Source of the DNA: Chlorobiota bacterium
Lineage (GTDB): Bacteria > Bacteroidota > Ignavibacteria > OLB7
Length of the DNA: 64,000 bases
Assembly: GCA_028287785.1 (NCBI GenBank)
Contig: JAQBOZ010000017.1
Span: 72,225-136,224, forward strand
Reading direction: 5' to 3'
The notes beneath the pieces were generated by a model. The model ran no database searches. It saw only the letters and a list, made by a program, of their open reading frames with translations, and was not told the DNA's origin. Of the stretch, positions 1 through 64,000 are shown one piece after another. Numbering within the stretch: position 1 is the first letter of the stretch; each line of letters begins with the position of its first letter. A program made the translations under genes and the position numbers.

Positions 1-1
1 C

Positions 2-535
2 CCATCGGTTGGAATAGACAACGCGGCCACCTACGCTGCCGACGTCTTCATCTTCATCCTCTCGCAGCCGCAGTCCCGCTTTCAGCGCAAGCTGGTGGAG
101 AGCGGCATAGCGCAGGGGGCCAGCATCAGTTACTACACGCAGCGTTACACCGGCCCTATCTCGGCATCGGCCACAACCACGCCGGACCGGACCAGGCAGG
201 CGATGGACGCGCTCTGGAACGAGATTCAGGCGTTCGATTCCCCCGATTACTTCACCGACGACGAGCTGGAGACATCGAAATCGATCCTCCGCGTCAGGGC
301 GCTTTACGAGAGCGAGGAGACATCGGACTGGGTCCATACGCCATCATTCTGGTGGAGCACCACCGGGCTGGATTACTATATCGGCTATCTCGACAATCTG
401 GCGAAGGTGACAAGGGCCGATATCCAGAATTACGTGCGGAAGTATATCAAGGGGAAGAATTATGTGCTGGGGGTTGGAACCGATCCGGCCACGCTGGCGA
501 AGCTCAATCTAAAGCCGGCGGAGGTGCTGCGATGA
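2..535 (+). CDS. M16 (insulinase/pitrilysin-like) peptidase, C-terminal part; the 5' end lies outside the window
   Basis: The frame is open from the window edge to TGA 533-535. The translated tail resembles the non-catalytic C-terminal domain of M16 peptidases. The stop overlaps the ATG of the next M16-like gene (ATGA at 532-535). Confidence 0.5.
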   Translation, partial: PSVGIDNAATYAADVFIFILSQPQSRFQRKLVESGIAQGASISYYTQRYTGPISASATTTPDRTRQAMDALWNEIQAFDSPDYFTDDELETSKSILRVRALYESEETSDWVHTPSFWWSTTGLDYYIGYLDNLAKVTRADIQNYVRKYIKGKNYVLGVGTDPATLAKLNLKPAEVLR

Positions 536-1992
536 ACAAGATCCTGATCAACGAATCAATCAGAACGATTGGAGAGAAGAAGCCCGTGGTGATCAAATCG
601 AAGCTCCGGCGCGCGGCCGGCCTGCGTCTGTCCCTGCTCGGCCTGGCCCTGCTGGCCGGGGTGTTCCCGGCGCGTGGCAACGCCGAGCCGTTTGCGCCGC
701 TGGTGAGGAACGTGAAGCAGTTCACGGTGGCCGGGATACCGGTGCTGTTACGGCCCAGCGATCCGGCGAACCATGTGATCGTCGCAAAGCTCTTTATTCG
801 TGGTGGAACCACCGCGCTTCCCGAGGGGGTTTCTCCGGCGGTCGAAGCGCTCTCGCTGGAGATTCCATCGCTCAGCGGGCCGAAGGGAATGGATCGCGCC
901 GCGTATCAGCGGCAGATTCAGCGGATGTATATCGGCATCCAGCCGGCGCAGGGACGCGATTTTTCCACGCTGACGCTCCGCTGTGTCGATGAACAGTTCA
1001 ACCCGTCGTGGGATCTGTTCGCGGGGGTGATCACGCAGCCGCAGTTTGATCCGGTCGAGCTTCGGAACGCGAAGGACCGGACGCTGAGCGCGCTGAAGAA
1101 CAGGCAGATCAACCCGGAGGCGTACGCCAACTATCTGGCCGACAGCGCCTTCTTCTACGGTCATCCGTACGGTCGGTTCGCGCAGGAGCAGGATATCCCG
1201 CCGATCACCGCGGCCATACTCGCCGATCATTACAGGGAGCTTTTCGTCAAGTCGCGCCTGCTGCTTGTGGTGGTGGGAAATGTCGATTCGGCCGATCTCT
1301 ACCGGAAGATCACCAGCTCGCTCGGAAAGCTGCCGCAGGGGAGCTATCGCGAGCCTCTGGTGCCGACGCCGAAGAACGCGAAAACGCCGATGCTGATCGT
1401 GCGTCCTACCGCCGGCCGCGCGGTGACCAACTACATCGCGGCGCGGTATCTGGCGCCGAACCGGAACGATTCGCTCTACTATCCGATGATGCGGCTCCTC
1501 AGCTTCGTCTCCGGATCGCTCTTCCGCGAGGTCCGCATCGAGCGCAACCTCAGCTATGCCCCGGATGCCGATGTGACGTTCGCCAATACATCGTATGGCG
1601 ATGTCACCATCTCCACCACGCTTCCCGATTCGGCCTGGCGCGTGGCACGGGGACAGGTGATCGATTTCTTCCGCGATTACGTGATCAAGGATGAGTTCCT
1701 GAAGTCGGGGCTGAGCAGCTGGATCACCAGCAATTACATGCGCGAGCAGACCAACGAATCGCAGGCGACCGAGCTTGGCCGGGCGCAGATCTATACCGGC
1801 TCCTGGGCCAACGCGTTCGGCGTGGTGGAGGGGGTGAGCGATGTGACGCCCGAGCAGATGAACCTGGCGGCGCAGCGATATCTGAAGAACTTCACGATTG
1901 TCGTGGTGGGGAACCCATCATCGGTGACCGCGTCGGAGTTTCTGCCGGCGCCGGCCAGTGGGGGCGGATCATCGCTCCATCATGGTAAATAG
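532..1992 (+). CDS. M16 family peptidase-like protein; no HxxEH zinc motif seen, so probably the non-catalytic partner subunit
   Basis: ATG at 532 overlaps the upstream stop. The 486-aa product has a signal-like N-terminus and M16 C-terminal-domain-like regions. The ORF-track start at 352 lies inside the upstream gene and is rejected. Confidence 0.55.
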   Translation: MNKILINESIRTIGEKKPVVIKSKLRRAAGLRLSLLGLALLAGVFPARGNAEPFAPLVRNVKQFTVAGIPVLLRPSDPANHVIVAKLFIRGGTTALPEGVSPAVEALSLEIPSLSGPKGMDRAAYQRQIQRMYIGIQPAQGRDFSTLTLRCVDEQFNPSWDLFAGVITQPQFDPVELRNAKDRTLSALKNRQINPEAYANYLADSAFFYGHPYGRFAQEQDIPPITAAILADHYRELFVKSRLLLVVVGNVDSADLYRKITSSLGKLPQGSYREPLVPTPKNAKTPMLIVRPTAGRAVTNYIAARYLAPNRNDSLYYPMMRLLSFVSGSLFREVRIERNLSYAPDADVTFANTSYGDVTISTTLPDSAWRVARGQVIDFFRDYVIKDEFLKSGLSSWITSNYMREQTNESQATELGRAQIYTGSWANAFGVVEGVSDVTPEQMNLAAQRYLKNFTIVVVGNPSSVTASEFLPAPASGGGSSLHHGK

Positions 1993-2022
1993 CGCCGACG
2001 GATTGCCGGGAGAATACAACTG

Positions 2023-2060
2023 AAACGGGCCGGGGATGCTGAGCATTTCCCGGCCCGTTT
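2023..2060. terminator. Bidirectional terminator hairpin between convergent genes
   Basis: Perfect 12-bp inverted repeat aaacgggccggg / cccggcccgttt with a 14-nt loop, located between the stop of the + gene (1992) and the stop of the - gene (2087). Confidence 0.6.
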
Positions 2061-2086
2061 CGTTATCGGCTGGACGTGTCGACGGG

Positions 2087-3205
2087 TTATCGTCGCCGGT
2101 CCATGAACTTCTTCCGTCGATTCCTGATGTAATCCACGAAGACGGTCTCCCCAAGCTGGTTCAGCCCCGAATAATATGCGCGACCGTGGTTTGCCTTCGT
2201 CAACTCCTCGACGAAGTTCACCAGATAGGGGTCCTGCGCCACCATGAAGGTGGTGATGGTGATCCCCTCGCGCCGGCAGGCCACGGCCTCATCGAGCGTC
2301 TTGTTGACGATGCGGGGATCGAGCCCGAAGGAGTTTTTGTAGAGCCGTCCGGTATCCTCGAAGATCGCCGATGGCTTGCCGTCGGTGACCATGAAGATCT
2401 GCTTGTTGGCGTTTCCCTTCCGTTTCAGGAGCTGGCGGGCCAGTTGAATCCCGGCGCGCGTGTTCGTGTGGAACGGTCCCACGGAGACAAACGGAAGCTC
2501 GTGGATATTCACCTCCCGAGCCTCATCGCCGAAGAGAAGGACATGAAGCCGATCCTTGGGGAAGCGGGTTGTGATAAGCTCCGAGAGGGCAAGCGCCACC
2601 TGTTTTGCCGGCGTGATCCTATCCTCGCCATAGAGGATCATCGAGTGGGAGATGTCCAGCATCAGCACCGTTGCCACGTTCGTGGTATGCTCCGTCTCGT
2701 GGACTCTGATATCATCTTCCACCAGCGAGAAGTTCGCAAGGTCGCCATCGCGTTTGAGCGCGTTGCTCAGGGTGCTTGTGGAATCGATGTTGGCGGTCTG
2801 ATCGCCGAACTCGTATTCGCGCAGATCGCCCGTGCGTTCCACGCCCGAGCCGGTGTAGGGAGTTTCATGCTGCCCGGTTCCCGATTTCTTCAGTGTCGTG
2901 AAGATCTCCCGCAGAGCATCCTGGCGGATTCTCTGGGCGCCTTTGCGGGTCAGATCGTAATCAGGCCCGCGTCCCCCCTCATTCTCGCGGATCAGCCCGG
3001 CTTTCTTCAGCTCGTCGATAAACTGTTCCATGGTCATATCGCCGAGGATGTTGTATTCCTCATCAATACGGCTCATCCATTCCAGCGCTTCATCGACATC
3101 GCCCGATGTCTTCGTCAGCAGGTAGCTGAACAGCCGGAAGAGCTGTTCCAGGCGTTCCTGGTTGGAGAGGAAGTCATCGGCCCACTCGGAGTATTGAATG
3201 ATCAT
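2087..3205 (-). CDS. VWA domain-containing protein, CoxE-like
   Basis: C-terminal von Willebrand A fold with a MIDAS-like DISHS motif. The N-terminal region resembles CoxE-type VWA proteins that usually partner MoxR-type AAA ATPases. Confidence 0.65.
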   Translation of the reverse strand: MIIQYSEWADDFLSNQERLEQLFRLFSYLLTKTSGDVDEALEWMSRIDEEYNILGDMTMEQFIDELKKAGLIRENEGGRGPDYDLTRKGAQRIRQDALREIFTTLKKSGTGQHETPYTGSGVERTGDLREYEFGDQTANIDSTSTLSNALKRDGDLANFSLVEDDIRVHETEHTTNVATVLMLDISHSMILYGEDRITPAKQVALALSELITTRFPKDRLHVLLFGDEAREVNIHELPFVSVGPFHTNTRAGIQLARQLLKRKGNANKQIFMVTDGKPSAIFEDTGRLYKNSFGLDPRIVNKTLDEAVACRREGITITTFMVAQDPYLVNFVEELTKANHGRAYYSGLNQLGETVFVDYIRNRRKKFMDRRR

Positions 3206-3322
3206 GGTTTCGGAACGTTATCGTACATCATTGCCCGGTACCGGATAAACACGGGGTTCGGTGGGACGTATTGTCCCGCGCGACGGCAATGTATCGAATA
3301 TGGGGGAGAGTGATTACAGGAG

Positions 3323-3350
3323 CGCCCTCTCCGGAATCCCGGAGAGGGCG
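3323..3350. terminator. Strong stem-loop between clpC and the VWA gene
   Basis: Perfect 12-bp stem cgccctctccgg / ccggagagggcg with loop aatc. No U-tract on either side, so intrinsic-terminator function is uncertain. Confidence 0.4.
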
Positions 3351-3388
3351 GCTCTGTACGTGTCGTGCATACCGGACGCGGGTCTGAG

Positions 3389-5968
<2,580 letters not shown>

Positions 5969-6688
5969 CCGGCAGCGGGCGGTGGCGCAATTGGTGAATG
6001 CTTTCCTCTGTCCCTTGTTCAGATGACGCCCGACAGGTGCGTGGCGTTCATCGTTCCGGCCTGGGGAGTTCCCTAATAGTGTGTTAAGTCGTAATCGCTC
6101 TCCTCAACCGCCATCGAGGCAGAGCTGTCCGCTATCGGCATGAGCGTTCTGTAGATCATGGGTACGATGTCGCCAGGGCGACGGATTGTCATACTTGCCG
6201 ACTCGAATGATGACATTGCTGCGGAGATCCGTGACAGATCGATTGTATAATGCTTTATACAACCACAATGGTTCCCGGTTTCAAGCCATCCGCCATATGC
6301 TCCAACTACTGTACCATTTCATCATCCCGAGGAGCATCAATAGGCTGAATCCAGCGGAAAACCGACAGGATGATCGCCTTTCCGCCATCGCCTCGATCTA
6401 TCGGTTTCCAACCGACGAAGCAGGTGGTCGCGCGATACGTGCCGGCGTTGATGCTGATAATAACCACTGGGGGAGGTCTTTACAAGGGAGGGGAGCAAAG
6501 TTTCGAGACTGAGCGATGTTTCCGCGATTGGAGCCATGCGGGCGTCCGGCGCACAAGGGGGGAGGGGGAGATGCTTTTCATCATTTGACACATTGTTTGC
6601 CGCTCCCTTTTTGGCTATCCCCACTCACTACCCGTAACTTTGCAGACTTCGATATATTTTCATCATAAACTTTCAGGAACCTGACCAG

Positions 6689-7843
6689 ATGCTGCAGTTA
6701 GATCTGACCGAAACCCATGAGATGATCCGCGATACCGCGCGCGACTTCGCACAGAACGAGGTTGCTCCCTCCGCCATTCATCGCGACATCAATGCGGAGT
6801 TTCCGTATGAGATCGTCAAGAAGCTCGGCGAGCTCGGGTTCATGGGAATGATGGTCTCCCCGGACTGGGGGGGCGCCGGCCTGGACGCCATGAGCTACGT
6901 GGTGGCAATGGAGGAGATCTCCAAGGTCGATGCATCGGTCGGCGTTATCATGTCGGTCAACAACTCGCTGGTCTGCTGGTCCCTGGAAACCTACGGCACG
7001 GATGACCAGAAGGAGCGCTTCCTCCGCCCGCTGGCGACCGGCGAGAAGCTGGGCGCCTACTGCCTCTCCGAGCCGGAGGCCGGCTCCGACGCAACCCAGC
7101 AGCGCACCACCGCGGTCAGGAACGACGACGGCACCTGGACGATCAACGGCACCAAGAACTGGATCACCAACGGCCTCACCGCCGATGTCTATCTGGTCTA
7201 CGCCCAGACCGACAAGGAGAAGGGCTACAAGGGGATAAGCTGTTTCATCGTTGAGAAGGGGACGCCCGGATTTACGCATGGGGTGAAGGAGGACAAGCTC
7301 GGCATCCGTTCCAGCGATACCTGCTCGCTCCAGTTCCAGGATGTGGTGGTGCCGCAGGAGAATATGCTTGGACCGGAGGGAAGAGGGTTCAATATCGCGA
7401 TGGAGACCCTGAACGGCGGACGTATCGGCATTGCCGCGCAGGCGCTCGGCATCGCCCAGGGGGCCTTCGAGGCGGCGACCAACTACGCCAAGGAGCGGAA
7501 GGCATTCGGCAAGCCTATCTCCAATCTTCAGGCCATCCAGTTCAAGCTGGCCGATATGGCCACCAAGATCGCGGCGGCGCGCGCGCTGGTTCACCGTGCC
7601 GCCTCCACAAAGGACAAGCACGAGCGGTACGTCCGCGAGGCCGCCATGGCAAAGCTCTACGCATCGAAGATCGCCGTGGAGGTCACGCTGGAGGCGATTC
7701 AGGTGCATGGCGGCTATGGCTACGTGCGCGAGTACAAGGTGGAGCGGTATCTGCGCGACGCGAAGATCACCGAGATCTACGAGGGAACTTCCGAGATCCA
7801 GCATATCGTGATCGCCCGCGAGATTCTTCGCGATGCCTCCTAA
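6689..7843 (+). CDS. Acyl-CoA dehydrogenase, short/medium-chain type
   Basis: A 384-aa product with the full ACAD fold signature, including the C-terminal YEGTSEIQ motif. Confidence 0.85.
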   Translation: MLQLDLTETHEMIRDTARDFAQNEVAPSAIHRDINAEFPYEIVKKLGELGFMGMMVSPDWGGAGLDAMSYVVAMEEISKVDASVGVIMSVNNSLVCWSLETYGTDDQKERFLRPLATGEKLGAYCLSEPEAGSDATQQRTTAVRNDDGTWTINGTKNWITNGLTADVYLVYAQTDKEKGYKGISCFIVEKGTPGFTHGVKEDKLGIRSSDTCSLQFQDVVVPQENMLGPEGRGFNIAMETLNGGRIGIAAQALGIAQGAFEAATNYAKERKAFGKPISNLQAIQFKLADMATKIAAARALVHRAASTKDKHERYVREAAMAKLYASKIAVEVTLEAIQVHGGYGYVREYKVERYLRDAKITEIYEGTSEIQHIVIAREILRDAS

Positions 7844-7986
7844 GCTGCCGGGTCGCGCAACGGCAATCGACAGGAATGATCAGCCAACGGCAAGCCCCGA
7901 CATCATCGGGGCTTGCTATTTTATGGCCCGCATGGTAATCTGATTCTCTCATAATCGTCGATGCCCGGTAATCGAGAACGCACGCG

Positions 7987-9648
7987 ATGCCTCCTCACTC
8001 ACCGGCCCGATATCAAGTGGTGATTGTTACAGCCTTGACCCTTCCACGTATATATCAGGTCCTCCTGATCGGCACCCTCTTCGGAGCCGTCGTTTCCTCG
8101 ATGGCGTGGGGGCAGCCCGTCGGGCCGGCGCAGACGGTGGTGCTGGAACATGCCGATACCTTCTCCGGCCATCAGGAAGGGGGGGAGGAGGTGAATGATC
8201 TCCTTGGGCATGTGCGGATCACACAGGGGCTGGTTCATATCGAGGCCGATCATGTGCTCCTCTATGCCGCGACCAATCGCGCCATCCTCACCGGCAACGT
8301 GAAGATGACCCAGCCGGAGATGACGCTCCTGACATCCCATGCCGAGTACGATGGCGCCACCAAGGTGGCAACCGCCACATCGGGGGTGACGCTGATAGAG
8401 TCGGCAGGGACGCTGACGGCCGGCTCCGGACGCTACTACATGTACGAGCGGCGCGCGGAGTTCGAGAACGGCGTGCAGTTGCAGGATGGGCATACCACGT
8501 TGCGGGCGGCATCGGGCGTCTATTATTCAATCGAGCAGAAGGCGAATTTCACCGGCGGCGTCACCGTCGATAACGATTCCGGCACGATCGTCGCGCGCGA
8601 CCTTACCTACTGGCGCGCATCGCGGGAATCGTATGCAACGGGGAATGTGGTGGTGACTTCCCGCCAGAGCGCGGCCGTGTTGATGGGGGATACCGTCAGC
8701 AACGTTCCGATCAGAGGCTATACGATCGCGCTCGGGCATCCCAGGCTGGTGAAGGTCGATACGGTCGCGGCGGCCGATTCGACCCGGTCGGTCAGGCGGG
8801 ATACCACGGTGATCACCGCGCGGAAGCTGGAGGCGTACCGTATCGGGCATGAGGAGTATATCGCCACCGACAGCGTCAGGCTTCGACGGGAGAAGCTGGA
8901 GGCGGTAGCGGCTCTGGCGCGCTTCCTTCCGGGGGAAAATGTGATCGGCCTGGGGTCGGGGCTGCGCCGCAACCAGGATAGCGCCGTTCACGACAGCACG
9001 AAAAAGGATACGGCCCATCGAAAGCCCGATTCCCCCTCCGTCGCCAACGATGCCGTTACAGGTGTTCCGCAGGCGCCGCAGAAGGCGGCCGGCATCTATC
9101 CGGTGGTCTGGTACGATCAATCGCAGCTTACCGGCGACTCGATCACGGTGGGCCTGCTGGAAAAAAAGCTTCGGACGATCGACGTACAGGGGAACGGCTT
9201 CGCGGTAACGCGAGGGAAGGTTCCCACACGATACGATCAACTTGCCGGCACCCGGCTCTTCTTCGATGTTCTGCAGGATACCATCCGCCAGGTGCGGTCG
9301 GAAGGGCTCGCCTCCAGCATCTACTTCGCCTATGAATCGGAACGCCCCAATGGGGTGAACCGGACGTCCGGCGATACCATCAAGGTGCGCTTTGCCGATG
9401 GTCAGGCGTCGAACATCAGCATCATCGGACGGCGGGCGCATGCCGAGGGGGAGTATTTCCCGGAGCAGATGGTGGCCGGGCAGGAGGTGATCTACAGGCT
9501 GGATGGGTTCCGGTGGATCGGCCGCGATGGATCGGTCGACGCGGGTGGAGGAGCAATCCCCAACGCGGGAACCGACCCGGAGATAAAGAAGAAGGAGGGG
9601 AACGGCGGAAACGGAGTGGGAGCTTCCACGCCGCGCATCCGGCAATAG
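7987..9648 (+). CDS. OstA/LptA-like domain protein
   Basis: The N-terminal 250 aa show the repeated OstA-like pattern (A..F.GNV......L..A..Y). A hydrophobic signal or anchor precedes WGQ. The exact start (ATG 7987 or in-frame GTGs at 8017-8022) is uncertain. The 399-aa antisense ORF 8527-9726 is treated as an artefact. Confidence 0.55.
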   Translation: MPPHSPARYQVVIVTALTLPRIYQVLLIGTLFGAVVSSMAWGQPVGPAQTVVLEHADTFSGHQEGGEEVNDLLGHVRITQGLVHIEADHVLLYAATNRAILTGNVKMTQPEMTLLTSHAEYDGATKVATATSGVTLIESAGTLTAGSGRYYMYERRAEFENGVQLQDGHTTLRAASGVYYSIEQKANFTGGVTVDNDSGTIVARDLTYWRASRESYATGNVVVTSRQSAAVLMGDTVSNVPIRGYTIALGHPRLVKVDTVAAADSTRSVRRDTTVITARKLEAYRIGHEEYIATDSVRLRREKLEAVAALARFLPGENVIGLGSGLRRNQDSAVHDSTKKDTAHRKPDSPSVANDAVTGVPQAPQKAAGIYPVVWYDQSQLTGDSITVGLLEKKLRTIDVQGNGFAVTRGKVPTRYDQLAGTRLFFDVLQDTIRQVRSEGLASSIYFAYESERPNGVNRTSGDTIKVRFADGQASNISIIGRRAHAEGEYFPEQMVAGQEVIYRLDGFRWIGRDGSVDAGGGAIPNAGTDPEIKKKEGNGGNGVGASTPRIRQ

Positions 9649-9736
9649 ATTCCCCCGGATCTGATAATGGGCCCTCTCGGCCCGCCCGTGGCCCCCTTCA
9701 GGGGCATAGTGTCGGCGCACGGGCAATTCTCACGCA

Positions 9737-10513
9737 ATGTACATTCGGACATCGACTATCATCCCCCGGTTACGATATCATATCGGCCGTCATGAGGCGA
9801 GTGGCCTGGCCGGTTCCTTGAGCGTGATCGTGCTGATGATCATGATCTGCTCACATGCCCCCCTGGCTGCCCAGACGGCGCCGGATACGATGCGCGTCGT
9901 GGTGGGGGACCCGGAGGGGGGCGATACGATGTGGCTGCCGGTTCCGGGGCATCTCTGGCGATTGTTCAGCACCGATACCACCGATATCACAAGACGGCAG
10001 ACGCCGCTTCACAGGCTGCGGACAACCGTCACGCTGGATCATCCCATGATCCGCGATTATCTGGACAGCCTTCAGAATACGCCGGAGGCGATCATGCGCC
10101 GCAACCTGGCGATGGACCCTTCCCTCTGGCGACCGACCGATGCCGATCGCGCCCGTCGCGACGACGATATCAAGCGATCGCAGGGATGGGATCAGATCTA
10201 TCAGAATATCCCCAGGGTCGGATTCTCCATTCCCCTCTCGTCGATCGGCCGGGCGCTGGGGCTGGTGGAGGATGTGACCCCGCGCATCAAGTACACGCTG
10301 CTGGCTACCGACAACGTCACCGTGAAGGTCTACGATCTGATGGCGCGCACGGTCGCGGTGATGGTCGATGGGGTGCAGTCGCCGGGAGAGTATCGGATGG
10401 ACTGGAATATGCGCGATGACAACGGCCATCGCGTAAGCTCCGGCGATTACGTTGCCGAGGTCGTGGTCGGCGGAAAGCGGCTTATGCTCAGGAAGCGGAT
10501 CGAGGTGCCATAG
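9737..10513 (+). CDS. Secreted hypothetical protein with T9SS C-terminal sorting domain
   Basis: The last ~75 aa match the type-A T9SS CTD pattern (V.VYD..R.V.......G.....W...D..G..V.SG.Y). A hydrophobic segment suggests a signal peptide, but the start is uncertain. Confidence 0.5.
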   Translation: MYIRTSTIIPRLRYHIGRHEASGLAGSLSVIVLMIMICSHAPLAAQTAPDTMRVVVGDPEGGDTMWLPVPGHLWRLFSTDTTDITRRQTPLHRLRTTVTLDHPMIRDYLDSLQNTPEAIMRRNLAMDPSLWRPTDADRARRDDDIKRSQGWDQIYQNIPRVGFSIPLSSIGRALGLVEDVTPRIKYTLLATDNVTVKVYDLMARTVAVMVDGVQSPGEYRMDWNMRDDNGHRVSSGDYVAEVVVGGKRLMLRKRIEVP

Positions 10514-10599
10514 CCGGCGATAACGTCCGTCAGGAAGTCGCGGCGGATGATGTTCTTCGATGGTTCGATAATGATTCATCAACCGATAAGGTGGGATCG

Positions 10600-10908
10600 A
10601 TGGGGCTGATTACCTGGATAATCATTCTTGGAGGGATGTCCTTCATGCTCTGGTACGGTTTCAACCTGCTGGTGCGGCGCCCCGGCATCGATGCCTCGGG
10701 CGATGGGCCGGGGCCGGTTGCGGCGTGCCATCTCTGTCGCCGGACGTTTCCGATCAGATATATGGTCAGCCGCGACAAGATGGCCGGCTTTATCAACTAT
10801 TTCTGCGGCGACTGCATCGAAGGGCTCTATAACGATTACATCGGCGCGCAGCGCGATGGGACCATCTCCCCGATAGAGAAACTGCGCGAAGGGATCAGCC
10901 GGAACTAG
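10600..10908 (+). CDS. Small membrane protein with CxxC...CxxC zinc-ribbon-like motif
   Basis: ATG 10600 is preceded by aaggtgg (SD-like). One TM helix is followed by CHLC...CGDC. Its stop sits 8 nt before dus. Confidence 0.45.
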   Translation: MGLITWIIILGGMSFMLWYGFNLLVRRPGIDASGDGPGPVAACHLCRRTFPIRYMVSRDKMAGFINYFCGDCIEGLYNDYIGAQRDGTISPIEKLREGISRN

Positions 10909-10915
10909 GCCGGCG

Positions 10916-11977
10916 GTGATGAACAGGCATTTCAACGATAGCTTTACTGACGATACCATGAATATTGGACCGATACATGTCGACCGCGGACTTCTCCTTG
11001 CCCCGATGGAGGACGTTACCGATCCGCCGTTTCGCAGAATCTGCAAGCGACTTGGAGCCGATATCGTCTACACGGAGTTCATCTCCAGCGAGGGGCTGAT
11101 CCGCGATGCCCGGCGTTCCAACCAGAAGCTGCTGCTGTACGAGGATGAGCGGCCGGTGTCGATTCAGATCTTTGGCGGCGATGAGAACGTGATGGCGGAG
11201 GCCGCCCGTATCGCCCAGGATGCGGGGCCGGATTTCATCGATATCAACTGCGGATGCTGGGTGAAGAATGTGGTTGCCCGGAACGCCGGAGCCGCGCTGT
11301 TGAAGGATCTGCCGGCGATGGCCCGCATGGCGAAATCGGTGGTGGATGCCGTGAAGCTGCCGGTGACGCTGAAGACGCGGCTTGGCTGGGATAAGAGCTC
11401 CATCCGGATCACGGAGGTGGCGCAGATGCTGGAGGGCGTTGGAATCCAGGCGCTTGCCATTCACTGCCGCACGCGCGATCAGGGGCATGAGGGGGAGGCG
11501 GCGTGGGAGTATATCGAGCAGGTGAAGAAGGTGGTAAGCATCCCGGTGATCCTCAACGGCGATGTGAAGACCCCGCAGGACGTGGTCAGGGCGTTCGATA
11601 CCGGCGCCGATGCCGTGATGATCGGTCGCGCGGCGATCGCCAACCCCTGGATCTTCAGCGATGCCAAACGCTACATGGCTACCGGCGTGCTGCCGGAGCC
11701 GCAGACGCTGGAGGAGCGCCTCCGGGTCGCGATGGAGCATCTCACGCTCTCGATCGAATCCAAGGGGGATCGTTACGGGATCATCGAGTTCAGGAAATAC
11801 TGGGGCGGCTACCTCCACGCGATGCCCCTGGCAACGCAGGCACGGAAGGATCTGGTGGTCCTTTCCGGCGCGGAGGAGATCATTGCGCGTCTTGACCGAT
11901 ATCGCGAGGAGGTGGCGGACTTCAACCGCAGGCGGGAGGAGTGGTCGGTGGAACGCGCGGATGGTGTGACCGTCTGA
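10916..11977 (+). CDS. dus: tRNA-dihydrouridine synthase
   Basis: Dus signature LAPMEDVTD, TIM-barrel FMN-binding region and a C-terminal helical domain. Alternative starts are ATG 10919 or ATG 10958. Confidence 0.8.
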   Translation: MMNRHFNDSFTDDTMNIGPIHVDRGLLLAPMEDVTDPPFRRICKRLGADIVYTEFISSEGLIRDARRSNQKLLLYEDERPVSIQIFGGDENVMAEAARIAQDAGPDFIDINCGCWVKNVVARNAGAALLKDLPAMARMAKSVVDAVKLPVTLKTRLGWDKSSIRITEVAQMLEGVGIQALAIHCRTRDQGHEGEAAWEYIEQVKKVVSIPVILNGDVKTPQDVVRAFDTGADAVMIGRAAIANPWIFSDAKRYMATGVLPEPQTLEERLRVAMEHLTLSIESKGDRYGIIEFRKYWGGYLHAMPLATQARKDLVVLSGAEEIIARLDRYREEVADFNRRREEWSVERADGVTV

Positions 11978-12062
11978 CGCACGATTATGCCGAATACAGG
12001 AAGGCCCGGCGGTGATCAGCACCGTCCGGGCCTTCGAACATTACGGGCCGTTCGGTTCCGGT

Positions 12063-12605
12063 TTATGCAACCGTCTCGGTCACGGGAGCCTTGACCAGCT
12101 CCAGCTCCAGCTCGATCTTCACATCCTCGCCGACCAGAAGGCCGCCCGTCTCGAGCGTCTGGTTCCAGACCAGACCGAAATCCTTCCTGTTGACCTTCGT
12201 GTGCGCGCTGAACCCGGCGCTCGTGGTTCCCCAGGGGCTGTTGGCAACGCCCGCGAACTCGGCCTCCAGTGTTACCGGCCTGGTGACGCCGTGGATCGTC
12301 AGGTCGCCGTTGATGCGAAGATCGTTGTTGCCCGCCTTCTCCACCGATGTGCTCTTGAACGCGATGTTCGGGTACTGCTCCGCGTCAAAGAAGTCCGGCG
12401 ATTTCAGATGGCCGTCGCGCTGCGGATCGCGGGTGTTGATGCTGGCGACATCGATCGTGACGTCAACCTTGAGGTTCTCCAGATTCTCCGGATCGAAATC
12501 GACGGTGCCGGTGAACTCCTCGAAACGCCCGCGGGCGTTCGAGATCATCATGTGACGGACGGAAAACTGAATCTGTGAATGCGACGGGTCGATGTTCCAT
12601 GCCAT
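12063..12605 (-). CDS. YceI family protein
   Basis: YceI-like 8-stranded beta-barrel pattern (SHSQIQFSVRH...GRF..F.G...FDP). Start taken at MAWNID (12605). The longer ORF-track start at 12710 is unsupported. Confidence 0.65.
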   Translation of the reverse strand: MAWNIDPSHSQIQFSVRHMMISNARGRFEEFTGTVDFDPENLENLKVDVTIDVASINTRDPQRDGHLKSPDFFDAEQYPNIAFKSTSVEKAGNNDLRINGDLTIHGVTRPVTLEAEFAGVANSPWGTTSAGFSAHTKVNRKDFGLVWNQTLETGGLLVGEDVKIELELELVKAPVTETVA

Positions 12606-12838
12606 GAGTGTCTCTCCTGTTTTGCTGAATGACGATTGAATTTCTCCGTTGATCATCCGCCGGGCCGATCGCGGACGATCGGAGCGCGAGGATGATCCAT
12701 AGGGAGGCAAGTTAATGCCGGAACAATATCAGTTGCAACGGATATTGTTGTGACGATTGTTTAATGTGAAGAATCTTTCAGCTTTCAAAGCCCCAATATG
12801 CTGAAATTTGACCACAATGGCCGAATTTATTGAGAGGA

Positions 12839-13516
12839 TCAGACGCCGCGGCGATCCGGCTCCCAGATGAACTTATGAAGCTGGAGCTGAAAGCGGACAT
12901 CGAGACCATCCTCCAGGATTCTCTGAACAAGCTCGATCGGTTCAATGCCCCCGAACACCGGGGAGATCAGCACCGCCTGCGCGCGGTTCGGCAGATCGTG
13001 GACGCGGATCATCTCCCGCGTCCATTCATAATCCTCGTGGGAGCCGCAGACGAACTTCACCTCATCATTCCGGGTCAGATGGGGGATATTCTCCAGATGG
13101 TTCCGCTTCATCATGCCGGAACTCGGCGTTTTGAGGTCCATGATCCTGATGGCGCGCGTGTCGCACGACGAGATATCGATATGCCCTCCCGTCTCCACGG
13201 CGACGGTATAGCCCTCATCGAGCAATTCGGAGATGAGGAGGTTGACCTCCGGCTGTTCCAGCGGCTCGCCCCCGGTAAACTCGACGAACCGGGAGGGATA
13301 TCGGTCGATCTCCCGTCTGATCTCATCAAAGCTCTTCCAGTCGCCGCCGACCCGGTGATCCAGCGCGTACGGTGTATCGCAGTAGGCACAGCGGAGGCCG
13401 CACCCGTGCAGGCGAACGAACACGCAGGGCATGCCGGCGCGCGTTCCCTCCCCCTGCACGGAGAAGAAGATCTCGCTCAGCTTGAGCATCCGCTCATGAA
13501 TGGGTGTGATCATCAC
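12839..13516 (-). CDS. queE: 7-carboxy-7-deazaguanine synthase (radical SAM)
   Basis: CGLRCAYC radical-SAM cluster motif and QueE-like length and sequence. Its start overlaps the pheS stop by 4 nt. Confidence 0.8.
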   Translation of the reverse strand: MMITPIHERMLKLSEIFFSVQGEGTRAGMPCVFVRLHGCGLRCAYCDTPYALDHRVGGDWKSFDEIRREIDRYPSRFVEFTGGEPLEQPEVNLLISELLDEGYTVAVETGGHIDISSCDTRAIRIMDLKTPSSGMMKRNHLENIPHLTRNDEVKFVCGSHEDYEWTREMIRVHDLPNRAQAVLISPVFGGIEPIELVQRILEDGLDVRFQLQLHKFIWEPDRRGV

Positions 13517-14529
13517 GCCTGTTCCAGCAGCCGTACATCGTTTTCGTAGAGGACGCGGATATCATCCAGCCCCATTCTGAGCATTTCCGTCCGCTCGATT
13601 CCCATGCCGAACGCATAGCCGCTGTAGATCTCCGGGTCGATGCCGCAGTTGCGGAGGACATTTGGATGAACCATGCCGCAGCCGCCGATCTCCAGCCATC
13701 CGCTCCCCTTGCAGATCTTGCAGCCGGCCCCGCCGCAGAGGAAGCAGGAGATATCAATCTCCGCCGACGGCTCGGTGAAGGGGAAGTAGGAGGGGCGGAA
13801 ACGGAACTGCACATCGGCGCTGTAGTACGCCTTCGCGAACTCGAAGAGGGTCCCCTTCAACTGCGCCATCGTGACGCCGCGATCGATGTAGAGCCCCTCC
13901 ACCTGATGGAATTCCGCGAGCGCGCGGGCGGACACCGCCTCGTTGCGATAGACGCGTCCCGGCATGATGGCCCTGATCGGCGGCTTCTGCGACTGCATCA
14001 CCCGGATCTGCACCGGCGATGTATGCGTGCGGAGCACGATATCGTCCCGGTCGCCGACCTTCACGAAAAAGGTATCCTGCATATCGCGCGCGGGATGATC
14101 CGGCGTAAAGTTCAGCGCCTCGAAGTTGTGATAATCATCCTCCACAATCGGTCCGGTGGCAATCGCGAAGCCCATCCGCACGAAGATCTCCTCCATCCGC
14201 TCCTTCGCCGCCATGATGGGGTGGGGATGGCCGCGATAGAGCGTTCGGCCGGGGAGGGTGACATCGACGCGCTCCGTTGGCTGTGCCGCCGCAACGGACG
14301 CCTGTGCTTCGGCAAGCGCTCCCTCGGCCAGCGTCCGCAGCTCATTCAACGCCTGGCCGACCTCCCGTTTCTCCTCCTTCGGCACCTCGCGAAGCCGGTC
14401 GAACAGTTGTGCGATGGTCCCCTTGCGGACAAGGTGCTTCAGCCGGAAGCTCTCCGGGCCGCCGTTCGACGCGATGGCGGTGATGTCCTGTTCGATCTGT
14501 TTACGGAGTTCGGATATATCGTTGAGCAT
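13513..14529 (-). CDS. pheS: Phenylalanine--tRNA ligase alpha subunit
   Basis: Class II aaRS motifs (FRPSYFPFTEPS, GMGIERT). Start chosen at MLNDISEL (14529) rather than the longer ORF-track start at 14586. Confidence 0.85.
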   Translation of the reverse strand: MLNDISELRKQIEQDITAIASNGGPESFRLKHLVRKGTIAQLFDRLREVPKEEKREVGQALNELRTLAEGALAEAQASVAAAQPTERVDVTLPGRTLYRGHPHPIMAAKERMEEIFVRMGFAIATGPIVEDDYHNFEALNFTPDHPARDMQDTFFVKVGDRDDIVLRTHTSPVQIRVMQSQKPPIRAIMPGRVYRNEAVSARALAEFHQVEGLYIDRGVTMAQLKGTLFEFAKAYYSADVQFRFRPSYFPFTEPSAEIDISCFLCGGAGCKICKGSGWLEIGGCGMVHPNVLRNCGIDPEIYSGYAFGMGIERTEMLRMGLDDIRVLYENDVRLLEQA

Positions 14530-14731
14530 GACGGGATTTCCAGGGAATGCTATAAGAGTGCCTGACAGACTGTTGAAGCACGTCATCTGCGGCGTTGGCC
14601 TTCACCGTTCGCTCACTGCGGCGTCCGGGAGGACGCCGCATTCACTCAGGTTCGGCCGCCTTGCAGCTGATCGTCCTTGAACAGTCTGAGCGCCGGAAGG
14701 ATTTCAACATCCTGTTAACGGAATGGACCGT

Positions 14732-14776
14732 TGTCTGAAAATACAAATCCCCTGATCGCGAACGAAAAGGGGATTG
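14732..14776 (-). terminator. Rho-independent terminator downstream of rplT (minus strand)
   Basis: On the minus strand, hairpin aaatcccct...aggggattt is followed by a uuuuc run, immediately after the rplT stop at 14804. Confidence 0.5.
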
Positions 14777-14803
14777 TTGAAAGTGTATGAGGATGATCGG
14801 AGC

Positions 14804-15151
14804 TTAACCGTTCACATGCTCCACGATCATCTTGAACACGTCAGGCTCGTGCATTGCGATCTCGGCGAGCACCTTCCGGTTGATCACCAGACCCTTCTTG
14901 TTCAATGCGTCGATCAGGCGGCTGTAGGTTGTCCCATTGATGCGCGCCGCGGCATTGATACGCACGATCCACAGACGGCGGAAATTTCTCTTCTTGAGAC
15001 GGCGATCGCGATATGCGTGCGAGAGCCCCTTCTCAATATGATTCTTGGCTATGGTCCAGACATTACTCCGTTCACCCCAGTAGCCTTTTGCCAGCTTTAA
15101 TATGCGCCGGCGGCGTTCGCGCGAGGCGACCTTGTTTTTTGAACGTGGCAT
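14804..15151 (-). CDS. rplT: 50S ribosomal protein L20
   Basis: Unambiguous L20 sequence ([26 protein letters not shown]...). Confidence 0.9.
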
Positions 15152-15352
15152 TGATTCCCTTTACAGATTTTACGTTGAATATTGACGCAGGCGAGTATCT
15201 GTACGGCCTGAGGCCGTCGCCCTGTCTGAGTTGAACTGCCGAAAGGAGTGATGGAGATCACATCCCGCGGGCATCAGGGCACATGCGCCGTGCGCGTAAT
15301 TGAACATCGGCGACCGGAGGCCCGTGGGCATCCGGGCTGCTAACGCAGCATT

Positions 15353-15547
15353 CTACAGCCCGAGCATCCGTTTGATGCGCGGCTCATCGACGGCACCAAC
15401 GGTAACGGACTTGCGAAGCTGACGGAGGCGCTTCGGGGCCTTCTTCGTCAGGATATGGCTGCGATTCGCCGTCTCCCGCTTCAAGTGACCAGAGGCGGTA
15501 AGCTTGAAGCGCTTCGCCGCACTCTTCACGGTCTTCATCTTCGGCAT
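15353..15547 (-). CDS. rpmI: 50S ribosomal protein L35
   Basis: [15 protein letters not shown]...: a 64-aa L35. The start is at 15547, not the longer ORF-track start at 15634. Confidence 0.85.
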
Positions 15548-15630
15548 GAATAGCTCCTCTATGAATCTGTTAACGACTGACTTCCGATGCTGGGATCGTT
15601 GGCGATCGCCGGGATGATCCGGCGATCCGA

Positions 15631-16134
15631 TCACTTCTTCTTCTTGATTTCCGGGGAAAGGATGATCGACATGTTTCTGCCGTCCATCCGAATCGCCTGG
15701 TCCACCTTGGCATCCTCATTCAACGCCAGGATGATCCCTTCGAGCAGTTCCCGCCCGATATTCTGATGGGTCATCTCACGTCCCTTGAAGACAACTGTGA
15801 ACTTTACCTTATGCCCTTCGAGCAGGAACTCGCGGGCATGGCGCGTTTTAAAATCGGTATCATGCGTATCGGTACGAGGGTGCAGACGAACCTCTTTCAG
15901 CTGCTGCTGATGCTGGTTCTTGCGCTGCGTCTTCTCGCGCTTCTGCTGCTCATACCTGAACTTGCCGAAGTCGATGATCTTGCAGACCGGTGGCGTGGCC
16001 TGCGGGGCGATCTCAACAAGATCGAGCTCCCGGTCCATCGCAAGCTGAAGGGCTTCGCGAGAGGACATCAGCCCGAGCTGTTCTCCATGCTCGTCGATCA
16101 CGCGGACGCGAGGTGCGCGGATCTCCCTGTTCAC
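15631..16134 (-). CDS. infC: Translation initiation factor IF-3
   Basis: IF3 N- and C-domain sequence in the conserved infC-rpmI-rplT-pheS order. The true start may be a non-ATG codon slightly upstream, as is common for infC. Confidence 0.8.
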
Positions 16135-16382
16135 GCGCGGCTGCTGCTGGCGTGGGGCACTCTGTGACGGATTCCTGAGTATAGCCGTACTCCCGATTGT
16201 GAAGAAAGAAAAACAAATTCTACGGCAGACTAGCCGACAAAACTACGTAGTCCGAGTCTGACCGCAAAATTTTCGGTTTCCCGATTGAAGAAAAATGTCC
16301 ATCGCGACCCAAATAGTTACACCAGGCACGGGCCATCATCCCTCCAGTGAGGGGGATTCCGGCCGCCGGAGTAAATTCGGGG

Positions 16383-17246
16383 ATGGAGAAGATGCTCGAA
16401 CTGCGCGCCCCGGCCAAGATCAATCTTGGACTCGAAGTCATCCGTCGCCGACCGGATGGATATCACGATATCAACACGATATTCGCGGCGGTCGATCTCC
16501 ACGATACGATCTTCCTGAAGTCGCGCCCCGATAACGCCATCGACTGCCGTGTCGAGGGAAACGATTCCCTGACAAGCGACCGGAACAACCTCTGCGTCCG
16601 GGCCGCCGAAGCATTGCGAAACGCGACCGGATGCCGTCGCGGCCTGGATATCGCACTGCACAAGCGCATTCCGATGGGAGCCGGGCTGGGCGGTGGGAGT
16701 TCCGATGCGGCGGCCGTGCTGAAAGGCGCGGCAACGCTATGGGGAATCGATCCGGGCGACCGGGTTCTTCACGAGCTTGCGGCCGGCATCGGAAGCGATG
16801 TCCCGTTTTTTCTCGGGGCGCCTCTGGCAATCGCGGTTTCGCGGGGAGAGGAGCTTCGGGCGCTGGATATGAATCTCCCCCACGCCATCCTTCTGATCAA
16901 TCCCGGCATCCATGTCGCCACCCCCTGGGCATATGGGGCAGTCAACCGGGGCTCCGGGCGTTCCGCTTCCGACCTCACCACCATCCTTCAGCGCGGCCTT
17001 GTCAGTCCTGACCTGCTTGCCGGGCAGCTCGTGAACGATTTCGAGCCGGCGGTGTTTGCCGAGTATCCACTGCTGCGGATGCTCAAGGAGCGTCTTTACG
17101 AGGCCGGTGCCTTGTTCGCGCTGATGTCCGGCAGCGGATCGACAATGTTCGGGCTGTTCCAACGGATGGAGGATGCGCTCCATGCCGCCACGAACTTTCC
17201 CGGCTGCTGGCATGCCGTTACGCGGTTCGCGGCGCGCAGGGAGTGA
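16383..17246 (+). CDS. ispE: 4-diphosphocytidyl-2-C-methyl-D-erythritol kinase
   Basis: GHMP kinase motif PMGAGLGGGSSDAAA and IspE-like N-terminus KINLGLEV. Start taken at ATG 16383. Confidence 0.8.
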   Translation: MEKMLELRAPAKINLGLEVIRRRPDGYHDINTIFAAVDLHDTIFLKSRPDNAIDCRVEGNDSLTSDRNNLCVRAAEALRNATGCRRGLDIALHKRIPMGAGLGGGSSDAAAVLKGAATLWGIDPGDRVLHELAAGIGSDVPFFLGAPLAIAVSRGEELRALDMNLPHAILLINPGIHVATPWAYGAVNRGSGRSASDLTTILQRGLVSPDLLAGQLVNDFEPAVFAEYPLLRMLKERLYEAGALFALMSGSGSTMFGLFQRMEDALHAATNFPGCWHAVTRFAARRE

Positions 17247-17278
17247 AGGCGTCGGCATATGACGAACACATCGCGAAA

Positions 17279-18121
17279 TTATTCCTGTGACTGGCTGCTC
17301 TCGGCCAGGGAGATTGCCGGGAAGAGACGTCGTGGCTCCATATCGGGCTTTGGCGGGGCGACCGTAATTGGAATGCCGATGATGGGAAGATGGTACTGGT
17401 TGACCTTTCGGGCATCCACGAAGCCAACGCCGATCTTCCGCTGAAAGCGTTTGCCGGGGGGGAGCGCTATGCGTTCCCGCAGCAACGAGTCGCCCCACTG
17501 GCCGGTCATCACCCCGTTCAGTCGGCTGGCGAGGAGAGCTTCATCCCCATCCCGCATCACCCGGAGGCCGGGCAATGATGTGTCACCGAAGGCGATGATC
17601 CTGGCCGGCGAGCCGTTGTGGACATAGACAACGGAGCCCGTGGGGACCCTGCCGAAGAGCCGCGCCCCGGTCTCGTTTGCGATCCGTATGCACCCGTGCG
17701 AGGATGGGCGCTTTCCCAGAAAGCGGTAGTAGGATTTCCCATCCAGCCCATGAAAGCCGATGCCACCGTCAAACCCCATCCAGTAGTTCAGATAGACCTG
17801 AAATTCCTGCGACATCGTCTTTTTCGCCTTTGATTGCACGGAGAAGATGCCGGGTCTGGTGGCGATGCCATCCTCGATCTGCGGATTGCCGGTGGAGCAG
17901 GGATAGGTATCGATTCTTCCGCTTCTGAAGTGATGCAGGATCATCTGCCGATCCAGCCGAACTTCCAGGTACGAGGAGTCGAGCACGAACAGGGTATCGC
18001 GCAGCCTGCCGAATGAAGGACGATATGCCCCTCCTTCGGTGAAGCTGAAACGGTTCTGTCCATGGAGATTCCCGGCCCAGAAGGCGAGAGTCAGCAGGAT
18101 CGTGCTTGATAGACGGATCAT
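17279..18121 (-). CDS. L,D-transpeptidase (YkuD family)
   Basis: Catalytic SHGCIRI motif. A signal peptide follows the chosen start MIRLSS (18121). Confidence 0.7.
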   Translation of the reverse strand: MIRLSSTILLTLAFWAGNLHGQNRFSFTEGGAYRPSFGRLRDTLFVLDSSYLEVRLDRQMILHHFRSGRIDTYPCSTGNPQIEDGIATRPGIFSVQSKAKKTMSQEFQVYLNYWMGFDGGIGFHGLDGKSYYRFLGKRPSSHGCIRIANETGARLFGRVPTGSVVYVHNGSPARIIAFGDTSLPGLRVMRDGDEALLASRLNGVMTGQWGDSLLRERIALPPGKRFQRKIGVGFVDARKVNQYHLPIIGIPITVAPPKPDMEPRRLFPAISLAESSQSQE

Positions 18122-18675
18122 GATTGCGGTTCCGGACGTTATCGAATGTCGTGGCAAACTTACGAAGAATAGAGGCCGCGCTCTGTTTTTTGAGGCCCGA
18201 AAGTAACCATTGTACGAGTTGGAATGTTTATTGAGGTAACGCCTGTCATGTGAAGGGTTTCAGTGGAGAAGGATTGGCAACCGGATGATGAGACGTGACA
18301 GGAGAACGGGAAGATCGATCACGTGTCGTGACATATATTCACGTTCAGGGTCTCAATCGGAAGAAGGTTAGGAATCCTTTAAGAAGAGGGCTTAACGTAT
18401 GACCACATGAGATGGAAGAGCCGGGAGATCACGATCCGAAGATCGTAATGTCTGAAGAGCCTTCAACTATTTGGTTGCTCATACGTTAAAATGATTACAG
18501 TGCATTAATTCAGGTTCCTTGACATTCCCCTTGCGAATTGAAAATTAGAGTAATTTCTTTGCAGGTGAGAGTGGTTATGCGAATGGCACGCATTTGGAAC
18601 TTAAAGTAGGTTAAAAGATGTTAACTATTCGAGCCTGAGAATGGACTGACAGGATAAGCTAAAAGTGTGTGAGGT

Positions 18676-19278
18676 ATGGTCATGAATTACACGTATAAAT
18701 ATCCGAGCAAGATCCAGAGCATCAACGGCCGTAGATTCGGTCACATCAACGTTGCCGAGGATCATCTTAACCAGACTCACAACGAGTTGCTGAGTCGGCT
18801 GGACGTACCAGAGAAGACCATTGCCGTGCAGGTGGAGGTCAATGCGCCAAAGGATAAGGTATGGGCGACCGCCGCGGGCTCCGTGGCAAAGTTCTTCTCG
18901 CATCATCCCATCTTCGTTGGCCTGACGCATCTCAACTCCTTCGGTTCGGAGGAAGGGGGACGCTTTGTGATCCATCGTGCAATCAGCGGCTGTATTTTCG
19001 ATAGAATCGGCGAAGTCTTGATAAATATGCCGGATTCGCAGTTTACCGTCAGCGATGTCGAAATCGCGGATCCAAGCGTCAGCGGGTTCTTCCCATCCCT
19101 CTATACGGTGAAGGTGGAGGAGCATCCGGATGATCCTCAGAAGACGATCGTCCTCCTGACCTATACGATGCTTGGGGTCGCTCATCCGTGGGCGCTCGGG
19201 GTGCTGGCCTATCAGGCCAACGGCATCAAGTATCATTCGGAACATCAACCGAACGCAAACCCCGGAGCTGCCATGTAA
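18676..19278 (+). CDS. Hypothetical protein, possibly SRPBCC (Bet v1/START-like) fold
   Basis: A 200-aa ORF following a 518-bp AT-rich non-coding stretch. It has weak similarity to the polyketide-cyclase/CoxG-like pattern. The function call is tentative. Confidence 0.4.
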   Translation: MVMNYTYKYPSKIQSINGRRFGHINVAEDHLNQTHNELLSRLDVPEKTIAVQVEVNAPKDKVWATAAGSVAKFFSHHPIFVGLTHLNSFGSEEGGRFVIHRAISGCIFDRIGEVLINMPDSQFTVSDVEIADPSVSGFFPSLYTVKVEEHPDDPQKTIVLLTYTMLGVAHPWALGVLAYQANGIKYHSEHQPNANPGAAM

Positions 19279-19303
19279 GCTCGGTTCCGGTATGGATTTC
19301 GAC

Positions 19304-19342
19304 GAGCCCGTGGCGTGCAAGCGCCCCGGGCTCGTTCTTTTT
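19304..19342 (+). terminator. Rho-independent terminator after the 18676-19278 gene
   Basis: GC-rich hairpin gagcccgtggcg...cgccccgggctc followed by gttcttttt. Confidence 0.6.
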
Positions 19343-19601
19343 CCACCCGGCCGTCGTGTTCCGGTCGGCACGATCGAGTTCAGAGCGCGGTGGGAGGGGC
19401 CGGTATTACACACTTCTTTATCCACGGATACGGCGGGCTGGCGGGACATTGTGTCAGGCGTGGTTACGATCTATTAAGAGCTATCGCGGTCGCCGCTATT
19501 ATGTTTGCATCGTTGACGTGATCGATTTCAGGACAACGGTGTCGGATTTCGGATCAGGAGCCACCCCCGCTCGGGGGAACATTCAATCGCCGGAGATATT
19601 T

Positions 19602-20729
19602 ATGGGACTGTTCAGCAACAATTCATCGAAAGGGACAATCACCGAGGAGCAGGTGCGAGCCGTGCTCTCGAAAATCGAGGATCCTGATCTCCATCGCGAT
19701 ATCGTCTCGCTCGGCTTTGTCAAGGACGTGGCGATCTCCGGGACGGATGTCAGGGTCGTGATTCAGTTGACCACGCCGGCCTGTCCCGTGAAGGACCAGA
19801 TGAAGGCGGCCGCCGAGGGATATATCCGCCAGCTTGGCGCCACCGCCGTGGACGTTCAGATGACCGCCCAGGTGGTCGGCGGGACCAGGGGGGGGGGCAT
19901 GCTTCCGGGGGTGAAGAACACAATCGCGGTCGCCTCGGGAAAGGGTGGGGTCGGGAAGTCGACGGTTGCAGTCAATCTCGCCGTCGCGCTGGCGCAGGAG
20001 GGGAGCAGGGTGGGGATGATCGACGCCGATATCTACGGCCCCTCCGCGCCGCTCATGTTCGGGCTGGCGGGCCAGCATCCGCGGCTCTACTCGAACGAGA
20101 AGGGAGAGCGGAAGTTCGAGCCGCTGGTGGCTCACGGCGTTCAGGTGATGTCGATCGGGTTTCTGGTCGATCCGGAGCAGCCGGTGATCTGGCGCGGCCC
20201 GATGGCCTCCGGCGCTCTGAAGCAGTTCATGTCCGATGTCGACTGGGGCGATCTCGATTATCTGATCTTCGACATGCCCCCCGGAACCGGCGATATCCAG
20301 CTTACGCTTACCCAGTCGATTCCCCTCACCGGCGCCGTGATCGTCACCACGCCCCAGGATATCGCCCTGGAGGATGCCCGCAAGGGGCTGAAGATGTTCG
20401 AGCGGGTGCAGGTGCCCGTGCTTGGGATCATCGAAAACATGAGCTACTTCATCGCCCCGGATACCGGAGCGCGTTACGATATCTTCTCGCATGGCGGTGG
20501 CGCGAAGGCTGCCGAAAAGATGAACGTCCCATTCCTTGGCGAGATCCCGCTGATCATGGAAATGCGGATCGGCAGCGATGAGGGAGTGCCGTACGTGGTG
20601 CGGAACCCGGAATCGGAGGAGGCGGGGAATATCAGGAAGATCGCCCGGGCGCTGGCCGCGCAGGTCTCCATCGCGAACATGGGGGGGGCCCAGCAGCCGA
20701 TACAGATCATTCTCGGGAACGACCAGTAA
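19602..20729 (+). CDS. apbC: Iron-sulfur cluster carrier ATPase Mrp/ApbC (NBP35 family) with N-terminal DUF59/MIP18 domain
   Basis: Walker A GKGGVGKST, a CxxC-containing C-terminal region and the DUF59 N-domain. Start chosen at MGLFSNN (19602), in frame with the longer ORF from 19188. Confidence 0.8.
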   Translation: MGLFSNNSSKGTITEEQVRAVLSKIEDPDLHRDIVSLGFVKDVAISGTDVRVVIQLTTPACPVKDQMKAAAEGYIRQLGATAVDVQMTAQVVGGTRGGGMLPGVKNTIAVASGKGGVGKSTVAVNLAVALAQEGSRVGMIDADIYGPSAPLMFGLAGQHPRLYSNEKGERKFEPLVAHGVQVMSIGFLVDPEQPVIWRGPMASGALKQFMSDVDWGDLDYLIFDMPPGTGDIQLTLTQSIPLTGAVIVTTPQDIALEDARKGLKMFERVQVPVLGIIENMSYFIAPDTGARYDIFSHGGGAKAAEKMNVPFLGEIPLIMEMRIGSDEGVPYVVRNPESEEAGNIRKIARALAAQVSIANMGGAQQPIQIILGNDQ

Positions 20730-20741
20730 CCACGGGGCGCA

Positions 20742-21005
20742 ATGAACCCTTCGATGGAGCCAGCCTCCGAACCGGATATCGAGGAGCGGATACTCGCCGC
20801 CATTGCATCGATACGCCCCTATCTTCAGAAGGATGGCGGGGATGTGGAGTTCGTCAGGTTCGAGGCCGCGACCCGGACCTGCGAGATACGGATGGTCGGC
20901 TCCTGCGAACATTGCGCCCTTGCCCCGCTCACATTGCGGGCGGGGGTGGAGCAGGCGCTGATCCACAGCGTTCCGGAGATCCGGCGCGTGGAGCGGGTCA
21001 GGTAG
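20742..21005 (+). CDS. NifU-like Fe-S cluster assembly protein (Nfu C-terminal domain)
   Basis: 87-aa product with the Nfu motif GSCEHCA. Confidence 0.7.
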   Translation: MNPSMEPASEPDIEERILAAIASIRPYLQKDGGDVEFVRFEAATRTCEIRMVGSCEHCALAPLTLRAGVEQALIHSVPEIRRVERVR

Positions 21006-21621
21006 AGCGTCGCGGCTTCAGGGCGCTTCGGGCGATCCATCGCCATGGAAACTCCGCCGCCCTGGTGATGCCGATTCTCGGGGTCGCCACGACCTCATCA
21101 TCAGGCAGCATCTCCCCTTTCTCGATTCTGACCCGGGCATCGGTCATCAGATCGGCGCCGTTCATCCCGGAACCGATGCCAAGCGCGATCACCAGCTTTC
21201 CGGGGCCGTTGGTCAGCTCGATATCACGGCGGGGTGTTTTTCCTCTGCGATCGCGCATCGCGTCGATGCCTTCCAGCGGCTCCACTCCTCTGATCAGCAC
21301 CGCCTCACCCCGGCCCTCTCCGCCGGTCACCACGTTGAAGCAATAGTACATGCCGTAGATAAAATAGATATAGACATGGCCGCCGGCCTGGAACATCGGC
21401 CTGTTCCGGTTGGTGGGGCCGCGGTACGCGTGGCTGGCGTGATCCTCCGTCCCGAGATACGCCTCGGTTTCGATGATCCTTCCGGTTGTCCGGATGCCAT
21501 CGATTTCGGTGACAAGGATATGGCCGATAAGCTCGCGCGCCACCGTCCGGGCATCGCGGGTGTAGAAGCTCCGCGGGAGACGCCTGCGGACATTGTTTCG
21601 GATCGGGGGAACACTACTCAT
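20998..21621 (-). CDS. DNA-3-methyladenine glycosylase (MPG/AAG family)
   Basis: AAG-family sequence (ETEAYLG...HASHAYRG...GHVYIYFIYGMYYC...VLIR). Confidence 0.75.
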   Translation of the reverse strand: MSSVPPIRNNVRRRLPRSFYTRDARTVARELIGHILVTEIDGIRTTGRIIETEAYLGTEDHASHAYRGPTNRNRPMFQAGGHVYIYFIYGMYYCFNVVTGGEGRGEAVLIRGVEPLEGIDAMRDRRGKTPRRDIELTNGPGKLVIALGIGSGMNGADLMTDARVRIEKGEMLPDDEVVATPRIGITRAAEFPWRWIARSALKPRRST

Positions 21622-21768
21622 CGTCGGCAGCCGTTTATCGGCCCATTACTATCGTAAGCGGACGGACACTCCCTTGCACACTCCGTGCCTGTGGAGTATG
21701 TTTGATGTCTTTCTTCGTGGAGAACTCCTCCATAGTGGAGTGTCTGCTCTGCTTCCTCGTGCTCTGCT

Positions 21769-23583
21769 ATGAACCATATTAGAAATTTCTGCATCATTGC
21801 GCATATAGATCACGGCAAATCGACGCTGGCTGACCGTCTTCTGGAGACAACCGGACGGATCACGGCGCGCGAGATGACCACCAACCAGGTTCTTGACGAC
21901 AACCCCCTTGAACAGGAGAGGGGTATCACCATCAAGCTTCATGCAATCCAGATGGATTACAAGCGGAAGCCGGAGACTGGCGATACGGCGAACTACGTCC
22001 TGAACCTGATCGATACCCCCGGCCACGTCGACTTCAGCTATGAGGTCTCCCGCTCGCTTGCCGCGTGCGAGGGGGCGCTCCTGGTGGTGGACGCCACGCA
22101 GGGGGTGGAGGCGCAGACAATCGCGAACCTCTACCTGGCGATCGAAGCCGGGCTGGAGATCATCCCGGTCATCAACAAGATCGATCTTCCCTCCGCCGCA
22201 ACAACGCTTCCCGGTGTCAAGCAGCAGGTGCTGGATCTCCTCGGCTGCAAGGAGGAGGATATGATCCTTGCCTCGGCCAAGGCCGGTATCGGCATCGATG
22301 AGATTCTCGAGGCCATCGTCGCCAGGATTCCATCGCCGCGCGGCAACCCGGCCGCACAACTGCGGGCGCTGATCTTCGACTCCCTCTTCGACAGCTATCG
22401 TGGCGCCATCACCTACGTGCGCGTGGTGGATGGGGAGCTGCACGAGGGGCAGAAGATCAAGTTCATGCACAGCAAGCGGGAGTACATCGTGGAGGAGGCG
22501 GGCGTTCTCCACATGGACCGGATCAGGACCAAGGTGATCCCCTGCGGCTCCGTGGGATACTTTACCGCGGCCATCAAGGATGTGAAGGATACCAAGGTCG
22601 GCGATACCGTCACCACCGCCAAGGATGGCGCCGAGCTGCCGATTCCCGGATTCCGCGAGGTGAAGCCGATGGTCTTTGCCGGCCTCTATCCCGCCGATTC
22701 CGATGACTACGAGGCACTGCGGGATGCGCTTGGCAAGCTCTCGCTGAACGATTCCGCGATTCTCTACGAGCCTGAGACCTCCACGGCGCTCGGCTTCGGG
22801 TTCCGCTGCGGCTTCCTCGGCATGCTCCACATGGAGATCGTCCAGGAGCGGCTGGAGCGGGAGTTCGATCAGACGCTGGTGACCACGATCCCGAACGTCG
22901 AGTACATCGTCACCAAGACGAACGGCGAGCAGGTGACGATCGATAATCCGGCCGATCTGCCGCCGGTGGGACAGATTGAGACGATCGAGGAGCCATATAT
23001 CAAGGCGCAGATCATCTGCCCGGCCGAGTATATCGGCGTGGTGACGAAGCTCTGCATCGAGCGGCGCGGGATCTACAAGAACACCACCTACATCTCGCAG
23101 TCCCGCGTCGATCTGACGTTCGAGCTGCCGCTGGCGGAGGTGATCTTCGATTTCTACGACAAGCTGAAGTCCGGCTCGCGCGGGTACGCGTCGCTGGATT
23201 ACGAGGTGATCGGCATGCGGGAGGGGGATCTGGTGAAGATCGATATCCTTCTGAACAACGATCCGGTGGATGCGCTCTCGATGATCATCCATCGCTCGAA
23301 ATCCTACGGCTACGGACGGAAGCTCTGCGCGAAGCTCCGGGAGTTGATCCCGAGACAGATGTTCGAGATCGCGATTCAGGCCGCTATCGGCGCCAAGATC
23401 ATCGCCCGCGACACCATCAAGGCGATGCGGAAGGATGTGATCGCCAAGTGCTACGGCGGCGATATCTCCCGCAAGCGGAAGCTCCTCGAAAAGCAGAAGG
23501 AGGGGAAGAAGCGGATGAAGCAGGTCGGCGCGGTCGAAATCCCCCAGGAGGCATTTCTCGCCGTGCTTTCGATGGATGACTGA
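21769..23583 (+). CDS. lepA: Elongation factor 4
   Basis: GTPase motifs [14 protein letters not shown] and NKID, plus the LepA-specific C-terminal domain. Confidence 0.9.
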
Positions 23584-23763
23584 TGCGTTCGGGGGAACAT
23601 CGCAAACGGCGCGCGCGATCCACGGGCCGCGGGCCCGATGGAAGGGGATTGCAGGGTAACATTATCGCGCGAGCAGGCGTAGGGGGCAGATCGCCCACGG
23701 CTTTTTCCGCTCGGAGATATGCCGGGGCATCATCAAGTTCAGTTGAGTAGACACCAGACAGTT

Positions 23764-24726
23764 ATGAACGCAGAAGAACGGAAGCGTATACTCGCGGGAA
23801 GGAAGGGCTCCAACAAGCGCTCCACCAACGCCCGGAATCCCGGAGCCGGAACCACGCCGGGGGAGCCGCCGCGCACGTTCGGCGAGGAGCTTCTCTCATG
23901 GGTGAAGACCATCGTCAGCGCGTTGCTGATCGTGATGGTGGTCAACGGCCTGCTGATCGCCTCCTTCGTGGTCCCCACCGGATCGATGGAGAATGAGGTG
24001 ATGGCGGGGGATTTCCTCTTCGTCAACAAGTTCATCTACGGCGGCTCCACCCCACAGACCATTCCGTTCCTCGATACCCCTCTGCCATACTATCGATTCC
24101 CCGGCATCCGCGAGCCGAAGAAAGGGGACGTTATCGTCTTCATCTTCCCCGGCATGCGCGATCAGCGGAAGGCCGATGAGTTCCAGTACTATCTGAAGCG
24201 CTGCGTTGCCGTCGCCGGCGATACTCTCCAGGTGAAGAACAAGAAGGTCTTCATCAACGGCCAGGAGCAGCCCACGCCGACCAACGCGCGGTTCGAGCCG
24301 GGCCTGCCCCAGCCCGACGACACCCTCCGCACCTTTCCCGAATATGCCCACTATACCCGCGACAACTGGGGTCCGGTCCGCATTCCGAAAAAGGGGGATG
24401 TGATTCAGATGAACGATTCCACCTTCTATCGCTGGTACATTTTCATTCAGCGGGAAGGGCATGAGGTGGAGAAGGAAGGGCAGATTGTGACGGTCGATGG
24501 GAAGCCGGCCACATCCTACACGGTACAGCGCGACTACTGTTTCGGCATGGGAGACAATCGCGATAACTCGCTCGACAGCCGCTACTGGGGCTTTGTTCCC
24601 ATCGAAAATGTCGTGGGGACGCCCCTGTTTGTCTACTGGTCGTGGGACCCCAACCTCTCCCTTTCGCAGCTTGGCGACAAACTGAGCTCGATACGGTGGA
24701 GCAGAATATTCAAGGGGGTTCACTGA
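23764..24726 (+). CDS. lepB: Signal peptidase I
   Basis: Catalytic serine box PTGSMENE, lysine box KRCVAVAGDT and GDNRDNSLDSRYWG. Start at MNAEERK (23764). Confidence 0.8.
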   Translation: MNAEERKRILAGRKGSNKRSTNARNPGAGTTPGEPPRTFGEELLSWVKTIVSALLIVMVVNGLLIASFVVPTGSMENEVMAGDFLFVNKFIYGGSTPQTIPFLDTPLPYYRFPGIREPKKGDVIVFIFPGMRDQRKADEFQYYLKRCVAVAGDTLQVKNKKVFINGQEQPTPTNARFEPGLPQPDDTLRTFPEYAHYTRDNWGPVRIPKKGDVIQMNDSTFYRWYIFIQREGHEVEKEGQIVTVDGKPATSYTVQRDYCFGMGDNRDNSLDSRYWGFVPIENVVGTPLFVYWSWDPNLSLSQLGDKLSSIRWSRIFKGVH

Positions 24727-24825
24727 TCCGGTCAGGGCTGGAATCGGTGCCGTGGCCTGAGAGGCCCCTCCGGGGCTTATCGCTCCGATCTCTCATAGAT
24801 TCCGTGAAGCGGGGATGATCCATCG

Positions 24826-25701
24826 ATGGATGTTCCAGAACAAGTTTCCAGCGAGCCTTCGGCACCGGCCCGGCCCGATTCCGGACCACTTTCTGAGGAT
24901 CGGCGCCGGCTGCGAATCCTTGTACGGATACTGCTGATCACCGGCCTTGTCCTGGTTCTGGTCCGGGTATTTATCCTGGAACCGTATGCGATTCCCACCG
25001 GCTCCATGCGGCCGGTAATCCTCGAGGGGGATGTTATCCTGGTGAGCAAGCTCCCCTACAGGATTCGTTCGCTCAGATATCTTCCGTTCACCCAAACACC
25101 GCTCCCGTATCTGGAGCTTCCCGGCCTTGGTCATCTCGAACGGGGCGATGTCGTGGTGTTCGATTATCCGTTTCCGAGCGAGATCAACCCCGGCGAGGGG
25201 ACGCAGTATGTGAAGCGCGCCTTGGCGATTGCCGGCGATACGGTGCAGTTGGTTGAGGGGCGGATCAGGGTGAACGGCCGTGAGGTCCCCTCCCGCTGGG
25301 GTGTCGAGGAGGATGGCCGCAACCGGCGGGCCCCCGTGATCCCGGAACAGGCATCGCGCCTCTTTCGCGCCGGCGATCCGGTTGTTACCCCCTTCAAGGG
25401 CTACGAGATTCAGATCGATTCGGTCATCGCCGAACGGTGGCGGCTGGTGATGGAGGGGGAGGGCTACTCCGTCGGCTTCCGCAATCATATCGTCTTCATC
25501 GGCGGGCTTCCGGCAACGCGATACACGTTCAAGCGGGATTATTTCCTGGCGCTCGGGGATAACTCCCTGATCAGCAAGGACAGCCGGTACTTCGGGTTCG
25601 TTCCGTACGATAATCTAATCGGCCGGGCCTGGATGATCTACTGGTCCCGCGATCCCGACGATGGCGTTCGATGGGGCCGTATCTGCAATCTCATTCGTTG
25701 A
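24826..25701 (+). CDS. lepB: Signal peptidase I (second paralog)
   Basis: PTGSMRPV, KRALAIAGDTV and GDNSLISKDSRYFG boxes. Tandem with the first lepB, downstream of lepA. Confidence 0.75.
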   Translation: MDVPEQVSSEPSAPARPDSGPLSEDRRRLRILVRILLITGLVLVLVRVFILEPYAIPTGSMRPVILEGDVILVSKLPYRIRSLRYLPFTQTPLPYLELPGLGHLERGDVVVFDYPFPSEINPGEGTQYVKRALAIAGDTVQLVEGRIRVNGREVPSRWGVEEDGRNRRAPVIPEQASRLFRAGDPVVTPFKGYEIQIDSVIAERWRLVMEGEGYSVGFRNHIVFIGGLPATRYTFKRDYFLALGDNSLISKDSRYFGFVPYDNLIGRAWMIYWSRDPDDGVRWGRICNLIR

Positions 25702-25780
25702 TCGGTCACGGCAATGACGTGGACCCGGCGACGGTTCTCCAGGCCACGTGGAACGGTGGTTTCGTGGCGCAGGCATTTAC

Positions 25781-27007
25781 ATGGCGGGTCTCTACATCCA
25801 TATCCCCTTCTGCGAGAAGAAGTGCATCTACTGCAGCTTCTACTCGATCGAAACGATCGAGGGGAAGGGGCGATTTCTGAGCGCCGTGGTTCGAGAGATC
25901 GATATGCGGGCCGACGCGCTGGAGGCGGCCGGAGAGGCGCCCCGGCTCTACGATACGATCTTCTTCGGGGGAGGAACGCCATCGCTGCTGTCACCGGAGG
26001 AGATCGGCTCCATCATGGCGGCGCTGCGGCGACGTTTTACGATCGGCGACGATGCCGAGATCACCATGGAGTGCAACCCCGGCGCCCTTACCGCGGAGTG
26101 GCTGGAGGGATATCGCTCGCTTGGCGTGAACCGGCTCAGCTTCGGCGTGCAGTCATTCCACGACGACGAACTTCGCTTCCTGAGCCGCATTCATACGGCG
26201 GATGAAGCGCGACGAAGCATCGCTCTGGCACGGAGTGTCTTCGAGAATGTTTCGCTTGACCTTATATTCGCCCTTCCAAATCAGACACGGGAGCGTTGGC
26301 GGAGCAATCTGCTTGAGGGGATACGACTTGGAACCGGCCATATCAGCGCATATTCGTTGATTTTCGAGGAAGGAACCAGATTGAACGCGATGCGTCTGGC
26401 CGGTGAGGTAACTCCCGCGCCGGAGGATCTGGATGCCGATATGTACGAGGAGACGATGTCGACCCTCGCCGGGCACGGTTTCGAGCAGTACGAGGTAAGC
26501 AATTACGCTCGCCCCGGCCGGGAGTGCAGACATAACATCGGATACTGGGAGCGGAGAAGCTATATGGCGTTCGGCCCTTCGGCGCACGGCTTTCTTCGTG
26601 GTGCCGGAAGCCAGGTCCGATGGGGGAACATCTCCAACCTGAGCGCCTATCTGGGCGCGGTGGAGGAGGGGACGCTTCCGGTGGCATCGAGCGAAGTGCT
26701 CTCGCCGCAGCTTATGATCGAGGAGATCATCTTTCTCGGTCTCCGCAGCAGTGGGGTCATGCTCGACGAATTTCAGAAGATCGCCGGGATCGATCTCGCC
26801 GATATCGCGGCGAAGGAGATTGCGGCGTATGCCAATGATGGCTATGTGCTTCGGAACGGCGGGCGTCTGACGGTGACCCGGAAGGGATACGCATTCGCCG
26901 ATCGTATCGCTCTCGAGCTCATCAGCGCGGTGGAGCGGGGGCTTCCAACCCTAATGGAGCCCCGGCTGATACTGCCGAGCCTGACGGTCGTTGCTTCCGC
27001 AGCCTGA
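25781..27007 (+). CDS. hemW: Radical SAM family heme chaperone HemW (HemN-like)
   Basis: CEKKCIYCSF radical-SAM motif directly after the start MAGLYIHIPF, plus the HemN C-terminal domain. Confidence 0.8.
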   Translation: MAGLYIHIPFCEKKCIYCSFYSIETIEGKGRFLSAVVREIDMRADALEAAGEAPRLYDTIFFGGGTPSLLSPEEIGSIMAALRRRFTIGDDAEITMECNPGALTAEWLEGYRSLGVNRLSFGVQSFHDDELRFLSRIHTADEARRSIALARSVFENVSLDLIFALPNQTRERWRSNLLEGIRLGTGHISAYSLIFEEGTRLNAMRLAGEVTPAPEDLDADMYEETMSTLAGHGFEQYEVSNYARPGRECRHNIGYWERRSYMAFGPSAHGFLRGAGSQVRWGNISNLSAYLGAVEEGTLPVASSEVLSPQLMIEEIIFLGLRSSGVMLDEFQKIAGIDLADIAAKEIAAYANDGYVLRNGGRLTVTRKGYAFADRIALELISAVERGLPTLMEPRLILPSLTVVASAA

Positions 27008-27126
27008 CGGATAGATGCTGGCCCGGCACCCGATCAGGTGGTTTGAAGGTCGATGCCAAGCGCAGTCGGCCTTTGCATCATGTTCGATACCAGGATCTCT
27101 AATTAGTTATTAATCGAGGAGTTTCG

Positions 27127-30100
27127 ATGAAGCAATACACGCTGATCAATCGTGTTCTTGCAGGCGTGTCGTTTCTGGTCGCACTGATCACCTACACGCT
27201 GACGCTCCAGCCGTCGGTTCCGTTCTGGGATTGCGGTGAGTTCAGCGCGGCTACTGCCTGGCAGCAGGTTCCGCATCCCCCCGGAGCGCCGCTCTTCCTG
27301 ATCGTCGCCCGGTGGTTCCATATGATTCCCATCGGCGATCCTGGGTGGCGAATCAACATGGTTTCGGCGGTGAGTTCCGCCTTTACAGCCGCCGTCGTCT
27401 ATCTGATCGTCGTGAAGATGATCGAGCGGTGGCGTCCGTTCCGCGAGGGGCACTCCCCGATGAGCTACATCCCGACGTTTGGCGGGGCAATCATCGGCGC
27501 GCTTTCGTTCACCTGGTGCGATACGCAGTGGTTCAACTCCGTGGAGTCCGAGGTGTATGCCGCCGGAACGCTCCTTATCGCCATCCTGATCTGGCTGATG
27601 ATGCGCTGGAACGAGGTCGCGGAAAAGCGGGGACACGAGCGGTATCTGCTGCTGATGGCCTATGTGGTCGGCCTGGCGTTCGGCGTTCACCTGCTGGCGC
27701 TCCTTGTGGTGCCGGCCGTCGCCATGGTGATCTACTTCCGTCGCTACAAGTTCACCCCGTGGAGCTTCACCGTGATGCTCGGCATCACCGGCATCGTCTT
27801 CTTCTTCCTCGTCTACAAGGCTCCGCTTCAGTATATCCCGAAGCTCACCGCCATCAACCCGATTATCGGCTTCATGGTGGTGGTTGCGCTGCTTGGAGTT
27901 CTCTGGTGGTCCGTGCGCGAACGGAAGACGGTGGTCTATCTTTCAACCGCATCGTTCCTTCTGATCCTCCTCGGGTTTACCACCTACGCCCACATCCTCA
28001 TGCGCGCAAACGCTCATCCGGTGATGAACGAGAACGAGCCGGATACCGTGAGCGAGCTGGTGGGCTATCTGGGCCGCGAACAGTACGGCAACCGCGGATC
28101 GTGGCCGCGCCGGCAGGAGACCGAATCGTACTACCGGCAGTATCAGGACAAGTACGGCGAGTGGTTTGAGCCGGTGGGCCGCAACGATGACGGCACCTAT
28201 CAGTACGATCAGGTCAACGTTGCCGGTGAGGTGAACTTCCTGCTGAAGTACCAGTGCTATCACATGTATTTCCGCTATCTCCTCTGGAATTTCTACGGTC
28301 GGGTCAGCGATGTTCAGGATGCGGAGGCCGCCGGGTTCAGTGTGAACCCGCAGGAAAAGGCGCAGTTTATCACGCCGACCGGCTACCCCGATGTGTTCCC
28401 GATCCGCTTCTTCGCGCTGCCGTTTCTCCTTGGGCTGATCGGCATGTTCTACCATTTCAAGCGCGACTGGAAGATGGCGCTGGCGTTTATGACGCTCTTT
28501 CTGCTGCTGGGCATCGTCGCCACATTGCAACAGAACCAGCAGCAGCCGCAGCCGCGCGAGCGTGATTACTTCTACGTGGGCTCCTTCATGGTCTTCGCGA
28601 TGTGGATCGGTATCGGCGTCACCGGTATCGCCGAACAGCTCGGAAAGCCGAAGCTGGTGGAGTCGGATGAGGAGGATGGCGAACTGCACGAGCAGGGCGT
28701 GGGCCGCGTGGGCCTGATGACGGCGATCGTGGCGGTCGGCTTCGTCATGGCGCCGCTCAACATGGCGGTCGGTGGCTGGAAGGCGCACGATCGATCCAAG
28801 AACTGGGTGCCGTGGGATTATGCCTACAACATCCTCCAGAGTTGCGAGAAGGATGCGATCCTCTTCTGCAACGGTGATAACGACACCTTCCCTCTCTGGT
28901 ACATGCAGGATGTCGCCGGCGTGCGGCAGGATATCCGTGTGGTCAATCTCTCGCTGGGACAGACCCCGTGGTATATCTGGCAGTTGAAGAACGAGCGGCC
29001 CTGGAACGCCAAGCAGGTCCCCATCAGCTTCTCCAACGAGATGCTGAAGAAGGGAGAGGATGAGGAGGGAGGGCTCCGTCCGGAGATCGCCCGCGAGGCG
29101 CAGACCGTTGTTATCGATGTTCCCGCCGACGTTATGTCCTGGGCCACCAACGGCAAGAACGCGCAGGCCGGAAAGATGGAATGGAAGATGCGCGGTGGCG
29201 ATTATCCGGGACAGGCACAGGGGACCTTCATGGGCGTCCAGCACAAGCTGGTTCGCGATATCATGGAGACCAACCACTGGAAGCGCCCGATCTACTTCTC
29301 CTCCTCCACCCAGAGCGATGTCTGGTCGGGCCTGGAGAACTATTTCAGGACCGAGGGAATGGCCTACCGGATCATGCCGGTGCCGCAGCCGCAGAACTCC
29401 ATCAACCTGGATGTGATGCGGAAATGCCTCCTGGGCGTCCTTCCCGGCAACGACTTCAAGACCGATCCGTCCTACGGCTTCAAGTTCCGCTATCTGAACG
29501 ACAAGAGCGCCTTCTTCATGGATGATCACCGTCGTCTGGTGGTCACCTACCGTCTGCTGTACGACCGTCTGGCGCAGTACGAGCTGACCGAGGGGAAGAA
29601 CCCGAAGGGGGCAATCGCGGCGCTCGACAAGCTGGAGCAGGAGATCGACCCGGATATGTTCAACATGCCGTATCAGATCTCCCAGGAGATCGCCCGGATC
29701 TACAAGGAGGCCGGCGCTCCGGAGAAGGCGGCGAAGTACGCAAAGCTGACCCTCAAGGCGCTGGATGAGCAGAAGGATATCGATGACAACGGCGGAACAT
29801 CCCGCTACAGCGGCAGCCCGGCGGAGGTGCTTGCGGCGCGTGCGGCGATGTACGAGCTGATGGGTGATTATGATCGCGCGAAGAAGGAGTACCAGACGCA
29901 GGATCAGAACAACCCGAACGTCCGCGGGCAGATCGAGCTGATCGACCTCCAGCAGTTCCTCGACAAGAAGGATACGGCCGGCGCCATCAACCAGCTCAAG
30001 AAGATCATTGCCGGCTACGGCAAGGATTCCAGCAATACGGCGATGCAGCGGAACGCCGAGGTCTTCAAGCAGCGGCTCTCCGAGCTGATGAAGACGCCGA

Positions 30101-30156
30101 TCGACAATACCTCGGTAAGCGACTCCACGGCCGGCTCATCGGCGCGCGGCAACTGA
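27127..30156 (+). CDS. DUF2723 domain-containing membrane protein (TMEM260-like, GT-C fold glycosyltransferase-like) with C-terminal TPR-like region
   Basis: The N-terminus carries the family hallmark SVPFWDCGEF...HPPGAPLF, with many TM helices over ~500 aa. The ~450-aa soluble C-terminal part has TPR-like helices. Confidence 0.75.
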   Translation: MKQYTLINRVLAGVSFLVALITYTLTLQPSVPFWDCGEFSAATAWQQVPHPPGAPLFLIVARWFHMIPIGDPGWRINMVSAVSSAFTAAVVYLIVVKMIERWRPFREGHSPMSYIPTFGGAIIGALSFTWCDTQWFNSVESEVYAAGTLLIAILIWLMMRWNEVAEKRGHERYLLLMAYVVGLAFGVHLLALLVVPAVAMVIYFRRYKFTPWSFTVMLGITGIVFFFLVYKAPLQYIPKLTAINPIIGFMVVVALLGVLWWSVRERKTVVYLSTASFLLILLGFTTYAHILMRANAHPVMNENEPDTVSELVGYLGREQYGNRGSWPRRQETESYYRQYQDKYGEWFEPVGRNDDGTYQYDQVNVAGEVNFLLKYQCYHMYFRYLLWNFYGRVSDVQDAEAAGFSVNPQEKAQFITPTGYPDVFPIRFFALPFLLGLIGMFYHFKRDWKMALAFMTLFLLLGIVATLQQNQQQPQPRERDYFYVGSFMVFAMWIGIGVTGIAEQLGKPKLVESDEEDGELHEQGVGRVGLMTAIVAVGFVMAPLNMAVGGWKAHDRSKNWVPWDYAYNILQSCEKDAILFCNGDNDTFPLWYMQDVAGVRQDIRVVNLSLGQTPWYIWQLKNERPWNAKQVPISFSNEMLKKGEDEEGGLRPEIAREAQTVVIDVPADVMSWATNGKNAQAGKMEWKMRGGDYPGQAQGTFMGVQHKLVRDIMETNHWKRPIYFSSSTQSDVWSGLENYFRTEGMAYRIMPVPQPQNSINLDVMRKCLLGVLPGNDFKTDPSYGFKFRYLNDKSAFFMDDHRRLVVTYRLLYDRLAQYELTEGKNPKGAIAALDKLEQEIDPDMFNMPYQISQEIARIYKEAGAPEKAAKYAKLTLKALDEQKDIDDNGGTSRYSGSPAEVLAARAAMYELMGDYDRAKKEYQTQDQNNPNVRGQIELIDLQQFLDKKDTAGAINQLKKIIAGYGKDSSNTAMQRNAEVFKQRLSELMKTPIDNTSVSDSTAGSSARGN

Positions 30157-30203
30157 CGCCGATATGAGGCGGTTTTCCGGCTCATTACCTGATTAACGCG
30201 GAT

Positions 30204-30250
30204 ACGTGCCGGTGGTGGCACATGCCTTCGGGCAGCTTCCACCGGCACGT
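30204..30250. other. 12-bp perfect inverted repeat (acgtgccggtgg ... ccaccggcacgt) between the DUF2723 and GT2 genes
   Basis: Seen directly. It sits 48 nt after the DUF2723 stop and 18 nt before the GT2 start. It could be a terminator, attenuator or protein-binding site. Confidence 0.35.
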
Positions 30251-30267
30251 TCTGTATATTTACCCGT

Positions 30268-31008
30268 ATGAACCTCTCCTTCATCGTTCCGGCCTATAAC
30301 GAATCCGAGCGTATCGAGGCTTCGATCATCAAGATGATCGATTATTTCTCGCGGCAGCCCTACGCCTACGAGGTGATCGTGGTGGATGATGGATCGCGCG
30401 ATAATACGCCGGATATTGTTCGGCGCTATGCGGGCGAACGGATTCGCCTGCTCCAGCAGCCACGCAACATGGGGAAGGGGGCAGCGGTCCGGCGCGGGAT
30501 GCTGGAGGGAAAAGGGGACTATCGAATCTTCTCCGATGCCGATTTCTCCACCCCGATCACCGAGACCGGACGGATGCTCGAGTTCCTGACATCGTATGAT
30601 GTGGTGATAGGGAGCCGGGCAATCGATGAGAGCTTTATCAGGGAACATCAGCCGTGGTATCGGGAGACGATGGGGAAGATCTTCAACAAGATGGTCCAGC
30701 TTGTGGCCGTGTCCGGGATCAAGGATACGCAATGCGGCTTCAAGGGCTTCCGTGGCGAGGCCGCGACGCAGATTTTCAGTCGCACATTGATCGATGGCTT
30801 CAGTTTCGACGTGGAAGCGCTCTTTCTGGCACGAAGTCTGGGGTACTCCATCAGGGAGATACCTGTTGAATGGTACAATGACGCGCGCTCCACGCTTAAC
30901 CCGATATCGGACTCGCTGAAGATGTTTCGCGAGTTGCTGAAGATCCGTTCGCTTCACCGCGACCGGCCGGTTTCCAGCTCGGTGCGGAAGGAGATCGGAT
31001 CGCACTGA
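30268..31008 (+). CDS. GT2 family polyprenyl-phosphate sugar synthase (Dpm1/Ppm1/GtrB-like)
   Basis: N-terminal GT-A motifs (IVPAYNESERI, VVDDGSRDNT, DAD) resemble dolichyl/polyprenyl-phosphate mannose or glucose synthases. Confidence 0.8.
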   Translation: MNLSFIVPAYNESERIEASIIKMIDYFSRQPYAYEVIVVDDGSRDNTPDIVRRYAGERIRLLQQPRNMGKGAAVRRGMLEGKGDYRIFSDADFSTPITETGRMLEFLTSYDVVIGSRAIDESFIREHQPWYRETMGKIFNKMVQLVAVSGIKDTQCGFKGFRGEAATQIFSRTLIDGFSFDVEALFLARSLGYSIREIPVEWYNDARSTLNPISDSLKMFRELLKIRSLHRDRPVSSSVRKEIGSH

Positions 31009-31084
31009 AGGGTGATAAACCGCGCGTTATATGCCTTCGCCGGGATCTCATGATGATGTGAGAACCTGATCAGACGGAGGAGCG

Positions 31085-31735
31085 ATGAACGACCAGCAGA
31101 ATGACCTTGAGGCGATTCACCAGAGTATCCGCGAGCGCTATCCGATGTATATCGTGAACCAGGGGTTCGAGCATTGGCTTCTCGATCGCACCGGTGCCGA
31201 TCTCACGGCGCTCGACCGGTATTTCCGCCTTCTGGATGACTACGGCTATCTCAGCGGCGACGGAACGCTCGCGGCGGATTATGCGGACATGCCCGGCCCA
31301 TCGGAGGTAACTGGCGATATCGAACGCCGTCTGGCCGGGCTGCCGCCGACGACCCTTGAAATGCTCGGTCGGGCAAGCGTGGAGGGGGAGCGGTTCAGAG
31401 TGGAGCCGCTGGCGATGCCGGGGGGAGGCCTCCATCAGGCGGAAGCGCTTCTTCAACCGGCGGTAACGGCCGGGGTGATTGCCTGCGACCGTGGAAGCTC
31501 CGACCTCTCTCCCCTGAAACATCGCTATCGATTCCTTCCGATGCGGACGCGGAAGATGGTCTACGACAGGCTTTCCGAGGCCCAGCGTGCGGACTATCAT
31601 GCGTCGCTGGTGGATTCGCTCAGCATGGAACTGGAACGGGCCGATGATCCCGGCGCTCGCGACATGATCAGCGGGATGATCAGCGAGCATAATAAAAGCG
31701 TTACCCGTCCCGACCCTCCGCCGGAAAAGGAGTAA
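31085..31735 (+). CDS. Hypothetical protein
   Basis: 216-aa ORF preceded by SD-like ggagga. No recognisable domain. Confidence 0.4.
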   Translation: MNDQQNDLEAIHQSIRERYPMYIVNQGFEHWLLDRTGADLTALDRYFRLLDDYGYLSGDGTLAADYADMPGPSEVTGDIERRLAGLPPTTLEMLGRASVEGERFRVEPLAMPGGGLHQAEALLQPAVTAGVIACDRGSSDLSPLKHRYRFLPMRTRKMVYDRLSEAQRADYHASLVDSLSMELERADDPGARDMISGMISEHNKSVTRPDPPPEKE

Positions 31736-31867
31736 TCGCGCATGGCGCCATATCTCCCCCACGGATCGCGCCGGACGGGCCTGGAACCTCTACCCGATAT
31801 GAGCATCGCGGCTCCCGCCGAATCGCTGGCTCGCTCGTTGCAGTGAAATAACGGCGATGGCCGGTTG

Positions 31868-32326
31868 ATGCATCCGCATGAGAAATACCGTATGGAAAAT
31901 GTTAAAGAATGGTCGGCGGGGGGAGTAGTGTTGCGGCGTACCGGTGAAGGACAACTTGAAGTGCTGCTGATCCAGCATAGCATGCACAGAGGATGGAGCT
32001 TCCCGAAGGGATGGGTGGAGCCGGGGGAAACCCCGCAGCAGGCCGCCATCCGCGAAGTGGAGGAGGAGTCCGGCGTGCTAGCGGAGATCATCGCCGATCT
32101 TCCCCCAACGCGATACTTTTTCGTCAACCGGGAGAAGCAGCGCGTGGCGAAAACCGTTACCTGGTATCTTATGCGTTACCTGGGGGAGGGAAATCAGACT
32201 CATGCATTCGAGGTAAGCGCGGTGGAGTGGCTTCCGATCGAGGCCGTTCATACCCGGCTCAGCTATAAGAATGACAAGGATCTCTTCTCCGTCGCCCTTG
32301 GCGAAATCGTTCGCGCAACTCTCTGA
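31868..32326 (+). CDS. NUDIX hydrolase
   Basis: Nudix box GWVEPGETPQQAAIREVEEESGV. Alternative starts are TTG 31865 or ATG 31892. Confidence 0.7.
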   Translation: MHPHEKYRMENVKEWSAGGVVLRRTGEGQLEVLLIQHSMHRGWSFPKGWVEPGETPQQAAIREVEEESGVLAEIIADLPPTRYFFVNREKQRVAKTVTWYLMRYLGEGNQTHAFEVSAVEWLPIEAVHTRLSYKNDKDLFSVALGEIVRATL

Positions 32327-32521
32327 TTCGGTTCCCCCAACTCTGATCCACCACGTCGCTGTCGCACGTCGTTGCTAAAAAAATGAATTGAAATTCCCGG
32401 AAAGAACGCTATGTTCGGGCCACTCCCCTCGGGGAGCTTCTTGTATAGGAGCTTCACCATCGGCTTTTTCTGCGCGCACAATGGCGCGCGTTACCGCTCA
32501 TAAACATTGAAGGTAGTCAGC

Positions 32522-33052
32522 ATGAAGATGATCAGATCCCTTCTCCTTACTCTCATTTTCGGTGTGTTCCTGCTGGGTGCCGCTACGGCATCGGCACAGA
32601 GGGGAACCCCGAACATTGCGCCTGACAAGCAGTTCGGTATCGGTGTATTTACCGGCGGCTCGTTCACGGGTGGCGGCATCACCGGCCAGTATGCCATCAG
32701 CCCATCGCTTCAGCTCGGCGTCGCCCTTGGCGTCCAGGGCTCCAGCGCGAACAGCACGACTGTCACGAACTACAGCACCGAGATCTACGGCCGCTTCCTG
32801 TTCGAGGGAAATGTCAACCCGTTCCTTCAGGCCACGTTCGGTCGCACGTCGCAGGATTTTGCGACGGGGACCACCACCACGACCACAACCGCCAACTCGC
32901 TTGCGGTTGGGTTCGGCCTCGAGTATTTCTTTAATCACAACGTTGGCGTTCAGGCCATGGTAAATGTGATCAAGCTCAACTTTGATCCGAGCAGCACGGA
33001 GTTTGGTTTTGCCAACGGCCGTGTCGGCATTGAGTGGTACTTCAACCCGTAG
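32522..33052 (+). CDS. Outer-membrane beta-barrel protein (small porin/OmpA-like barrel family)
   Basis: Signal peptide ending ASA-Q, alternating hydrophobic beta-strand pattern, Gly/Thr-rich loops and a C-terminal aromatic-rich strand. Confidence 0.6.
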   Translation: MKMIRSLLLTLIFGVFLLGAATASAQRGTPNIAPDKQFGIGVFTGGSFTGGGITGQYAISPSLQLGVALGVQGSSANSTTVTNYSTEIYGRFLFEGNVNPFLQATFGRTSQDFATGTTTTTTTANSLAVGFGLEYFFNHNVGVQAMVNVIKLNFDPSSTEFGFANGRVGIEWYFNP

Positions 33053-33086
33053 TCGGTGTTCGACGATAATGTATCGTATCGGAGGA

Positions 33087-33120
33087 CGGCCCGGATAGTC
33101 TCTATCCGGGCCGCTTTCGC
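33087..33120 (+). terminator. Terminator hairpin after the OMP gene
   Basis: cggcccggata (loop gtctc) tatccgggccg followed by ctttcgc. Confidence 0.5.
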
Positions 33121-33164
33121 ATTCCTCCCTTGCCTCGATGTATCCTGCCAGCTATACTTGCCCG

Positions 33165-33575
33165 ATGCGGATTCTTTCGATCGATTTCGGCACCGTTCGG
33201 ATAGGAACAGCCCTCTCCGATGAGCTGAAGATGCTTGCCTCTCCCTACAGGGTGCTTCCATACTCCCGGAACTCCCCCGCCGAGATCGCCGCAATCGTGG
33301 CGGAACAGAAGGTGGAGAAGGTGGTGATGGGGATGCCGTATGCGCTGGACGGGACGGAATCGGAGATGACGCGGCAGACGAAAAACTTCGCCGAAAAGCT
33401 GAGAGCCCTTATACCCTGCCCGGTGGTGGAATGGGATGAGGCGTTCAGCTCACGCAGGGCGGGGGAGCAGATGCGGGGCGCCGGCATCAAAAAAAAGAAG
33501 CGGAGCCGGAAGGGGATGGCCGATACATGGGCCGCGGCGATCATCCTTCAGGAATATCTCGACGCACTTCGCTGA
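33165..33575 (+). CDS. ruvX: Holliday junction resolvase-like protein RuvX/YqgF
   Basis: RNase H-fold N-terminus MRILSIDFGTVRIGTALSD. Confidence 0.8.
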   Translation: MRILSIDFGTVRIGTALSDELKMLASPYRVLPYSRNSPAEIAAIVAEQKVEKVVMGMPYALDGTESEMTRQTKNFAEKLRALIPCPVVEWDEAFSSRRAGEQMRGAGIKKKKRSRKGMADTWAAAIILQEYLDALR

Positions 33576-33677
33576 CATGCTTGCCGTCCTTCCCTCATTC
33601 GGTTTTCCATCAGTGCCCGGACATCGGCTCCTTGCTCCATTTGTCCCTGGCTTCCTCAGCAGTAGATTTGCCGCTCT

Positions 33678-35012
33678 TTGCAATTATCCAAACACATAGG
33701 GAAGGCCGCCTGGTCAACAGCCGATAGAATGCTGTCGGTCCTGATCGGCTTCGCGTTCTTCATACCGCAGAAGGTGATCGGCCCGTCGCACTGGGGAATC
33801 TATAGTACGGCGCAGGCGCTCCTTACCTCGGTCTATATGCTTTCCGATAGCCTCGCGCTTCAGGCCATGGTCAACTTCGGCATGGAGGAATTGCGACGCA
33901 GGCAGGCTCTTACCCTCTCCGCGCTTATCCACTGCACCTTTATCACGGTCATCACCCTCTCCGTCTATTTCAGTCGCGGGATGATTGCATCGTTTTTCAA
34001 CGAGCCGGAGCTGGTGACGACGCTGGGATATTTCCCCATCGTCTCGCTTGGCTTTCTCCTGCGGAACTACTTTCTCAAGGTCTCCCAGTTGTTTATCGAT
34101 ACGCGCGCCACATTCTTTATCGACCTGGCGTGGATCGGCAGCACGGTGATCCTGATCGTGTACGGATGGCGGCGCGGGACGCTGGTGAATGCCAATGACA
34201 TGATGGTGATCAGTGGGATATCGAGCGGCATCTCCTCGCTGATGGGCCTCTGGCTCTATCGTCGCAAGGTGCGTTTTACCACCAGCTTCGACCGGGCGTA
34301 CACCATCAGGATGATCCGTTTCGGCATCGCCCAGTTCGGCTCCGCCATCACCATGGTGTTGCAGACGCAGGGCGATACGCTGATCCTCAAGAAATTCGTC
34401 ACCTCCGATGTCATCGGCAATTACGACGCGGCCAAGAAGTTCTTCCGCGGCTTCGAGGCGCTTCGCGATGCCGGCGCTCTCTTCGTCTATCCGGCGGTGA
34501 CAAAGCTGGCGGCCGAACGGCGGCATGGCGAGCTGGTGCTGCTGCTGGAGAAGATGATAGGCTTTATGGTGATCGTGATCACGCCGATTGTGGTGTTCGT
34601 CTGGCTTGGGCCGACCGATTACCTCTTCAACCTGATCTACAAGGGGCAGTACCAGCAGGCCGCGACCATCTTCAAGTTTCTCTCGCTCGCTGCCCTTGCA
34701 ATCCCGTTCAGCATGAACACCTATGTGCTGGGGGGGCTTGGCGAGGCGCGCCGCTATTTCCGCGTGACGCTGACATCGGCCCTCTTCTCGGTGGTGGCGG
34801 CGCTTGTGCTGGTGCCGATGATCCACGCAAACGGTGCCGCGCTCGCCGTCGTGGTCAGCTTTGCCACCCTCGGCGTGCTGGCGACGCGCGCGGTCAAGAA
34901 GATCATTCCATTTTCCCTCCCCAACGCGTTCGGCCGCTGGCGCGATGCGCTCAATTTCGTGATCAGGCTATGGCGCCGCGCCATGAGAAAGGGGGACAGG
35001 CCCTCCCAATGA
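33678..35012 (+). CDS. Polysaccharide biosynthesis protein / oligosaccharide flippase (Wzx-like, MOP superfamily)
   Basis: About 12 predicted TM segments and the characteristic length. The N-terminus may start slightly upstream with a non-ATG codon. Confidence 0.55.
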   Translation: MQLSKHIGKAAWSTADRMLSVLIGFAFFIPQKVIGPSHWGIYSTAQALLTSVYMLSDSLALQAMVNFGMEELRRRQALTLSALIHCTFITVITLSVYFSRGMIASFFNEPELVTTLGYFPIVSLGFLLRNYFLKVSQLFIDTRATFFIDLAWIGSTVILIVYGWRRGTLVNANDMMVISGISSGISSLMGLWLYRRKVRFTTSFDRAYTIRMIRFGIAQFGSAITMVLQTQGDTLILKKFVTSDVIGNYDAAKKFFRGFEALRDAGALFVYPAVTKLAAERRHGELVLLLEKMIGFMVIVITPIVVFVWLGPTDYLFNLIYKGQYQQAATIFKFLSLAALAIPFSMNTYVLGGLGEARRYFRVTLTSALFSVVAALVLVPMIHANGAALAVVVSFATLGVLATRAVKKIIPFSLPNAFGRWRDALNFVIRLWRRAMRKGDRPSQ

Positions 35013-35032
35013 ACTCGCAATCAAACTAATCG

Positions 35033-37168
35033 ATGCTGCAAGCCATTCAATACCAGAAAACAGGAGAGCTTCACGTAAAGGAGCTGCCGGCTCCGGAACT
35101 GAAGCCGAAGATGATCGTGGTCCGTACCTACGCCTCGCTGATCTCCGCCGGAACCGAGCGGACATCCGTGGCAACGGCCAAGGCGTCGATGTTCGAAAAG
35201 GCCCGCACCCGTCCCGATCTGGTCAAGCAGGTGCTGGACATGGCGAAGAAGGAGGGATGGCGGAACACCATCGACAAGGTCAGGACGAAGCTGGACAGCT
35301 ACAAGGCGCTCGGCTACTCCGCGGCCGGCGTGGTGATCGAATCGGCGTGCGACGAGTTCGCGCCGGGCGATCACGTTGCCTGCGCGGGGGGGGGCTTTGC
35401 CTCGCACGCGGAGATCATCGCCGTGCCCCGCAATCTCGCCGTGAAGATCCCGGAAGGGGTCACACACGATGAGGCGGCGTTTACCACGCTCGGCGCCATC
35501 GCCATGCAGGGGGTGCGCCAGGCCAGGGTCGGCCTCGGGGAATCGGTCGCGGTGGTGGGGCTTGGGCTTCTGGGGCAGCTTACCGTGCAGTTGCTGAAGG
35601 CCGCCGGGTGCCGGGTGATCGGCCTCGACATCAACGAGCGACAGTTTGCGCTGGCCCGCGAGTTCGGGGCGGATGAACTGGTGGTGACCGGCTCGTCGGC
35701 GCTTGGGAGCATCGAGAGCTTTACGCGCGGCATCGGCTGCGACGCGGTGATCCTTACCGCCGGCACCAGCTCCAACGATCCGATGATCCTGGCGATCAAC
35801 GCGGCCCGGAAAAAAGGGAGGGTGGTGGTGGTCGGCGCGGTCGGCATGGATATCCCCCGCTCGCCGTTCTACGAGAAGGAGCTGGATATCACGATCTCCT
35901 GCAGTTACGGTCCCGGACGATACGATCCGACGTACGAGGAGGAAGGGCATGATTACCCGGTCGGCTATGTGCGCTGGACCGAGCGACGGAATATGGAATC
36001 GGTGCTGGATCTGATCGCGAGCGGGAAGCTGAATGTCGGGCGGATGATCACGCATCGCATTCCGATCACCGAGGCGGAGCGGGCGTACGATCTGATCACC
36101 GGGAAAATTCAGGAGCCGTACATCGGCATCGTCCTGAACTATCCCGATCGTGGGGCAAGGGCGCTGACGCGCGTTGTTCAGGTAAACCAGCCGGTGGGGG
36201 GAAGCGGGCTGGGCATAGGCTTTATCGGCGCCGGGAGCTTCGCGCAGAGCTATCTGCTGCCGCCGCTCAAGACGCTCGGCGTCAACCTGGTGGCGGTATC
36301 CACATCGACATCGGTCAACGCCCGCTCGGTGGCCGAGAAATTCGGGTTCGGCGATGCCTCCACCGACTCCGCCGGCCTGCTCGCCAGAAAGGAGATCGGC
36401 GCGGTCTTTATCGCCACCCGCCACGACACGCACGGCTCATACGTTGCCGATGCGCTGGAGGCGGGGAAGCAGGTGTTCGTGGAGAAGCCGCTGGCGATCA
36501 CGCAGGAGGAGCTTGAGCGCATCCGCGATCTGGCCGCCACGAAGAACGATCGCGTGATGGTGGGTTTCAACCGCAGGTTTTCCGCTCCGCTTGTCGCGAT
36601 GAAGCGCCATTTCGCCGGAAACACGGAGCCGCTGGTGATGCTCTATCGCGTCAATGCCGGCGCCATCAAGCTGGATAGCTGGGTGCAGGCTGAAGCGCAG
36701 GGGGGGAGGATCATCGGCGAGGGATGCCACTTCATCGACTGCATGCAGTTCATGACCGGCGCCCGGCCGGTCAGCGTCTACGCCGCAGCGATCGGCTCGC
36801 GCAACCAGCAGGTCCGCAACGCCGATTCCGTCTCCATCACCATCCGTTTCTCCGACGGCTCGGTGGGGACGGTTCATTATCTCGCCAACGGCGATCCATC
36901 GGTCCCGAAGGAATATTTCGAGGTCTTCGGCGGCGGCGGAACCGCCATCATGAACAACTTCCGCGAGCTGGTGCTCTCCTCCGGCCGGAAGACCAGGGTC
37001 GAGAAGTTCAACGGCGACAAGGGACACTCCGAGGAGGTGAAGCAGACGATCGAGGCGATGAAGAGCGGCGCTCCTATGCCGATCAGTTTCGAGAGTCTGC
37101 ACGATACCACCGCCGCGACATTTGCGGCGCTGACATCGCTGGGATCGGGAAATGCTGTAGCGTTATGA
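35033..37168 (+). CDS. Bi-domain oxidoreductase (N-terminal zinc-type alcohol dehydrogenase/MDR domain fused to C-terminal Gfo/Idh/MocA oxidoreductase domain)
   Basis: MDR Rossmann motif VAVVGLGLLG in the first half and Gfo/Idh/MocA N-terminal NAD-binding motif GIGFIGAGSFAQ in the second half. Confidence 0.75.
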   Translation: MLQAIQYQKTGELHVKELPAPELKPKMIVVRTYASLISAGTERTSVATAKASMFEKARTRPDLVKQVLDMAKKEGWRNTIDKVRTKLDSYKALGYSAAGVVIESACDEFAPGDHVACAGGGFASHAEIIAVPRNLAVKIPEGVTHDEAAFTTLGAIAMQGVRQARVGLGESVAVVGLGLLGQLTVQLLKAAGCRVIGLDINERQFALAREFGADELVVTGSSALGSIESFTRGIGCDAVILTAGTSSNDPMILAINAARKKGRVVVVGAVGMDIPRSPFYEKELDITISCSYGPGRYDPTYEEEGHDYPVGYVRWTERRNMESVLDLIASGKLNVGRMITHRIPITEAERAYDLITGKIQEPYIGIVLNYPDRGARALTRVVQVNQPVGGSGLGIGFIGAGSFAQSYLLPPLKTLGVNLVAVSTSTSVNARSVAEKFGFGDASTDSAGLLARKEIGAVFIATRHDTHGSYVADALEAGKQVFVEKPLAITQEELERIRDLAATKNDRVMVGFNRRFSAPLVAMKRHFAGNTEPLVMLYRVNAGAIKLDSWVQAEAQGGRIIGEGCHFIDCMQFMTGARPVSVYAAAIGSRNQQVRNADSVSITIRFSDGSVGTVHYLANGDPSVPKEYFEVFGGGGTAIMNNFRELVLSSGRKTRVEKFNGDKGHSEEVKQTIEAMKSGAPMPISFESLHDTTAATFAALTSLGSGNAVAL

Positions 37169-37191
37169 CGTACCGCGTAGCGTTATGACGT
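37157..37191 (+). repeat. Tandem 15-bp direct repeat gtagcgttatgacgt (x2, 20-bp period) spanning the stop codon of the oxidoreductase gene
   Basis: Seen directly. The TGA stop (37166-37168) lies inside repeat copy 1. Confidence 0.5.
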
Positions 37192-37242
37192 GCCCTGTCG
37201 GGGCAAGTCTTAGACCTGCCCTGACCCCCATAACTAACTGAA

Positions 37243-37274
37243 AAGGCCATCTCCCGATTCCGGGAGATGGCCTT
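37243..37274. terminator. Bidirectional terminator hairpin between convergent genes (oxidoreductase and rplS)
   Basis: Perfect 14-bp stem aaggccatctcccg / cgggagatggcctt with loop attc. Confidence 0.7.
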
Positions 37275-37301
37275 CGTACAAACCGCTGATTGTTCTCGCG
37301 A

Positions 37302-37685
37302 TCAGGTCGTCTTGGCGCGAACCGCCTTCGGGGCAAGGCCACGGAGGTAGTAGAGCTTTGCGCGACGGACCTTGCCTTCGCGGACGATCCGGATGCCCTG
37401 GATGATCGGCGAGTGGATCGGGAAGATCCTCTCGACGCCGACGCCGTTGCTCACCTTGCGGACGGTGAACGTCTCGCCGATGCCCGCGCCCCGACGGGAG
37501 ATCACGATCCCCTCGTAGTTCTGAATCCGCTCCTTGTCACCCTCGACAACGCGAACTGCAACGTTCACCACATCGCCGGGACGGAACGTCGGCAGGACGA
37601 CTTCGCCGGCCTCGCCGTTGCGGGAGGTACGGCTTGCCGCGGTCTGAGCAATCATCTGCTCGGTCAATGAATCGATCTCTTTCAT
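37302..37685 (-). CDS. rplS: 50S ribosomal protein L19
   Basis: L19 sequence (FRPGDVVNV...RIQNYEG...RRGAG...TFTVRK). Start at MKEIDS (37685). Confidence 0.9.
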
Positions 37686-37815
37686 GATACACCTCCACAA
37701 TACTCACCGCCGACATCGGAAGCGGAACGCCAGGGGTTCCCTGGGCATTCCCGAACCCGGCCCGACAAGCGAGGTTTTGGTTTTTGGTTTCAGTTTATGT
37801 TTACGAACAAATGTT

Positions 37816-38541
37816 CTAGCTCCGCTCGGGGTCATCCAGCAACCCGGGGCGACGTTCCCTGGTGCGTCTGAGAGCCTCGGTATCCCGCCATTCGGCGATC
37901 TTCGCGTGATCGCCGGTCATCAGGATATCCGGAACGGGCATGCCGCCGAATTCAGCGGGCTTCGTGTAATAGGGCGCATCGAGCAGGCCGGCCTGGAAGG
38001 AATCGCTCAATGCCGATTCGCTATCGCCAAGGGCGCCCGGCAGCAGCCGCACAATCGCATCGGTAAGGACCAGCGCCGGAAGCTCGCCGCCGGTCAGCAC
38101 GTAATCGCCAATCGAGATATCCCGCGTCACCAGCGCCGTGCGAACCCGCTCATCCACCCCCTTGTAGTGCCCGCAGAGGAGGATCAGGTTGCGCGCCATC
38201 GAAAGCCTGTTCGCGGCCTTCTGGTCCAGGATATCGCCGTCGGGAGTGAGGAAGATCACCTCATCGTATTCCCGCTCGGCACGAAGTTTTTCGATGCAGG
38301 AGAAGATGGGCTCGGGACGAAGGATCATCCCGGCTCCCCCGCCGTACGGGGTATCATCCACCTGCTTGTAGCGTCCCAGACCGTAATCGTGCAGGTTATG
38401 CACCACGATCTCCACCAGCCCCGCCTCGCGTGCCCGCTTCAGAATCGAGGCGTTCAGCACGCTTTCGAATGTCTGGGGGACAACGCTGATGATATCGATA
38501 CGGAGGAACGGCCCCTCGCGTCTAGTTTCCGCCATCGTCAT
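37816..38541 (-). CDS. trmD: tRNA (guanine37-N1)-methyltransferase
   Basis: SPOUT/TrmD motifs ([21 protein letters not shown]). Confidence 0.85.
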
Positions 38542-39058
38542 CGGTCTCCTCGCCCTTCATCCCGGGGATCGGTCGCACGATTGCAACCCGATCGTCATGC
38601 CGCACTTCCACGATGAACTGATCGACGGCCGGGAGCATCCACTCGTTTCCATCCGACTCCACCACCCAGATGTAATGGGCGGGCGTCTTGAAGATCCCTC
38701 CGATGTTCCCCAGCTCCTCCCCCGATTCGCTCCGCACGTCGTAGCCGACGAGGAGGGGATGGGCGTAGGGCTGATCGTAGTCGAGCGCGGCCATTGGAAG
38801 ATAGAGCGCGCGATCGAGGAGTTTCGCCGCATCCTCACGGGTCGTGCAGCCGGCGAAGTAGCAGATCATCGCGTCGTTCCGGCGCTCGCATTTGATCAGC
38901 TGGAGCGGCTCCGTGAATTTCTCGGAATATCCGCTCCAGGCATCGCACGGGACATTGACCGCGGGGATCGCGTCGGCATCCAGAGTGCAGCGAATACCGC
39001 CGGCAAGGCCATAGGTCCTGTTAAGGACGCCAATACGTACACGGGATTCGCCGGCCAT
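38522..39058 (-). CDS. rimM: 16S rRNA processing protein RimM
   Basis: RimM-like N-terminal barrel (GLAGGIRC) and PRC domain, at the conserved position between rpsP and trmD. Start at 39058 (MAGESRV). Confidence 0.7.
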
Positions 39059-39137
39059 TGGGAACGGAATAGAGAGGGGCACATGAAAAGATGTGAAGCC
39101 CATCGGAATGAGCTTCACATCCTTCTATCACAATAAA

Positions 39138-39701
39138 TTAAGCGTTCGGCTCCGTCTCGGCCGCAGGAGCTTCCTCGGCTGCCGGCGCCTCTTCCGCTGC
39201 GGGGGCTTCCTCGGCCGAAGCCTCGGGAGCTGCCTCCGCCGCTGCTGCCGCTGCGGCGTCCGCCTCTTCCTTGGCGCGAGCTGCATCCTCGGCCTCTTCC
39301 TTGGCGCGGACCGCTGCTTCCTCATCGCGGACGCGCTTCTCGGCGGCGGCCTGGATGGCTGCCAGATCGCGCGACTCGCGGTTCTGCTTGCGGGCGACGT
39401 GGTTCTCGATCTGCTGGGCGATCTCCTCCGAGCCCTTCCCCTTACGGTTCAGGTGCATCTCCAGGAGCATTCCCTGGCGGCTGAGGAGGGAGCGGACCGT
39501 ATCGGTCGGCTGGGCGCCGGTCTGGAGCCAGTGGAGGACGCGATCACGCTTGAGGGTGATCTGATCGGCCACGACCATCGGGTTGTACTGTCCCACCTTC
39601 TCGATGAAACGTCCGTCGCGCGGGCTGCGGCTGTCGGCGGCCACGATGTCATATACCGGACGCTTCTTGCGTCCCATTCTTCTCAGGCGAAGCTTGACCA
39701 T
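39138..39701 (-). CDS. rpsP: 30S ribosomal protein S16 with long Ala/Glu/Pro-rich C-terminal extension
   Basis: N-terminal 80 aa are canonical S16 ([20 protein letters not shown]). The C-terminal ~100 aa are low complexity, with EEAPAA x3 and RAKEEA x2. Confidence 0.85.
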
Positions 39702-39854
39702 GCTGATTCGTTCTTAATGTGATTCTGAATGTATGTTAAACTTATGCTTCTAAACGTTAGGAGCGGGTAACAGAATGGGCGTTGGGCCCGCCGGTCGGGG
39801 GGAAGGCCCGTCCGGGGCATCCTGTCATCAGCATCCGGGATACCGGAGCCCGCA

Positions 39855-41210
39855 TCAGCGGCGGCGTCCGGGGAGCATCGGCAATCCGCCGCCGCCACCC
39901 ATCGTCCGCATCAGATTCTTCATCTTGCCGCCGGTGAGCTGGCGCATCTGGCGGCGCATCTCGTCGAACTGCTTCAGCAGCCGGTTCACGTCCTGGATCT
40001 GCGTTCCGGAGCCGACCGCGATACGGCGGCGACGGCTTCCGTTGATGATCTCCGGACGGCGACGCTCCTCCTTGGTCATCGAGGTGATGATGGCCTCCAG
40101 ACGGACAAACGCCCGTTCGTCGATCTCCACCCCCTTCAATGCCTGGTCCATCCCCGGAAGCATCCCGATAAGGTCGCGGAACGAGCCCATCTTCTTGATC
40201 TGCTGCAACTGCTCGAAGAAGTCATCCAGCGTGAACTCGTTCCGGCGGAACTTCTCCTCCAGCTTCTTCGCCTGCTCTTCATCGAACTGCTCCTGCGCCT
40301 TCTCCACCAGCGAAACCACATCGCCCATGCCCAGGATTCGGGAGGCCATGCGGTCCGGGTAGAACGGCTCCAGCGCATCCATCTTTTCGCCGAGGCCCAC
40401 GAACTTGATCGGCGCCTTGACCACCGAACGGATGGAGAGCGCCGCGCCGCCGCGGGTATCGCCGTCCAGCTTCGTCAGGATCACGCCATCGTAGTCCAGC
40501 CGGTCGTGGAATGCCTTCGCGGTTGTCACCGCGTCCTGGCCTATCATCGCGTCCACGACGAAGAGGATCTCGTTCGGCTTGGTCCGCTCCTTGATGCGGG
40601 CCACCTCTTCCATCATCTCCTCGTCGATCGTCAGGCGACCGGCCGTATCGATGATGATCACGTTCCGTCCGGTCCGCTTTGCCTCCAGGATCGATTTTTC
40701 GGCGATCGACACGGGGTCCTCGCCGGGAAGCGAGAAGACCGGGACATCGAGCTGGGCGCCGAGCGATTTCAACTGATCGACGGCCGCCGGGCGATAGGTG
40801 TCCGCGGCCACCAGCATCGGCTGGCGACCCTTTCCCTTGAAGTAGTTCGCCAGCTTCGCCGAGTGGGTCGTCTTTCCCGATCCCTGAAGGCCGCACATCA
40901 TGATGATCGTGGGGCCGGCCGGCGCCATCCTGATATCCTCGCGCTCGTTCCCCATCAGCTCCACGAGCTCGTCGTAGATGATCTTGACGATCATCTGTCC
41001 GGGGGTAACCGACCCGATCACATCGCGACCGAGCGCGCGGGTCTTTACGTCCTCGACGAATTTCTTCGTGACCTGGAAGTTTACATCGGCGTCCAGAAGC
41101 GCGCGGCGAACCTCGCGCAGCGCCTCCGTGATGTTCTCTTCGGAGAGCCGGGCTTCACCGCTCAGGCGGCGTATCGCCGCGTCAAGTTTGGCACTTAGAT
41201 TCTCAAACAT
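39855..41210 (-). CDS. ffh: Signal recognition particle protein
   Basis: NG domain with GLQGSGKTT and a methionine-rich M domain. Confidence 0.9.
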   Translation of the reverse strand: MFENLSAKLDAAIRRLSGEARLSEENITEALREVRRALLDADVNFQVTKKFVEDVKTRALGRDVIGSVTPGQMIVKIIYDELVELMGNEREDIRMAPAGPTIIMMCGLQGSGKTTHSAKLANYFKGKGRQPMLVAADTYRPAAVDQLKSLGAQLDVPVFSLPGEDPVSIAEKSILEAKRTGRNVIIIDTAGRLTIDEEMMEEVARIKERTKPNEILFVVDAMIGQDAVTTAKAFHDRLDYDGVILTKLDGDTRGGAALSIRSVVKAPIKFVGLGEKMDALEPFYPDRMASRILGMGDVVSLVEKAQEQFDEEQAKKLEEKFRRNEFTLDDFFEQLQQIKKMGSFRDLIGMLPGMDQALKGVEIDERAFVRLEAIITSMTKEERRRPEIINGSRRRRIAVGSGTQIQDVNRLLKQFDEMRRQMRQLTGGKMKNLMRTMGGGGGLPMLPGRRR

Positions 41211-41478
41211 CGGATATCCGGGACATGCGTATCGAAAGAATTGCGCTACGGTTTGAGCAAAGGATCATAAAAATAGGGGAGCGGGGGGAGTTCTGCAACC
41301 GGAAAACCGAAGCTGATGCGAAGGAATCGTGAGTGGATTGGCCGAATCGGCCCAATTACGGGGGTGGAAATGGAATGATACAAAGGCAATCGTGGGTCCG
41401 GCCGGGGAAATCGGTTGTTCACGGGGGCGGCCCGCACGGGAATCGGGGCGTTCGGCAGAACATCGTCCGGCGGATTGT

Positions 41479-41946
41479 TCAGCCCTGCTTCAGCGTGCGA
41501 TCGCGCTGGCGAAGCAGCGGGGCGAGAAATTCCATCATATGAACGATATCATTTCCAATCGGGATCGACTCGAAGTCGAACACGCAGATCGTCCCGAAGA
41601 GGTTTCCGCTTTCGTCGAGGAGCGGCACGCCGCAGTACGACTGCACCTCCCGCTGTTTCGGGTGGCCCTCCACACGGTCATCCTTCAGTGTATCATGCAC
41701 GGTGAACCGGTTTCCGGTTTTTCGGACAAAGACGCAGTACGACGCCATCACCGGGATATCCGGGCACGACTCCACCTCCGGGTTTTCCGCGTCGACGAAA
41801 TAGAGGCTCTTCAGCGTCTCGCCGTCGAAGCGATAGAGTGCGGTGAAACGGTGCGGAGTCTGGCTGTTGAGGAGCCTCAGCGCCGCCCGGATGCCATCCT
41901 GTTCCAGCACGGTCCGCAACTGCGCCAGTGTATTTGCCTCGTTCAT
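41479..41946 (-). CDS. GAF domain-containing protein
   Basis: About 155 aa with GAF-like pattern (CGVPL...G.L.GTICVFD). Start at MNEANT (41946) rather than the longer ORF-track start. Confidence 0.5.
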   Translation of the reverse strand: MNEANTLAQLRTVLEQDGIRAALRLLNSQTPHRFTALYRFDGETLKSLYFVDAENPEVESCPDIPVMASYCVFVRKTGNRFTVHDTLKDDRVEGHPKQREVQSYCGVPLLDESGNLFGTICVFDFESIPIGNDIVHMMEFLAPLLRQRDRTLKQG

Positions 41947-42160
41947 TGAAGTCCGGAAATATCTCGAAAAGAGCAGGGGATATTCGCCGTGGGGATATAT
42001 CGGGAAAATCGAATATACGCATTCGCGCGGAGTGAGGGTTTGCCCGGTTGCCCGGTTCGTGGGTTCGCCCCCACCATCCACCGGTTCTCCGTCCTATCTT
42101 TGCGGTGGAATCTGAAAAGGTATGCCAACCGTCAGCGCATCGATCACGGACTTCGATATC

Positions 42161-43492
42161 ATGGATCATGTCGTCATTATCGGCAATGGGGTTGCCGGCA
42201 TCACGGCCGCCCGGCATATCCGCAAGCTGAGCGACCGGCCGATTACGGTGATCTCCGCCGAGACCGATCACTTCTTCTCGCGCACGGCCCTGATGTATAT
42301 CTACATGGGACAGCTCACCTACGAAGGGACCAAACCGTACGAGGACGACTTCTGGCCGAAGAACCGGATAGCGCTGGTGCGGGGTCGCGTGGAGCGGCTG
42401 GAGACGGAGCGTCGCCGCCTGACGCTTGGCGACGGAAGCGAAATCGAGTACGGCTCCCTGATCATCGCCACCGGATCGCGACCCAACATGTTCGGCTGGC
42501 CGGGGGAGACCCTGGAGGGGGTCCAGGGCCTGTACAGCATTCAGGATCTGGAGTCGATGGAGCGATGGACCGCCGGGATCACGCGCGCCGTGGTGGTCGG
42601 CGGCGGGTTGATCGGGATAGAGATGGCGGAGATGCTGTATGCGCGCGGCATCGGGGTGACGTTTCTGGTGCGCGAGCGGAACTACTGGGACACCATCCTT
42701 CCGCCGGAGGAATCGCTGATGGTGGAGCGGCATATCAGGTCGCACGGCATCGATCTCCGCACGGCGACGGAGCTGCGGGAGATTCTGTCGGATGCGGAGG
42801 GTCGCGCCCGCGCCGTGGTCACGACGCGGGGGGAGGAGATCCCCTGCGGGTTCGTGGGGTTGACGGTGGGGGTATCGCCGAACATCGGCGTGGTGAGCGG
42901 TTCCGCCGTGGAGTGCAATCGCGGCGTGCTGGTGGATGAATATTTCCGGACCAGCATTCCCGGCGTCTACGCGATCGGCGATTGCGCCGAGTTTCGCGAT
43001 CCGCGAGCGGATCATCCCGCGATCGAGCAGTTGTGGTACACGGCGAAGATGCACGGGGAGACGGTTGCGCGGACCATCTGCGGCATCCCGGCCCGCTACG
43101 CCCGCGGCGTCTGGTTCAACTCGGCGAAGTTTTTCGATATCGAGTATCAGACCTACGGCTACGTCTGGAGCCGGCTTCGGGAGACGGAGGAAACCCTTTA
43201 CTGGGAGCATCCCGACGGACGGAAGGCGATCAGGATCAACTACTCGAAGATGGATGGCCGGCTGCTCGGGATGAACCTGCTCGGGATCAGATATCGCCAG
43301 GATGTCTGCCGGAAATGGGTGGAGGAGGGGGCTGATATCGGGACGGTGCTGGGAAATCTCTCCGAGGCGAATTTCGATCCCGAATTCCACCGGCGATACG
43401 AGGCGGAGGTGGTAAGGCTCTACAACGAGCGGAACCCCGGCGGCGCGGTCGTGGTGAAGCGGAAGGGGATGCTGGCGCGGTTCTTCTCATGA
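42161..43492 (+). CDS. NAD(P)/FAD-dependent pyridine nucleotide-disulfide family oxidoreductase
   Basis: Two Rossmann dinucleotide motifs (VVIIGNGVAG and AVVVGGGLIGIEMA) and a GDCA motif near the C-terminus. Confidence 0.7.
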   Translation: MDHVVIIGNGVAGITAARHIRKLSDRPITVISAETDHFFSRTALMYIYMGQLTYEGTKPYEDDFWPKNRIALVRGRVERLETERRRLTLGDGSEIEYGSLIIATGSRPNMFGWPGETLEGVQGLYSIQDLESMERWTAGITRAVVVGGGLIGIEMAEMLYARGIGVTFLVRERNYWDTILPPEESLMVERHIRSHGIDLRTATELREILSDAEGRARAVVTTRGEEIPCGFVGLTVGVSPNIGVVSGSAVECNRGVLVDEYFRTSIPGVYAIGDCAEFRDPRADHPAIEQLWYTAKMHGETVARTICGIPARYARGVWFNSAKFFDIEYQTYGYVWSRLRETEETLYWEHPDGRKAIRINYSKMDGRLLGMNLLGIRYRQDVCRKWVEEGADIGTVLGNLSEANFDPEFHRRYEAEVVRLYNERNPGGAVVVKRKGMLARFFS

Positions 43493-43534
43493 TCCGGCGT
43501 CCCGACGGGAGATCACAACAAGCTGGAGATTGCG

Positions 43535-44929
43535 ATGAGCGATCGTGATGGAAGCCTTCAACTGACGGGGACGATGTCCGGCGATACCGGCGGGATGGGA
43601 AAGGCCGGTATCGCGGCGGTGGCGGCCGGGCTGCTGGTGATGCTGGGCGCGGCCTGCGGCGGCGGGATATCCCCCATGCTCTTTATGCTGGCGGGGCCGG
43701 GGCTGATCGTGGCCGGGGCGCTGGCCTATATCCTTCCACATCACCTCCGGCGCTCCGCATCGGCGCAGAACAACGGCGTGATGTTCTCCGGCGCAACCAC
43801 GCGCGGCGCGATTGCATGGGGGCTGGGGGTGGCGATCACCGGCTTCTACGTGCTCCTCTACTGGTGGCCCCAGACGCTGGCGGGGCTGATCCGCATGTTC
43901 GATCCGCTGAGCATGCGTCTCCGCGGCATCCCGGCCGATCACTGGTTCATGTACGGGGCGTTCTATACCCTCGCCGTGCTGGTGATGGGAGCGCGGGCGC
44001 TGCTGAAATACCGTCATAACCGCTACCAGATCATCCGCACCCTTTCGGTCATCTTCTTCCAGCTCGTCTTCGCGTTTCTGATCCCGGCCACGCTTCAGCT
44101 CTTCAAGCAGCCGGAATTCTACTTCACCTACTTCTGGCCGCTGAAGCCCTACTACCTTTTCCCCGACGGCGTGAAGTCGCTGGAGATGGCCGGAGGGCTT
44201 GGCCCGTTCATGATCCGCTGGGCGGTGATGATGACGTTCGTTGCAACCCCCGTGCTGACCTATTTCTTCGGCAAGCGGTGGTACTGTTCGTGGGTTTGCG
44301 GGTGCGGCGGGCTGGCGGAGACCGCGGGCGATCCCTACCGGCAACTGGCGAGCACATCGTTGAGGTCGTGGAAGATCGAGCGATGGATGATCTACTCCGT
44401 GCTGCTGTTCATTACCATTACCACGGCGCTCCTCTGGATCAACTCCGCGGCGCAGGGAGCCCTGCTCGGGGGGGCTTCGCGCGGGTTCGCGGATGTCTAC
44501 GGCTTTCTGATCGGCGGGATCTTCTCCGGCGTGGTCGGCGTCGGCTTCTATCCGATCATGGGGGCGCGCGTCTGGTGCCGTTTCGGCTGCCCGATGGCGG
44601 CTGTGCTGGGGATCATCCAGAAATACTATTCGCGGTTCAGGATCACCACCAACGGCGGGCAGTGCATCTCCTGCGGAAACTGCTCCACGTACTGCGAGAT
44701 GGGGATCGATGTGCGATGGTACGCGCAACGGGGGGAGAACATCATCAGAGCCTCCTGCGTGGGGTGCGGGGTCTGCGCCAACGTCTGCCCGCGCGGCGTG
44801 CTGTCGCTGGAGAATGGCCCGATGGAGGGGCGGTACAACGGAGCGCAGTTCGTCGGCACGGCGGAGGTGATCATCCCGGCGCTGAACGGGGAGCCGGAAC
44901 GGACACGGCAGTTGAGGTATATCGATTGA
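43535..44929 (+). CDS. Membrane-bound 4Fe-4S ferredoxin-type protein (NapH/MauN-like)
   Basis: Multiple TM helices, a CSWVCGCGG motif and two C-terminal CxxCxxCxxxCP ferredoxin motifs. Confidence 0.6.
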   Translation: MSDRDGSLQLTGTMSGDTGGMGKAGIAAVAAGLLVMLGAACGGGISPMLFMLAGPGLIVAGALAYILPHHLRRSASAQNNGVMFSGATTRGAIAWGLGVAITGFYVLLYWWPQTLAGLIRMFDPLSMRLRGIPADHWFMYGAFYTLAVLVMGARALLKYRHNRYQIIRTLSVIFFQLVFAFLIPATLQLFKQPEFYFTYFWPLKPYYLFPDGVKSLEMAGGLGPFMIRWAVMMTFVATPVLTYFFGKRWYCSWVCGCGGLAETAGDPYRQLASTSLRSWKIERWMIYSVLLFITITTALLWINSAAQGALLGGASRGFADVYGFLIGGIFSGVVGVGFYPIMGARVWCRFGCPMAAVLGIIQKYYSRFRITTNGGQCISCGNCSTYCEMGIDVRWYAQRGENIIRASCVGCGVCANVCPRGVLSLENGPMEGRYNGAQFVGTAEVIIPALNGEPERTRQLRYID

Positions 44930-44988
44930 TATCGCGATCCTCCCCCGGAAGCCTTCCCCCGCGGGGCTTCGCGGGGAGCGAAGGCAAG

Positions 44989-45282
44989 TCAGCCACGCCG
45001 GGCAAGGCTCCGTCTGCGAACCAGAAACTGCGTTATGGAAACGACCAGGCCGATCAGAAGAATGATCCCCCCGATGCGATAGATCGTGGAGGTAATCCCG
45101 GATGTGATGGCGAAATCCAGTTCATATGCGTGCTGGAGCGCCGGCGGAGGGTCCTGATAGGGGATGTTGACGGAGAGAAGGTCGTAAAGAAATCCTATGC
45201 CCAGCATCAACAGGCCGGTGATCGCTATCAGCTTGCCGGCCGCCTTTCCGAATCGTGCCATCTTCATTGCTGCCTCCCTCAA
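44989..45282 (-). CDS. Small hypothetical membrane protein (two TM helices)
   Basis: ORF with two hydrophobic helices. Start may be MKMARF (45267). Confidence 0.35.
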   Translation of the reverse strand: MREAAMKMARFGKAAGKLIAITGLLMLGIGFLYDLLSVNIPYQDPPPALQHAYELDFAITSGITSTIYRIGGIILLIGLVVSITQFLVRRRSLARRG

Positions 45283-45320
45283 CGATTATCAGGTGTGGAA
45301 ATCCATTCCCGCGCGATGTA

Positions 45321-45776
45321 TCACCCGTTGCCGATCCGATCCCCACGCAGTTCATCGCGAACCCGCATCAGGATCCGGCCAAGCATGTTCCTGCCGCTGC
45401 CGTCGCCGCCATCGCCCCAGTAGCTGTCCCTCTTCGTATGCTCGATGATCTCCGCGTCGCCGGTATCGAGGAGCGTGGCTGCCAGCTCCGGGTGCTGGCG
45501 GAACTTCGTTCTGACGGCGACGAGCATCACCTCATCCCTGACCGCCTCCCAGTCCGGGCGGAGCGGACGTTTCCTGTCGCGCCCCTTCCTGGCGGCGATC
45601 ATGGGCGAGGGGGTAAGGCGGATCTCCTCATCGTGCCCGGTGCCGGGAAATTTGCTCCCCTGGAAGTAATGTTCGCTCGTCGGCCAGACCTTTCCATCGA
45701 TTTCGATGGGATAGGCGGCGAAGTTGGAGAAGCATCCGTGAGCGTCCTTTGTGCCGTAGAATCGTATAGTGCTCAT
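45321..45776 (-). CDS. NADAR family protein (YbiA-like, DUF1768)
   Basis: FYG...GCFSNF...SEHYFQGSKF motif set typical of NADAR/YbiA proteins. Confidence 0.7.
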   Translation of the reverse strand: MSTIRFYGTKDAHGCFSNFAAYPIEIDGKVWPTSEHYFQGSKFPGTGHDEEIRLTPSPMIAARKGRDRKRPLRPDWEAVRDEVMLVAVRTKFRQHPELAATLLDTGDAEIIEHTKRDSYWGDGGDGSGRNMLGRILMRVRDELRGDRIGNG

Positions 45777-45976
45777 AGCGGTTTACGGGTTGGTCCTGAA
45801 CGATATTCCGTTCGCCCGCGCCGGCCTGTCGGGGGGGGGATGCCGGGCAATCGAGAGGAACCTTCAATCTACCAAATTCGCCCGAACAGGCCGCGCGTTC
45901 CGGTACATCCTGCAACGTCCCTTCCGCTTGTGCGGAGCCATCGCTTCGCTATCTTTGCTCTCTGCATCCGATCGTC

Positions 45977-46175
45977 AGGTGTCCTGGGAGAAGCCAGGAA
46001 GAATAGGGAATGCCGTGCGCCCGCAAGGGCTAATCGGCAGCGGTTGCGCCGCTGTAACGGGCGACGACCTCTCCAACTGAGCGCTCAACAACCGAGTGCC
46101 GGGCCACTGTGAGCTGCTGCTCACGGGAAGGCCGGAGAGTTCGAATGACCCCGAAGCCAGAAGACCTGCCTGATG
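45977..46175 (+). promoter_or_regulatory. Cobalamin (B12) riboswitch aptamer; the expression platform probably extends to about 46355
   Basis: Seen directly: AATAGGGAATGCCGTGCG...GCAGCGG...GGGCCACTGTGAGCTGCTGCTCACGGGAAGGCCGG...CCCGAAGCCAGAAGACCTGCC. Block for block this matches the conserved core and the B12 box of the E. coli btuB leader, as recalled from the RF00174 consensus. Confidence 0.8.
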
Positions 46176-46355
46176 ATCCTCATCCACGATCCCATTGGGA
46201 TCAGCTTTCCCGCCAAGGAAAGTGATGAGGAGATGGTCTACACTCCGTTTCGGGGAGAGGCGCCGCGCCTCCCGTTCCCGCCACTGTAGCATCATTTCCC
46301 GTCGTCCATCGTTACCGCTCCCGACCTGGCATCGGAGGGCATCGGCGTTCGTGAA

Positions 46356-48650
46356 ATGAATCTTCGCTTTCTGCTTCCACTCGTCCTTTTCCTGGGAGGG
46401 CTTTCCATTGCCCAGGGACAATTCCATCACATCCAGACGGACAAATCTCCGTCGTTTATTTTCAATGATCCGGTCAAGGGGCACATTCATGTGATCACCC
46501 TGGGGGTGGACGCCAACTTCGACGGCGTTTTCCAGCCCGGCTCCGACGTGGCTCCGCGCTGGTTTGTGCTGGATGCCGCTACCGAGGAGGAGGTGGGCTC
46601 CACCACATTCACGGGGTTCTTCAACTCCTTTCCGCTTCGCGCCGGCGTTGATCTGAAGGGACGCCGGCTCTACGTGCCGCAGCTCGGCCGCGTCCGCGCG
46701 TTCGATATCGACGATCTGGGGATCGTCCAGGATTCCGTCTCCACGACGAATGCCTCCACCGTCATGTTCGATTCCCTGACGGGATATATCACCCTCTCCT
46801 TCCGCCCCGGATTTACCGTTCCGGGATGGACCGAGACGATCGACCCGCGCACCGGGAAGCGTATCTCGATGATGAACACCGGCGTCAATCCCGGCATGGC
46901 CGTGCCGAAGGGGGCTGAAACGTATACCATCACCGAGGGGGGGCCGGGCATTCCCTCGACGGTCGCCTACAGCCGCTACCGGGCAAGCCTCTACGCCGGG
47001 GCGCTCGGCGGCAACGGGAATCATATGGTCGTGCGCGGAACCGCCGCCTATCTCGTGATGAGCGCCACCAACCAGATTCGGATCATCGACACCAGAACGG
47101 GGAGGGATACCCTCTCTTCGCCGATCGCTGTTGGCACGGCCGGATTCGGGAGCCCCCGCATGCTCGACGTTCAGGGGGACAGCGTGCTGGTGGTGGCGAC
47201 ATATGCCAGGGATATCCGACGATTCAGAATCGCGACCGGGGCGATGATCGACAAGATCGCGCTCCCCGGCGCCGCGGAGGCCGTTGCCGTGCGCGACTCG
47301 CTGGCATACGTGGCGATTCCGCTCGATTCCGCCCGCCATACCGATTCCCTGGTGGTGGTGGTGAACCTGAACAGCGGCCGGCCGGTCGATACGCTCGCCG
47401 TGGGGCCGAACCCGCTCGGGCTCTTTATCGATCGCCTCGGAAATCTTCAGGTGGTTGTGGCCGATACCATCCCCGGCGCCGGCCGGCTGGTGAGCTACGA
47501 GCGCGGAACGCTTCTCAAGAAGGGGGAGCGCCCGCTCCACGGCGCGATCAGCAACCCGCTGCATATGGCCTACGATAATTCCGACGACTCGCTCTTTATC
47601 GTCCTTTCCGATACTCTCTTCGCGTTCGCGGTTTCCGGCTCCGGCTCGCCGTTGCGCGCCGCCTATACCGATACGCTCGCCAGGGGGGCTCTCTTCGGCG
47701 TCAGCGGCGCGGGCGATTATCTCCTGATCACCGAACGCCCGAAGAACCCAGGGGAGGATTCATCCTATGTCCACATCGTGAGCCGGAAGAGCGGAGGGGA
47801 GGTGGCGAAATTCATGGCGGGTTACCTGGTGATGATGGCGCTGCCGGTGGTTTCCGGTCGCGGCGACCATGCGATGAGCTTCTACGCTCTCAACCAGGGA
47901 GGGTTTGCGGCGACTGCATCCACCCTGACCTCCTTCGAGTTCCAGCCCGATATCCTCGGCCCCGATACGCTGGGAAGCGGCGCGAACCATATAACGTTGG
48001 AGGGACTGAGCGCCGATAACGACAAGGCCCTGGTGACGATGAACGGGAACCACAGCGTTGTCCGGCTGGACCTCGATACCTGGACGGTGATGCGCCGCAC
48101 GTCGACGAAGACGACCGGGTTCGATGGCCCGCGCGAGACGATGGCGCTCTCCCCGTCGACGTTGCTCGTGAGCACCTACGCCGGCGATGTGCGCCGGATC
48201 ACGGTGAGCGATAACTCCGTCCGGGTGATCCCGGTCTATGGAAAGGCGGAGGGGATGGCGCGCGCCGGAAGCAAAGTCTACGTGGCCCTGCCGTTCGCTC
48301 CCGATGCCACCTACACGCCCTCCGCAAGCGTCGCGGTGATCGATACCGCCGCGATTGCATCGGTACGTCGTGATGATGCGATCGCATCCGCCACGACGCT
48401 GGAGCAGAACTATCCGAACCCCGTATCGTCCGGCACCGAGATCCGTTTCTCGGTCGCCGTGGCCGGCAGAGTGACCCTTGCCCTCTACAGGCCGGATGGC
48501 GCCCTTGCCGGCACGATCGTCGACAGGGAGATGGAGCCGGGAAGCTATACCGCGCGGATGGACGTGGCCGGGCTTGCCAGCGGATCATACATCTACACGC
48601 TTCGCTCCGGAGGAACGCTTCTGAGCAGAGTGATGAAGGTCGTGCGATAA
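46356..48650 (+). CDS. Secreted YVTN/YncE-like beta-propeller repeat protein with T9SS C-terminal sorting domain
   Basis: Signal peptide, repeated beta-propeller blades and a C-terminal T9SS CTD (NYPNPVSSGTEIRF...VTLALYRPDG...SGSYIYTL). First gene downstream of the B12 riboswitch. Confidence 0.6.
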   Translation: MNLRFLLPLVLFLGGLSIAQGQFHHIQTDKSPSFIFNDPVKGHIHVITLGVDANFDGVFQPGSDVAPRWFVLDAATEEEVGSTTFTGFFNSFPLRAGVDLKGRRLYVPQLGRVRAFDIDDLGIVQDSVSTTNASTVMFDSLTGYITLSFRPGFTVPGWTETIDPRTGKRISMMNTGVNPGMAVPKGAETYTITEGGPGIPSTVAYSRYRASLYAGALGGNGNHMVVRGTAAYLVMSATNQIRIIDTRTGRDTLSSPIAVGTAGFGSPRMLDVQGDSVLVVATYARDIRRFRIATGAMIDKIALPGAAEAVAVRDSLAYVAIPLDSARHTDSLVVVVNLNSGRPVDTLAVGPNPLGLFIDRLGNLQVVVADTIPGAGRLVSYERGTLLKKGERPLHGAISNPLHMAYDNSDDSLFIVLSDTLFAFAVSGSGSPLRAAYTDTLARGALFGVSGAGDYLLITERPKNPGEDSSYVHIVSRKSGGEVAKFMAGYLVMMALPVVSGRGDHAMSFYALNQGGFAATASTLTSFEFQPDILGPDTLGSGANHITLEGLSADNDKALVTMNGNHSVVRLDLDTWTVMRRTSTKTTGFDGPRETMALSPSTLLVSTYAGDVRRITVSDNSVRVIPVYGKAEGMARAGSKVYVALPFAPDATYTPSASVAVIDTAAIASVRRDDAIASATTLEQNYPNPVSSGTEIRFSVAVAGRVTLALYRPDGALAGTIVDREMEPGSYTARMDVAGLASGSYIYTLRSGGTLLSRVMKVVR

Positions 48651-49633
48651 TGCGATCATCATCATACCGCCGGCCGGGAGCCATCCCCGGCCGGTTGCGC
48701 CGGCTTGCCGCCGCCGCGCTGCTCTTCCTGGCAATCGCGTCGCCGGGCCACGCCCAGTGGGAGAACACCGGCGCCGATGCCGTGGAATCCTTCACCCCCG
48801 GAACCGGGGCGGGGCTTGGCTCCGATCACTATCCCGAGAATGTCCTCGGCCTTCCCGACTCGGCCGCCCGAGCCGATATCCCCACGATCGATCCCGTTCA
48901 GATCCTGTCGCTCGGGCTCGGCGGCGAAATCGTCCTCCGGTTCGATCGCGCGCCGATCACCGATATCCCCGGCCCCGACTTCACGGTGTTCGAAAACGCG
49001 TTCACCTATATCATCGGTGGAAAGGAGAAGACCTATGCCGAGCCGGGCGAGGTTGCGGTAAGCCGGGACGGCGTTCACTTTCTGACATTTCCGTACGACT
49101 CCATCACCCTCCGCGGGTGCGCCGGCGTTGGCCCCACCAACGGCGGGAACGATCCCGGCGATCCGCTTGTCTCCGGCGGCAACAGCTTCGATCTTCACGA
49201 TCTCGGGGTCGACTCGGTTCGATGGGTTCGCATCCGCGATGTGACCTCGATCGTCAAGGATCATCCCTCGCATCCCTTCTGGGACCCCACGCTGACCGGG
49301 TTCGATCTTGATGCCGTTGTGCGCGCCACGAAATCCCATCCGGGCGGCATCGCCACGGCTCCCACGGGCGCGCACGCTTCGGCGGTGCTTTCGCCCAACC
49401 CGGTTGCCGGACAGGGGGTGCTCCGGGTTGATGCTCCCATATCGGGAGACCTCACGGCGCGGGTGACCGATCTTCTCGGAAGAGAGGTGATGACAATCTC
49501 CGGCGGCGCTATCGACCGAGGCCGGAACGTGCTTCCGTTCGATGCCTCCCGGCTGGCCGATGGCGTCTACTTCATAGCCGTGGCGATCGATGGACATCCC
49601 GTGACGATGCTCAGGGCCCAGGTATGTAGATGA
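48650..49633 (+). CDS. Secreted hypothetical protein with T9SS C-terminal sorting domain
   Basis: Signal peptide and C-terminal CTD (LSPNPVAGQGVLRV...DGVYFIAVAIDGHPVTMLRAQV). No recognisable catalytic motif. Its start overlaps the upstream stop (TAATG) and its stop overlaps the TBDR start (ATGA). Confidence 0.5.
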   Translation: MRSSSYRRPGAIPGRLRRLAAAALLFLAIASPGHAQWENTGADAVESFTPGTGAGLGSDHYPENVLGLPDSAARADIPTIDPVQILSLGLGGEIVLRFDRAPITDIPGPDFTVFENAFTYIIGGKEKTYAEPGEVAVSRDGVHFLTFPYDSITLRGCAGVGPTNGGNDPGDPLVSGGNSFDLHDLGVDSVRWVRIRDVTSIVKDHPSHPFWDPTLTGFDLDAVVRATKSHPGGIATAPTGAHASAVLSPNPVAGQGVLRVDAPISGDLTARVTDLLGREVMTISGGAIDRGRNVLPFDASRLADGVYFIAVAIDGHPVTMLRAQVCR

Positions 49634-51618
49634 GAGCCCTTGCCCTCCATATCTCCCTGCTCGTGCTTTCCGGGGCATGCGCGGCGGCCCAGCCCGGAAC
49701 CCCGGAGCCGGGGAAGGGAAAGGATTCCGCGAGAGTCTACCACGCTCCTGAAGTGCGCGTGGAGGCACGGTCGATACTGACGCGGGTATCGCGGGGAACG
49801 CAGCCGCGCGCGGTTGTGACCAGGGCGCAGATCGAGGCGGCAAACGGCTTCGACCTTTCCGATGCCGTTGCGTACGCGCCGGGGGTGTTCGTGAAGCAGT
49901 ATGGCGGCGTCGGCGGGCTGCGGACGATATCGCTGCGCGGCACATCGGCGCAGCAGACGGTGATCCTGATCGATGGGATCCGGTACCGGAGCAGCGCGGA
50001 CGGGGGGTTCGATTTCAGCAATCTTCCCTCGGCATCGGTCGATCAGGTGGAGGTGCTCCGCGGCGGCAACGCGGCGCTCTACGGCGCCAATGCACTCGGC
50101 GGCGTGATCAACGTGGTGACGCGAGCGCCATCGGCCGGCGGGACGGCGCTTACGGCGCGAGGGGGATATGGCTCGTATGGTCAGCGGGAGATGGGCATCG
50201 GGGGGAACGGCGCGGCGGGAAACCATGTGTGGGATGCCGGTTTCAACGCCACCGCCACAAACGGCAACTATCCGTTCAGCTTCAATGAGTTCGGTGCCAC
50301 CTCGACCTTCGAGCGGGATAATGCGGACTTCTCCAACTATTTCGGCCGTGGAGGCTGGGCATATCATCGCGATGATGGCCTGCGGCTTTCGGCCTCGATG
50401 CAGGGCTATCGATCCGAACGTGGCGTCCCCGGCGCGGTGGTGCAGGGAAACCGCGAACAGCTCCATGCGCGCCTGAATGAGAGCGATCTGTTTGCCGCCG
50501 CCGCCGCTTCCTGGCCCACGGAGGAGTGGCAGTTCTCCATCTCGGCGAGCGGTCGCCTGAACGCCCTGGGCTACCGCGATCCCGACGCGCGCGTTGCCGG
50601 CCCGTCCGGCATCGACGACGAGTATCGGGAGAGGGAGGGGAACTTCATGGGGAGGGTGAGGCGGGCAATCGGTGACCATGGCGTTGCGGAGGGGACGGCG
50701 GAGGTTTCTCAGACGCATCTTCGCGGCGACAATCTGGACCCGGCGCTGGGCTCCGCCGCATCGCGGACTTCGGTGAGCGGCGCGATCGCAACAAACTGGC
50801 TTTATGACGATGGTCTGTTCGGCTGCGAAACCGCCCTCGAAGCCGGCCTTCGTCTCGATCTCTTCGATGATCTTCCCACCGCGCTGAGCCCATCGGCCGG
50901 GTTGATCTGGCGCGCCGGCTCCACCCCGCTCCGGCTGCGGGCGCATGGTGGGCTGAACTACAGGGCGCCGAGCTTCGCCGAGCAATACTATCTCAACTAC
51001 GGCAACGCGAACCTGCGGCCCGAGCGTTCCATGAGCGGCGACCTTGGGGCTACCTACGAGGTGGGGGAGACGTTCGCCCTGGAATCGAGCTTCTTCATGA
51101 TCGCCACGCGCGATCAGATCGTCTCGGTGCCGCGCAGCCCCGTAAGCTGGAGCGCGGCAAACGTCGAGCGGGTTCTTTCGCGCGGCCTGGAGCTGGGGGG
51201 ATCGGGGACGCTGTTCGATGGGATGCTTGGGCTTCGGGCCTCCTACACGCTGACACGGGCCGAGGACAGGAGCGGGGGAACGGTGGATGGAAAGCTGCTG
51301 GTGTATGCGCCCGAGGAGTTGACCAACGGCATCGTGGATCTGCGGCTGGGTCGTTACGGCATCGGAGCGGCGTGGCAGTACGTCGGTCATCGCTTCACGC
51401 TCCCCGCGAACGATCCCGGTTCCGCGCTGCCACGTTACGGCCTGCTTGCCGCAAATATCTCCGCGCGCTGGATCATTGGCGGCGTGGGGGTGAAGGCGCG
51501 CCTGGAATGCTCGAACATGTTCGATACGGAATATCAGGTGGTGAGGAATTATCCCATGCCGGGGAGAACGTTTCTCGGAAGGGTCGAGATCGATTTTCAT
51601 GATGGGCCGCAACCATGA
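49630..51618 (+). CDS. TonB-dependent receptor, BtuB-like size class
   Basis: Plug domain (DQVEVLRGGNAALYGANALGGVINVVTR) and a 22-strand barrel-like C-terminal region with terminal ...RVEIDF. In a riboswitch-led operon. Confidence 0.8.
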   Translation: MRALALHISLLVLSGACAAAQPGTPEPGKGKDSARVYHAPEVRVEARSILTRVSRGTQPRAVVTRAQIEAANGFDLSDAVAYAPGVFVKQYGGVGGLRTISLRGTSAQQTVILIDGIRYRSSADGGFDFSNLPSASVDQVEVLRGGNAALYGANALGGVINVVTRAPSAGGTALTARGGYGSYGQREMGIGGNGAAGNHVWDAGFNATATNGNYPFSFNEFGATSTFERDNADFSNYFGRGGWAYHRDDGLRLSASMQGYRSERGVPGAVVQGNREQLHARLNESDLFAAAAASWPTEEWQFSISASGRLNALGYRDPDARVAGPSGIDDEYREREGNFMGRVRRAIGDHGVAEGTAEVSQTHLRGDNLDPALGSAASRTSVSGAIATNWLYDDGLFGCETALEAGLRLDLFDDLPTALSPSAGLIWRAGSTPLRLRAHGGLNYRAPSFAEQYYLNYGNANLRPERSMSGDLGATYEVGETFALESSFFMIATRDQIVSVPRSPVSWSAANVERVLSRGLELGGSGTLFDGMLGLRASYTLTRAEDRSGGTVDGKLLVYAPEELTNGIVDLRLGRYGIGAAWQYVGHRFTLPANDPGSALPRYGLLAANISARWIIGGVGVKARLECSNMFDTEYQVVRNYPMPGRTFLGRVEIDFHDGPQP

Positions 51619-52745
51619 GCGCGATTGCGCGGGATATCCATATGCCGATAAGAAAATGCGTAGCCACGCGGCTTTGCGGGGCGATCGTGCCATCCGCTCT
51701 GCTTGCGTTGGTGCTTCTGCTGGCCGGCTGCATATCCGATCCCACACTCACATCTCCTCCGGTGGTGAGCGCCGGAGCGCATGGGGTGCTGGTGGTGAAC
51801 GAGGGGGTATGGAAGCAGGATAATTCCACGCTCACCTTCTACAACCCCGATAGCGGCGGGCCGGTTCAGGACTATTTCGCGGCGCGCAATCCCGGCCTGC
51901 GTCTGGGGGATCTCGGCAACAGCATCGTTACCTGGAAGGGACGGGGATATATCGCCGTCTCCACGTCGCGGGCGGTGGAGGTGATCGATCTGGCGACCGG
52001 GCATTCCCTGGGGCGCGTCCGTCTGAACGCCCCGAACGAGCCGCGCATGATCGCGATCATCGACAGCGCGACCGCGTTTGTCACAACCTTTGCCGATTCG
52101 GTGATCCGTTTCAACCCGATGACGCTGGCAACGACGGGATCGTTCGCCGTGGGGCCGGCCCCGGAGGGGATCGCGTATGCCGCCGGCCATCTTTTTGTGG
52201 CGAACTCCGGGCTCGGCAATCTGCGGCGCACCGAACCAGGGGCGGGGACGATCTCGGTGCTCGATCCGGCAAGCGGCGCGGAGCTGGCGATGCTTCCCAC
52301 CGGCACCAACCCGCTGAGCGTTCATTATCTGCCATCGCGGGGGCGCGTCTACGTGCTGGCCCGTCCCATTCTCCCCGATACGCTCGGCGCCGTGGTGGAA
52401 TACGATCCGGCCTCGTTGCGCGAGGTTCGTCGCTGGCCGGTGGCCGGTGGCTACGACATGGCTGTCGATGACGGGCGCGGGATCATCTATGTGATGCATG
52501 GGGAGGGCGTGGCGCGGATCGATCCATCGGTTGCGGGGGATAATGTGAGGGGGCTGGTGCAACTGGGCGAGGCGGGGGCGATGTTCTATTCGATCGGGGT
52601 GGAGCCGGTAAGCGGCGATATCTATCTGGGGACCACGAACGGGTACTCAAGCGTGCCGGCGGCGGTGATGATATACGACCGCGCTGGCGCGTTCAAATCC
52701 CGTTTTCCCTGCGGCATCTATCCCGGCGATTTCGCGTTCTATTGA
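51615..52745 (+). CDS. YncE-like beta-propeller surface lipoprotein (BtuG-like candidate)
   Basis: Lipobox LLLAGC in the signal peptide, beta-propeller repeats, immediately downstream of and overlapping the TonB-dependent receptor. Confidence 0.55.
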   Translation: MSAIARDIHMPIRKCVATRLCGAIVPSALLALVLLLAGCISDPTLTSPPVVSAGAHGVLVVNEGVWKQDNSTLTFYNPDSGGPVQDYFAARNPGLRLGDLGNSIVTWKGRGYIAVSTSRAVEVIDLATGHSLGRVRLNAPNEPRMIAIIDSATAFVTTFADSVIRFNPMTLATTGSFAVGPAPEGIAYAAGHLFVANSGLGNLRRTEPGAGTISVLDPASGAELAMLPTGTNPLSVHYLPSRGRVYVLARPILPDTLGAVVEYDPASLREVRRWPVAGGYDMAVDDGRGIIYVMHGEGVARIDPSVAGDNVRGLVQLGEAGAMFYSIGVEPVSGDIYLGTTNGYSSVPAAVMIYDRAGAFKSRFPCGIYPGDFAFY

Positions 52746-52861
52746 GCGCCTGTCGTCGAAACGAAAACGGGCGTTCCGATGATTCGGGACGCCCGTTGCT
52801 GTTTACTATCGATGGGGTGCGTTAGCGTTGTTCCATTGCCGGTTGGCGGAAGGGGTCTCCG

Positions 52862-53206
52862 TCAGGAGGCCTTCGGGGCCATCTGGTAGACGATCTTGCG
52901 GATCGTATCGAACTGAAGATACGGGTGCATCTGCTGAAGCTTATCGATGGCATCACCGGCGGACATCTTCTCACGCATTTCCCTGTAGGACTTGCGGATC
53001 TGATAATCGCGAAGGGATTTCTGATCGATCAATCGATGCTGCTGGAGGAGCGAGAATGTTGAATCGTCAATCAGATCCGCCAGGGGATTCAGCCGGACTT
53101 CGGTCTGCATCTGAACGCTGAACCCATCATTGGCGACGATCTCTTCGGGTGCGGTGACGGCTGCCTTTGCGAGGCGAATCCTGGAGCGTACGGTTGTCGC
53201 GGGCAT
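52862..53206 (-). CDS. Hypothetical small protein with putative C-terminal helix-turn-helix (Mor-like regulator?)
   Basis: 114-aa product. The start is preceded by a strong SD (gtaggagattaactATG). The C-terminal IRKSYREMREKMSAGDAIDKLQQ region resembles small HTH activators. Weak call. Confidence 0.3.
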   Translation of the reverse strand: MPATTVRSRIRLAKAAVTAPEEIVANDGFSVQMQTEVRLNPLADLIDDSTFSLLQQHRLIDQKSLRDYQIRKSYREMREKMSAGDAIDKLQQMHPYLQFDTIRKIVYQMAPKAS

Positions 53207-54049
53207 AGTTAATCTCCTACTCGATTCGTGTCTGTTGAGGGAAAACGTAACGCACAATGCGTGATCATCGTAACAACTTGCCTGGGCGTTTCTTCGGTTT
53301 AAGTGAGATTGTACAGCTTGGTCAATGCTGCAAAGCTATTGACACGGATTAGATGTGAAACCTTACATGAGCCAGCGCGCTACCGTATTTTTTAAAAAAT
53401 CAGCCGGAAAAAAAAGCCGAATAGCGCATATGTACGCATCCGGCTCGACCAGCATATATACCAGTGATAGCGAGCCAATTACTTCGACTGTTGCCAGATC
53501 ATCCTCTATCGGGACAAACCCGTAAATCCACAAACCTTAGTGTGCCGATTGCCACTAATCATAAGGTCTGCTGGCTCAGAGTTCAGCGCCGGAGAGTGAT
53601 CGATTTTCCTGAGCAGCGCAGGCCACAGTACAGAGTAATTGGATTATATCAATAGCGTCGTTTTCGTTTTGTTGAGAGGAGCGAGAGTGACGGAAAGACC
53701 CGCGGAATCCGATTGTGTCACACGCCGTCAATTATTTCTCCCGCTCTAGCATACGAACACATCACCTTACAAAAAGTTAGCGGTTGGCGTCAGTGGAATA
53801 AAAAAAATGGCGGCGAACGTTTTTCAAACGTGTCAGGCAACGGGCGGTGGAGCTGTTGATGGCAGTTCCGCCAGAGCATCTATTTAGCGGAATGAGCCGC
53901 CGGCCGGTTAAAGAAGGCCATTGCGGCGCATATTGTCGAGCGTTCTAAATACTCCGGCGCAACTATTACCGTGACGATTTTGCACGGTAAACGATATTGG
54001 CGAATTTCGGGCGTTTACCGGAAATTCGTCGCGCAATGTCGGTGCAAAT

Positions 54050-54976
54050 CTACGCCCCGAGCAGATCGCGAAGCGCTTCCGGGAGTTTTGGAAAACGGAA
54101 ACGATAGCCGAGTTTCTCCGTCCGCTCGGGAATCGCGTGCTGTCCCTCCGTCAGGATGATGGCTCCCTCGCCGAAGATCAGGCTCAACGCGAATCCGGGG
54201 ACGGGGAAAAATGATGGGCGATGGAGTGCCGAGCCAAGCGCGGAGGAGAATTCCCTGTTCCTGACGATGCCGGGAGCCGTTCCATTGACCGCCCCGGTGA
54301 TGCCGGTGTTATCGAGCGCCCAGAGGAACATCTCCACTTCATCGGTGATATGGATCCATGGAAACCACTGGCGACCGGAGGCGATCGGGCCGCCAACGAA
54401 GAGCCGGAACGTCGGGGCCATCTTCGCCAGCGCTCCATCGCCGGGATCGAGCACGATGCCGGTCCGTATCAGCACCACGCGAACGCCCAGCTTCTCCGCT
54501 TCGAGCGCCTCCGCCTCCCACGCGCGGCAGACATCCGCCAGAAAATCCTTCCCCGGCCCCGATTCCTCCGTGAAGACACGATCGTTCGATGTGCCGTAAT
54601 AGCCAACGGCGCTGGCGCTGATCAGGGCCGCCGGCTTCCGCGCCGCGCGCGCGATTGCCGCCACCACGTTGCGCGTGCCGTCAACCCGGCTCTCGCGGAT
54701 TCTCTTCTTCTGCTCGTCGCTCCAGCGGGTTGCCACCGGGGAGCCGGCCAGATGGATCACCGCGTCCGCGCCATCGATCGCCGCCGTCCACGGGCCGTCG
54801 GCCATGGAGCTGGACCAGGCAAGATAGTCGGCTGCTCCGGGGGCCAGCCGCCGCCCGCGCTCAACATCGCGCACCAGCGCCGTCACCCGGTCGCCCCGTT
54901 TGCTCAATCGCTCTATGATCTTCCTGCCGATCAACCCGGTTGCCCCGGTCACGATGATATGTTTGTTCTCCGCCAT
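54050..54976 (-). CDS. TIGR01777-family NAD-dependent epimerase/dehydratase (YfcH-like, with DUF1731 C-terminus)
   Basis: N-terminal IIVTGATGLIGRKI Rossmann motif and the YfcH-like C-terminal domain. Start at MAENKH (54976). Confidence 0.75.
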   Translation of the reverse strand: MAENKHIIVTGATGLIGRKIIERLSKRGDRVTALVRDVERGRRLAPGAADYLAWSSSMADGPWTAAIDGADAVIHLAGSPVATRWSDEQKKRIRESRVDGTRNVVAAIARAARKPAALISASAVGYYGTSNDRVFTEESGPGKDFLADVCRAWEAEALEAEKLGVRVVLIRTGIVLDPGDGALAKMAPTFRLFVGGPIASGRQWFPWIHITDEVEMFLWALDNTGITGAVNGTAPGIVRNREFSSALGSALHRPSFFPVPGFALSLIFGEGAIILTEGQHAIPERTEKLGYRFRFPKLPEALRDLLGA

Positions 54977-55111
54977 CGCGTTGCTCCTGGTAAGTTTGTT
55001 GCAGGAATATAACCCACGGCGGCGGGAGAAGATTCCCTGAACCATGCATGGCTTCATTCTCTCCCGCGGCCCGGCGTATATTGGGATGCACAACAGCGGA
55101 CAAAAAATCAC

Positions 55112-56206
55112 GTGGCAGACAGCTCAAGAAAAAGCGGCAAGCACAACAGGCTCAGGCGTACGCGAAAGGATTGGATCAAGGGCAATCGCGAGCGGGCACA
55201 GCGGATAGACCCGGACAACGAATCGATTGTCCACGGGCGGGAGAAGATGCGTCCGAAAGGGATCACGATCGACGCGATGGGGGATCTGGAGGGGCTTCCG
55301 CGGGGCCAGGTGGTGGAGGCGGAGAGCGGTCGTCACGACGTGAAGCTGGAGGCGGGTGAGCTTCTCTCATGCCAGATCAAGCGGGGCGCATCCACGGAGA
55401 ACGAGCAGTCCACGCTGGTCGTGGTCGGGGATTTTGTCAGGGTGCAGCCGCTGGAGGATGGGCGTGGGCTGATCCATCATGTCGAGGAGCGGAAGACCTG
55501 GCTGGGCCGGAACGCGGCCGGGGAGAAGGGGATGGAGCATGTGCTGGCCTCGAACATCGATCTTCTTCTCTGCATAGCGGCGGCCGACCGTCCCGATTTC
55601 CGCAGGACGATCATCGATCGCTATATCGTTGCCGCCCTGCTTGGCGGGGTGACCCCGGCGGTCGTGGTCAACAAGAGCGATCTGATCGAAGGGGAACTGG
55701 AGGAGCTGATACGGGAGGATGTGGAGGTGTACGGGAACATCGGCTACCGGACGCTGTTTACGAGCGCGGAGACCGGCGATGGGATCGATGAATTGAGAGA
55801 TGTGCTGAAGGGAAAAACGGCGGTGCTGATCGGGCAGTCGGGGGCGGGGAAATCATCGCTGGCGAACGCGATCCTGGGGTACGATCTGCGTCGCACCGGC
55901 GAGGTTCGGGAGAAGGACCGACGCGGAATGCACACCACCATCAGCTCCGTCATGCTGGAGATCCCCGGCGGCGGCTATCTGATCGACACGCCCGGCCTGC
56001 GGGAGTTCGGCATATGGGATCTGGAGCCGGAGGAGCTGGATGCTTATTTCGTGGAGTTTCTGGATCATCTGCGGGAGTGCAGATTTCTCCCCTGCACCCA
56101 CACGCACGAGCCGGGATGCGCCGTGATCGCTGCCGTTGAGAGCGGCGATATCGATGAAGGTCGCTATCAGAGCTATCTGGCGATCTTCGAATCACTGAAA
56201 CGATAG
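55112..56206 (+). CDS. rsgA: Ribosome small subunit-dependent GTPase A
   Basis: Circularly permuted GTPase motifs (VVNKSDL then GQSGAGKSSL), a C-terminal zinc finger (CRFLPCTHTHEPGC) and a basic N-terminal extension. GTG start at 55112. Confidence 0.8.
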   Translation: MADSSRKSGKHNRLRRTRKDWIKGNRERAQRIDPDNESIVHGREKMRPKGITIDAMGDLEGLPRGQVVEAESGRHDVKLEAGELLSCQIKRGASTENEQSTLVVVGDFVRVQPLEDGRGLIHHVEERKTWLGRNAAGEKGMEHVLASNIDLLLCIAAADRPDFRRTIIDRYIVAALLGGVTPAVVVNKSDLIEGELEELIREDVEVYGNIGYRTLFTSAETGDGIDELRDVLKGKTAVLIGQSGAGKSSLANAILGYDLRRTGEVREKDRRGMHTTISSVMLEIPGGGYLIDTPGLREFGIWDLEPEELDAYFVEFLDHLRECRFLPCTHTHEPGCAVIAAVESGDIDEGRYQSYLAIFESLKR

Positions 56207-56220
56207 TGTCTGTACGTTGG

Positions 56221-56249
56221 TCGGGGCGGGTTTCAAACCCGCCCCGACG
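56221..56249. terminator. Bidirectional terminator hairpin between rsgA and the histidine kinase gene
   Basis: tcggggcgggttt c aaacccgccccga: a near-perfect 13-bp stem. Confidence 0.7.
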
Positions 56250-56272
56250 ATTCGACGCTTCTCGACATCGAT

Positions 56273-57949
56273 CTATCGTCCTCCGCGCGAACGCTTCAGC
56301 AACCGCGGCAGCTCAAACGCCGCTGCCCGTCCTTTCTGCTTCTGCGCGCCGGGATCGTCCGGCGGGGTCACCGGCTCCTCGATCAGCAGCGGCAGGCGCA
56401 CGATAAAGGTGCTTCCCTGTCCCGGTTCGCTTTCCACCGCGATGGTGCCGCCATGAATCTGCACGATCCACTGTACAATCGACAATCCCAGCCCCGCGCC
56501 TCCAAGCTCCCGGCTCCGCGCCTTGTCCACCCGATAAAATCTGTCGAATATCTTCTTCCGATGCTCCGGGTTGATGCCGATGCCGGTATCCCGCACCCGT
56601 ATCTCCGCGAACTCCCCATCCGGGTGGACCGCGATGGAGATCATCCCTCCCTCCGGCGTGTACTTGATGGCGTTGTCCACCAGGTTCAGGAACATCTGAT
56701 AGAGCTTGGCCCGGTCGGCCTCGATAAAGAGAGCCTGGCTGTGCCTGAAGGAGATGTAGATGTTCTTCTGCGTCCCGAGGATCGTGGCGGCGTCCGCGAC
56801 CTCCTCCAGCGTCTCGGTCAGGTCGGTCGGCTCCTTGATCAGGGATATCTGCCCCATGTCCGTGCGGGAGAGGAGGAGGAGCGATTCCACCACATGGGAG
56901 AGCCGCAGCACCTCCTGAAGGGCGCTGGAGAGGACATCCTGATAATCCTCCGGCGATTTTCTGGTCCGCAACGCCAGCTCCAGCTCGCCGGTCAGGATCG
57001 TCAGTGGCGTCCGCAGCTCATGCGATGCATCGGCGGTGAACTGGCGTATCCGTTCAAACGAGCTTTCCAGGCGGGAGATCATGTCATTGAGCGTCTCGGA
57101 AAGTCGGCCTATCTCATCGTTGCTCTTCGGGATGGGGAGGCGGCGGGAGAGATTGGATGCCGTGATATCCTGCGCCGTGCGGGTGATCTCATCGACGGGA
57201 TGGAGCGTGGTCTTGGCGAGAAACCATCCCCCCACCATCGAGAGGAGGAGCACCGCCGGGGCAAGAAGGATAAGCGTGGAGAAGAACTGATCGAGCAGCG
57301 ACTGAACCTCATCCACCTGATAGCCGGCCACGATATACGCGGATCGGGAGCGCGCCAGGGCAATTCTCAGCCGTTGCGTCCCATCCTTCCCGCGGATCGG
57401 CTGATCCACCGAGATAAACTGCACCGTGGAATCCTGCGCCGTGGTGATAAAGCTCCCAGGCAGATGGAGCGAGTCCTTCCCGAGATTATCCGAACGGTAG
57501 ACGATGGTGCCGTTGGTATCCATCACCTGGATCATGAAGTTCCGGGGGTTCAGGATGATATGCTCGTAGATCGCCGTCCAGACCGCATCGACCTTCTGAT
57601 CCTGCTTCTGCGCGGCAAGCTCGGTCTTGAGCGGCTTGATGGCGGTCTTGATCGTGGAGTCGGCGGCGAGGGAGTCCTTGCTCAGGAAGGCGAGATCGTT
57701 GCTCTTCGAGCCCTTCTTATGCGGCACCGGCGGTGGCGGAGCAGGCTTTTCTCCGGCCTCCTTTGTCTGCTCGGCGCGTTTGCGGATGATCACGTCGAGC
57801 GAGGAGATGACATTTTTCAGCGAGACATCCAGGTTGGATGTCAGCTCATTGGAAACCGACCCGTAGGTGAGCACGCTGAAGACCGCGAGGGAGATCGCCA
57901 TCACCAGGCAGAACCAGAGCGTAAGGCGGGCACGGAGGGATAGATTCAC
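56273..57949 (-). CDS. Two-component sensor histidine kinase (CusS/heavy-metal-sensor-like architecture)
   Basis: TM1, a ~190-aa periplasmic domain, TM2, HAMP, HisKA (ADASHELRTPLT) and HATPase_c. GTG start at 57949 overlaps the response-regulator stop (GTGA). The ORF-track extension to 58555 runs through the response-regulator gene and is rejected. Confidence 0.8.
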   Translation of the reverse strand: MNLSLRARLTLWFCLVMAISLAVFSVLTYGSVSNELTSNLDVSLKNVISSLDVIIRKRAEQTKEAGEKPAPPPPVPHKKGSKSNDLAFLSKDSLAADSTIKTAIKPLKTELAAQKQDQKVDAVWTAIYEHIILNPRNFMIQVMDTNGTIVYRSDNLGKDSLHLPGSFITTAQDSTVQFISVDQPIRGKDGTQRLRIALARSRSAYIVAGYQVDEVQSLLDQFFSTLILLAPAVLLLSMVGGWFLAKTTLHPVDEITRTAQDITASNLSRRLPIPKSNDEIGRLSETLNDMISRLESSFERIRQFTADASHELRTPLTILTGELELALRTRKSPEDYQDVLSSALQEVLRLSHVVESLLLLSRTDMGQISLIKEPTDLTETLEEVADAATILGTQKNIYISFRHSQALFIEADRAKLYQMFLNLVDNAIKYTPEGGMISIAVHPDGEFAEIRVRDTGIGINPEHRKKIFDRFYRVDKARSRELGGAGLGLSIVQWIVQIHGGTIAVESEPGQGSTFIVRLPLLIEEPVTPPDDPGAQKQKGRAAAFELPRLLKRSRGGR

Positions 57950-58638
57950 TCTTTTTCCTCCTCGGGAACTCCTTCGCGCATCACATAGCCGACGCCGCGA
58001 ATCGAGTGGATCAGCCGCGAACCGCCATCCACCTCGACCTTGTTCCTGAGGCGATTGATATACACATCCACCAGATTGGAATCCACCGCGAAGTTGTAGT
58101 TCCAGACATGCTGCGTGATCACCGAGCGGCTGAGCACGCGATCGGCATTCCGCATCAGATATTCCAGCAGCGCGTACTCCCGCGTGGTCAGCTCGATCTC
58201 CGTGTTGACGCGCTTTGCCTTCCGGGTGATCGAATCGAGATAGAGATCCCCCACCTTCAACTGATTCGATTTTTCGACGGAGCGGCGGCGGAGCATCGAG
58301 CGGATTCTGGCGGTCAGCTCCTCGAAATGGAACGGCTTCGCCAGATAGTCGTCGGCGCCGGAATCCAGCCCGGTGATCTTGTCCTGAATCGTCCCCTTGG
58401 CCGTTAGGATCAGCACCGGCGTGGTCATGCCGCGGGCGCGGAACTCCCGCAACAGCGAGATGCCGTCGCGCTTCGGCATCATCAGGTCCAGCACGATGCC
58501 GTCGAATTCTCCCGTGAGCGCCTTCTCCAGCCCCTGCTCGCCATCGTAGGCGCAATCCACATCGTAATGTTCCTCACGCAGACCCTGCATGATGAAGTTC
58601 GCCACCTTCTTTTCATCCTCGATTACAAGAAGCTTCAT
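57946..58638 (-). CDS. OmpR-family response regulator (CusR-like)
   Basis: Receiver domain MKLLVIEDEKK...VLDLMMP...LILTAKG and a winged-helix C-terminus (GVGYVMRE). Start at 58638. Confidence 0.85.
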   Translation of the reverse strand: MKLLVIEDEKKVANFIMQGLREEHYDVDCAYDGEQGLEKALTGEFDGIVLDLMMPKRDGISLLREFRARGMTTPVLILTAKGTIQDKITGLDSGADDYLAKPFHFEELTARIRSMLRRRSVEKSNQLKVGDLYLDSITRKAKRVNTEIELTTREYALLEYLMRNADRVLSRSVITQHVWNYNFAVDSNLVDVYINRLRNKVEVDGGSRLIHSIRGVGYVMREGVPEEEKE

Positions 58639-58756
58639 AACACCAAAATCCTGTGTACTCGAACAAATGCTCTCCGCCATCGGACCATGCTGAATGCCGG
58701 ACACAGGGGAGAGAAGTGGAAAAATACAGAATGGGACGACGCAAATGGCCGGAATT

Positions 58757-58855
58757 CATTTGAAATGAATGCGGGCATCTGAATGCGCGTGTTTGAAACG
58801 AATGCATGCATCTGAACACGCGCATGTGCAGATGTCGGAGTTCGTTTCAAACGAA
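58757..58855. promoter_or_regulatory. Operator-like repeat cluster upstream of the response-regulator gene: two ~35-bp direct repeats plus a perfect palindrome TTCGTTTCAAACGAA
   Basis: Seen directly. Repeat 1 is catttgaaatgaatgcgggcatctgaatgcgcgtg. Repeat 2 is gtttgaaacgaatgcatgcatctgaacacgcgcatg. The palindrome is at 58841-58855, in the divergent intergenic region between the response regulator and the 58998 gene. Confidence 0.4.
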
Positions 58856-58997
58856 GCCCTCCCCCGGACACGATCAACGGGAGATACCGCATGGCACGCT
58901 ATTCGTGACGGACTGAGCAACTACTTCTGCCGGTATAATGCCCCGGTAGTCCGGAATCGGGTGCCGGCGATTCATCAGTTGTGAAGGAATCGACCTT

Positions 58998-59564
58998 ATG
59001 GGACGTTGTTCAGGGATCACACATCGCGGAGGATGGCTGGCGGCGCTGCTGCTGCTGCTCTGCGGAAGCGTTCTGACCGCGCAGGTGCGGACGCTGAATC
59101 TTCGCGAGATGGTCGGCTCGGCCGGGACCATCTTCATCGGCTCCGTCGCCGGGGTTTCCTCGGGATCGGATGAACATGGCGATATCGTCACCTACACCAC
59201 ATTCCGGGTGGAACAGCCCATCTACGGCGGCGCCGCCGGAACCGTCACCGTCAAACAGCTTGGCGGGGCCTCCGGCGGGCTCTCCACAAGGCTCGAACAT
59301 ATGCGCTACTTCCGCACCGGCGAGCGTGTGCTGGTGGCCTTCTATCCCATCAGCTCCCTTGGCTTCACCAGCCCCATCGGGCTTTATCAGGCCGTCTGGA
59401 ACGTCACGTCGGACGGGCAGGTGCTGGGGGTGGGGGATACATCGCTTGGGGGACTGGACGCGCTGCTCAGGCGATATCACCTGGACCGCAACGGCGGCAC
59501 GGTGGCGGCTTCCACGTTCGTTTCGATGATCGATGATCTTCTCAGGGAGGCGGGAAAATTATGA
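58998..59564 (+). CDS. Secreted hypothetical protein (signal peptide, Gly-rich)
   Basis: 188-aa ORF with an N-terminal signal peptide. Its stop overlaps the start of the giant downstream gene (ATGA). Confidence 0.45.
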   Translation: MGRCSGITHRGGWLAALLLLLCGSVLTAQVRTLNLREMVGSAGTIFIGSVAGVSSGSDEHGDIVTYTTFRVEQPIYGGAAGTVTVKQLGGASGGLSTRLEHMRYFRTGERVLVAFYPISSLGFTSPIGLYQAVWNVTSDGQVLGVGDTSLGGLDALLRRYHLDRNGGTVAASTFVSMIDDLLREAGKL

Positions 59565-62500
59565 GAACGATCACAATGATTCTTGCCGCGGCGATTATCG
59601 CCCTGACGGCGCTTCCGACGCATGCGGGGGGGCCGCTGACCGCCAACGGGACCACGGCGCGGAGATATCCCGCCGGCTCCATTCCCATCTCCTTCAAGAC
59701 CGATCAGGGGGCGCTCGGCTCCTTCTCCAACGGCACGGCAACCGGGATCGCGGTCTACGCGTTCCAGCAGTGGGATAACGTGGTCACTGCCGCTCTCTCC
59801 TTCAACAACGCGGGGCAGCTCCCGCGTGATGTCACCACCGCCGCCGATGCGTTTATCTCCGGCGCCGGACAGTTCAGCGATGGCGTCAACCCGGTGGTGT
59901 TCGACAACGACGGCTCCATCACCGACGCCAAGCTGGGGGTGGGGGCCAGGAACTCCGTGCTCGGCTTCGCCAGCTCCGCCTACGCCGGGAACAACTATGT
60001 GGAGGGATACGCCATCATCAACGGCTTCCTGAGCGGCGCCGGGGGCGTTGCGGAACAGGATGAGTACAAGGCGACGATCACCCATGAGATCGGGCATTTT
60101 CTCGGGCTGGGACACTCGCAGGTTTCCATGCACGCCGATTACGCCACGATGTATCCAGTCATCGAGAAGACCGCGCAGAAAACCCTTTCACCCGACGATC
60201 AGGCTGCCATCTCCATTCTCTATCCGGCCGCGGGGTATACCGCCACGGTCGGCGGCATCACCGGAACGGTGCGGCGGCTTCCCAACACCTCCCTGAGCGG
60301 CGTGAATGTGATCGCCGAGGACTCCGCGACGGGCGCGGCCTACAGCACCGTGGTCGATTACTTCTCCGGCGGGAAATCGGGGTTTGACAACGCTCCTGCG
60401 GCAACCGGCACCTACACATTCACGGGGCTGCCGCCGGGGAGATACTTCGTCAGGATCGAGCCGGTCACGGCAACCTTTACCGGCGGTTCGTCGGTCGCCA
60501 GCTACGATACGCCGGCCAACATGAATATCGATCGCGAATGGTACAACGGCACGGCGGAGAACGGGGATATGCTCCTCGACAACGTCAACGAGAAGACGGG
60601 CGTGGTGGTGGCCGCCGGCGCCACGACATCCAACATCAGCTTCCTCGAAAACGAGTCCATCACGATCAGCTCCCTGGTCTATCACGACGGCACTCCCTAT
60701 TATCTCTTCGATCTGCCGCAGGCGGGGATCAGCCGCTATGCCGTGCGGTTTACGGCTCCCGGCACCGGATCGCTGGTGGGGGTGAAGTTCAAGCTGGGCG
60801 CCGGCTCGGTGCTGCCGCTCAACGGCACGCTTACCGTCACGGTCCACGCCAACGCGCCGGGGAGCGTGGCGGGGGTGCCGGGGACGGCGCTCGGATCGGT
60901 GACGATCCCGTACAGCGATATCGCCGCCGATCAGAACGTGGAGGTCTACCTGCGCGGCATAGGGTTGCCGATAAACTTCCCGGCCGGAACCAACTTCCAC
61001 GTCTCGCTCTCCACGAACGGCGTCGGCACGCTTGAGCTTTTTACCGATAACGGGAGCACGACGCAGAACCGGACATCGTACTACAACGGCACCGTCTGGC
61101 GGAATTTCCCGGAGGGGGGCTATCAGGCGGGATATAATCTCGTGATGTCCGCGGTCTACTCCTCCTCCATCGCCGGCACGCCGCAGCCCGCTCTCTCGGC
61201 CACGCCCACGTCGCTCCAGTTCGGACGGGTCAGGCCGGGGAACAGCATCACCAGGACAGTTACCGTGACCAACACCGGCACCGGCCTGCTGACGGTGAAC
61301 ACGACGCCGATCCTCGGGCGTGACAGCCTCGATTATTCGGTCACGGCGGGGAAGGGGCCGTTCACGGTGGACCCGGGATTGTCGCACGATATCAGCGTGC
61401 GGTTCACCCCGCGGGACGCGGGGGGAGTGGAGGACGGGACGAAGTCGGCGATGATGGCGATCGTCAGCAACGCGGCGACATCCCCCGATAATGTCCCGCT
61501 CAGCGGTCGCGCGGTCGCGCCGCTCGTCATGAAGGTGACATCGGCCGTGGACTTCGGTTCGCGACGGGTTGGGGGCACCTATATCATCGATACGGTCCTG
61601 TTCAGGAACGCCGGCAACGATACGCTTCACGTCACCGGCGTAACCGCCCTCGGCCCGGATGACGGCAGCGGCCTCCGGCTGCTGAACGGCAGTGGTGCCA
61701 CCATTGTCCCACCGGATTCCAGCTTCCGTGCCCGCATCCAGTTTACGCCGACGGAACGGCGCATATATACGCTCAACCTCCGCATCGTCCACGACGACCC
61801 GAAGAACACCCCGACCGATATCACGATCGCCGGCCGCGGCGTGGCGGCCATCATCTCCACGGCGGGGACCTTCTCGGTGGGCAGGGCCCGCGTGGGAACC
61901 ACCATCGACGCGCCGCCGCTCTTTGTGCGGAACAGCGGGGATATTCCGGTGAGGATCACATCGCTCACGATAAGCGGCGCCAACGCGACGGAGTTCATTG
62001 TTCTTTCACCGGTGCCGCCGGTGACGCTGGCTCCCGGCGATTCTCTTCCGATCCGCTTCCGGTTCCATCCGATGGCAATCGGAATTCGCGTGGCGACGCT
62101 CCAGGTGGGGGCGGATTCGCTGGCGCCGATCAGTATCCAGCTCAATGGCGAGGGGATACAGGGGGCGCTCTCCTTCCGTTCGGCGGCCGTCGATTTCGGC
62201 GATGTTCCTCTGGCATCCAACGGCGAGCGTGATATCGCCGTGGTGAACTCCGGCACCGATACGGCAACCATCAGCTCGGCCGATGTCACGGGGTCCGGGT
62301 TCTCGCTCGTGACGCAGTCGCTCGCGGGACGGAAGCTCCTTCCGGGGGATAGCGTCATCGTCCGTGTCCGATTTGCGCCGACGGTTGCGGGCACTTCATC
62401 GGGGAGCCTCCGCATCGCCAGCAACGGCTCCGATCCGCTGATCGTCGCTTCGCTCTCCGGCCGGGGAACGGCGGCGGGGCTTACGCTCAACCGCACCCGC

Positions 62501-63415
62501 GTCGATTTCGGAGCGGTGGCCACCGGCATATCGCGCACCGATTCGTTTACCGTGCGGAACACCGGCAACGCTCCTCTGACCGGCGTGACGTTGACGTTGA
62601 CTGGGCCTGACGCCGCGGCGTTCGAGATCATCTCGCCGACCCCCCTTGCCGTTTCCCCCGGAGGGGCGCAGACCGTCCTGGTTCGGCTGAAGCCGCAGGC
62701 ATCGGAGCGCGCGCTGTCGGCGGGCGTTGTGGTGCAGCCCGCCGGTGGATCATCGGCCGAGGTAACGCTGTCGGCAACGATTGGTAGCGGCATTGCCGCC
62801 ACGGTTGCCGCCGTCGATTTCGGAAGTAGGCTCCCCGGCGGGGCTTACGATACCACGGTGGTCATCAGGAACATCACATCCGGCAGCATCACCATCTCCT
62901 CCATCGCCGCCAGTGCCGGCAAGGATGGCGCTTCCGGCGATTATTTCCGCTCGATGAGCCCCGCGCCGGTGATGATCCCGCCGAACGATTCGATCGCGAT
63001 TGTCGTGCGGTTTTCGCCGGCCGCCGGAACGGGTCGGTACACCGGATCGCTGGCGATCGCCGTCAACGGCTCCGCGCCGCTGGTGATCTCACTCGTCGGC
63101 CGGGCTTCGGCAGTCGGCGGCGTGGCCGATGGGATCGTGGCCGGGGAGGGGATGCCTGCACTACTGCCGGTTGCGCCGAACCCCGCGGCCGGGGTCATAG
63201 AGATCGGGTATCGCGCCGGTGGAGGGATGATGCCGGTGGAGATCGTCATTACCGATGCAATCGGCAGGGAGGTTGCGGTTGTCTATCAGGGAACCGCAAC
63301 GCGCACTGACGAGCGCGTTCGATTCAACACCTCACCGCTGCCGTCCGGGAGATATTACGTGCTTCTCCGATCGGCGCGCGGCAGCGTTACGCAACCGCTG
63401 GTGATCGTGAAATAG
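59561..63415 (+). CDS. T9SS-secreted matrixin-like (M10 metzincin) metalloprotease with multiple Ig-like ASH / choice-of-anchor-D type repeats
   Basis: Signal peptide. Catalytic domain with HEIGHFLGLGHS (HExxHxxGxxH), a Met-turn ATMYP, and matrixin-like AFQQWDNV and DDQAAISILYP. At least seven ~100-aa repeats begin with V/LDFG...V.N.G...L.I. C-terminal T9SS CTD. Confidence 0.75.
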   Translation: MRTITMILAAAIIALTALPTHAGGPLTANGTTARRYPAGSIPISFKTDQGALGSFSNGTATGIAVYAFQQWDNVVTAALSFNNAGQLPRDVTTAADAFISGAGQFSDGVNPVVFDNDGSITDAKLGVGARNSVLGFASSAYAGNNYVEGYAIINGFLSGAGGVAEQDEYKATITHEIGHFLGLGHSQVSMHADYATMYPVIEKTAQKTLSPDDQAAISILYPAAGYTATVGGITGTVRRLPNTSLSGVNVIAEDSATGAAYSTVVDYFSGGKSGFDNAPAATGTYTFTGLPPGRYFVRIEPVTATFTGGSSVASYDTPANMNIDREWYNGTAENGDMLLDNVNEKTGVVVAAGATTSNISFLENESITISSLVYHDGTPYYLFDLPQAGISRYAVRFTAPGTGSLVGVKFKLGAGSVLPLNGTLTVTVHANAPGSVAGVPGTALGSVTIPYSDIAADQNVEVYLRGIGLPINFPAGTNFHVSLSTNGVGTLELFTDNGSTTQNRTSYYNGTVWRNFPEGGYQAGYNLVMSAVYSSSIAGTPQPALSATPTSLQFGRVRPGNSITRTVTVTNTGTGLLTVNTTPILGRDSLDYSVTAGKGPFTVDPGLSHDISVRFTPRDAGGVEDGTKSAMMAIVSNAATSPDNVPLSGRAVAPLVMKVTSAVDFGSRRVGGTYIIDTVLFRNAGNDTLHVTGVTALGPDDGSGLRLLNGSGATIVPPDSSFRARIQFTPTERRIYTLNLRIVHDDPKNTPTDITIAGRGVAAIISTAGTFSVGRARVGTTIDAPPLFVRNSGDIPVRITSLTISGANATEFIVLSPVPPVTLAPGDSLPIRFRFHPMAIGIRVATLQVGADSLAPISIQLNGEGIQGALSFRSAAVDFGDVPLASNGERDIAVVNSGTDTATISSADVTGSGFSLVTQSLAGRKLLPGDSVIVRVRFAPTVAGTSSGSLRIASNGSDPLIVASLSGRGTAAGLTLNRTRVDFGAVATGISRTDSFTVRNTGNAPLTGVTLTLTGPDAAAFEIISPTPLAVSPGGAQTVLVRLKPQASERALSAGVVVQPAGGSSAEVTLSATIGSGIAATVAAVDFGSRLPGGAYDTTVVIRNITSGSITISSIAASAGKDGASGDYFRSMSPAPVMIPPNDSIAIVVRFSPAAGTGRYTGSLAIAVNGSAPLVISLVGRASAVGGVADGIVAGEGMPALLPVAPNPAAGVIEIGYRAGGGMMPVEIVITDAIGREVAVVYQGTATRTDERVRFNTSPLPSGRYYVLLRSARGSVTQPLVIVK

Positions 63416-63482
63416 GGATGGGCGCGCTCATCGGCGGTCATGGTCGCCAATGACATGCTCCACGCAGGGATCAGGCTACGGG

Positions 63483-63516
63483 CCGGGGGGATCATCTCCT
63501 CCCGGCTTTTTTATTT
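63483..63516 (+). terminator. Rho-independent terminator after the metalloprotease gene
   Basis: ccgggggga (loop tcatc) tcctcccgg followed by cttttttattt. Confidence 0.75.
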
Positions 63517-63646
63517 CGGCTCGCGCCATTTGGGGCTGGCTCGTATCTTCGCGACCGGGATCAGGCCGTGCGGCGTACCCTTCCTCCGGCCATGTCCCCG
63601 AACGCTCCAACCAACCTGTCAACCCGTTCCCGAGGAGAAGCCCATC

Positions 63647-64000
63647 ATGCGAACCCGTACCATTCTCTGCGCGTTTGTGCTCACCATCGCGGTAATTCAT
63701 GTATCGCGGGCACAGGAGGACAACAAGGCGATCGTGGCCGATCTGGTGAAGAAGAGCTTTGCCGCCACCGATGGCGGCGATCTGGATGAGGGAATGCGCC
63801 TGATGGAACAGGCATTGAAATACGATCCGGAAAATTCGGATCTGAAATATGAGATCGCCTATATCCAGTACTCGCGCAAGGAGTACGAGAAGGCGAGGGT
63901 GATCCTGGAGGAGATCTTCGCGCAGCGTCCCAAGGGATCGCCCGAGTGGTTTCAGCTTCTCGGCAACGCCTACGATATGCTGGGAAATCCGAAGAAGGCA
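63647..64000 (+). CDS. TPR repeat protein, N-terminal part; the 3' end lies outside the window
   Basis: ATG 63647 preceded by gaggagaag. Signal peptide MRTRTILCAFVLTIAVIHVSRAQ, then TPR-like helices (ALKYDPENSDLKYEIAYIQY...). The frame is open to the window edge. Confidence 0.55.
   Translation, partial: MRTRTILCAFVLTIAVIHVSRAQEDNKAIVADLVKKSFAATDGGDLDEGMRLMEQALKYDPENSDLKYEIAYIQYSRKEYEKARVILEEIFAQRPKGSPEWFQLLGNAYDMLGNPKKA

What the first reader, a model, noticed from the sequence alone, without database searches (positions are those of the whole stretch)
27127..31008. DUF2723 (TMEM260-like GT-C) membrane protein with TPR tail next to a Dpm1-like polyprenyl-phosphate sugar synthase: putative protein O-glycosylation module
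DUF2723 proteins share the GT-C fold of protein O-mannosyltransferases, and their human homolog TMEM260 O-mannosylates IPT/Ig-like domains. The adjacent GT2 has the Dpm1/Ppm1 signature of enzymes that make polyprenyl-phosphate-mannose or -glucose, exactly the lipid-linked donor a GT-C enzyme would use. The TPR tail could recognise protein substrates. The same genome encodes many Ig-like repeat proteins exported by T9SS (e.g. 59561-63415) that would be natural substrates. A 12-bp perfect inverted repeat (30204-30250) sits between the two genes.
Basis: partly seen in the sequence, partly recalled or inferred. Interest (0 to 1): 0.6.

Follow-up and report, generated by a model that had tools for sequence, protein, structure and literature searches.

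The report
Bacterial TMEM260-like glycosyltransferase with lipid-sugar synthase
Two neighbouring genes in a Kapabacteria (Bacteroidota) genome encode a membrane enzyme related to the human protein O-mannosyltransferase TMEM260 and the enzyme that most likely makes its lipid-linked sugar donor, which makes the pair a concrete candidate for the still-unidentified enzyme that puts the first sugar on exported proteins in Bacteroidota.

Summary
ORF 27127-30156 (1009 aa) is a TMEM260-like (DUF2723, CAZy GT117) GT-C enzyme. ORF 30268-31008 (246 aa) is a soluble GT2 whose closest solved relatives all make polyprenyl-phosphate sugars. The 12-bp perfect inverted repeat lies between them.

Five of the six TMEM260 residues shown by mutagenesis to be essential have invariant counterparts: D35, H50, R317, Y320 and D584. 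The sixth, R355, could not be aligned. An AlphaFold model (pLDDT 91) shows a GT-C core, a mixed alpha/beta periplasmic domain and a TPR-like tail.

The gene pair recurs in Kapabacteria relatives and in several other subclades and genomic contexts. It is absent from an Ignavibacteria clade and from Bacteroidales. The inverted repeat is a conserved, terminator-like RNA hairpin.

The most likely mechanism is that the GT2 loads a hexose onto undecaprenyl phosphate and the GT117 transfers it in the periplasm to Ser/Thr of exported proteins. The protein acceptor is inferred, not shown, and the sugar is undetermined (glucose or mannose).

The Bacteroidota O-glycosylation sequon D(S/T)(A/I/L/V/M/T) is 3-fold enriched in this window's exported proteins. 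The enzyme that starts that pathway is still undiscovered according to a 2025 review. GT117 is a plausible but unproven candidate.

The parts
27127..30156 (+). GT117 / TMEM260-like (DUF2723) GT-C glycosyltransferase, 1009 aa
   Evidence: PF11028 E 8e-58. Human TMEM260 (9rql) matches at E 2e-17 with the single sequence and 2.8e-26 with the family profile. AlphaFold model: pLDDT 91.4, pTM 0.91. Foldseek top hits are the GT-C enzymes STT3, AglB, Pmt4, ArnT, ALG9/12 and DPY19.
27127..28755 (+). Membrane GT-C core (aa 1-543) with 11 hydrophobic segments. The first periplasmic loop carries D35 and H50. The REQYG loop (R317, Y320) lies in a roughly 130-aa periplasmic insertion. An invariant PQPRERDY motif sits at the periplasmic start of TM10.
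   Evidence: Hydropathy analysis. Alignment to TMEM260: D52->D35, H67->H50. REEYG (R264/Y267) corresponds to REQYG by motif and topology. These residues are invariant.
28789..29496 (+). Periplasmic mixed alpha/beta (Rossmann-like) domain (aa 555-790) containing the NGDNDTFP motif. D584 is the counterpart of the TMEM260 catalytic base D441.
   Evidence: Second HMMER stretch aligns query 550-623 with TMEM260 407-480; R439-G440-D441 corresponds to N582-G583-D584. Secondary structure of the model. D584 is present in 97 of 97 ORFs.
29521..30093 (+). C-terminal helical-repeat (TPR-like) domain (aa 799-989)
   Evidence: Nine helices in the model. Foldseek matches to TPR proteins MamA, PilF and LGN at probability 1.0. 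Pfam TPR_14 is below its cut-off (18 vs 23.5 bits). Sequence conservation is low and no invariant Asn is present.
30198..30255 (+). Intergenic RNA hairpin whose core is the 12-bp perfect inverted repeat (30204-30215 / 30239-30250). It is terminator-like and ends 12 nt before the GT2 start codon.
   Evidence: pair I15. The hairpin is conserved at the same position in L169, L170, L085 and L006, with compensatory inner-stem changes and G-U wobbles that pair only on the + strand.
30268..31008 (+). Soluble GT2 polyprenyl-phosphate hexose synthase candidate (Dpm1/Alg5/GtrB/ArnC clade), 246 aa, with no TM helix
   Evidence: PF00535 E 3e-28. Best PDB relatives are DPMS 5mlz, ArnC and GtrB, with D90-A-D92 aligned to the DPMS DAD motif. 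Homologues are named dolichyl-phosphate beta-glucosyltransferase. No hydrophobic segment was found.
31085..31735 (+). Hypothetical 216-aa soluble protein. It is a variable companion of the pair, and its role and even its coding status are uncertain.
   Evidence: No Pfam or NCBIfam match and no TM segment. Homologues of 39-40% identity sit at the same position in L007 and L089, with genes called there in L171 and L172. It is absent from the nearest relative L169. A longer ORF overlaps it on the opposite strand.
23719..27007 (+). Upstream block conserved with GT117: two signal peptidase I genes (23719-24726, 24826-25701) and hemW (25748-27007), preceded by lepA (21769-23583)
   Evidence: Pfam. 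hemW matches TIGR00539 above its cut-off. The lepA-lepB-lepB-hemW-GT117 order is present in 25 of 80 GTDB loci.
33678..35012 (+). MOP/Wzx-type flippase gene 2.7 kb downstream, a weak candidate for the missing flippase
   Evidence: PF01943/PF13440 and a weak match to the MOP flippase family. Its position is kept only in the closest relatives L006 and L085. A MOP flippase directly precedes the GT2 homologue in a Deinococcus record.

Best explanation
The two genes form a lipid-phosphate-sugar glycosylation pair that acts across the inner membrane.

Proposed steps:
1. The cytoplasmic, peripherally membrane-bound GT2 transfers a hexose from a nucleotide sugar (UDP-Glc or GDP-Man; undetermined) to undecaprenyl phosphate. 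This is inferred from homology.
2. The lipid-linked sugar is flipped by an unidentified flippase. This step is inferred.
3. The 11-TM GT117 enzyme binds the donor at the periplasmic face through D35, H50, R317 and Y320. It uses D584 in its periplasmic alpha/beta domain as the general base. It transfers the single hexose, with inversion, to a Ser/Thr hydroxyl of an extended, Sec-exported polypeptide held by the alpha/beta and TPR-like domains.

Status of each claim:
- Residue conservation and fold are shown here.
- The protein acceptor is inferred from homology to human TMEM260.
- The hairpin between the genes is most likely an intrinsic terminator or RNA-stabilising element after the GT117 gene. 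Expression of the two genes may therefore be only partly coupled.
For: GT117 family membership:
- Pfam PF11028 is far above its cut-off.
- The family profile hits human TMEM260 at E 2.8e-26 in two stretches, covering both the donor-binding loop and the acceptor-side domain.

Catalytic residues:
- The residues shown essential in TMEM260 are D52, H67, R264, Y267 and D441.
- They correspond to D35, H50, R317, Y320 and D584.
- These are invariant in 115 homologues and in 97 ORFs at 34-64% identity.
- They are also kept in Parabacteroides, Prevotella and Hymenobacter homologues.

Fold:
- There are 11 hydrophobic segments, and the topology places all these residues on the periplasmic side.
- The model is confident and matches GT-C enzymes and TPR proteins.

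GT2:
- Its three closest solved families are all polyprenyl-phosphate sugar synthases, and the DXD motif aligns.

Gene linkage:
- The GT2 lies directly downstream of a GT117 in 12 GTDB loci.
- Starting from the GT2, a GT117 is adjacent in 5 of 8 informative metagenome loci at >=55% identity and in 8 of 22 at 50-55%.
- The pair is also present in four further close relatives.
- It occurs in different contexts, for example with ATP synthase upstream in L005.
- The GT2 is sandwiched between two GT117 paralogues in L007 and L087.
- Adjacency is scattered over several subclades of the tree.

Link to secretion:
- GT117 sits directly downstream of two signal peptidase I genes in 25 of 80 loci.

Sequon:
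- D[ST][AILVMT] occurs 52 times against 17.3 expected in exported or periplasmic sequences of the window (0 of 3000 shuffles reach this).
- In cytoplasmic proteins the ratio is 1.5x, and eight control motifs are not enriched.
Against: - No experiment exists on any bacterial GT117, so the acceptor class is inferred from a single characterised eukaryotic member.
- The TPR Asn ladder of TMEM260 is not conserved. No TMEM260-type IPT sequon is present in the window's exported proteins.
- Adjacency is partial. 53 informative GTDB loci have a GT117 without a GT2 nearby. An Ignavibacteria clade and Bacteroidales lack it. GT2 orthologues at about 60% identity can sit next to an MFS transporter instead.
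- A strong hairpin separates the genes.
- No GtrA-type flippase is nearby.
- The known bacterial GT2 + GT-C pairs cited (GtrB/Gtr*) modify glycans, not proteins.
Confidence: 0.58

Rival explanations
1. The pair is a GtrB/GtrC- or ArnC/ArnT-like glycan or lipid modification system. The GT117 adds a side-chain hexose in the periplasm to a non-protein acceptor such as LPS, lipid A core, peptidoglycan or an exopolysaccharide.
For: The classical bacterial systems that combine a polyprenyl-phosphate sugar synthase with a GT-C enzyme modify glycans. In three Bacteroidales the DUF2723 gene is followed by a CE4 polysaccharide deacetylase. ArnT is among the fold matches. The TPR Asn ladder that grips the peptide in TMEM260 is not conserved.
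Against: Sequence homology to TMEM260 extends beyond the generic GT-C core into the acceptor-side domain, including the catalytic base motif (GD, D584), which is invariant. The window holds no O-antigen or EPS cluster. The CE4 neighbour has no signal peptide, so it would not act in the periplasm.
Confidence: 0.2
2. The adjacency has no functional meaning. The GT2 supplies a lipid-linked sugar to another pathway, and the GT117 takes its donor from an enzyme encoded elsewhere.
For: Most GT117 loci lack the GT2 (53 of 65 informative). The GT2 occurs without GT117 in L086, L088 and in all 16 informative loci below 50% identity. A terminator-like hairpin lies between the genes. Genomes carry several GT117 paralogues, so a single GT2 cannot sit next to all of them.
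Against: The pair recurs in unrelated contexts and in several GT117 subclades at 34-64% identity. It always has the same orientation, with gaps of 25-440 bp. The GT2 lies between two GT117 paralogues in L007 and L087.
Confidence: 0.14
3. The GT117 is an oligosaccharyltransferase. It moves a preassembled core glycan en bloc from undecaprenyl pyrophosphate to proteins, and the GT2 has a different role.
For: The top Foldseek matches are the OST catalytic subunits STT3 and AglB. [quoted passage not shown]
Against: The TM-scores are low (0.28-0.45) and generic for GT-C enzymes. The donor-contact residues match those that bind Dol-P-Man, a monophosphate monosaccharide, in TMEM260. The neighbouring GT2 belongs to the clade that makes monophosphate-linked single sugars.
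Confidence: 0.08

Closest known systems
Human TMEM260 (CAZy GT117), an ER protein O-mannosyltransferase for IPT domains of plexins, cMET and RON (PMC10214176; bioRxiv 10.64898/2026.03.17.711096; PDB 9RQL/9RQM/9RQN)
   Same: Same Pfam family. Both have 11 TM helices, then an alpha/beta domain, then a TPR-like tail on the non-cytoplasmic side. D52, H67, R264, Y267 and D441 are all matched, by D35, H50, R317, Y320 and D584.
   Different: The window protein is 1009 aa against 707 aa. It has a roughly 130-aa periplasmic insertion after the REQYG loop, a larger beta-rich alpha/beta domain and a longer TPR-like tail. The Asn ladder is not conserved and no IPT sequon was found among local exported proteins. 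The lipid carrier would be undecaprenyl rather than dolichyl phosphate, and the sugar is unknown. Bacterial genomes carry several paralogues.
Actinobacterial Pmt (GT39) with polyprenyl-phosphate-mannose synthase Ppm1
   Same: The logic is the same. A GT2 makes polyprenyl-phosphate-hexose in the cytoplasm, and a GT-C enzyme O-glycosylates Sec-exported proteins on the outer face. This comparison rests on established knowledge, for example PMC8698208 for Streptomyces Pmt.
   Different: The GT-C family differs (GT39, PMT/MIR domains, no TPR). The two genes are generally not adjacent. The Ppm1-type motif is DADLxH, whereas this GT2 has DADFSTP.
TMTC1-4 (GT105), cadherin O-mannosyltransferases
   Same: A GT-C membrane core followed by a lumenal TPR array thought to recruit protein substrates (PMC10214176).
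   Different: There is no detectable sequence relationship. TMTCs lack the Rossmann-like domain that carries the catalytic base.
Three-component periplasmic glycosylation systems (GtrA/GtrB/Gtr*, ArnC/ArnT; PMC11127046)
   Same: A polyprenyl-phosphate sugar synthase of the GtrB/ArnC clade is encoded beside a GT-C transferase.
   Different: The acceptor in those systems is a glycan or lipid A. They encode a dedicated small flippase, and none is found here. Their GT-C enzymes have no TPR or Rossmann-like acceptor domain.
Bacteroidota general protein O-glycosylation (sequon D-S/T-A/I/L/V/M/T; LFG locus; review PMC12871550)
   Same: Same phylum. The sequon is enriched 3-fold in this window's exported proteins. 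The protein-linked sugar in that system is a hexose (mannose). The enzyme that attaches the core is undiscovered.
   Different: The published model assumes en bloc transfer of a core glycan by an OTase. No LFG-type locus (metG-wzx-GTs) lies in this window. No experiment links DUF2723 to that system.

Membership tests
GT117 / TMEM260-like (PF11028) | Significant match to the family model above the curated threshold | tested here: met
   195.6 bits against a cut-off of 24.2, E 8e-58. Homologues also carry the newer PF28495 TMEM260_2 domain.
GT117 / TMEM260-like (PF11028) | GT-C fold with 11 TM helices and a non-cytoplasmic C-terminal lobe | tested here: met
   11 hydrophobic segments. AlphaFold pLDDT 91.4. 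Foldseek hits to STT3, AglB, Pmt4, ArnT, ALG9/12 and DPY19 at probability 1.0. 9RQL itself was not in the fold library.
GT117 / TMEM260-like (PF11028) | Sugar-recognition motif residues D52 and H67 in the first external loop | tested here: met
   D35 and H50 align. They are invariant in 115 and in 97 sequences.
GT117 / TMEM260-like (PF11028) | Donor-loading loop R264 and Y267 (REEYG) | tested here: met
   REQYG (R317, Y320) sits at the topologically equivalent position after TM7. It was matched by motif and position, not by an HMM alignment. R is present in 96 of 97 and Y in 97 of 97 ORFs.
GT117 / TMEM260-like (PF11028) | R355 at the lumenal end of TMH10 | tested here: inconclusive
   No TMEM260 sequence for this region could be retrieved (one search returned only fragments). 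An invariant PQPRERDY motif (R477, R479) lies at the periplasmic start of TM10. The equivalence is inferred from position only.
GT117 / TMEM260-like (PF11028) | Catalytic base D441 in the Rossmann-like domain (R-G-D) | tested here: met
   N582-G583-D584 aligns. G583, D584 and D586 are each present in 97 of 97 ORFs.
GT117 / TMEM260-like (PF11028) | TPR fingers with an Asn ladder that grips the acceptor peptide | tested here: inconclusive
   A helical-repeat tail is present with structural TPR matches. Pfam TPR is below its cut-off. No invariant Asn lies in residues 799-989.
GT117 / TMEM260-like (PF11028) | O-mannosylation of the IPT-domain sequon P-x5-P-x3-G-P-x2-G/A-G-G-x2-T/S | tested here: not met
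   No such motif occurs in 29 proteins of the window. The local Ig-like protein is of the HYDIN/ASH type, not IPT. The activity itself cannot be tested here.
Polyprenyl-phosphate monosaccharide synthase (GT2; Dpm1/Alg5/GtrB/ArnC clade) | GT-A GT2 domain with a DXD motif aligned to DPMS D89-A-D91 | tested here: met
   PF00535 E 3e-28. D90-A-D92 aligns with the MDADLQHP motif of 5mlz and is invariant.
Polyprenyl-phosphate monosaccharide synthase (GT2; Dpm1/Alg5/GtrB/ArnC clade) | Closest characterised relatives are lipid-phosphate sugar synthases | tested here: met
   PDB profile hits: DPMS 4e-24, ArnC 8e-19, GtrB 1e-17. The best NCBIfam models are AglJ, PgfS, ArnC, DolP-hexose transferase and PpgS, all below their equivalog cut-offs.
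Polyprenyl-phosphate monosaccharide synthase (GT2; Dpm1/Alg5/GtrB/ArnC clade) | Membrane anchoring by TM helices (as in PfDPMS, GtrB, ArnC) | tested here: not met
   No hydrophobic segment was found. By established knowledge it resembles the TM-less human-type DPM1 and the mycobacterial Ppm1 catalytic domain. Membrane association would have to be peripheral.
Polyprenyl-phosphate monosaccharide synthase (GT2; Dpm1/Alg5/GtrB/ArnC clade) | Sugar specificity (mannose vs glucose) | not testable with these tools
   NCBI and JGI name homologues dolichyl-phosphate beta-glucosyltransferase, while the best solved relative is a mannose synthase.
Three-component periplasmic glycosylation system | Dedicated flippase (GtrA, ArnE/F or MATE type) encoded with the pair | tested here: not met
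   No such gene lies within about 10 kb. Only a MOP/Wzx-type flippase is found 2.7 kb downstream, and it is conserved only in the closest relatives.
Bacteroidota general O-glycosylation system | Enrichment of the D(S/T)(A/I/L/V/M/T) sequon in non-cytoplasmic proteins | tested here: met
   52 observed against 17.3 expected (3.0x) in exported sequences, compared with 1.5x in cytoplasmic ones, and controls are flat. In signal-peptide-like ORFs of 99 related loci the ratio is 1.75x (z 11.9), compared with 1.16x in other ORFs.
Bacteroidota general O-glycosylation system | LFG-type locus (metG-wzx-glycosyltransferases) and the actual glycan | not tested
   No such locus is in the 64-kb window. The rest of the genome is not available.

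The most novel reading that the evidence does not exclude
This Bacteroidota-wide DUF2723/GT117 subfamily is the long-sought enzyme that starts the phylum's general protein O-glycosylation. It would put the first hexose (reported as mannose) from undecaprenyl-phosphate-hexose onto the Ser/Thr of D-(S/T)-(A/I/L/V/M/T) sequons in the periplasm. This would replace the postulated but never found core 'O-OTase'.

Paralogue redundancy would explain why genetics has missed it.

Supporting observations:
- The enzyme class is right: it is a homologue of a protein O-mannosyltransferase.
- All catalytic residues are kept from Kapabacteria to Parabacteroides, Prevotella and Hymenobacter.
- All five PLSDB records that match at E <= 1e-8 are Bacteroidota.
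- The sequon is enriched in this organism and its relatives.
- A 2025 review states that the core OTase, its flippase and the ligase 'remain undiscovered'.

Points against:
- TMEM260-like proteins also occur in many phyla without this sequon.
- No direct data exist.
Probability: 0.3. Interest if true: 0.85.

Novelty: new variant of a known kind. Interest (0 to 1): 0.65.

Why it matters
Only one GT117 enzyme, human TMEM260, has been characterised, and its structure dates from 2026. The profile search found 2,170 homologous 50%-identity clusters at E <= 1e-30. The close full-length homologues come from bacterial MAGs, and no study of a bacterial member was found in the searched library.

This work shows that the residues the human enzyme needs for donor binding and catalysis (five of the six tested; R355 unmapped) are kept in a bacterial lineage. 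In some genomes the enzyme is also encoded beside a lipid-phosphate-sugar synthase. Together these give the family a testable biochemical assignment.

The assignment touches an open question dating from 2009 (my recollection of when the system was first described): which enzyme attaches the core sugar in the general O-glycosylation system of Bacteroidota, a dominant gut phylum. If GT117 is that enzyme, the current en bloc OTase model would need revising. A single conserved target for manipulating Bacteroidota surface glycoproteins would also become available.

Tried and rejected
- The third protein-database search used a 189-aa TMEM260 fragment rebuilt from the HMMER alignment. It returned only short fragments of 330 aa or less. 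R264 and Y267 could be mapped from these, but R355 and the Asn ladder could not.
- The profile-profile comparison with those fragments stops at residue 213.
- The listing of cluster members on ten distant representatives gave almost no organism names.
- A PLSDB search with the GT2 found only Deinococcus, actinobacterial and haloarchaeal homologues. It says nothing about Bacteroidales.
- A search for a TMEM260-type IPT sequon in the window's proteins was negative.
- hyp216 was considered as the missing flippase and rejected, because it has no TM segment.
- The inverted repeat was considered as a protein-binding DNA palindrome. G-U wobble pairs that work only on the + strand, together with compensatory stem changes, favour an RNA hairpin.
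- Literature searches found no paper in the held library that links DUF2723, TMEM260 or GT117 to Bacteroidota.

Full report
**Observation**

The window has about 60% G+C. Around the finding it carries a run of + strand genes:
- lepA (21769-23583)
- two signal peptidase I genes (23719-24726 and 24826-25701)
- hemW (25748-27007; TIGR00539 above its cut-off)
- the 1009-aa ORF at 27127-30156
- the 246-aa ORF at 30268-31008
- a 216-aa ORF with no family match
- NUDIX, an OMP beta-barrel, RuvX, a MOP-type flippase and a fused oxidoreductase

The large ORF matches Pfam PF11028 'TMEM260-like' (formerly DUF2723) at E 8e-58. The small ORF matches PF00535 GT2 at E 3e-28. The 12-bp perfect inverted repeat is at 30204-30215 / 30239-30250. 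The best database hits place the organism in the Kapabacteria, part of the Bacteroidota/Chlorobi group.

**The GT-C enzyme**

By sequence alone the protein hits the solved human TMEM260 (9RQL) at E 2e-17. A 30-sequence family profile hits it at 2.8e-26. Both give two stretches: residues 13-215 and 550-623.

The 2026 cryo-EM study of TMEM260 (bioRxiv 10.64898/2026.03.17.711096) showed the following:
- D52 and H67 in the first lumenal loop engage the mannose of Dol-P-Man.
- R264 and Y267 in the donor-loading loop bind the phosphate and the sugar. R355 also contacts the sugar.
- D441 in the lumenal Rossmann-like domain is the catalytic base.
- An Asn ladder in the TPR domain holds the extended acceptor peptide.

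I rebuilt the TMEM260 fragment 29-217 from the alignment and used it to retrieve longer vertebrate fragments. In these, R264 and Y267 lie in the motif 'REEYG'. The bacterial family has an invariant 'REQYG' (R317, Y320) in the equivalent loop after TM7.

All five residues are invariant in 115 homologues of 41-69% identity. They are also invariant in 97 full-length ORFs taken from related loci at 34-64% identity, apart from R317 in 96 of 97. R355 could not be aligned. An invariant 'PQPRERDY' motif sits at the periplasmic start of TM10, which is the right place for it.

Hydropathy gives 11 membrane segments. The resulting topology puts all these residues and the C-terminal 465 residues in the periplasm.

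The AlphaFold model built on the 115-sequence alignment is confident (pLDDT 91.4, pTM 0.91). It shows the membrane core, a mixed alpha/beta domain (about 555-790) and nine C-terminal helices (799-989). Foldseek against the PDB returns the GT-C enzymes STT3, AglB, Pmt4, ArnT, ALG9/12 and DPY19, and TPR proteins for the tail. The library did not contain 9RQL.

Differences from TMEM260:
- about 300 extra residues
- a roughly 130-residue periplasmic insertion after the REQYG loop
- a larger alpha/beta domain
- a longer TPR-like tail without a conserved Asn ladder

**The GT2**

It has no hydrophobic segment, so it is cytoplasmic or peripheral. With a 34-sequence profile, the three best solved families are P. 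furiosus dolichol-phosphate-mannose synthase (4e-24), ArnC (8e-19) and GtrB (1e-17). All three make polyprenyl-phosphate monosaccharides. D90-A-D92 aligns with the DPMS DAD motif.

NCBIfam gives only sub-threshold hits to AglJ, PgfS, ArnC, a Dol-P-hexose transferase and PpgS. NCBI and JGI name its homologues 'dolichyl-phosphate beta-glucosyltransferase'. The sugar is therefore undetermined, either glucose or mannose.

**Is the pair conserved?**

Forward test. I scanned one genome per GTDB species with the GT117 profile. This gave 80 loci, all from Kapabacteria, Ignavibacteria, Kryptonia and similar lineages.
- The GT2 orthologue lies directly downstream of a GT117 in 12 loci.
- 53 loci are informative but lack it.
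- 15 loci are too short to tell.

Reverse test. I scanned 80 metagenome loci anchored on the GT2. A GT117 is adjacent, on the same strand with gaps of 25-440 bp, in:
- 5 of 8 informative loci at >=55% GT2 identity
- 8 of 22 at 50-55%
- 0 of 16 below 50%

Four further close relatives all show hemW-GT117-GT2. The pair also occurs in unrelated contexts, for example after the ATP synthase operon in L005.

Relatives often carry two GT117 paralogues around the GT2:
- hemW-GT117-GT2-hyp-GT117-NUDIX in L007
- hemW-GT117-GT2-GT117 in L087
- tandem GT117-GT117-GT2 in L024 and L063

A neighbour-joining tree of the 97 GT117 ORFs shows GT2 adjacency scattered over several subclades of the upper half of the tree. 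A large Ignavibacteria clade lacks it. In one Chlorobiota MAG the GT2 orthologue instead overlaps the start of an MFS transporter. The linkage is real but partial. This is expected if one synthase serves several paralogous transferases.

A second and more widespread linkage is lepA-lepB-lepB-hemW-GT117, found in 25 of 80 loci. It places the enzyme next to the signal peptidases. This fits, but does not prove, action on newly exported polypeptides.

**The inverted repeat**

It is the core of a strong hairpin at 30198-30255 (z -4.6). A hairpin occupies the same position, 17-30 nt upstream of the GT2 start, in L169, L170, L085 and L006.
- The stem base is conserved (ACGUGCYGR...YCRGCACGU).
- The inner stem differs but stays complementary.
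- Several G-U pairs can form only in + strand RNA.
- It is followed by a modestly U-rich stretch.

Similar perfect hairpins follow other genes in the window (pairs I2, I8, I9, I10 and I16). Strong hairpins also follow the GT117 gene in L005 and L087. It is best read as an intrinsic terminator or RNA-stabilising hairpin, not as something special to this module.

**Link to Bacteroidota O-glycosylation**

A 2025 review (PMC12871550) makes four relevant points:
- Bacteroidota glycosylate non-cytoplasmic proteins at D-(S/T)-(A/I/L/V/M/T).
- The reducing-end sugar is a hexose (mannose).
- Deleting the LFG locus leaves a hexose-deoxyhexose core whose machinery is encoded elsewhere.
[quoted passage not shown]'

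I counted the sequon in 12 exported or periplasmic sequences of the window.
- It occurs 52 times against 17.3 expected from composition-preserving shuffles, a 3.0-fold excess. None of 3000 shuffles reaches this value.
- In 17 cytoplasmic proteins it occurs 23 times against 15.1-15.3 expected.
- Eight control motifs (reversed, E/N/K/G at the first position, non-hydrophobic third position, and others) are not enriched.

In 99 related loci with crude signal-peptide calling, the ratio is 1.75 (z 11.9) for signal-peptide-like ORFs and 1.16 for the others. A small set of unrelated GT2-anchored loci gives 1.05. This organism therefore very probably uses the Bacteroidota sequon.

A tblastn search of PLSDB with the GT117 found only five records at E <= 1e-8. 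All are Bacteroidota: Parabacteroides, Phocaeicola, Prevotella, Bacteroides and Hymenobacter. Their DUF2723 proteins keep every catalytic residue. In the three Bacteroidales records the gene is followed by a CE4 deacetylase, and by queG in Parabacteroides and Prevotella, not by a GT2.

No paper in the searchable library links DUF2723, TMEM260 or GT117 with Bacteroidota.

**Interpretation**

The best-supported mechanism is a lipid-phosphate-sugar relay. The GT2 loads a hexose on undecaprenyl phosphate, an unidentified flippase moves it across the membrane, and the GT117 transfers it in the periplasm.

What is shown: family membership, fold, conservation of five of the six TMEM260 residues tested by mutagenesis (R355 unmapped), partial but recurrent gene linkage, and sequon enrichment.

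What is inferred: the protein acceptor, the sugar, the flippase, and any link to the D(S/T)X system.

The main rival is a Gtr/Arn-like modification of a glycan or lipid. It cannot be excluded, because only one GT117 enzyme has ever been characterised.

Its repeats are of the HYDIN/ASH type, and no TMEM260 sequon is present. It does carry 10 D(S/T)X sequons against 5.4 expected.

**Novelty and verdict**

This is a new variant of a known kind. It is a bacterial GT117 with the residues needed for donor binding and catalysis (five of six mapped), paired in some lineages with an Alg5/Dpm1-like synthase. It is analogous to actinobacterial Pmt/Ppm1 but belongs to a different GT-C family.

The profile search found 19,615 homologous 50%-identity clusters at E <= 0.001 and 2,170 at E <= 1e-30. 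No study of a bacterial member turned up in the searched library.

The most novel reading not excluded is that this subfamily is the missing initiating enzyme of Bacteroidota general O-glycosylation. I put that at about 0.3.

Noticed in passing
window 21769-30156; loci L031, L038, L040, L041, L046, L047, L049, L054-L057 and others: The gene order lepA, signal peptidase I x2, hemW, GT117 is conserved in 25 of 80 GTDB loci. These include an Ignavibacteria clade in which no GT2 follows. The GT117 is therefore linked to the signal peptidase genes more widely than to the GT2.
   Followed up: partly
L007 5295-13066; L087 3474-10721; L024 10001-17083; L063 10001-16798: Relatives carry two GT117 paralogues flanking or preceding the GT2. 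The window has a single copy. By identity it resembles the downstream 'b' copy of L007 (50% vs 39%), but it occupies the upstream 'a' position. This suggests loss or replacement of one paralogue.
   Followed up: partly
window 31085-31735 (+), overlapped by ORF 31070-31762 (-): A 216-aa soluble ORF with no family match lies between the GT2 and NUDIX. Homologues of 39-40% identity occur at the same place in L007 and L089, and genes are called there in L171 and L172. The nearest relative L169 lacks it (392 bp gap instead of 857 bp). Its function and coding strand are not settled.
   Followed up: partly
L086 7001-8943; L088 7001-8943: In a Chlorobiota MAG the GT2 orthologue (60% identity) overlaps by 4 nt the start of an MFS transporter and has no GT117 nearby. 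The transporter could be a flippase for the lipid-linked sugar. A 927-aa HYDIN-type Ig-repeat protein lies upstream.
   Followed up: no
L173 8001-12793; L174 8001-13017; L176 6001-10191: In Parabacteroides, Prevotella and Bacteroides the DUF2723 gene is followed by a CE4 polysaccharide deacetylase that has no signal peptide. In Parabacteroides and Prevotella queG comes next. The synteny is conserved within Bacteroidales and differs from Kapabacteria.
   Followed up: partly
window 7987-9648, 46356-48650, 59561-63415 and other exported proteins: The Bacteroidota O-glycosylation sequon D[ST][AILVMT] is strongly over-represented in exported proteins. The LptD/OstA-like protein has 11 against 1.8 expected, the 764-aa T9SS-tail protein 14 against 3.6, and the Ig-repeat peptidase 10 against 5.4.
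   Followed up: yes
window 3315-3358, 37243-37274, 56220-56248, 2022-2061, 33087-33113: Perfect or near-perfect G+C-rich hairpins lie just after several genes. Most lack a clear T-run. They probably represent this organism's usual terminator type, and the simple terminator scan misses them.
   Followed up: no
L177 4752-7919; L178 5965-8409: In a Deinococcus record the GT2 homologue (37% identity) lies between a MOP-family flippase and another glycosyltransferase. In a Streptomyces record it is the N-terminal part of an 814-aa fusion protein.
   Followed up: no
window 35033-37168: A 711-aa protein fuses a zinc-type alcohol dehydrogenase domain with a Gfo/Idh/MocA oxidoreductase domain. It lies directly after the MOP flippase gene and may act in sugar modification.
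   Followed up: no

Follow-up and report, generated by a model that had tools for sequence, protein, structure and literature searches.

A cobalamin riboswitch aptamer lies within the window (the whole 64 kb stretch of DNA that was analysed), between a divergently oriented NADAR gene and four overlapping plus-strand genes spanning positions 46356-52745, and a strong hairpin ends this operon. The initial annotation had described the same flanks and a four-gene operon behind a cobalamin riboswitch, and both descriptions held: the genes overlap and are B12-related, the nearest solved relative of the receptor being BtuB1 and the fourth gene matching BtuG. The features of the locus are collected in Table 1.

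Table 1. Positions of genes, RNA motifs and predicted helices at the locus (numbering of the window)
Feature	Position	Strand	Description or basis
NADAR gene	45321-45776	-	Pfam E 8.6e-37
Promoter-like TTG (45928-45930)-N19-TATCTTTG (45950-45957)	45928-45957	+	read in sequence; putative function
Cobalamin aptamer (RF00174)	45960-46187	+	cmscan match
P1, 5' strand	45970-45979	+	10 bp with 3' strand
AATAGGGAATGCCGTGCG	46002-46019	+	core motif read in sequence
GCAGCGG	46038-46044	+	core motif read in sequence
L5 UUGCG	46044-46048	+	aptamer alignment
GCCACTG	46104-46110	+	core motif read in sequence
GGGAAGG	46126-46132	+	core motif read in sequence
B12 box AAGCCAGAAGACCTGCC (RNA AAGCCAGAAGACCUGCC)	46154-46170	+	sequence and covariance-model alignment
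P1, 3' strand	46169-46178	+	10 bp with 5' strand
GATCCTCATC	46175-46184	+	pairing element of the initial annotation, located
Three-way junction	46177-46231	+	directly 3' of P1; helix alpha, hairpin A, hairpin B
Helix alpha, UCCUCAUC with GAUGAGGA	46177-46184 with 46224-46231	+	100% paired in 14 leaders
Hairpin A ("palindrome")	46188-46202	+	within junction; conserved
ATCCCATTGGGAT	46189-46201	+	palindrome of the initial annotation, located
Hairpin B	46204-46223	+	loop CGCCAA (46211-46216), candidate L13; 5/7 pairs compensatory
GATGAGGAG	46224-46232	+	pairing element of the initial annotation, located
Helix D, GGAGAUGGU-CUACA (46229-46242) with UGUAG-c-AUCAUUUCC (46285-46299)	46229-46299	+	
Pyrimidine-rich, G-poor tract	46295-46328	+	between helix D and hairpin C
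UCCCGUC, alternative partner of GAUGAGGA	46297-46303	+	extends helix D, excludes helix alpha
Hairpin C	46318-46338	+	stem CUCCCGA/UCGGAGG, loop CCUGGCA (46325-46331); found de novo by RNAalifold
Gene 1	46356-48650	+	764 aa; signal peptide and two beta-propellers, then a putative T9SS-type C-terminal domain; distantly related to BtuG
Gene 2	48650-49633	+	327 aa; beta-sandwich of jelly-roll type, then a putative T9SS-type C-terminal domain
Gene 3	49630-51618	+	662 aa; TonB-dependent receptor, BtuB type; plug domain E 7.8e-26
Gene 4	51615-52745	+	376 aa; lipoprotein (LLAGC lipobox), BtuG-like beta-propeller
Terminator-like hairpin at operon end	52766-52797	+	14-bp stem, 9 G-C pairs, then GCUGUUUACU

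The nearest solved relative of the gene 3 product is BtuB1 of B. thetaiotaomicron (8blw_A, E 3.7e-39, residues 30-651), and the protein also matched the plug region of E. coli BtuB (E 5e-26). The best NCBIfam model, the TonB-B12 equivalog, scored 186 bits, under its cut-off of 599.7, and gene 3 is therefore regarded as a divergent member of the BtuB family. A phmmer search with the gene 4 product retrieved 8ptf_A (E 6.6e-21), 8blw_B (E 3.5e-20) and 8bmx_D (E 4.4e-15) as well as 8BMY (about 4e-15), all of which are BtuG structures (BtuG1 and BtuG2); Pfam DUF5074 reached 26.9 bits, slightly under its cut-off. Judged from these matches, gene 4 is predicted to encode a BtuG-like surface lipoprotein adjoining the BtuB-type receptor. 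The gene 1 product matched that of gene 4 (BLASTP, E 5e-9) and BtuG1 8PTF (phmmer, E 3e-5). Foldseek searches with its model (pLDDT 86.7) revealed generic double-propeller proteins with low TM-scores; the link of gene 1 to BtuG is one of sequence. The gene 1 family comprises 16 clusters only among 5.8 billion proteins, and a look-up of the exact protein returned no public record. Gene 2 has 216 relatives, named 'cell surface protein' at NCBI, and its model (pLDDT 86.9) gave only weak fold matches, resembling the GH2 N-domain. The DUF4465 domain (BtuH) was absent from genes 1 and 2 even at E<=10, and gene 2 was rejected as a BtuH/DUF4465 candidate, having neither a sequence match nor a BtuH-like fold among its top 50 PDB matches. 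One of the two leading protein families carries the public name "Endonuclease/exonuclease/phosphatase", which was backed by no search. The products of genes 1 and 2 are probably secreted by the T9SS. Their C-terminal domains scored 19.7 and 21.1 bits with Por_Secre_tail (cut-off 27) and 19.3 and 22.6 bits with TIGR04183 (cut-off 23), several homologues carry a precomputed PF18962 assignment, both models have a beta-sandwich at their end, and another window protein reaches 29.9 bits, above the sorting-domain threshold.

Scanning of the 64 kb window with cmscan against Rfam 15 returned RF00174 (Cobalamin) as the sole match, on the plus strand, with 102.4 bits (E 1.7e-24; gathering score 31.5 bits) over model positions 1-189 of 189; it was also the best member of clan CL00101 at 45960-46187. 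This match is far above chance level and bears out the cobalamin riboswitch of the initial annotation, which had proposed an RF00174 scan and whose quoted motifs were all found on the plus strand. AGGGAA, GUGC...AAUC, GCCACUG, GGGAAGGC and the B12 box fit the consensus in this order, with a posterior probability of mostly '*'. The inner positions 6-10 of P1 carry compensatory changes among 14 leaders (CG/UA, GC/AU, UA/CG/GC and AU/GC/CG variants). The peripheral P6 extension was matched at model positions ~80-155, including the GCCACUG/GGGAAGGC hairpin, and by this feature the aptamer is classified as class I, the type predicted to be selective for adenosylcobalamin (AdoCbl). In the stretch first given for the element, 45977-46355, the 5' limit is set too late: the aptamer begins sooner than 45977, and the 5' strand of P1 is only partly included. 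The identity of the element as a cobalamin riboswitch with its regulon is close to certain.

The promoter consensus of Bacteroidetes/Chlorobi is TTG-N17-23-TAnnTTTG (10.1101/172254, PMC7366714). The promoter-like sequence at 45928-45957 implies a transcription start near 45962-45965. A TAnnTTTG-like octamer was present 12-31 nt 5' of the P1 strand in 8/14 leaders, and in about five of the 14 a TTG was seen by eye 19-20 nt 5' of the octamer. These sequence features make a Bacteroidetes-type promoter at this position the probable origin of the riboswitch transcript.

Orthologous loci were searched with a 5-sequence subset as the query, the 16-sequence alignment being too divergent. Ahead of the gene 1 homologue, RF00174 was found at 89-114 bits in all 13 further distinct leaders from orthologous loci with retrievable upstream DNA; a duplicate locus, L010, which is cut at the 5' end, scored 81.7 bits. 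The window and these 13 leaders constitute the 14 leaders on which all covariation and pairing counts are based. The order of gene 1, gene 2 and the TonB receptor is kept across loci, with a DUF5074 gene next in most, and a platform stands between the aptamer and the same gene in 14/14 leaders. The family is small, since a pattern scan of metagenomes added only 4 further loci.

The initial annotation had seen several mutually exclusive pairing options between the B12 box and the start codon. This spacer of ~170 nt is a conserved structure supported by covariation and not a loose set of options. In the three-way junction, 96.1% of cells are paired, versus 42-53% with a slid partner, and its covariation score of 0.386 (0.219 in shuffles) was reached by 0/500 shuffles, a statistic that overstates independence because the 14 leaders are phylogenetically related. 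In helix D, 89.5% of cells are paired (41-60% after sliding of the partner) and 3 pairs are compensatory; this helix was predicted in every fold, constrained or unconstrained, and encloses a variable G+C-rich insert (46243-46284). Hairpin C is paired in 94.9% of cells versus 34-64% slid, and 5/7 of its pairs are compensatory; the stem covaries and the loop sequence is kept. Two of the proposed competing options proved to be parts of this one fold. GATCCTCATC and GATGAGGAG, read earlier as mutually exclusive, form one helix with 100% of cells paired over all 14 leaders. This helix closes the three-way junction, in which the palindrome folds as a conserved hairpin. The minimum free energy fold of 45960-46375, in which the 5' strand of P1 pairs with 46327-46337 and the aptamer is misfolded, was rejected because this pairing is not conserved. 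A sigma-54 reading of the TGGCA loop was likewise discarded: GG and GC are spaced by 8 nt instead of 10, and the stem around the loop shows RNA covariation. Comparison of the platform alone with Rfam at E<=10 returned noise only (RAGATH-10, 15.2 bits, E 2).

Mutually exclusive pairing does exist in the platform for GAUGAGG, with UCCCGUC as the rival partner and not the one proposed earlier. The UCCCGUC-type extension of helix D can be formed in 14/14 leaders with a duplex energy of -6.8 to -8.3 kcal/mol, versus -8.3 to -11.2 kcal/mol for helix alpha. Ensemble energies averaged -72.3 kcal/mol with helix alpha enforced and -72.1 kcal/mol with it blocked, the difference ranging from -4.5 to +4.4 kcal/mol per locus. 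By these calculations the two pairings of GAUGAGGA are predicted to be mutually exclusive and about isoenergetic. The overlap between helix alpha and the helix D core is 2-3 nt only, so that both could coexist. That the strand exchange between helix alpha and helix D is the switch itself has, in our estimate, slightly better than even chances.

L5 (UUGCG; consensus UCCCG) is invariant in the 14 leaders. The loop of hairpin B, CGCCAA, could pair with it through CGC/GCG plus AA/UU across a bulged C, and in the sub-clade of L014 and L020 this loop reads CGCAAA and fits L5 perfectly with 5 bp. It is the only consistently placed complement of L5; among other contiguous 5-nt complements in the platform none was consistently placed. 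Because L5 and the first three bases of loop B are invariant in the 14 leaders, there is no covariation inside the putative kissing loop. The complementarity and the position suggest that the hairpin B loop is the likely L13 partner of L5. Bound corrinoid would close P1, and L5 would then kiss the hairpin B loop as L13. Kissing would lock helix alpha and withdraw GAUGAGG from the downstream strand, by which the C/U-rich strand 46291-46328 would be exposed. The freed strand would silence the operon by pairing with the start region or by loading Rho.

We consider it highly probable that the riboswitch is an OFF switch. No intrinsic terminator was found between the aptamer and the start codon, and hairpin C is followed by a U-run in L008 only. 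The initial annotation had favoured control of translation over a terminator; the lack of a hairpin plus U-tract agrees with this, but the candidate anti-Shine-Dalgarno (anti-SD) strands fit the start region no better than they fit natural background sequence. Control of translation initiation is plausible from the modelled pairings, and our first, still tentative choice, which we rate somewhat below even, is that the freed strand pairs with the start region, which in the window would join UCAUUUC 46292-46298 to GAAAUGA 46353-46359. Over all leaders, the complementarity of the pyrimidine strand to the start region was suggestive against shuffles only; it was not significant against natural coding windows (Fisher p 0.23), and this strand was the best partner of the start region in only 1/14 leaders. 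The P1 3' strand and CCUCAUC were rejected as general anti-SD sequences (Fisher p 0.96 and 0.22), holding only in the L005/L002/L013 sub-clade. Accessibility of the start site in the partition function hardly differed between helix alpha enforced and blocked (0.41 vs 0.44), and the GGAGGG located 16 nt from the ATG is too distant for a normal Shine-Dalgarno sequence.

Occlusion of the start site and loading of Rho on the C-rich tract are about equally likely. With the same riboswitch and the same strand exchange, the output may be Rho-dependent termination, the C-rich strand ~46268-46328 freed from helix D serving as a rut site and translation control being secondary or absent; on its own we hold this possible, at clearly less than even chances. 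For E. coli, riboswitches that control Rho are documented (PMC5499598, PMC10946432). Pooled over the 14 leaders, the tract 46295-46328 consists of 41% C, 33% U, 11% G and 15% A, and the leader-wide C/G maximum, taken over 60 nt, starts 18-39 nt before UUUCC in 10/14 leaders (here ~46268-46327). The conserved platform elements all lie 20-130 nt 5' of a start region that is itself poorly conserved and variably spaced, and the start-site complementarity of both candidate anti-SD strands is not significant. However, the C-rich composition may be just the counterpart of the purine-rich 5' strand in helix D, and the continuous single-stranded part of ~25-35 nt is short for a rut site.

A different role for hairpin C was also considered. 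Its loop sequence UGGCA may mimic L5 and, without ligand, kiss loop B (GCCA/UGGC) and stabilise the ON fold, loop B moving to L5 when ligand is bound; such a kissing-loop exchange is unlikely. It would account for the conservation of the loop C sequence above a covarying stem, and the two interactions of loop B, with L5 and with loop C, use overlapping bases. The calculated energy of the loop B/loop C interaction is -5.3 to -9.1 kcal/mol in the 12 leaders with CGCC(A/U)A and ~0 in L014 and L020, where CGCAAA fits L5 with 5 bp and loop C lacks the UGGC that is kept in the other 12. This co-variation represents a single evolutionary event in one sub-clade, though; L015 has CGCCUA with no compensating change in loop C, and mismatches are frequent at positions 4-5 of the supposed helix between the loops. 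Equally doubtful is the full version of this reading, in which L13 (CGCCAA) toggles between L5 in the corrinoid-bound state and a decoy loop UUGGCA on hairpin C in the unbound state, coupled to strand exchange, and the leading two genes encode T9SS-secreted corrinoid-capture proteins, a tandem BtuG-like propeller and a new beta-sandwich family. If true, kissing-loop exchange coupled to strand exchange would be a regulatory design described for no riboswitch.

We judge it improbable that the RNA 46177-46340 is a separate element fused behind the aptamer, such as a second sensor, a protein-binding domain or an sRNA-like module, and not an expression platform. With ~165 nt, five covarying helices and conserved loops it exceeds the needs of most expression platforms, and it matches no Rfam family; but it begins 0-1 nt from P1, its first helix shares the strand directly 3' of P1, it contains the only plausible L13, and its place between the aptamer and the same gene is invariable (14/14 cases). 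An ON switch, with corrinoid activating the operon, is very improbable: activating corrinoid riboswitches exist (PMC10327014), and in the L005/L002 sub-clade the strand freed without helix alpha shows strong complementarity to the region of the SD and the start (-19.0 and -17.6 kcal/mol), but such complementarity is limited to this sub-clade alone (Fisher p 0.96 when all leaders are taken), and uptake and capture proteins like those of the operon are B12-repressed wherever studied (PMC10404256).

Taken as a whole, it is very likely that a class-I cobalamin riboswitch aptamer, probably with its own Bacteroidetes-type promoter, controls the four-gene corrinoid-capture operon, most likely as an OFF switch, with strand exchange in the platform as the proposed mechanism. 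The element is of an ordinary kind, a standard cobalamin riboswitch with the expected job, and the basic picture is unchanged; the control region behind the sensor is unusually long, conserved and structured. A B12-responsive regulon is thereby firmly assigned in a poorly known lineage (Kapabacteria/Chlorobi-like MAGs), and the families of genes 1 and 2 are flagged as candidate extracellular corrinoid binders. Where a simple P13 hairpin might stand, the platform has a three-way junction; it also has a strand exchange balanced between two states and possibly a decoy kissing loop. The 14 leaders are a natural data set of compact size; their expression platform, a part usually idiosyncratic in cobalamin riboswitches, is conserved enough for dissection by covariation.

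The aptamer shares with class Cbl-I of RF00174 (e.g. the E. coli btuB leader) the B12 box, the AGGGAA/GGUGC core, GCCACUG...GGGAAGG, the P6 extension, a covarying P1 and the position 5' of a btuB-type receptor gene. It differs in the L5 sequence given above, in an extra helix (46019-46030, GNRA-capped in the window) in the hairpin after P3, in a 24-nt insertion in the peripheral extension, and in a platform with a conserved multi-helix fold and a ribosome-binding site outside L13. In the experimentally dissected metE corrinoid riboswitch of P. megaterium, L5-L13 kissing stabilises P13, whose 3' side otherwise pairs downstream, and only three kissing-loop pairs matter (PMC10327014). The logic proposed here is alike, a kissing loop stabilising the post-P1 helix whose 3' strand otherwise pairs downstream. 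However, the downstream element of metE is an intrinsic terminator, whereas here there is none and the partner is the pyrimidine strand; moreover, the post-P1 helix here closes a three-way junction and the candidate L13 sits on a side hairpin. Kissing loops with a bulged nucleotide have experimental or structural support in the env8HyCbl and A. halodurans cobT riboswitches (PMC10327014), whereas the bulged CGC-C-AA/UUGCG pairing suggested here is read from the sequence. Finally, the btuB-btuG loci of B. thetaiotaomicron consist of a B12 riboswitch followed by BtuB, the BtuG lipoprotein and further surface-exposed accessory proteins (PMC10404256, PMC6143338). The same arrangement of riboswitch, BtuB transporter and BtuG lipoprotein is present here in a Chlorobi/Kapabacteria-like MAG, in an operon without a DUF4465 (BtuH) domain and without btuFCD genes, whose leading two genes carry putative T9SS C-terminal sorting domains instead of lipoprotein signals.

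The Rfam 15 scan of the entire 64-kb window at gathering thresholds gave a single match, the cobalamin riboswitch aptamer RF00174 on the + strand (45960-46187; 102.4 bits, threshold 31.5, E 1.7e-24), which spans model positions 1-189 of 189. This full-length match confirmed the cobalamin riboswitch proposed in the initial annotation, all quoted motifs of which were located on the + strand at the places stated; only the proposed aptamer start at 45977 has to be moved upstream, the 5' strand of P1 already lying at 45970-45979. The alignment to RF00174 displays P1, P2, P3, the post-P3 hairpin, a small L5 hairpin and a peripheral extension with GCCACUG...GGGAAGGC, which has a 24-nt insertion in the window. 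An extra short helix (GCCC-GCAA-GGGC, 46019-46030), GNRA-capped in the window, is located inside the loop of the post-P3 hairpin; among relatives its length varies, reaching about 50 nt in the related locus L002, and inspection by eye shows covariation of its stem.

The claimed four-gene operon was recovered as four + strand ORFs with overlapping start and stop codons followed by a hairpin, and the genes past it are unrelated (epimerase, RsgA, two-component system). Gene 3 contains a TonB Plug domain, and its closest solved relative over the full length was BtuB1 from Bacteroides thetaiotaomicron (8blw_A, E 3.7e-39), with E. coli BtuB behind. Gene 4 encodes a lipoprotein (LLAGC) matching the solved BtuG structures 8PTF/8PTD, 8blw_B and 8BMX/8BMY/8OKV (E 7e-21 to 5e-13; PMC10404256; 10.1101/2024.02.16.580637). 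The gene 1 product (764 aa, signal peptide) was modelled as two beta-propellers and a C-terminal beta-sandwich (pLDDT 86.7), has distant relatives in gene 4 (BLASTP E 5e-9) and BtuG1 (E 3e-5), and is a candidate secreted corrinoid binder. Its public-record name, "Endonuclease/exonuclease/phosphatase", was rejected, no such domain being present. The gene 2 product (327 aa) was modelled as a jelly-roll and a C-terminal beta-sandwich (pLDDT 86.9), and the model had no informative structural neighbour in the PDB. Its family has about 216 members, named "cell surface proteins", in MAGs of Kapabacteria, Ignavibacteria and Bacteroidota; some relatives carry PF17653, and gene 2 is co-transcribed with btuB/btuG. 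Genes 1 and 2 both match the T9SS sorting domain below threshold. A 1284-aa protein (59561-63415) with a matrixin-like metalloprotease region and many ASH/HYDIN-type Ig domains carries this domain above threshold (29.9 bits), and thus the organism uses type IX secretion. The BtuB1-like gene 3, the BtuG-like gene 4 and the evidence on genes 1 and 2 therefore assign the operon to the BtuB-BtuG type of Bacteroidota, as a unit for capturing and taking up corrinoids, in which corrinoid binding is predicted. The stretch at 42122-44929, upstream of the NADAR gene, encodes a pyridine-nucleotide disulphide oxidoreductase (E 1e-50) and then a polytopic 4Fe-4S protein, neither of which has, as far as seen, an apparent relation to the riboswitch.

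Coordinates of the riboswitch, its platform and the adjacent genes
Feature	Position	Strand	Remark
NADAR-domain gene	45321-45776	-	E 8.6e-37; upstream of riboswitch
Promoter-like TTG-N19-TATCTTTG	45928-45957	+	from sequence
P1	45970-45979 with 46169-46178	+	5' strand with 3' strand
B12 box AAGCCAGAAGACCUGCC	46154-46170	+	RF00174 alignment
Helix alpha	UCCUCAUC 46177-46184 with GAUGAGGA 46224-46231	+	directly after P1
Hairpin A	46188-46202	+	enclosed by helix alpha
Hairpin B	46204-46223	+	loop CGCCAA; enclosed by helix alpha
Helix D	GGAGAUGGU-CUACA 46229-46242 with UGUAG-c-AUCAUUUCC 46285-46299	+	surrounds variable insert
Hairpin C	46318-46338	+	de novo by RNAalifold
Genes 1-4	46356-48650, 48650-49633, 49630-51618, 51615-52745	+	stop/start codons overlapping
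14-bp G+C-rich hairpin	52766-52797		3' of gene 4

Only 16 relatives of gene 1 were found among 5.8 billion protein clusters, and an identical protein came from a "Chlorobi bacterium" MAG. The loci of these relatives were taken from genome and assembly collections and four further loci from a metagenome scan with a leader-derived DNA pattern, resulting in a set of 14 distinct leaders, the window included. The order gene 1, gene 2, TonB receptor is conserved among the loci, usually followed by a DUF5074/BtuG gene. Each distinct leader examined carried RF00174 5' of gene 1 (89-114 bits), and the B12 box lies 180-223 nt from the start codon in 14/14. One sub-clade (L005/L006/L007/L013) is without the BtuG-like gene and has a PdxB-like 2-hydroxyacid dehydrogenase (PF00389/PF02826/PF11890) after the receptor; in locus L008 a methyltransferase gene lies between the receptor and DUF5074 genes. 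The contigs of L002 and L004, labelled as "Armatimonadota" and "uncultured Alphaproteobacteria" MAGs, may be mis-binned, because they carry T9SS-type cargo and are syntenic with Chlorobiota/Kapabacteria contigs.

The promoter-like sequence fits the primary-sigma consensus TTG-N17-23-TAnnTTTG of Bacteroidetes, Flavobacterium and Chlorobaculum (10.1101/172254; PMC7366714), and transcription is predicted to start at about 45962-45965. In 8 of the 14 leaders P1 is preceded, with similar spacing, by a TAnnTTTG-like octamer, and about five of these, by eye, have a TTG 19-20 nt further 5'. In the intergenic region, nine consecutive G residues (45831-45839; C9 on the - strand) precede the NADAR start codon by about 55 nt and the riboswitch promoter by about 90 nt; the tract could be prone to slippage or mark an assembly-sensitive site.

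P1 covaries among the leaders, and their alignment revealed conservation blocks 3' of the aptamer, in a spacer matched by no Rfam family. UCCUCAUC and GAUGAGGA, previously regarded as mutually exclusive options, are the two strands of helix alpha, paired in every leader sequence; likewise, the noted palindrome is real and forms hairpin A, enclosed by helix alpha instead of being a rival pairing. When the leaders were aligned without fitting to the structure, 96.1% of the cells of helix alpha and hairpins A and B were paired versus 42-53% with partners slid by 1-3 columns; their covariation score was 0.386, which 0/500 shuffles reached, versus 0.219 after shuffling. Pairing was 89.5% for helix D (41-60% with slid partners) and 94.9% for hairpin C, the loop of which (nnUGGCA) is conserved; hairpins B and C each showed compensatory changes in 5/7 pairs. 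Four GATC tetramers (45970, 46175, 46188, 46199), kept in most relatives, occupy both strands of P1 and of hairpin A. The self-complementarity of GAUC opens up many alternative pairings for them in the RNA; in DNA they would be Dam-type methylation sites.

The true competitor of helix alpha lies downstream, where GAUGAGGA can also pair with UCCCGUC (46297-46303; UCCCCAUC in most relatives), extending helix D. Both duplexes are present in 14/14 leaders (helix alpha -8.3 to -11.2, helix D extension -6.8 to -8.3 kcal/mol), and the exchange positions vary only in ways compatible with both pairings (A to G opposite U). The mean ensemble free energy of the platform was -72.3 kcal/mol with helix alpha enforced and -72.1 kcal/mol with it blocked (per-locus difference -4.5 to +4.4), and such near-equal energies are the signature of a bistable element.

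In dissected corrinoid riboswitches, the ligand stabilises the L5-L13 kissing loop between aptamer and platform and thereby the post-P1 helix, the 3' strand of which otherwise pairs downstream (PMC10327014). L5 reads UUGCG here, whereas the cobalamin riboswitch consensus is UCCCG. Its only consistently placed complement among the leaders is the loop of hairpin B, through CGC/GCG pairs and AA/UU pairs across a bulged C; the CGC/GCG pairs correspond to the three most important positions of the kissing loop in the studied riboswitch (PMC10327014). This placement, together with the logic of that system, suggests that hairpin B carries L13 and that helix alpha and its junction constitute an elaborated P13. 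Since L5 and the CGC of loop B are invariant, the assignment is without internal covariation. The loop of hairpin C might in turn be a decoy holding L13 in the ligand-free state, as suggested by the complementarity of its UGGC to GCCA of loop B (12 leaders, -5.3 to -9.1 kcal/mol), a pairing that shares loop B bases with the proposed L5 kissing interaction. In both leaders of the L014/L020 sub-clade, loop B (CGCAAA) matches L5 perfectly over 5 bp and loop C is without UGGC; however, this co-change represents one evolutionary event, and the leader of locus L015 is an uncompensated exception.

Uptake proteins such as those of this operon are B12-repressed where studied (PMC10404256), and the ligand-bound state should therefore be OFF. 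This state would free the pyrimidine strand. No intrinsic terminator was found in the spacer; the initial annotation had likewise argued against a U-tract terminator, proposing control at translation initiation. Occlusion of the start site is tentatively put forward as the output. In 8-9 of 14 leaders the SD/AUG region is a possible partner of the CAUCAUUUCCC strand (UCAUUUC 46292-46298 with GAAAUGA 46353-46359 in the window); this pairing outscored shuffled controls, but it was no better than natural coding-sequence windows (Fisher p 0.23), and neither was the upstream CCUCAUC strand as a partner. Modelled start-site accessibility was 0.41 and 0.44 in the two states. GGAGGG (46334-46339), the 3' strand of hairpin C, is 16 nt from the ATG. 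A two-codon mini-ORF (GUG AAA UGA, 46351-46359), whose stop overlaps the gene 1 AUG (AUGA), lies 11 nt past GGAGGG; the other leaders do not conserve it. Rho loading and Rho-dependent termination, compatible with start-site occlusion, are an almost equally likely alternative: the tract after UUUCC contains 41% C, 33% U and 11% G (pooled, 14 leaders), the 60 nt with the leader-wide maximum of C over G fall there in 10/14, and in E. coli riboswitch-controlled Rho termination is established, often coupled to translational control (PMC5499598, PMC10946432). Within gene 1, some 80 nt from its start, a terminator-like hairpin (46436-46453; GACGGACAAAUCUCCGUC then GUUUAUUUUC) coincides with the conserved KSPSFIF motif; terminator-like sites in the region are at chance level (7 found, 5.6 expected).

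By every testable criterion the element is a member of RF00174, of class-I type and in the classical btuB-leader context. Particular to this small lineage-specific group are the atypical L5, a three-way junction instead of a simple P13 hairpin, and the balanced strand exchange within a long, covarying platform. The platform elaborates the known P13/kissing-loop logic in a lineage-specific manner.

Follow-up and report, generated by a model that had tools for sequence, protein, structure and literature searches.

A four-gene operon in the window (the 64,000-nt stretch of Chlorobiota DNA analysed here) probably encodes a system for scavenging corrinoids (vitamin B12) and importing them through the outer membrane, related to BtuB-BtuG-BtuH of Bacteroides and predicted to be repressed by intracellular B12 through a riboswitch. 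The core of the sequence-only reading, a riboswitch-run outer-membrane corrinoid capture set with a receptor and BtuG-like propellers, agrees with every test that we ran, although one component has a different predicted architecture from that first proposed and another can be assigned to a family.

Operon layout and riboswitch

A cobalamin riboswitch aptamer, RF00174, lies at positions 45960-46187, on the plus strand like all parts of the operon below. It was matched by cmscan over the complete model (1-189) at 102.4 bits (E 1.7e-24; gathering score, 31.5), so the riboswitch call, on which the sequence-only reading depended, holds. The 168-nt leader, or expression platform, between the aptamer and the ATG of gene 1 (46188-46355) contains GC-rich hairpins, with a folding z-score of only -2.0, and no U-tailed terminator.

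Four genes follow: gene 1 (46356-48650, 764 aa), for a nested double BtuG-like beta-propeller with a T9SS C-terminal sorting domain (CTD); gene 2 (48650-49633, 327 aa), for a BtuH-type domain protein with a T9SS CTD; gene 3 (49630-51618, 662 aa), for a BtuB-type TonB-dependent corrinoid transporter; and gene 4 (51615-52745, 376 aa), for a seven-bladed propeller lipoprotein of the BtuG family (DUF5074). As proposed earlier, the genes overlap, with TAATG, ATGA and ATGA read off the sequence at junctions 1/2, 2/3 and 3/4, respectively. A terminator-like hairpin closes the operon at 52766-52797, 21 nt past the gene-4 stop; it has a 14-bp stem with nine GC pairs and a 4-nt loop, and is followed by GCTGTTTACT. 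A Pfam scan of approximately 40 ORFs of the window detected no btuFCD-like gene, as had been noted from the sequence, and the inner-membrane step, by BtuFCD or an equivalent, would be encoded elsewhere.

BtuB and BtuG homologues

Gene 3 had been taken for a TonB-dependent receptor, in agreement with its Plug domain (7.8e-26) and with its best NCBIfam family, TIGR01779 (TonB-B12; 1e-54, 186 bits against an equivalog cut-off of 600). Its top PDB match is BtuB1 of B. thetaiotaomicron (8blw_A), over the full length and with an E of 3.7e-39, and the next matches, starting with E. coli BtuB, are all BtuB proteins. Gene 3 is shown by homology to encode the TonB-dependent transporter BtuB.

The BtuG-like lipoprotein recognized in gene 4 was likewise borne out. 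Its lipobox, LLAG-C39, contains a Cys that is invariant in 29 of 29 relatives, and phmmer with the single sequence retrieved BtuG1 from the PDB full length, by its G-domain (E 6.6e-21). The family profile matches BtuG1 (3e-58), BtuG3 (2e-43) and BtuG2 (7e-42), and more weakly BtuK1 (4e-11); BtuK1 and BtuK2 (PDB 9S6C and 4R5O) also serve a B12 locus as accessory propellers, and one of the two binds cobalamin, but they are PKD-domain lipoproteins. PF16819 occurs in nearly all of 57 gene-4 relatives, and the BtuG2 contacts E55, F58, Y316 and Y335 correspond to E63, W66, Y325 and Y344 of gene 4, kept in 22-27 of 29 relatives. Gene 4 shares with the surface lipoprotein BtuG2 (BT1954; Wexler et al. 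2018, PMC6143338) the DUF5074 seven-bladed propeller, the NEGxF/W start motif, the two Tyr contacts and the linkage to btuB and a corrinoid riboswitch. Homology shows it to be a BtuG-type propeller lipoprotein, the partner of the BtuB encoded by gene 3. Within a panel of gut genomes, BtuG was stated to be exclusive to Bacteroidetes (Wexler 2018, PMC6143338); here, unlike in that report, the family was found outside the gut panel, in Kapaibacteria, Ignavibacteria, KSB1 and others, also in CTD-tagged, circularly permuted and duplicated forms.

T9SS-tagged proteins of genes 1 and 2

The 764-aa product of gene 1 had been read as a single YVTN-type seven-bladed propeller; instead, its AF2 model (pLDDT 86.7, pTM 0.79; all-beta, with some 54 strands plus the CTD) and hhalign comparisons point to two BtuG-like propellers. 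Behind an SPI signal peptide (aa 1-21/22, cleaved before Gln), aa 22-185 (46419-46910) align to residues 223-371 of the gene-4 family (E 2.6e-13) as the C-terminal half, approximately blades 5-7, of propeller B. A complete propeller A follows at aa 186-513 (46911-47894), aligned to gene-4 residues 53-376, with E values against the gene-4/DUF5074 family of 3.4e-25 (local) and 2.3e-34 (global). The N-terminal half of propeller B, approximately blades 1-4, occupies aa 514-678 (47895-48389), and aligns both to gene-4 residues 52-226 (E 2.7e-15) and to the N-terminal half of propeller A (E 2e-32). When de-permuted by joining aa 503-678 to aa 22-187, propeller B aligned globally to the BtuG family with an E of 2.9e-34. 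By these alignments, gene 1 is a whole BtuG-like propeller inserted in a second, circularly permuted one, followed by the CTD.

BtuG structures were the only PDB matches of gene 1 by phmmer, and neither this search nor the hhalign and profile comparisons linked the propeller proteins to lactonases or other enzymes, a relationship that would have spoken against the sequence-only reading; their specific relatives are the solved BtuG proteins of Bacteroides. The gene-1 family falls into 16 clusters at 90% identity, and 175 of its representatives reach E<=1e-30. The Glu of the propeller A NEGxF motif (E194) is invariant in 16 of 16 relatives. Gene 1 of the window departs from most relatives at two motif positions, with Pro197 for Phe and Gln514 for Glu, and one or both propeller sites may be weakened because of these substitutions.

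Gene 2 had been described as an unknown T9SS cargo. The cargo part stands, since it carries a type-A CTD, but the protein can now be placed in a family. No Pfam model covers the domain at aa 40-230 (48767-49339), behind an SPI signal cleaved before Gln36, but at E<=10 the family profile matched nothing in the PDB except the H-domain of BtuG1 (3.7e-4) and BtuH2 (0.49), and homology thus shows it to be a BtuH-type B12-binding domain. N399, F401 and E406 of BtuH2 align to N116, F118 and E131, all three invariant across the gene-2 family. Gene 2 thus resembles BtuH2 (BT1956; PDB 7BIZ, Putnam et al. 2022, PMC8941943) in its metal-site Asn and Glu and corrin-stacking Phe (roles taken from PMC13616437), and in its location in a btuB operon. 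BtuH2, in contrast, is a lipoprotein that carries three PKD domains ahead of a C-terminal binding domain, whereas in gene 2 the binding domain comes first, PKD domains are missing and a T9SS sorting domain ends the protein; the identity is only approximately 20%. With gene 2 as a BtuH homologue, all three accessory proteins therefore belong to known B12-binding families, and we infer that the products of genes 1, 2 and 4 bind B12.

Genes 1 and 2 both combine a Sec/SPI signal peptide with a predicted T9SS type-A CTD where a lipobox would be, in line with the earlier proposal that two components are T9SS-sorted and not lipidated. The CTDs lie at aa 685-764 of gene 1 (48408-48647; PF18962 at 19.7 bits, TIGR04183 at 19.3 bits) and aa 244-327 of gene 2 (49379-49630), both matches being under the curated thresholds; PF18962 is matched by 14 of 16 gene-1 relatives, at best with 1e-7. 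Both proteins would be displayed on the surface or released via T9SS. Elsewhere in the window, at 59561-63415, another CTD protein scores above threshold.

Recurrence, mechanism and relation to known systems

The module riboswitch-gene1-gene2-BtuB(-BtuG) recurs in Kapaibacteria and relatives with differing flanking genes. RF00174 is directly upstream of the gene-1 homologue at loci L002-L005, L007 and L008, and at approximately 20 more found by nhmmer; it precedes other orders of these parts in KSB1, Calditrichia-like, Gemmatimonadota and other MAGs, and is absent from a set of related loci ordered TBDT-gene2-gene4. The gene-2 domain is encoded in 223 species genomes, and fusions of a BtuG-like propeller, a BtuH-like domain and a CTD exist, with the domain order of Bacteroides BtuG1, propeller then H-domain (PMC10404256).

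In the mechanism that we propose, scarcity of B12 would lead to expression of the operon. The products of genes 1 and 2 would lose their CTDs and be attached to the cell surface, or released to the medium, capturing corrinoids at high affinity, gene 1 at up to two propeller sites and gene 2 at one BtuH site. The captured corrinoid would be handed to a BtuG-BtuB core, in which gene 4 would sit on gene 3 like the 'pedal-bin' lid known from BtuBG, for TonB-driven import. A possible but less likely sub-variant concerns where the proteins end up: genes 1 and 2 would not be anchored but act as T9SS-released soluble 'corrinophores' that bind B12 at a distance and dock back on BtuG-BtuB, like hemophores or siderophores. 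Type-A CTD cargo may stay at the surface or enter the medium (PMC5837995), BtuJ-loaded vesicles already constitute a diffusible capture route in Bacteroides (PMC12751083), and genes 1 and 2 show no further element that would anchor them; yet their sequences do not tell release from A-LPS-type anchoring, and Bacteroides BtuH and BtuG work in cis on the surface. It is unlikely that gene 1, as a T9SS-attached double propeller directly on BtuB, is the lid, instead of or alternating with gene 4, which would then be an auxiliary or redundant BtuG. Propeller A retains the Glu that is invariant in the binding motif of BtuG, and L002, L003 and L019, loci with the gene order of the window, retain riboswitch-gene1-gene2-BtuB and lack the DUF5074 lipoprotein gene downstream of BtuB. 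That gene may, however, simply sit elsewhere in those genomes; a separate lipoprotein BtuG occurs in 52 of 80 loci, and gene 4 is a closer BtuG homologue than gene 1 and bears the lipid anchor by which the lid is positioned in the BtuBG complexes of known structure.

Like gene 1, PorZ of Porphyromonas gingivalis (PDB 5M11) has two beta-propellers and then a T9SS CTD, and it was among the top Foldseek matches of gene 1, as would fit propeller and jelly-roll proteins that are generic T9SS surface proteins (adhesin, S-layer-like or PorZ-like), sharing the operon but binding no corrinoids. We find this highly unlikely. PorZ belongs to the T9SS attachment complex and not to riboswitch-regulated nutrient capture, and shows no detectable sequence similarity to gene 1 and a TM-score of only 0.16; unlike its propellers, those of gene 1 are BtuG homologues, one nested in the other, and each matches the DUF5074 profile at E ~1e-34. 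The gene-2 profile matches BtuH-domain structures alone, with the metal-site residues kept, and several candidate phyla preserve the association with RF00174 and BtuB. Import by gene 3 of another tetrapyrrole or metal complex (e.g. heme or a cobalt chelate) in place of complete corrinoids appears more improbable still. RF00174 can control cobalt transport genes as well, and the sub-threshold equivalog score of gene 3 is accompanied by scores from heme and siderophore receptor families in NCBIfam; against this stand its full-length top match to BtuB1, with only BtuB proteins next in the PDB, and three accessory proteins from families whose characterised members bind cobamides.

The complex BtuB1-BtuG1 (BtuGH, BT1490) of B. 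thetaiotaomicron locus 1 (PDB 8BLW; Abellon-Ruiz et al. 2023, PMC10404256) is the top PDB match for three of the four operon proteins, and its locus likewise is a riboswitch-run operon with a TonB-dependent BtuB, a seven-bladed BtuG lipoprotein and a second, BtuH-type domain. There, the H-domain is part of the lipoprotein, whereas in the window it forms a protein of its own, equipped with an SPI signal and a T9SS CTD; additionally, the operon of the window gains the 764-aa double propeller with its CTD, lacks btuFCD, btuJ, btuK and btuL, and belongs to a Kapaibacteria/'Chlorobi' MAG and not to a gut Bacteroides. Our full-text literature search found no paper tying BtuG or BtuH to T9SS, in agreement with the earlier view that the arrangement had not been described. 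Our verdict, drawn from sequence comparisons, is that the operon represents BtuBGH-type corrinoid capture using predicted T9SS sorting in place of lipidation, a variant of a known system. CTD-tagged BtuH- and BtuG-like proteins adjoin BtuB in many non-Bacteroidia FCB lineages, and the T9SS-tagged arrangement is a widespread pattern in these lineages, not peculiar to the genome of the window.

Riboswitch, operon structure and the BtuB-BtuG pair

The operon is preceded by a cobalamin riboswitch (RF00174; 45960-46187, + strand), which scored 102.4 bits in cmscan against a gathering threshold of 31.5, covers the complete aptamer model (positions 1-189) and was the sole Rfam family above threshold in the whole 64-kb window, upholding the riboswitch call of the sequence-only reading. 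A leader of 168 nt (46188-46355) runs from the aptamer end to the start of gene 1 (46356-48650; ORF of 764 aa), which is followed on the same strand by gene 2 (48650-49633; 327 aa), gene 3 (49630-51618; 662 aa) and gene 4 (51615-52745; 376 aa), with a GC-rich, 14-bp hairpin (52766-52797) after the gene 4 stop. The junctions read from the sequence are, in order, TAATG, ATGA and ATGA, and the coordinates and gene overlaps first reported agree with our ORF calls. With the riboswitch at 45960 and the hairpin after the last stop, the operon unit therefore spans approximately 45960 to 52800.

The leader (46188-46355) contains hairpins, but neither a simple scan for terminators nor the folding of 46150-46375 (z = -2.0) revealed a convincing terminator, anti-RBS element or sequestering helix. 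The aptamer 3' end, GATCCTCATC (46172-46187), is conserved in 5/5 aligned riboswitches and is complementary to GATGAGGAG (46224-46238), around 45 nt downstream. Such pairing could form the switching helix of an expression platform and is put forward as a candidate.

A TonB-dependent B12 transporter combines a Plug domain with a 22-strand barrel; gene 3 has the Plug domain (Pfam, E 7.8e-26), and its top NCBIfam family is TonB-B12 (TIGR01779, E 1e-54), with scores far below the equivalog cut-offs (186 vs 599.7 bits for TIGR01779 and 121 vs 836 bits for NF007926). Among all PDB sequences, the closest to gene 3 was B. thetaiotaomicron BtuB1 (8blw_A; full length, residues 30-651, E 3.7e-39), followed by E. 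coli BtuB and then B. theta BtuB2 and BtuB3, with siderophore and heme receptors all ranking lower. We thus assign gene 3, from these comparisons, as BtuB, a distant member of its top-scoring family.

The single sequence of gene 4 matched BtuG structures in the PDB at full length (phmmer; 8ptf, 8ptd and 8blw_B, E ~7e-21, residues 51-371). The sequence-only reading had proposed HMM searches against BtuG, BtuH and YncE as a check. A profile of 29 gene 4 relatives matched BtuG1 (3e-58), BtuG3 (2e-43) and BtuG2 (7e-42), and matched a generic YVTN propeller (3e-24), YncE (1e-11) and BtuK1 (4e-11) much less strongly; a gene 2 profile matched the H-domain of BtuG1 (3.7e-4). The Pfam score of gene 4 for PF16819/DUF5074 is 26.9 bits, for a cut-off of 27.2, and nearly all of its 57 relatives carry this domain. 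The gene 4 start overlaps the btuB stop, and its lipobox (LLAG-C39) has a cysteine kept in 29/29 relatives, in agreement with the earlier prediction of a propeller lipoprotein beside BtuB. Using the B12 contacts of BtuG2 from a 2026 review, transferred via the gene 4 profile alignment, we found four retained in gene 4 (E55 as E63, F58 as W66, Y316 as Y325 and Y335 as Y344), each conserved in 22-27 of 29 relatives, and three altered (Q93 to N102, N107 to S116 and S131 to E142); no counterpart could be assigned to S195, Y196, Q219 or Y239. By sequence, we identify gene 4 as BtuG.

BtuG- and BtuH-like proteins with predicted T9SS sorting domains

The AlphaFold model of gene 1, built with 16 relatives (pLDDT 86.7, pTM 0.79), is all-beta with around 54 strands before the predicted T9SS type-A C-terminal sorting domain (CTD; PF18962 Por_Secre_tail/TIGR04183), sufficient for two seven-bladed propellers. 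Fold searches alone cannot separate BtuG from other seven-bladed propellers; by sequence, gene 1 matched only BtuG structures in the PDB, and 5/16 of its relatives matched PF16819 directly. In profile-profile comparisons (hhalign) with the gene 4 family, gene 1 residues 186-513 aligned locally with the whole propeller (53-376, E 3.4e-25), residues 22-180 with its C-terminal half (223-371, E 2.6e-13) and residues 503-672 with its N-terminal half (52-226, E 2.7e-15). These alignments place blades ~5-7 of propeller B right after the signal peptide, then propeller A in its entirety, then blades ~1-4 of propeller B, with the CTD last. In global alignments, propeller A alone (E 2.3e-34) and the de-permuted propeller B (503-678 joined to 22-187, against 52-376; E 2.9e-34) both matched the family, so that the single seven-bladed YVTN propeller proposed from the sequence alone gives way to two BtuG-like propellers.

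Related genomes and an exhaustive representative search independently support this architecture. Approximately 45 of the best 150 gene 1 matches are of the double type (740-830 aa), and around 85 are proteins of 410-480 aa that cover profile positions ~8-220 and ~520-771 with nothing between, that is, propeller B alone plus CTD, a single propeller in circularly permuted form. The most fitting description of gene 1 is therefore this permuted propeller, interrupted at its junction by the insertion of a second BtuG-like propeller, and the homology and the stand-alone permuted proteins suggest that propeller B closes physically from its N- and C-terminal half-propellers. The 410-480-aa proteins constitute a large uncharacterised family (P0224-P0343; also L039 6563-7984, L042 6426-7853 and L065 6578-7963 in loci of other genomes), whose genes in L042 and L065 come immediately after a riboswitch-like element and are followed by BtuB.

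At the family level, the BtuG start motif NEGxF opens both propellers of gene 1. Position 194 is Glu in 16/16 relatives and in the window protein, and position 544 is Asn throughout (16/16 and the window protein); position 197 is Phe in 14/16 and Pro in the window protein, position 514 is Glu in 9/16 and Gln in the window protein, and position 517 is Phe in 11/16 and in the window protein.

Several other identities were considered for these proteins. A canonical BtuG is a single seven-bladed propeller with an N-terminal lipid anchor; gene 1 has two propellers, an SPI signal without a lipobox Cys and a predicted CTD, and is therefore a BtuG relative rather than a canonical member. A PorZ-like T9SS component, also considered, was rejected because it shows no sequence similarity and has a different operon context. 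The sequence-only reading had named clear homology of the propellers to unrelated enzymes such as lactonases as a refutation, but searches of Pfam, NCBIfam and PDB sequences returned no such match. The deposited NCBI name of gene 1 (P0001), 'Endonuclease/exonuclease/phosphatase', appears to be an annotation error, since neither Pfam nor NCBIfam detected any such domain.

Single-sequence searches with gene 2 were uninformative, and no Pfam model covers its BtuH-like domain. Its AlphaFold model (alignment of 40 relatives, pLDDT 90.3) comprises an N-terminal domain (~aa 40-230), which folds like the globular domain of BtuH, and a beta-sandwich at the C-terminus (aa 244-325); the two top structural matches have a high rmsd because both domains were aligned jointly. 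Sequence evidence agrees independently with the model. A broadened profile of the N-terminal domain retrieved from the PDB, at E<=10, only the H-domain of BtuG1 (3.7e-4) and BtuH2 (0.49), with a narrower profile being less sensitive than the full or broadened ones (8blw_B, E 0.068). In the BtuH2 alignment (E 0.49), the motif GN(399)AF(401)DGSSE(406)P falls on gene 2 residues N116, F118 and E131, none of which varies within the family; the alignment does not extend to BtuH2 residues Q333, F334, Y475, H476, Y510, D522, W577, S582 and E584. In BtuH2, N399 and E406 are ligands of the Na/Ca site where the phosphate of the nucleotide loop is held, and F401 stacks on the corrin (PMC13616437). Model and profiles together identify gene 2, an unknown T9SS cargo in the sequence-only reading, as a BtuH-type protein with a predicted CTD.

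Two observations on gene 2 and its relatives extend beyond the operon. Residues 88-147 of gene 2 weakly match NCBIfam NF033170 ('LIC_13355 family lipoprotein' of Leptospira, E 7e-5), a family that may contain a BtuH-like domain and so extend BtuH-like proteins to spirochaetes. Also, the relatives P0113, P0117 and P0132 carry a DUF5522 (PF17653) segment N-terminal to the signal-peptide region, which is either a genuine additional domain or a gene-call fusion with an upstream ORF.

Genes 1 and 2 both have SPI-type predicted signal peptides, with an N-terminal Gln after cleavage and no lipobox. The CTDs of both window proteins score under the thresholds of the curated models (PF18962/TIGR04183), and PF18962 is found at E<=0.01 in 14/16 gene 1 and 21/40 gene 2 relatives; the modelled gene 2 CTD superposes on solved CTDs. 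Gene 2 is not a surface lipoprotein by its signals (SPI cleavage at …GHA/QWEN, no lipobox, CTD at the C-terminus), and among its relatives only the distant P0134 and P0136 have a lipobox and no CTD. Elsewhere in the window, a 1284-aa protein (59561-63415, + strand) combines a matrixin-like peptidase segment with many Ig-like repeats of the ASH/HYDIN/DUF1573 type. Its Por_Secre_tail CTD exceeds the Pfam threshold (29.9 vs 27 bits), and it is likely another T9SS cargo. The occurrence of the T9SS beyond Bacteroidetes, in Chlorobi and Ignavibacteriae, has only been suggested (PMC5837995).

Distribution and arrangements of related loci

The proteins of genes 1-4 co-occur on two contigs, one from Logan and one of 201 kb from an NCBI MAG labelled 'Chlorobi bacterium'; their close relatives bear the label Candidatus Kapaibacterium or Kapabacteria. 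For gene 1, clustering at 90% left only 16 relatives (36-70% identity). All contigs fetched for four relatives contain RF00174 (82-114 bits) directly upstream of the gene 1 homologue, which is followed by a gene 2 homologue and a Plug/TonB receptor, with variable flanking genes: a DUF5074 gene is next in L005 and L007, a methyltransferase gene intervenes in L004, and there is none in L002 and L003.

A motif scan of one genome per GTDB species found gene 2 relatives in 223 genomes. The best 80 of these are Kapaibacteria, Chlorobiota, Ignavibacteria, Melioribacteraceae, KSB1, Calditrichaceae, Zixibacteria, Gemmatimonadota and unclassified Bacteroidota/Cytophagia MAGs. In hmmsearch of six-frame ORFs from these 80 loci, the gene 2-like ORF has a CTD in 63, a BtuB-like receptor lies within 4.5 kb on the same strand in 66, and 52 have a separate DUF5074 gene; some BtuG-like propeller with a CTD occurs in 42/80 and the full double propeller in 18/80. 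Near-identical Kapaibacteria-type loci in MAGs labelled Alphaproteobacteria, Patescibacteria or Bradyrhizobiaceae (L010, L014, L020, L045 and L072) probably reflect bin contamination or mislabelling, not true occurrence there.

We distinguished five arrangements. The window order (gene 1-gene 2-BtuB-BtuG) is shared by the window, L001-L021, L023, L024, L027 and L030, and the KSB1 order (gene 2-BtuB-BtuG-gene 1) by L022 and L025. BtuB comes first (BtuB-gene 2-BtuG) in L034, L036, L038, L043-L049 and others, and a permuted single propeller precedes BtuB-gene 2-BtuG in L039, L042 and L065. Finally, L068, L073, L082, L087 and others contain, adjoining BtuB, a single fusion ORF (~640-690 aa) of SPI signal, BtuG-like propeller, BtuH-like domain and CTD, sharing exactly the domain order of Bacteroides BtuG1.

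The sequence-only reading had suggested comparative genomics of RF00174-linked operons. RF00174 lies upstream of every window-order locus having upstream DNA, and also of both KSB1-order loci, five fusion loci, L062, L063, L074 and L081. Within the first 300-3200 bases of each locus, it was absent from 8/8 BtuB-first loci tested (L034, L036, L038, L044, L049, L054, L056 and L064), where the BtuB-like receptor begins ~70-140 nt past a tRNA gene of opposite orientation, joined in L036, L049 and L056 by a 5S rRNA gene. These loci appear to be a paralogue of the B12-capture system that lacks the riboswitch and is possibly constitutive. In L017, a 3.2-Mb Chlorobiota contig, a second riboswitch-like match (3555-3755, + strand; nhmmer E 8e-32), ~3.6 kb upstream of the riboswitch of the operon, suggests another B12-regulated gene next door.

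A possible T9SS-dependent route for B12 capture

The sequence analysis establishes the regulatory element, how the operon is built, which family each domain belongs to and that the linkage of the parts is conserved, and a working mechanism can be outlined from these. Low B12 would turn the operon on, and gene 4 would form a lid over gene 3 like that of the solved BtuBG 'pedal bin'. Genes 1 and 2 would be exported by Sec and then by the T9SS, to capture corrinoids outside the cell and pass them to BtuG/BtuB; as T9SS cargo, they could be either anchored or released.

All binding modules of the operon are, by sequence, from known families. What appears to be new is the predicted sorting route, with a CTD replacing the lipobox on the BtuH-like protein and the additional BtuG-like one; the architecture of gene 1, with its propellers permuted and nested, is also new, as is the phylogenetic range of BtuG-like proteins, compared with the description of BtuG as exclusive to Bacteroidetes in a gut-genome panel (Wexler 2018, PMC6143338). 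A full-text literature search covering part of the journals found no paper linking BtuG, BtuH or B12 capture with the T9SS, in line with the earlier remark that this is not a described arrangement.

To our knowledge, surface B12 capture (BtuG, BtuH, BtuJ and BtuK) has been studied almost entirely in gut Bacteroides, where all components are lipoproteins. In environmental FCB lineages, where ~200 species genomes carry parts of the system, these binding modules are on a different predicted route of export and anchoring, the T9SS. Current annotation is uninformative or wrong, as in 'cell surface protein' for gene 2 and the enzyme name of gene 1. The architecture of gene 1 is relevant to protein evolution, since the simpler permuted single propeller with CTD exists in many genomes and the double form has a full propeller inserted. 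If confirmed, these systems would tie the T9SS to micronutrient competition, make secreted B12 carriers in soils, sediments and bioreactors a possibility, and offer natural 'domain-swap' controls for the relay to BtuB (lipobox vs CTD; separate vs fused G and H domains).

We advance only tentatively, as a rather doubtful possibility, the wider proposal that non-Bacteroidia FCB bacteria (Kapaibacteria, Ignavibacteria, KSB1, Calditrichia-like and other groups) take up B12 by a T9SS-dependent system, in which CTD-tagged BtuG- and BtuH-like binders, at least some of them diffusible 'corrinophores', and a nested double propeller with two B12 sites would feed a lipoprotein-capped BtuB. If true, B12 scavenging would be a physiological function of the T9SS, and gene 1 would be the first B12 binder made by a propeller inserted into a circularly permuted copy of itself.
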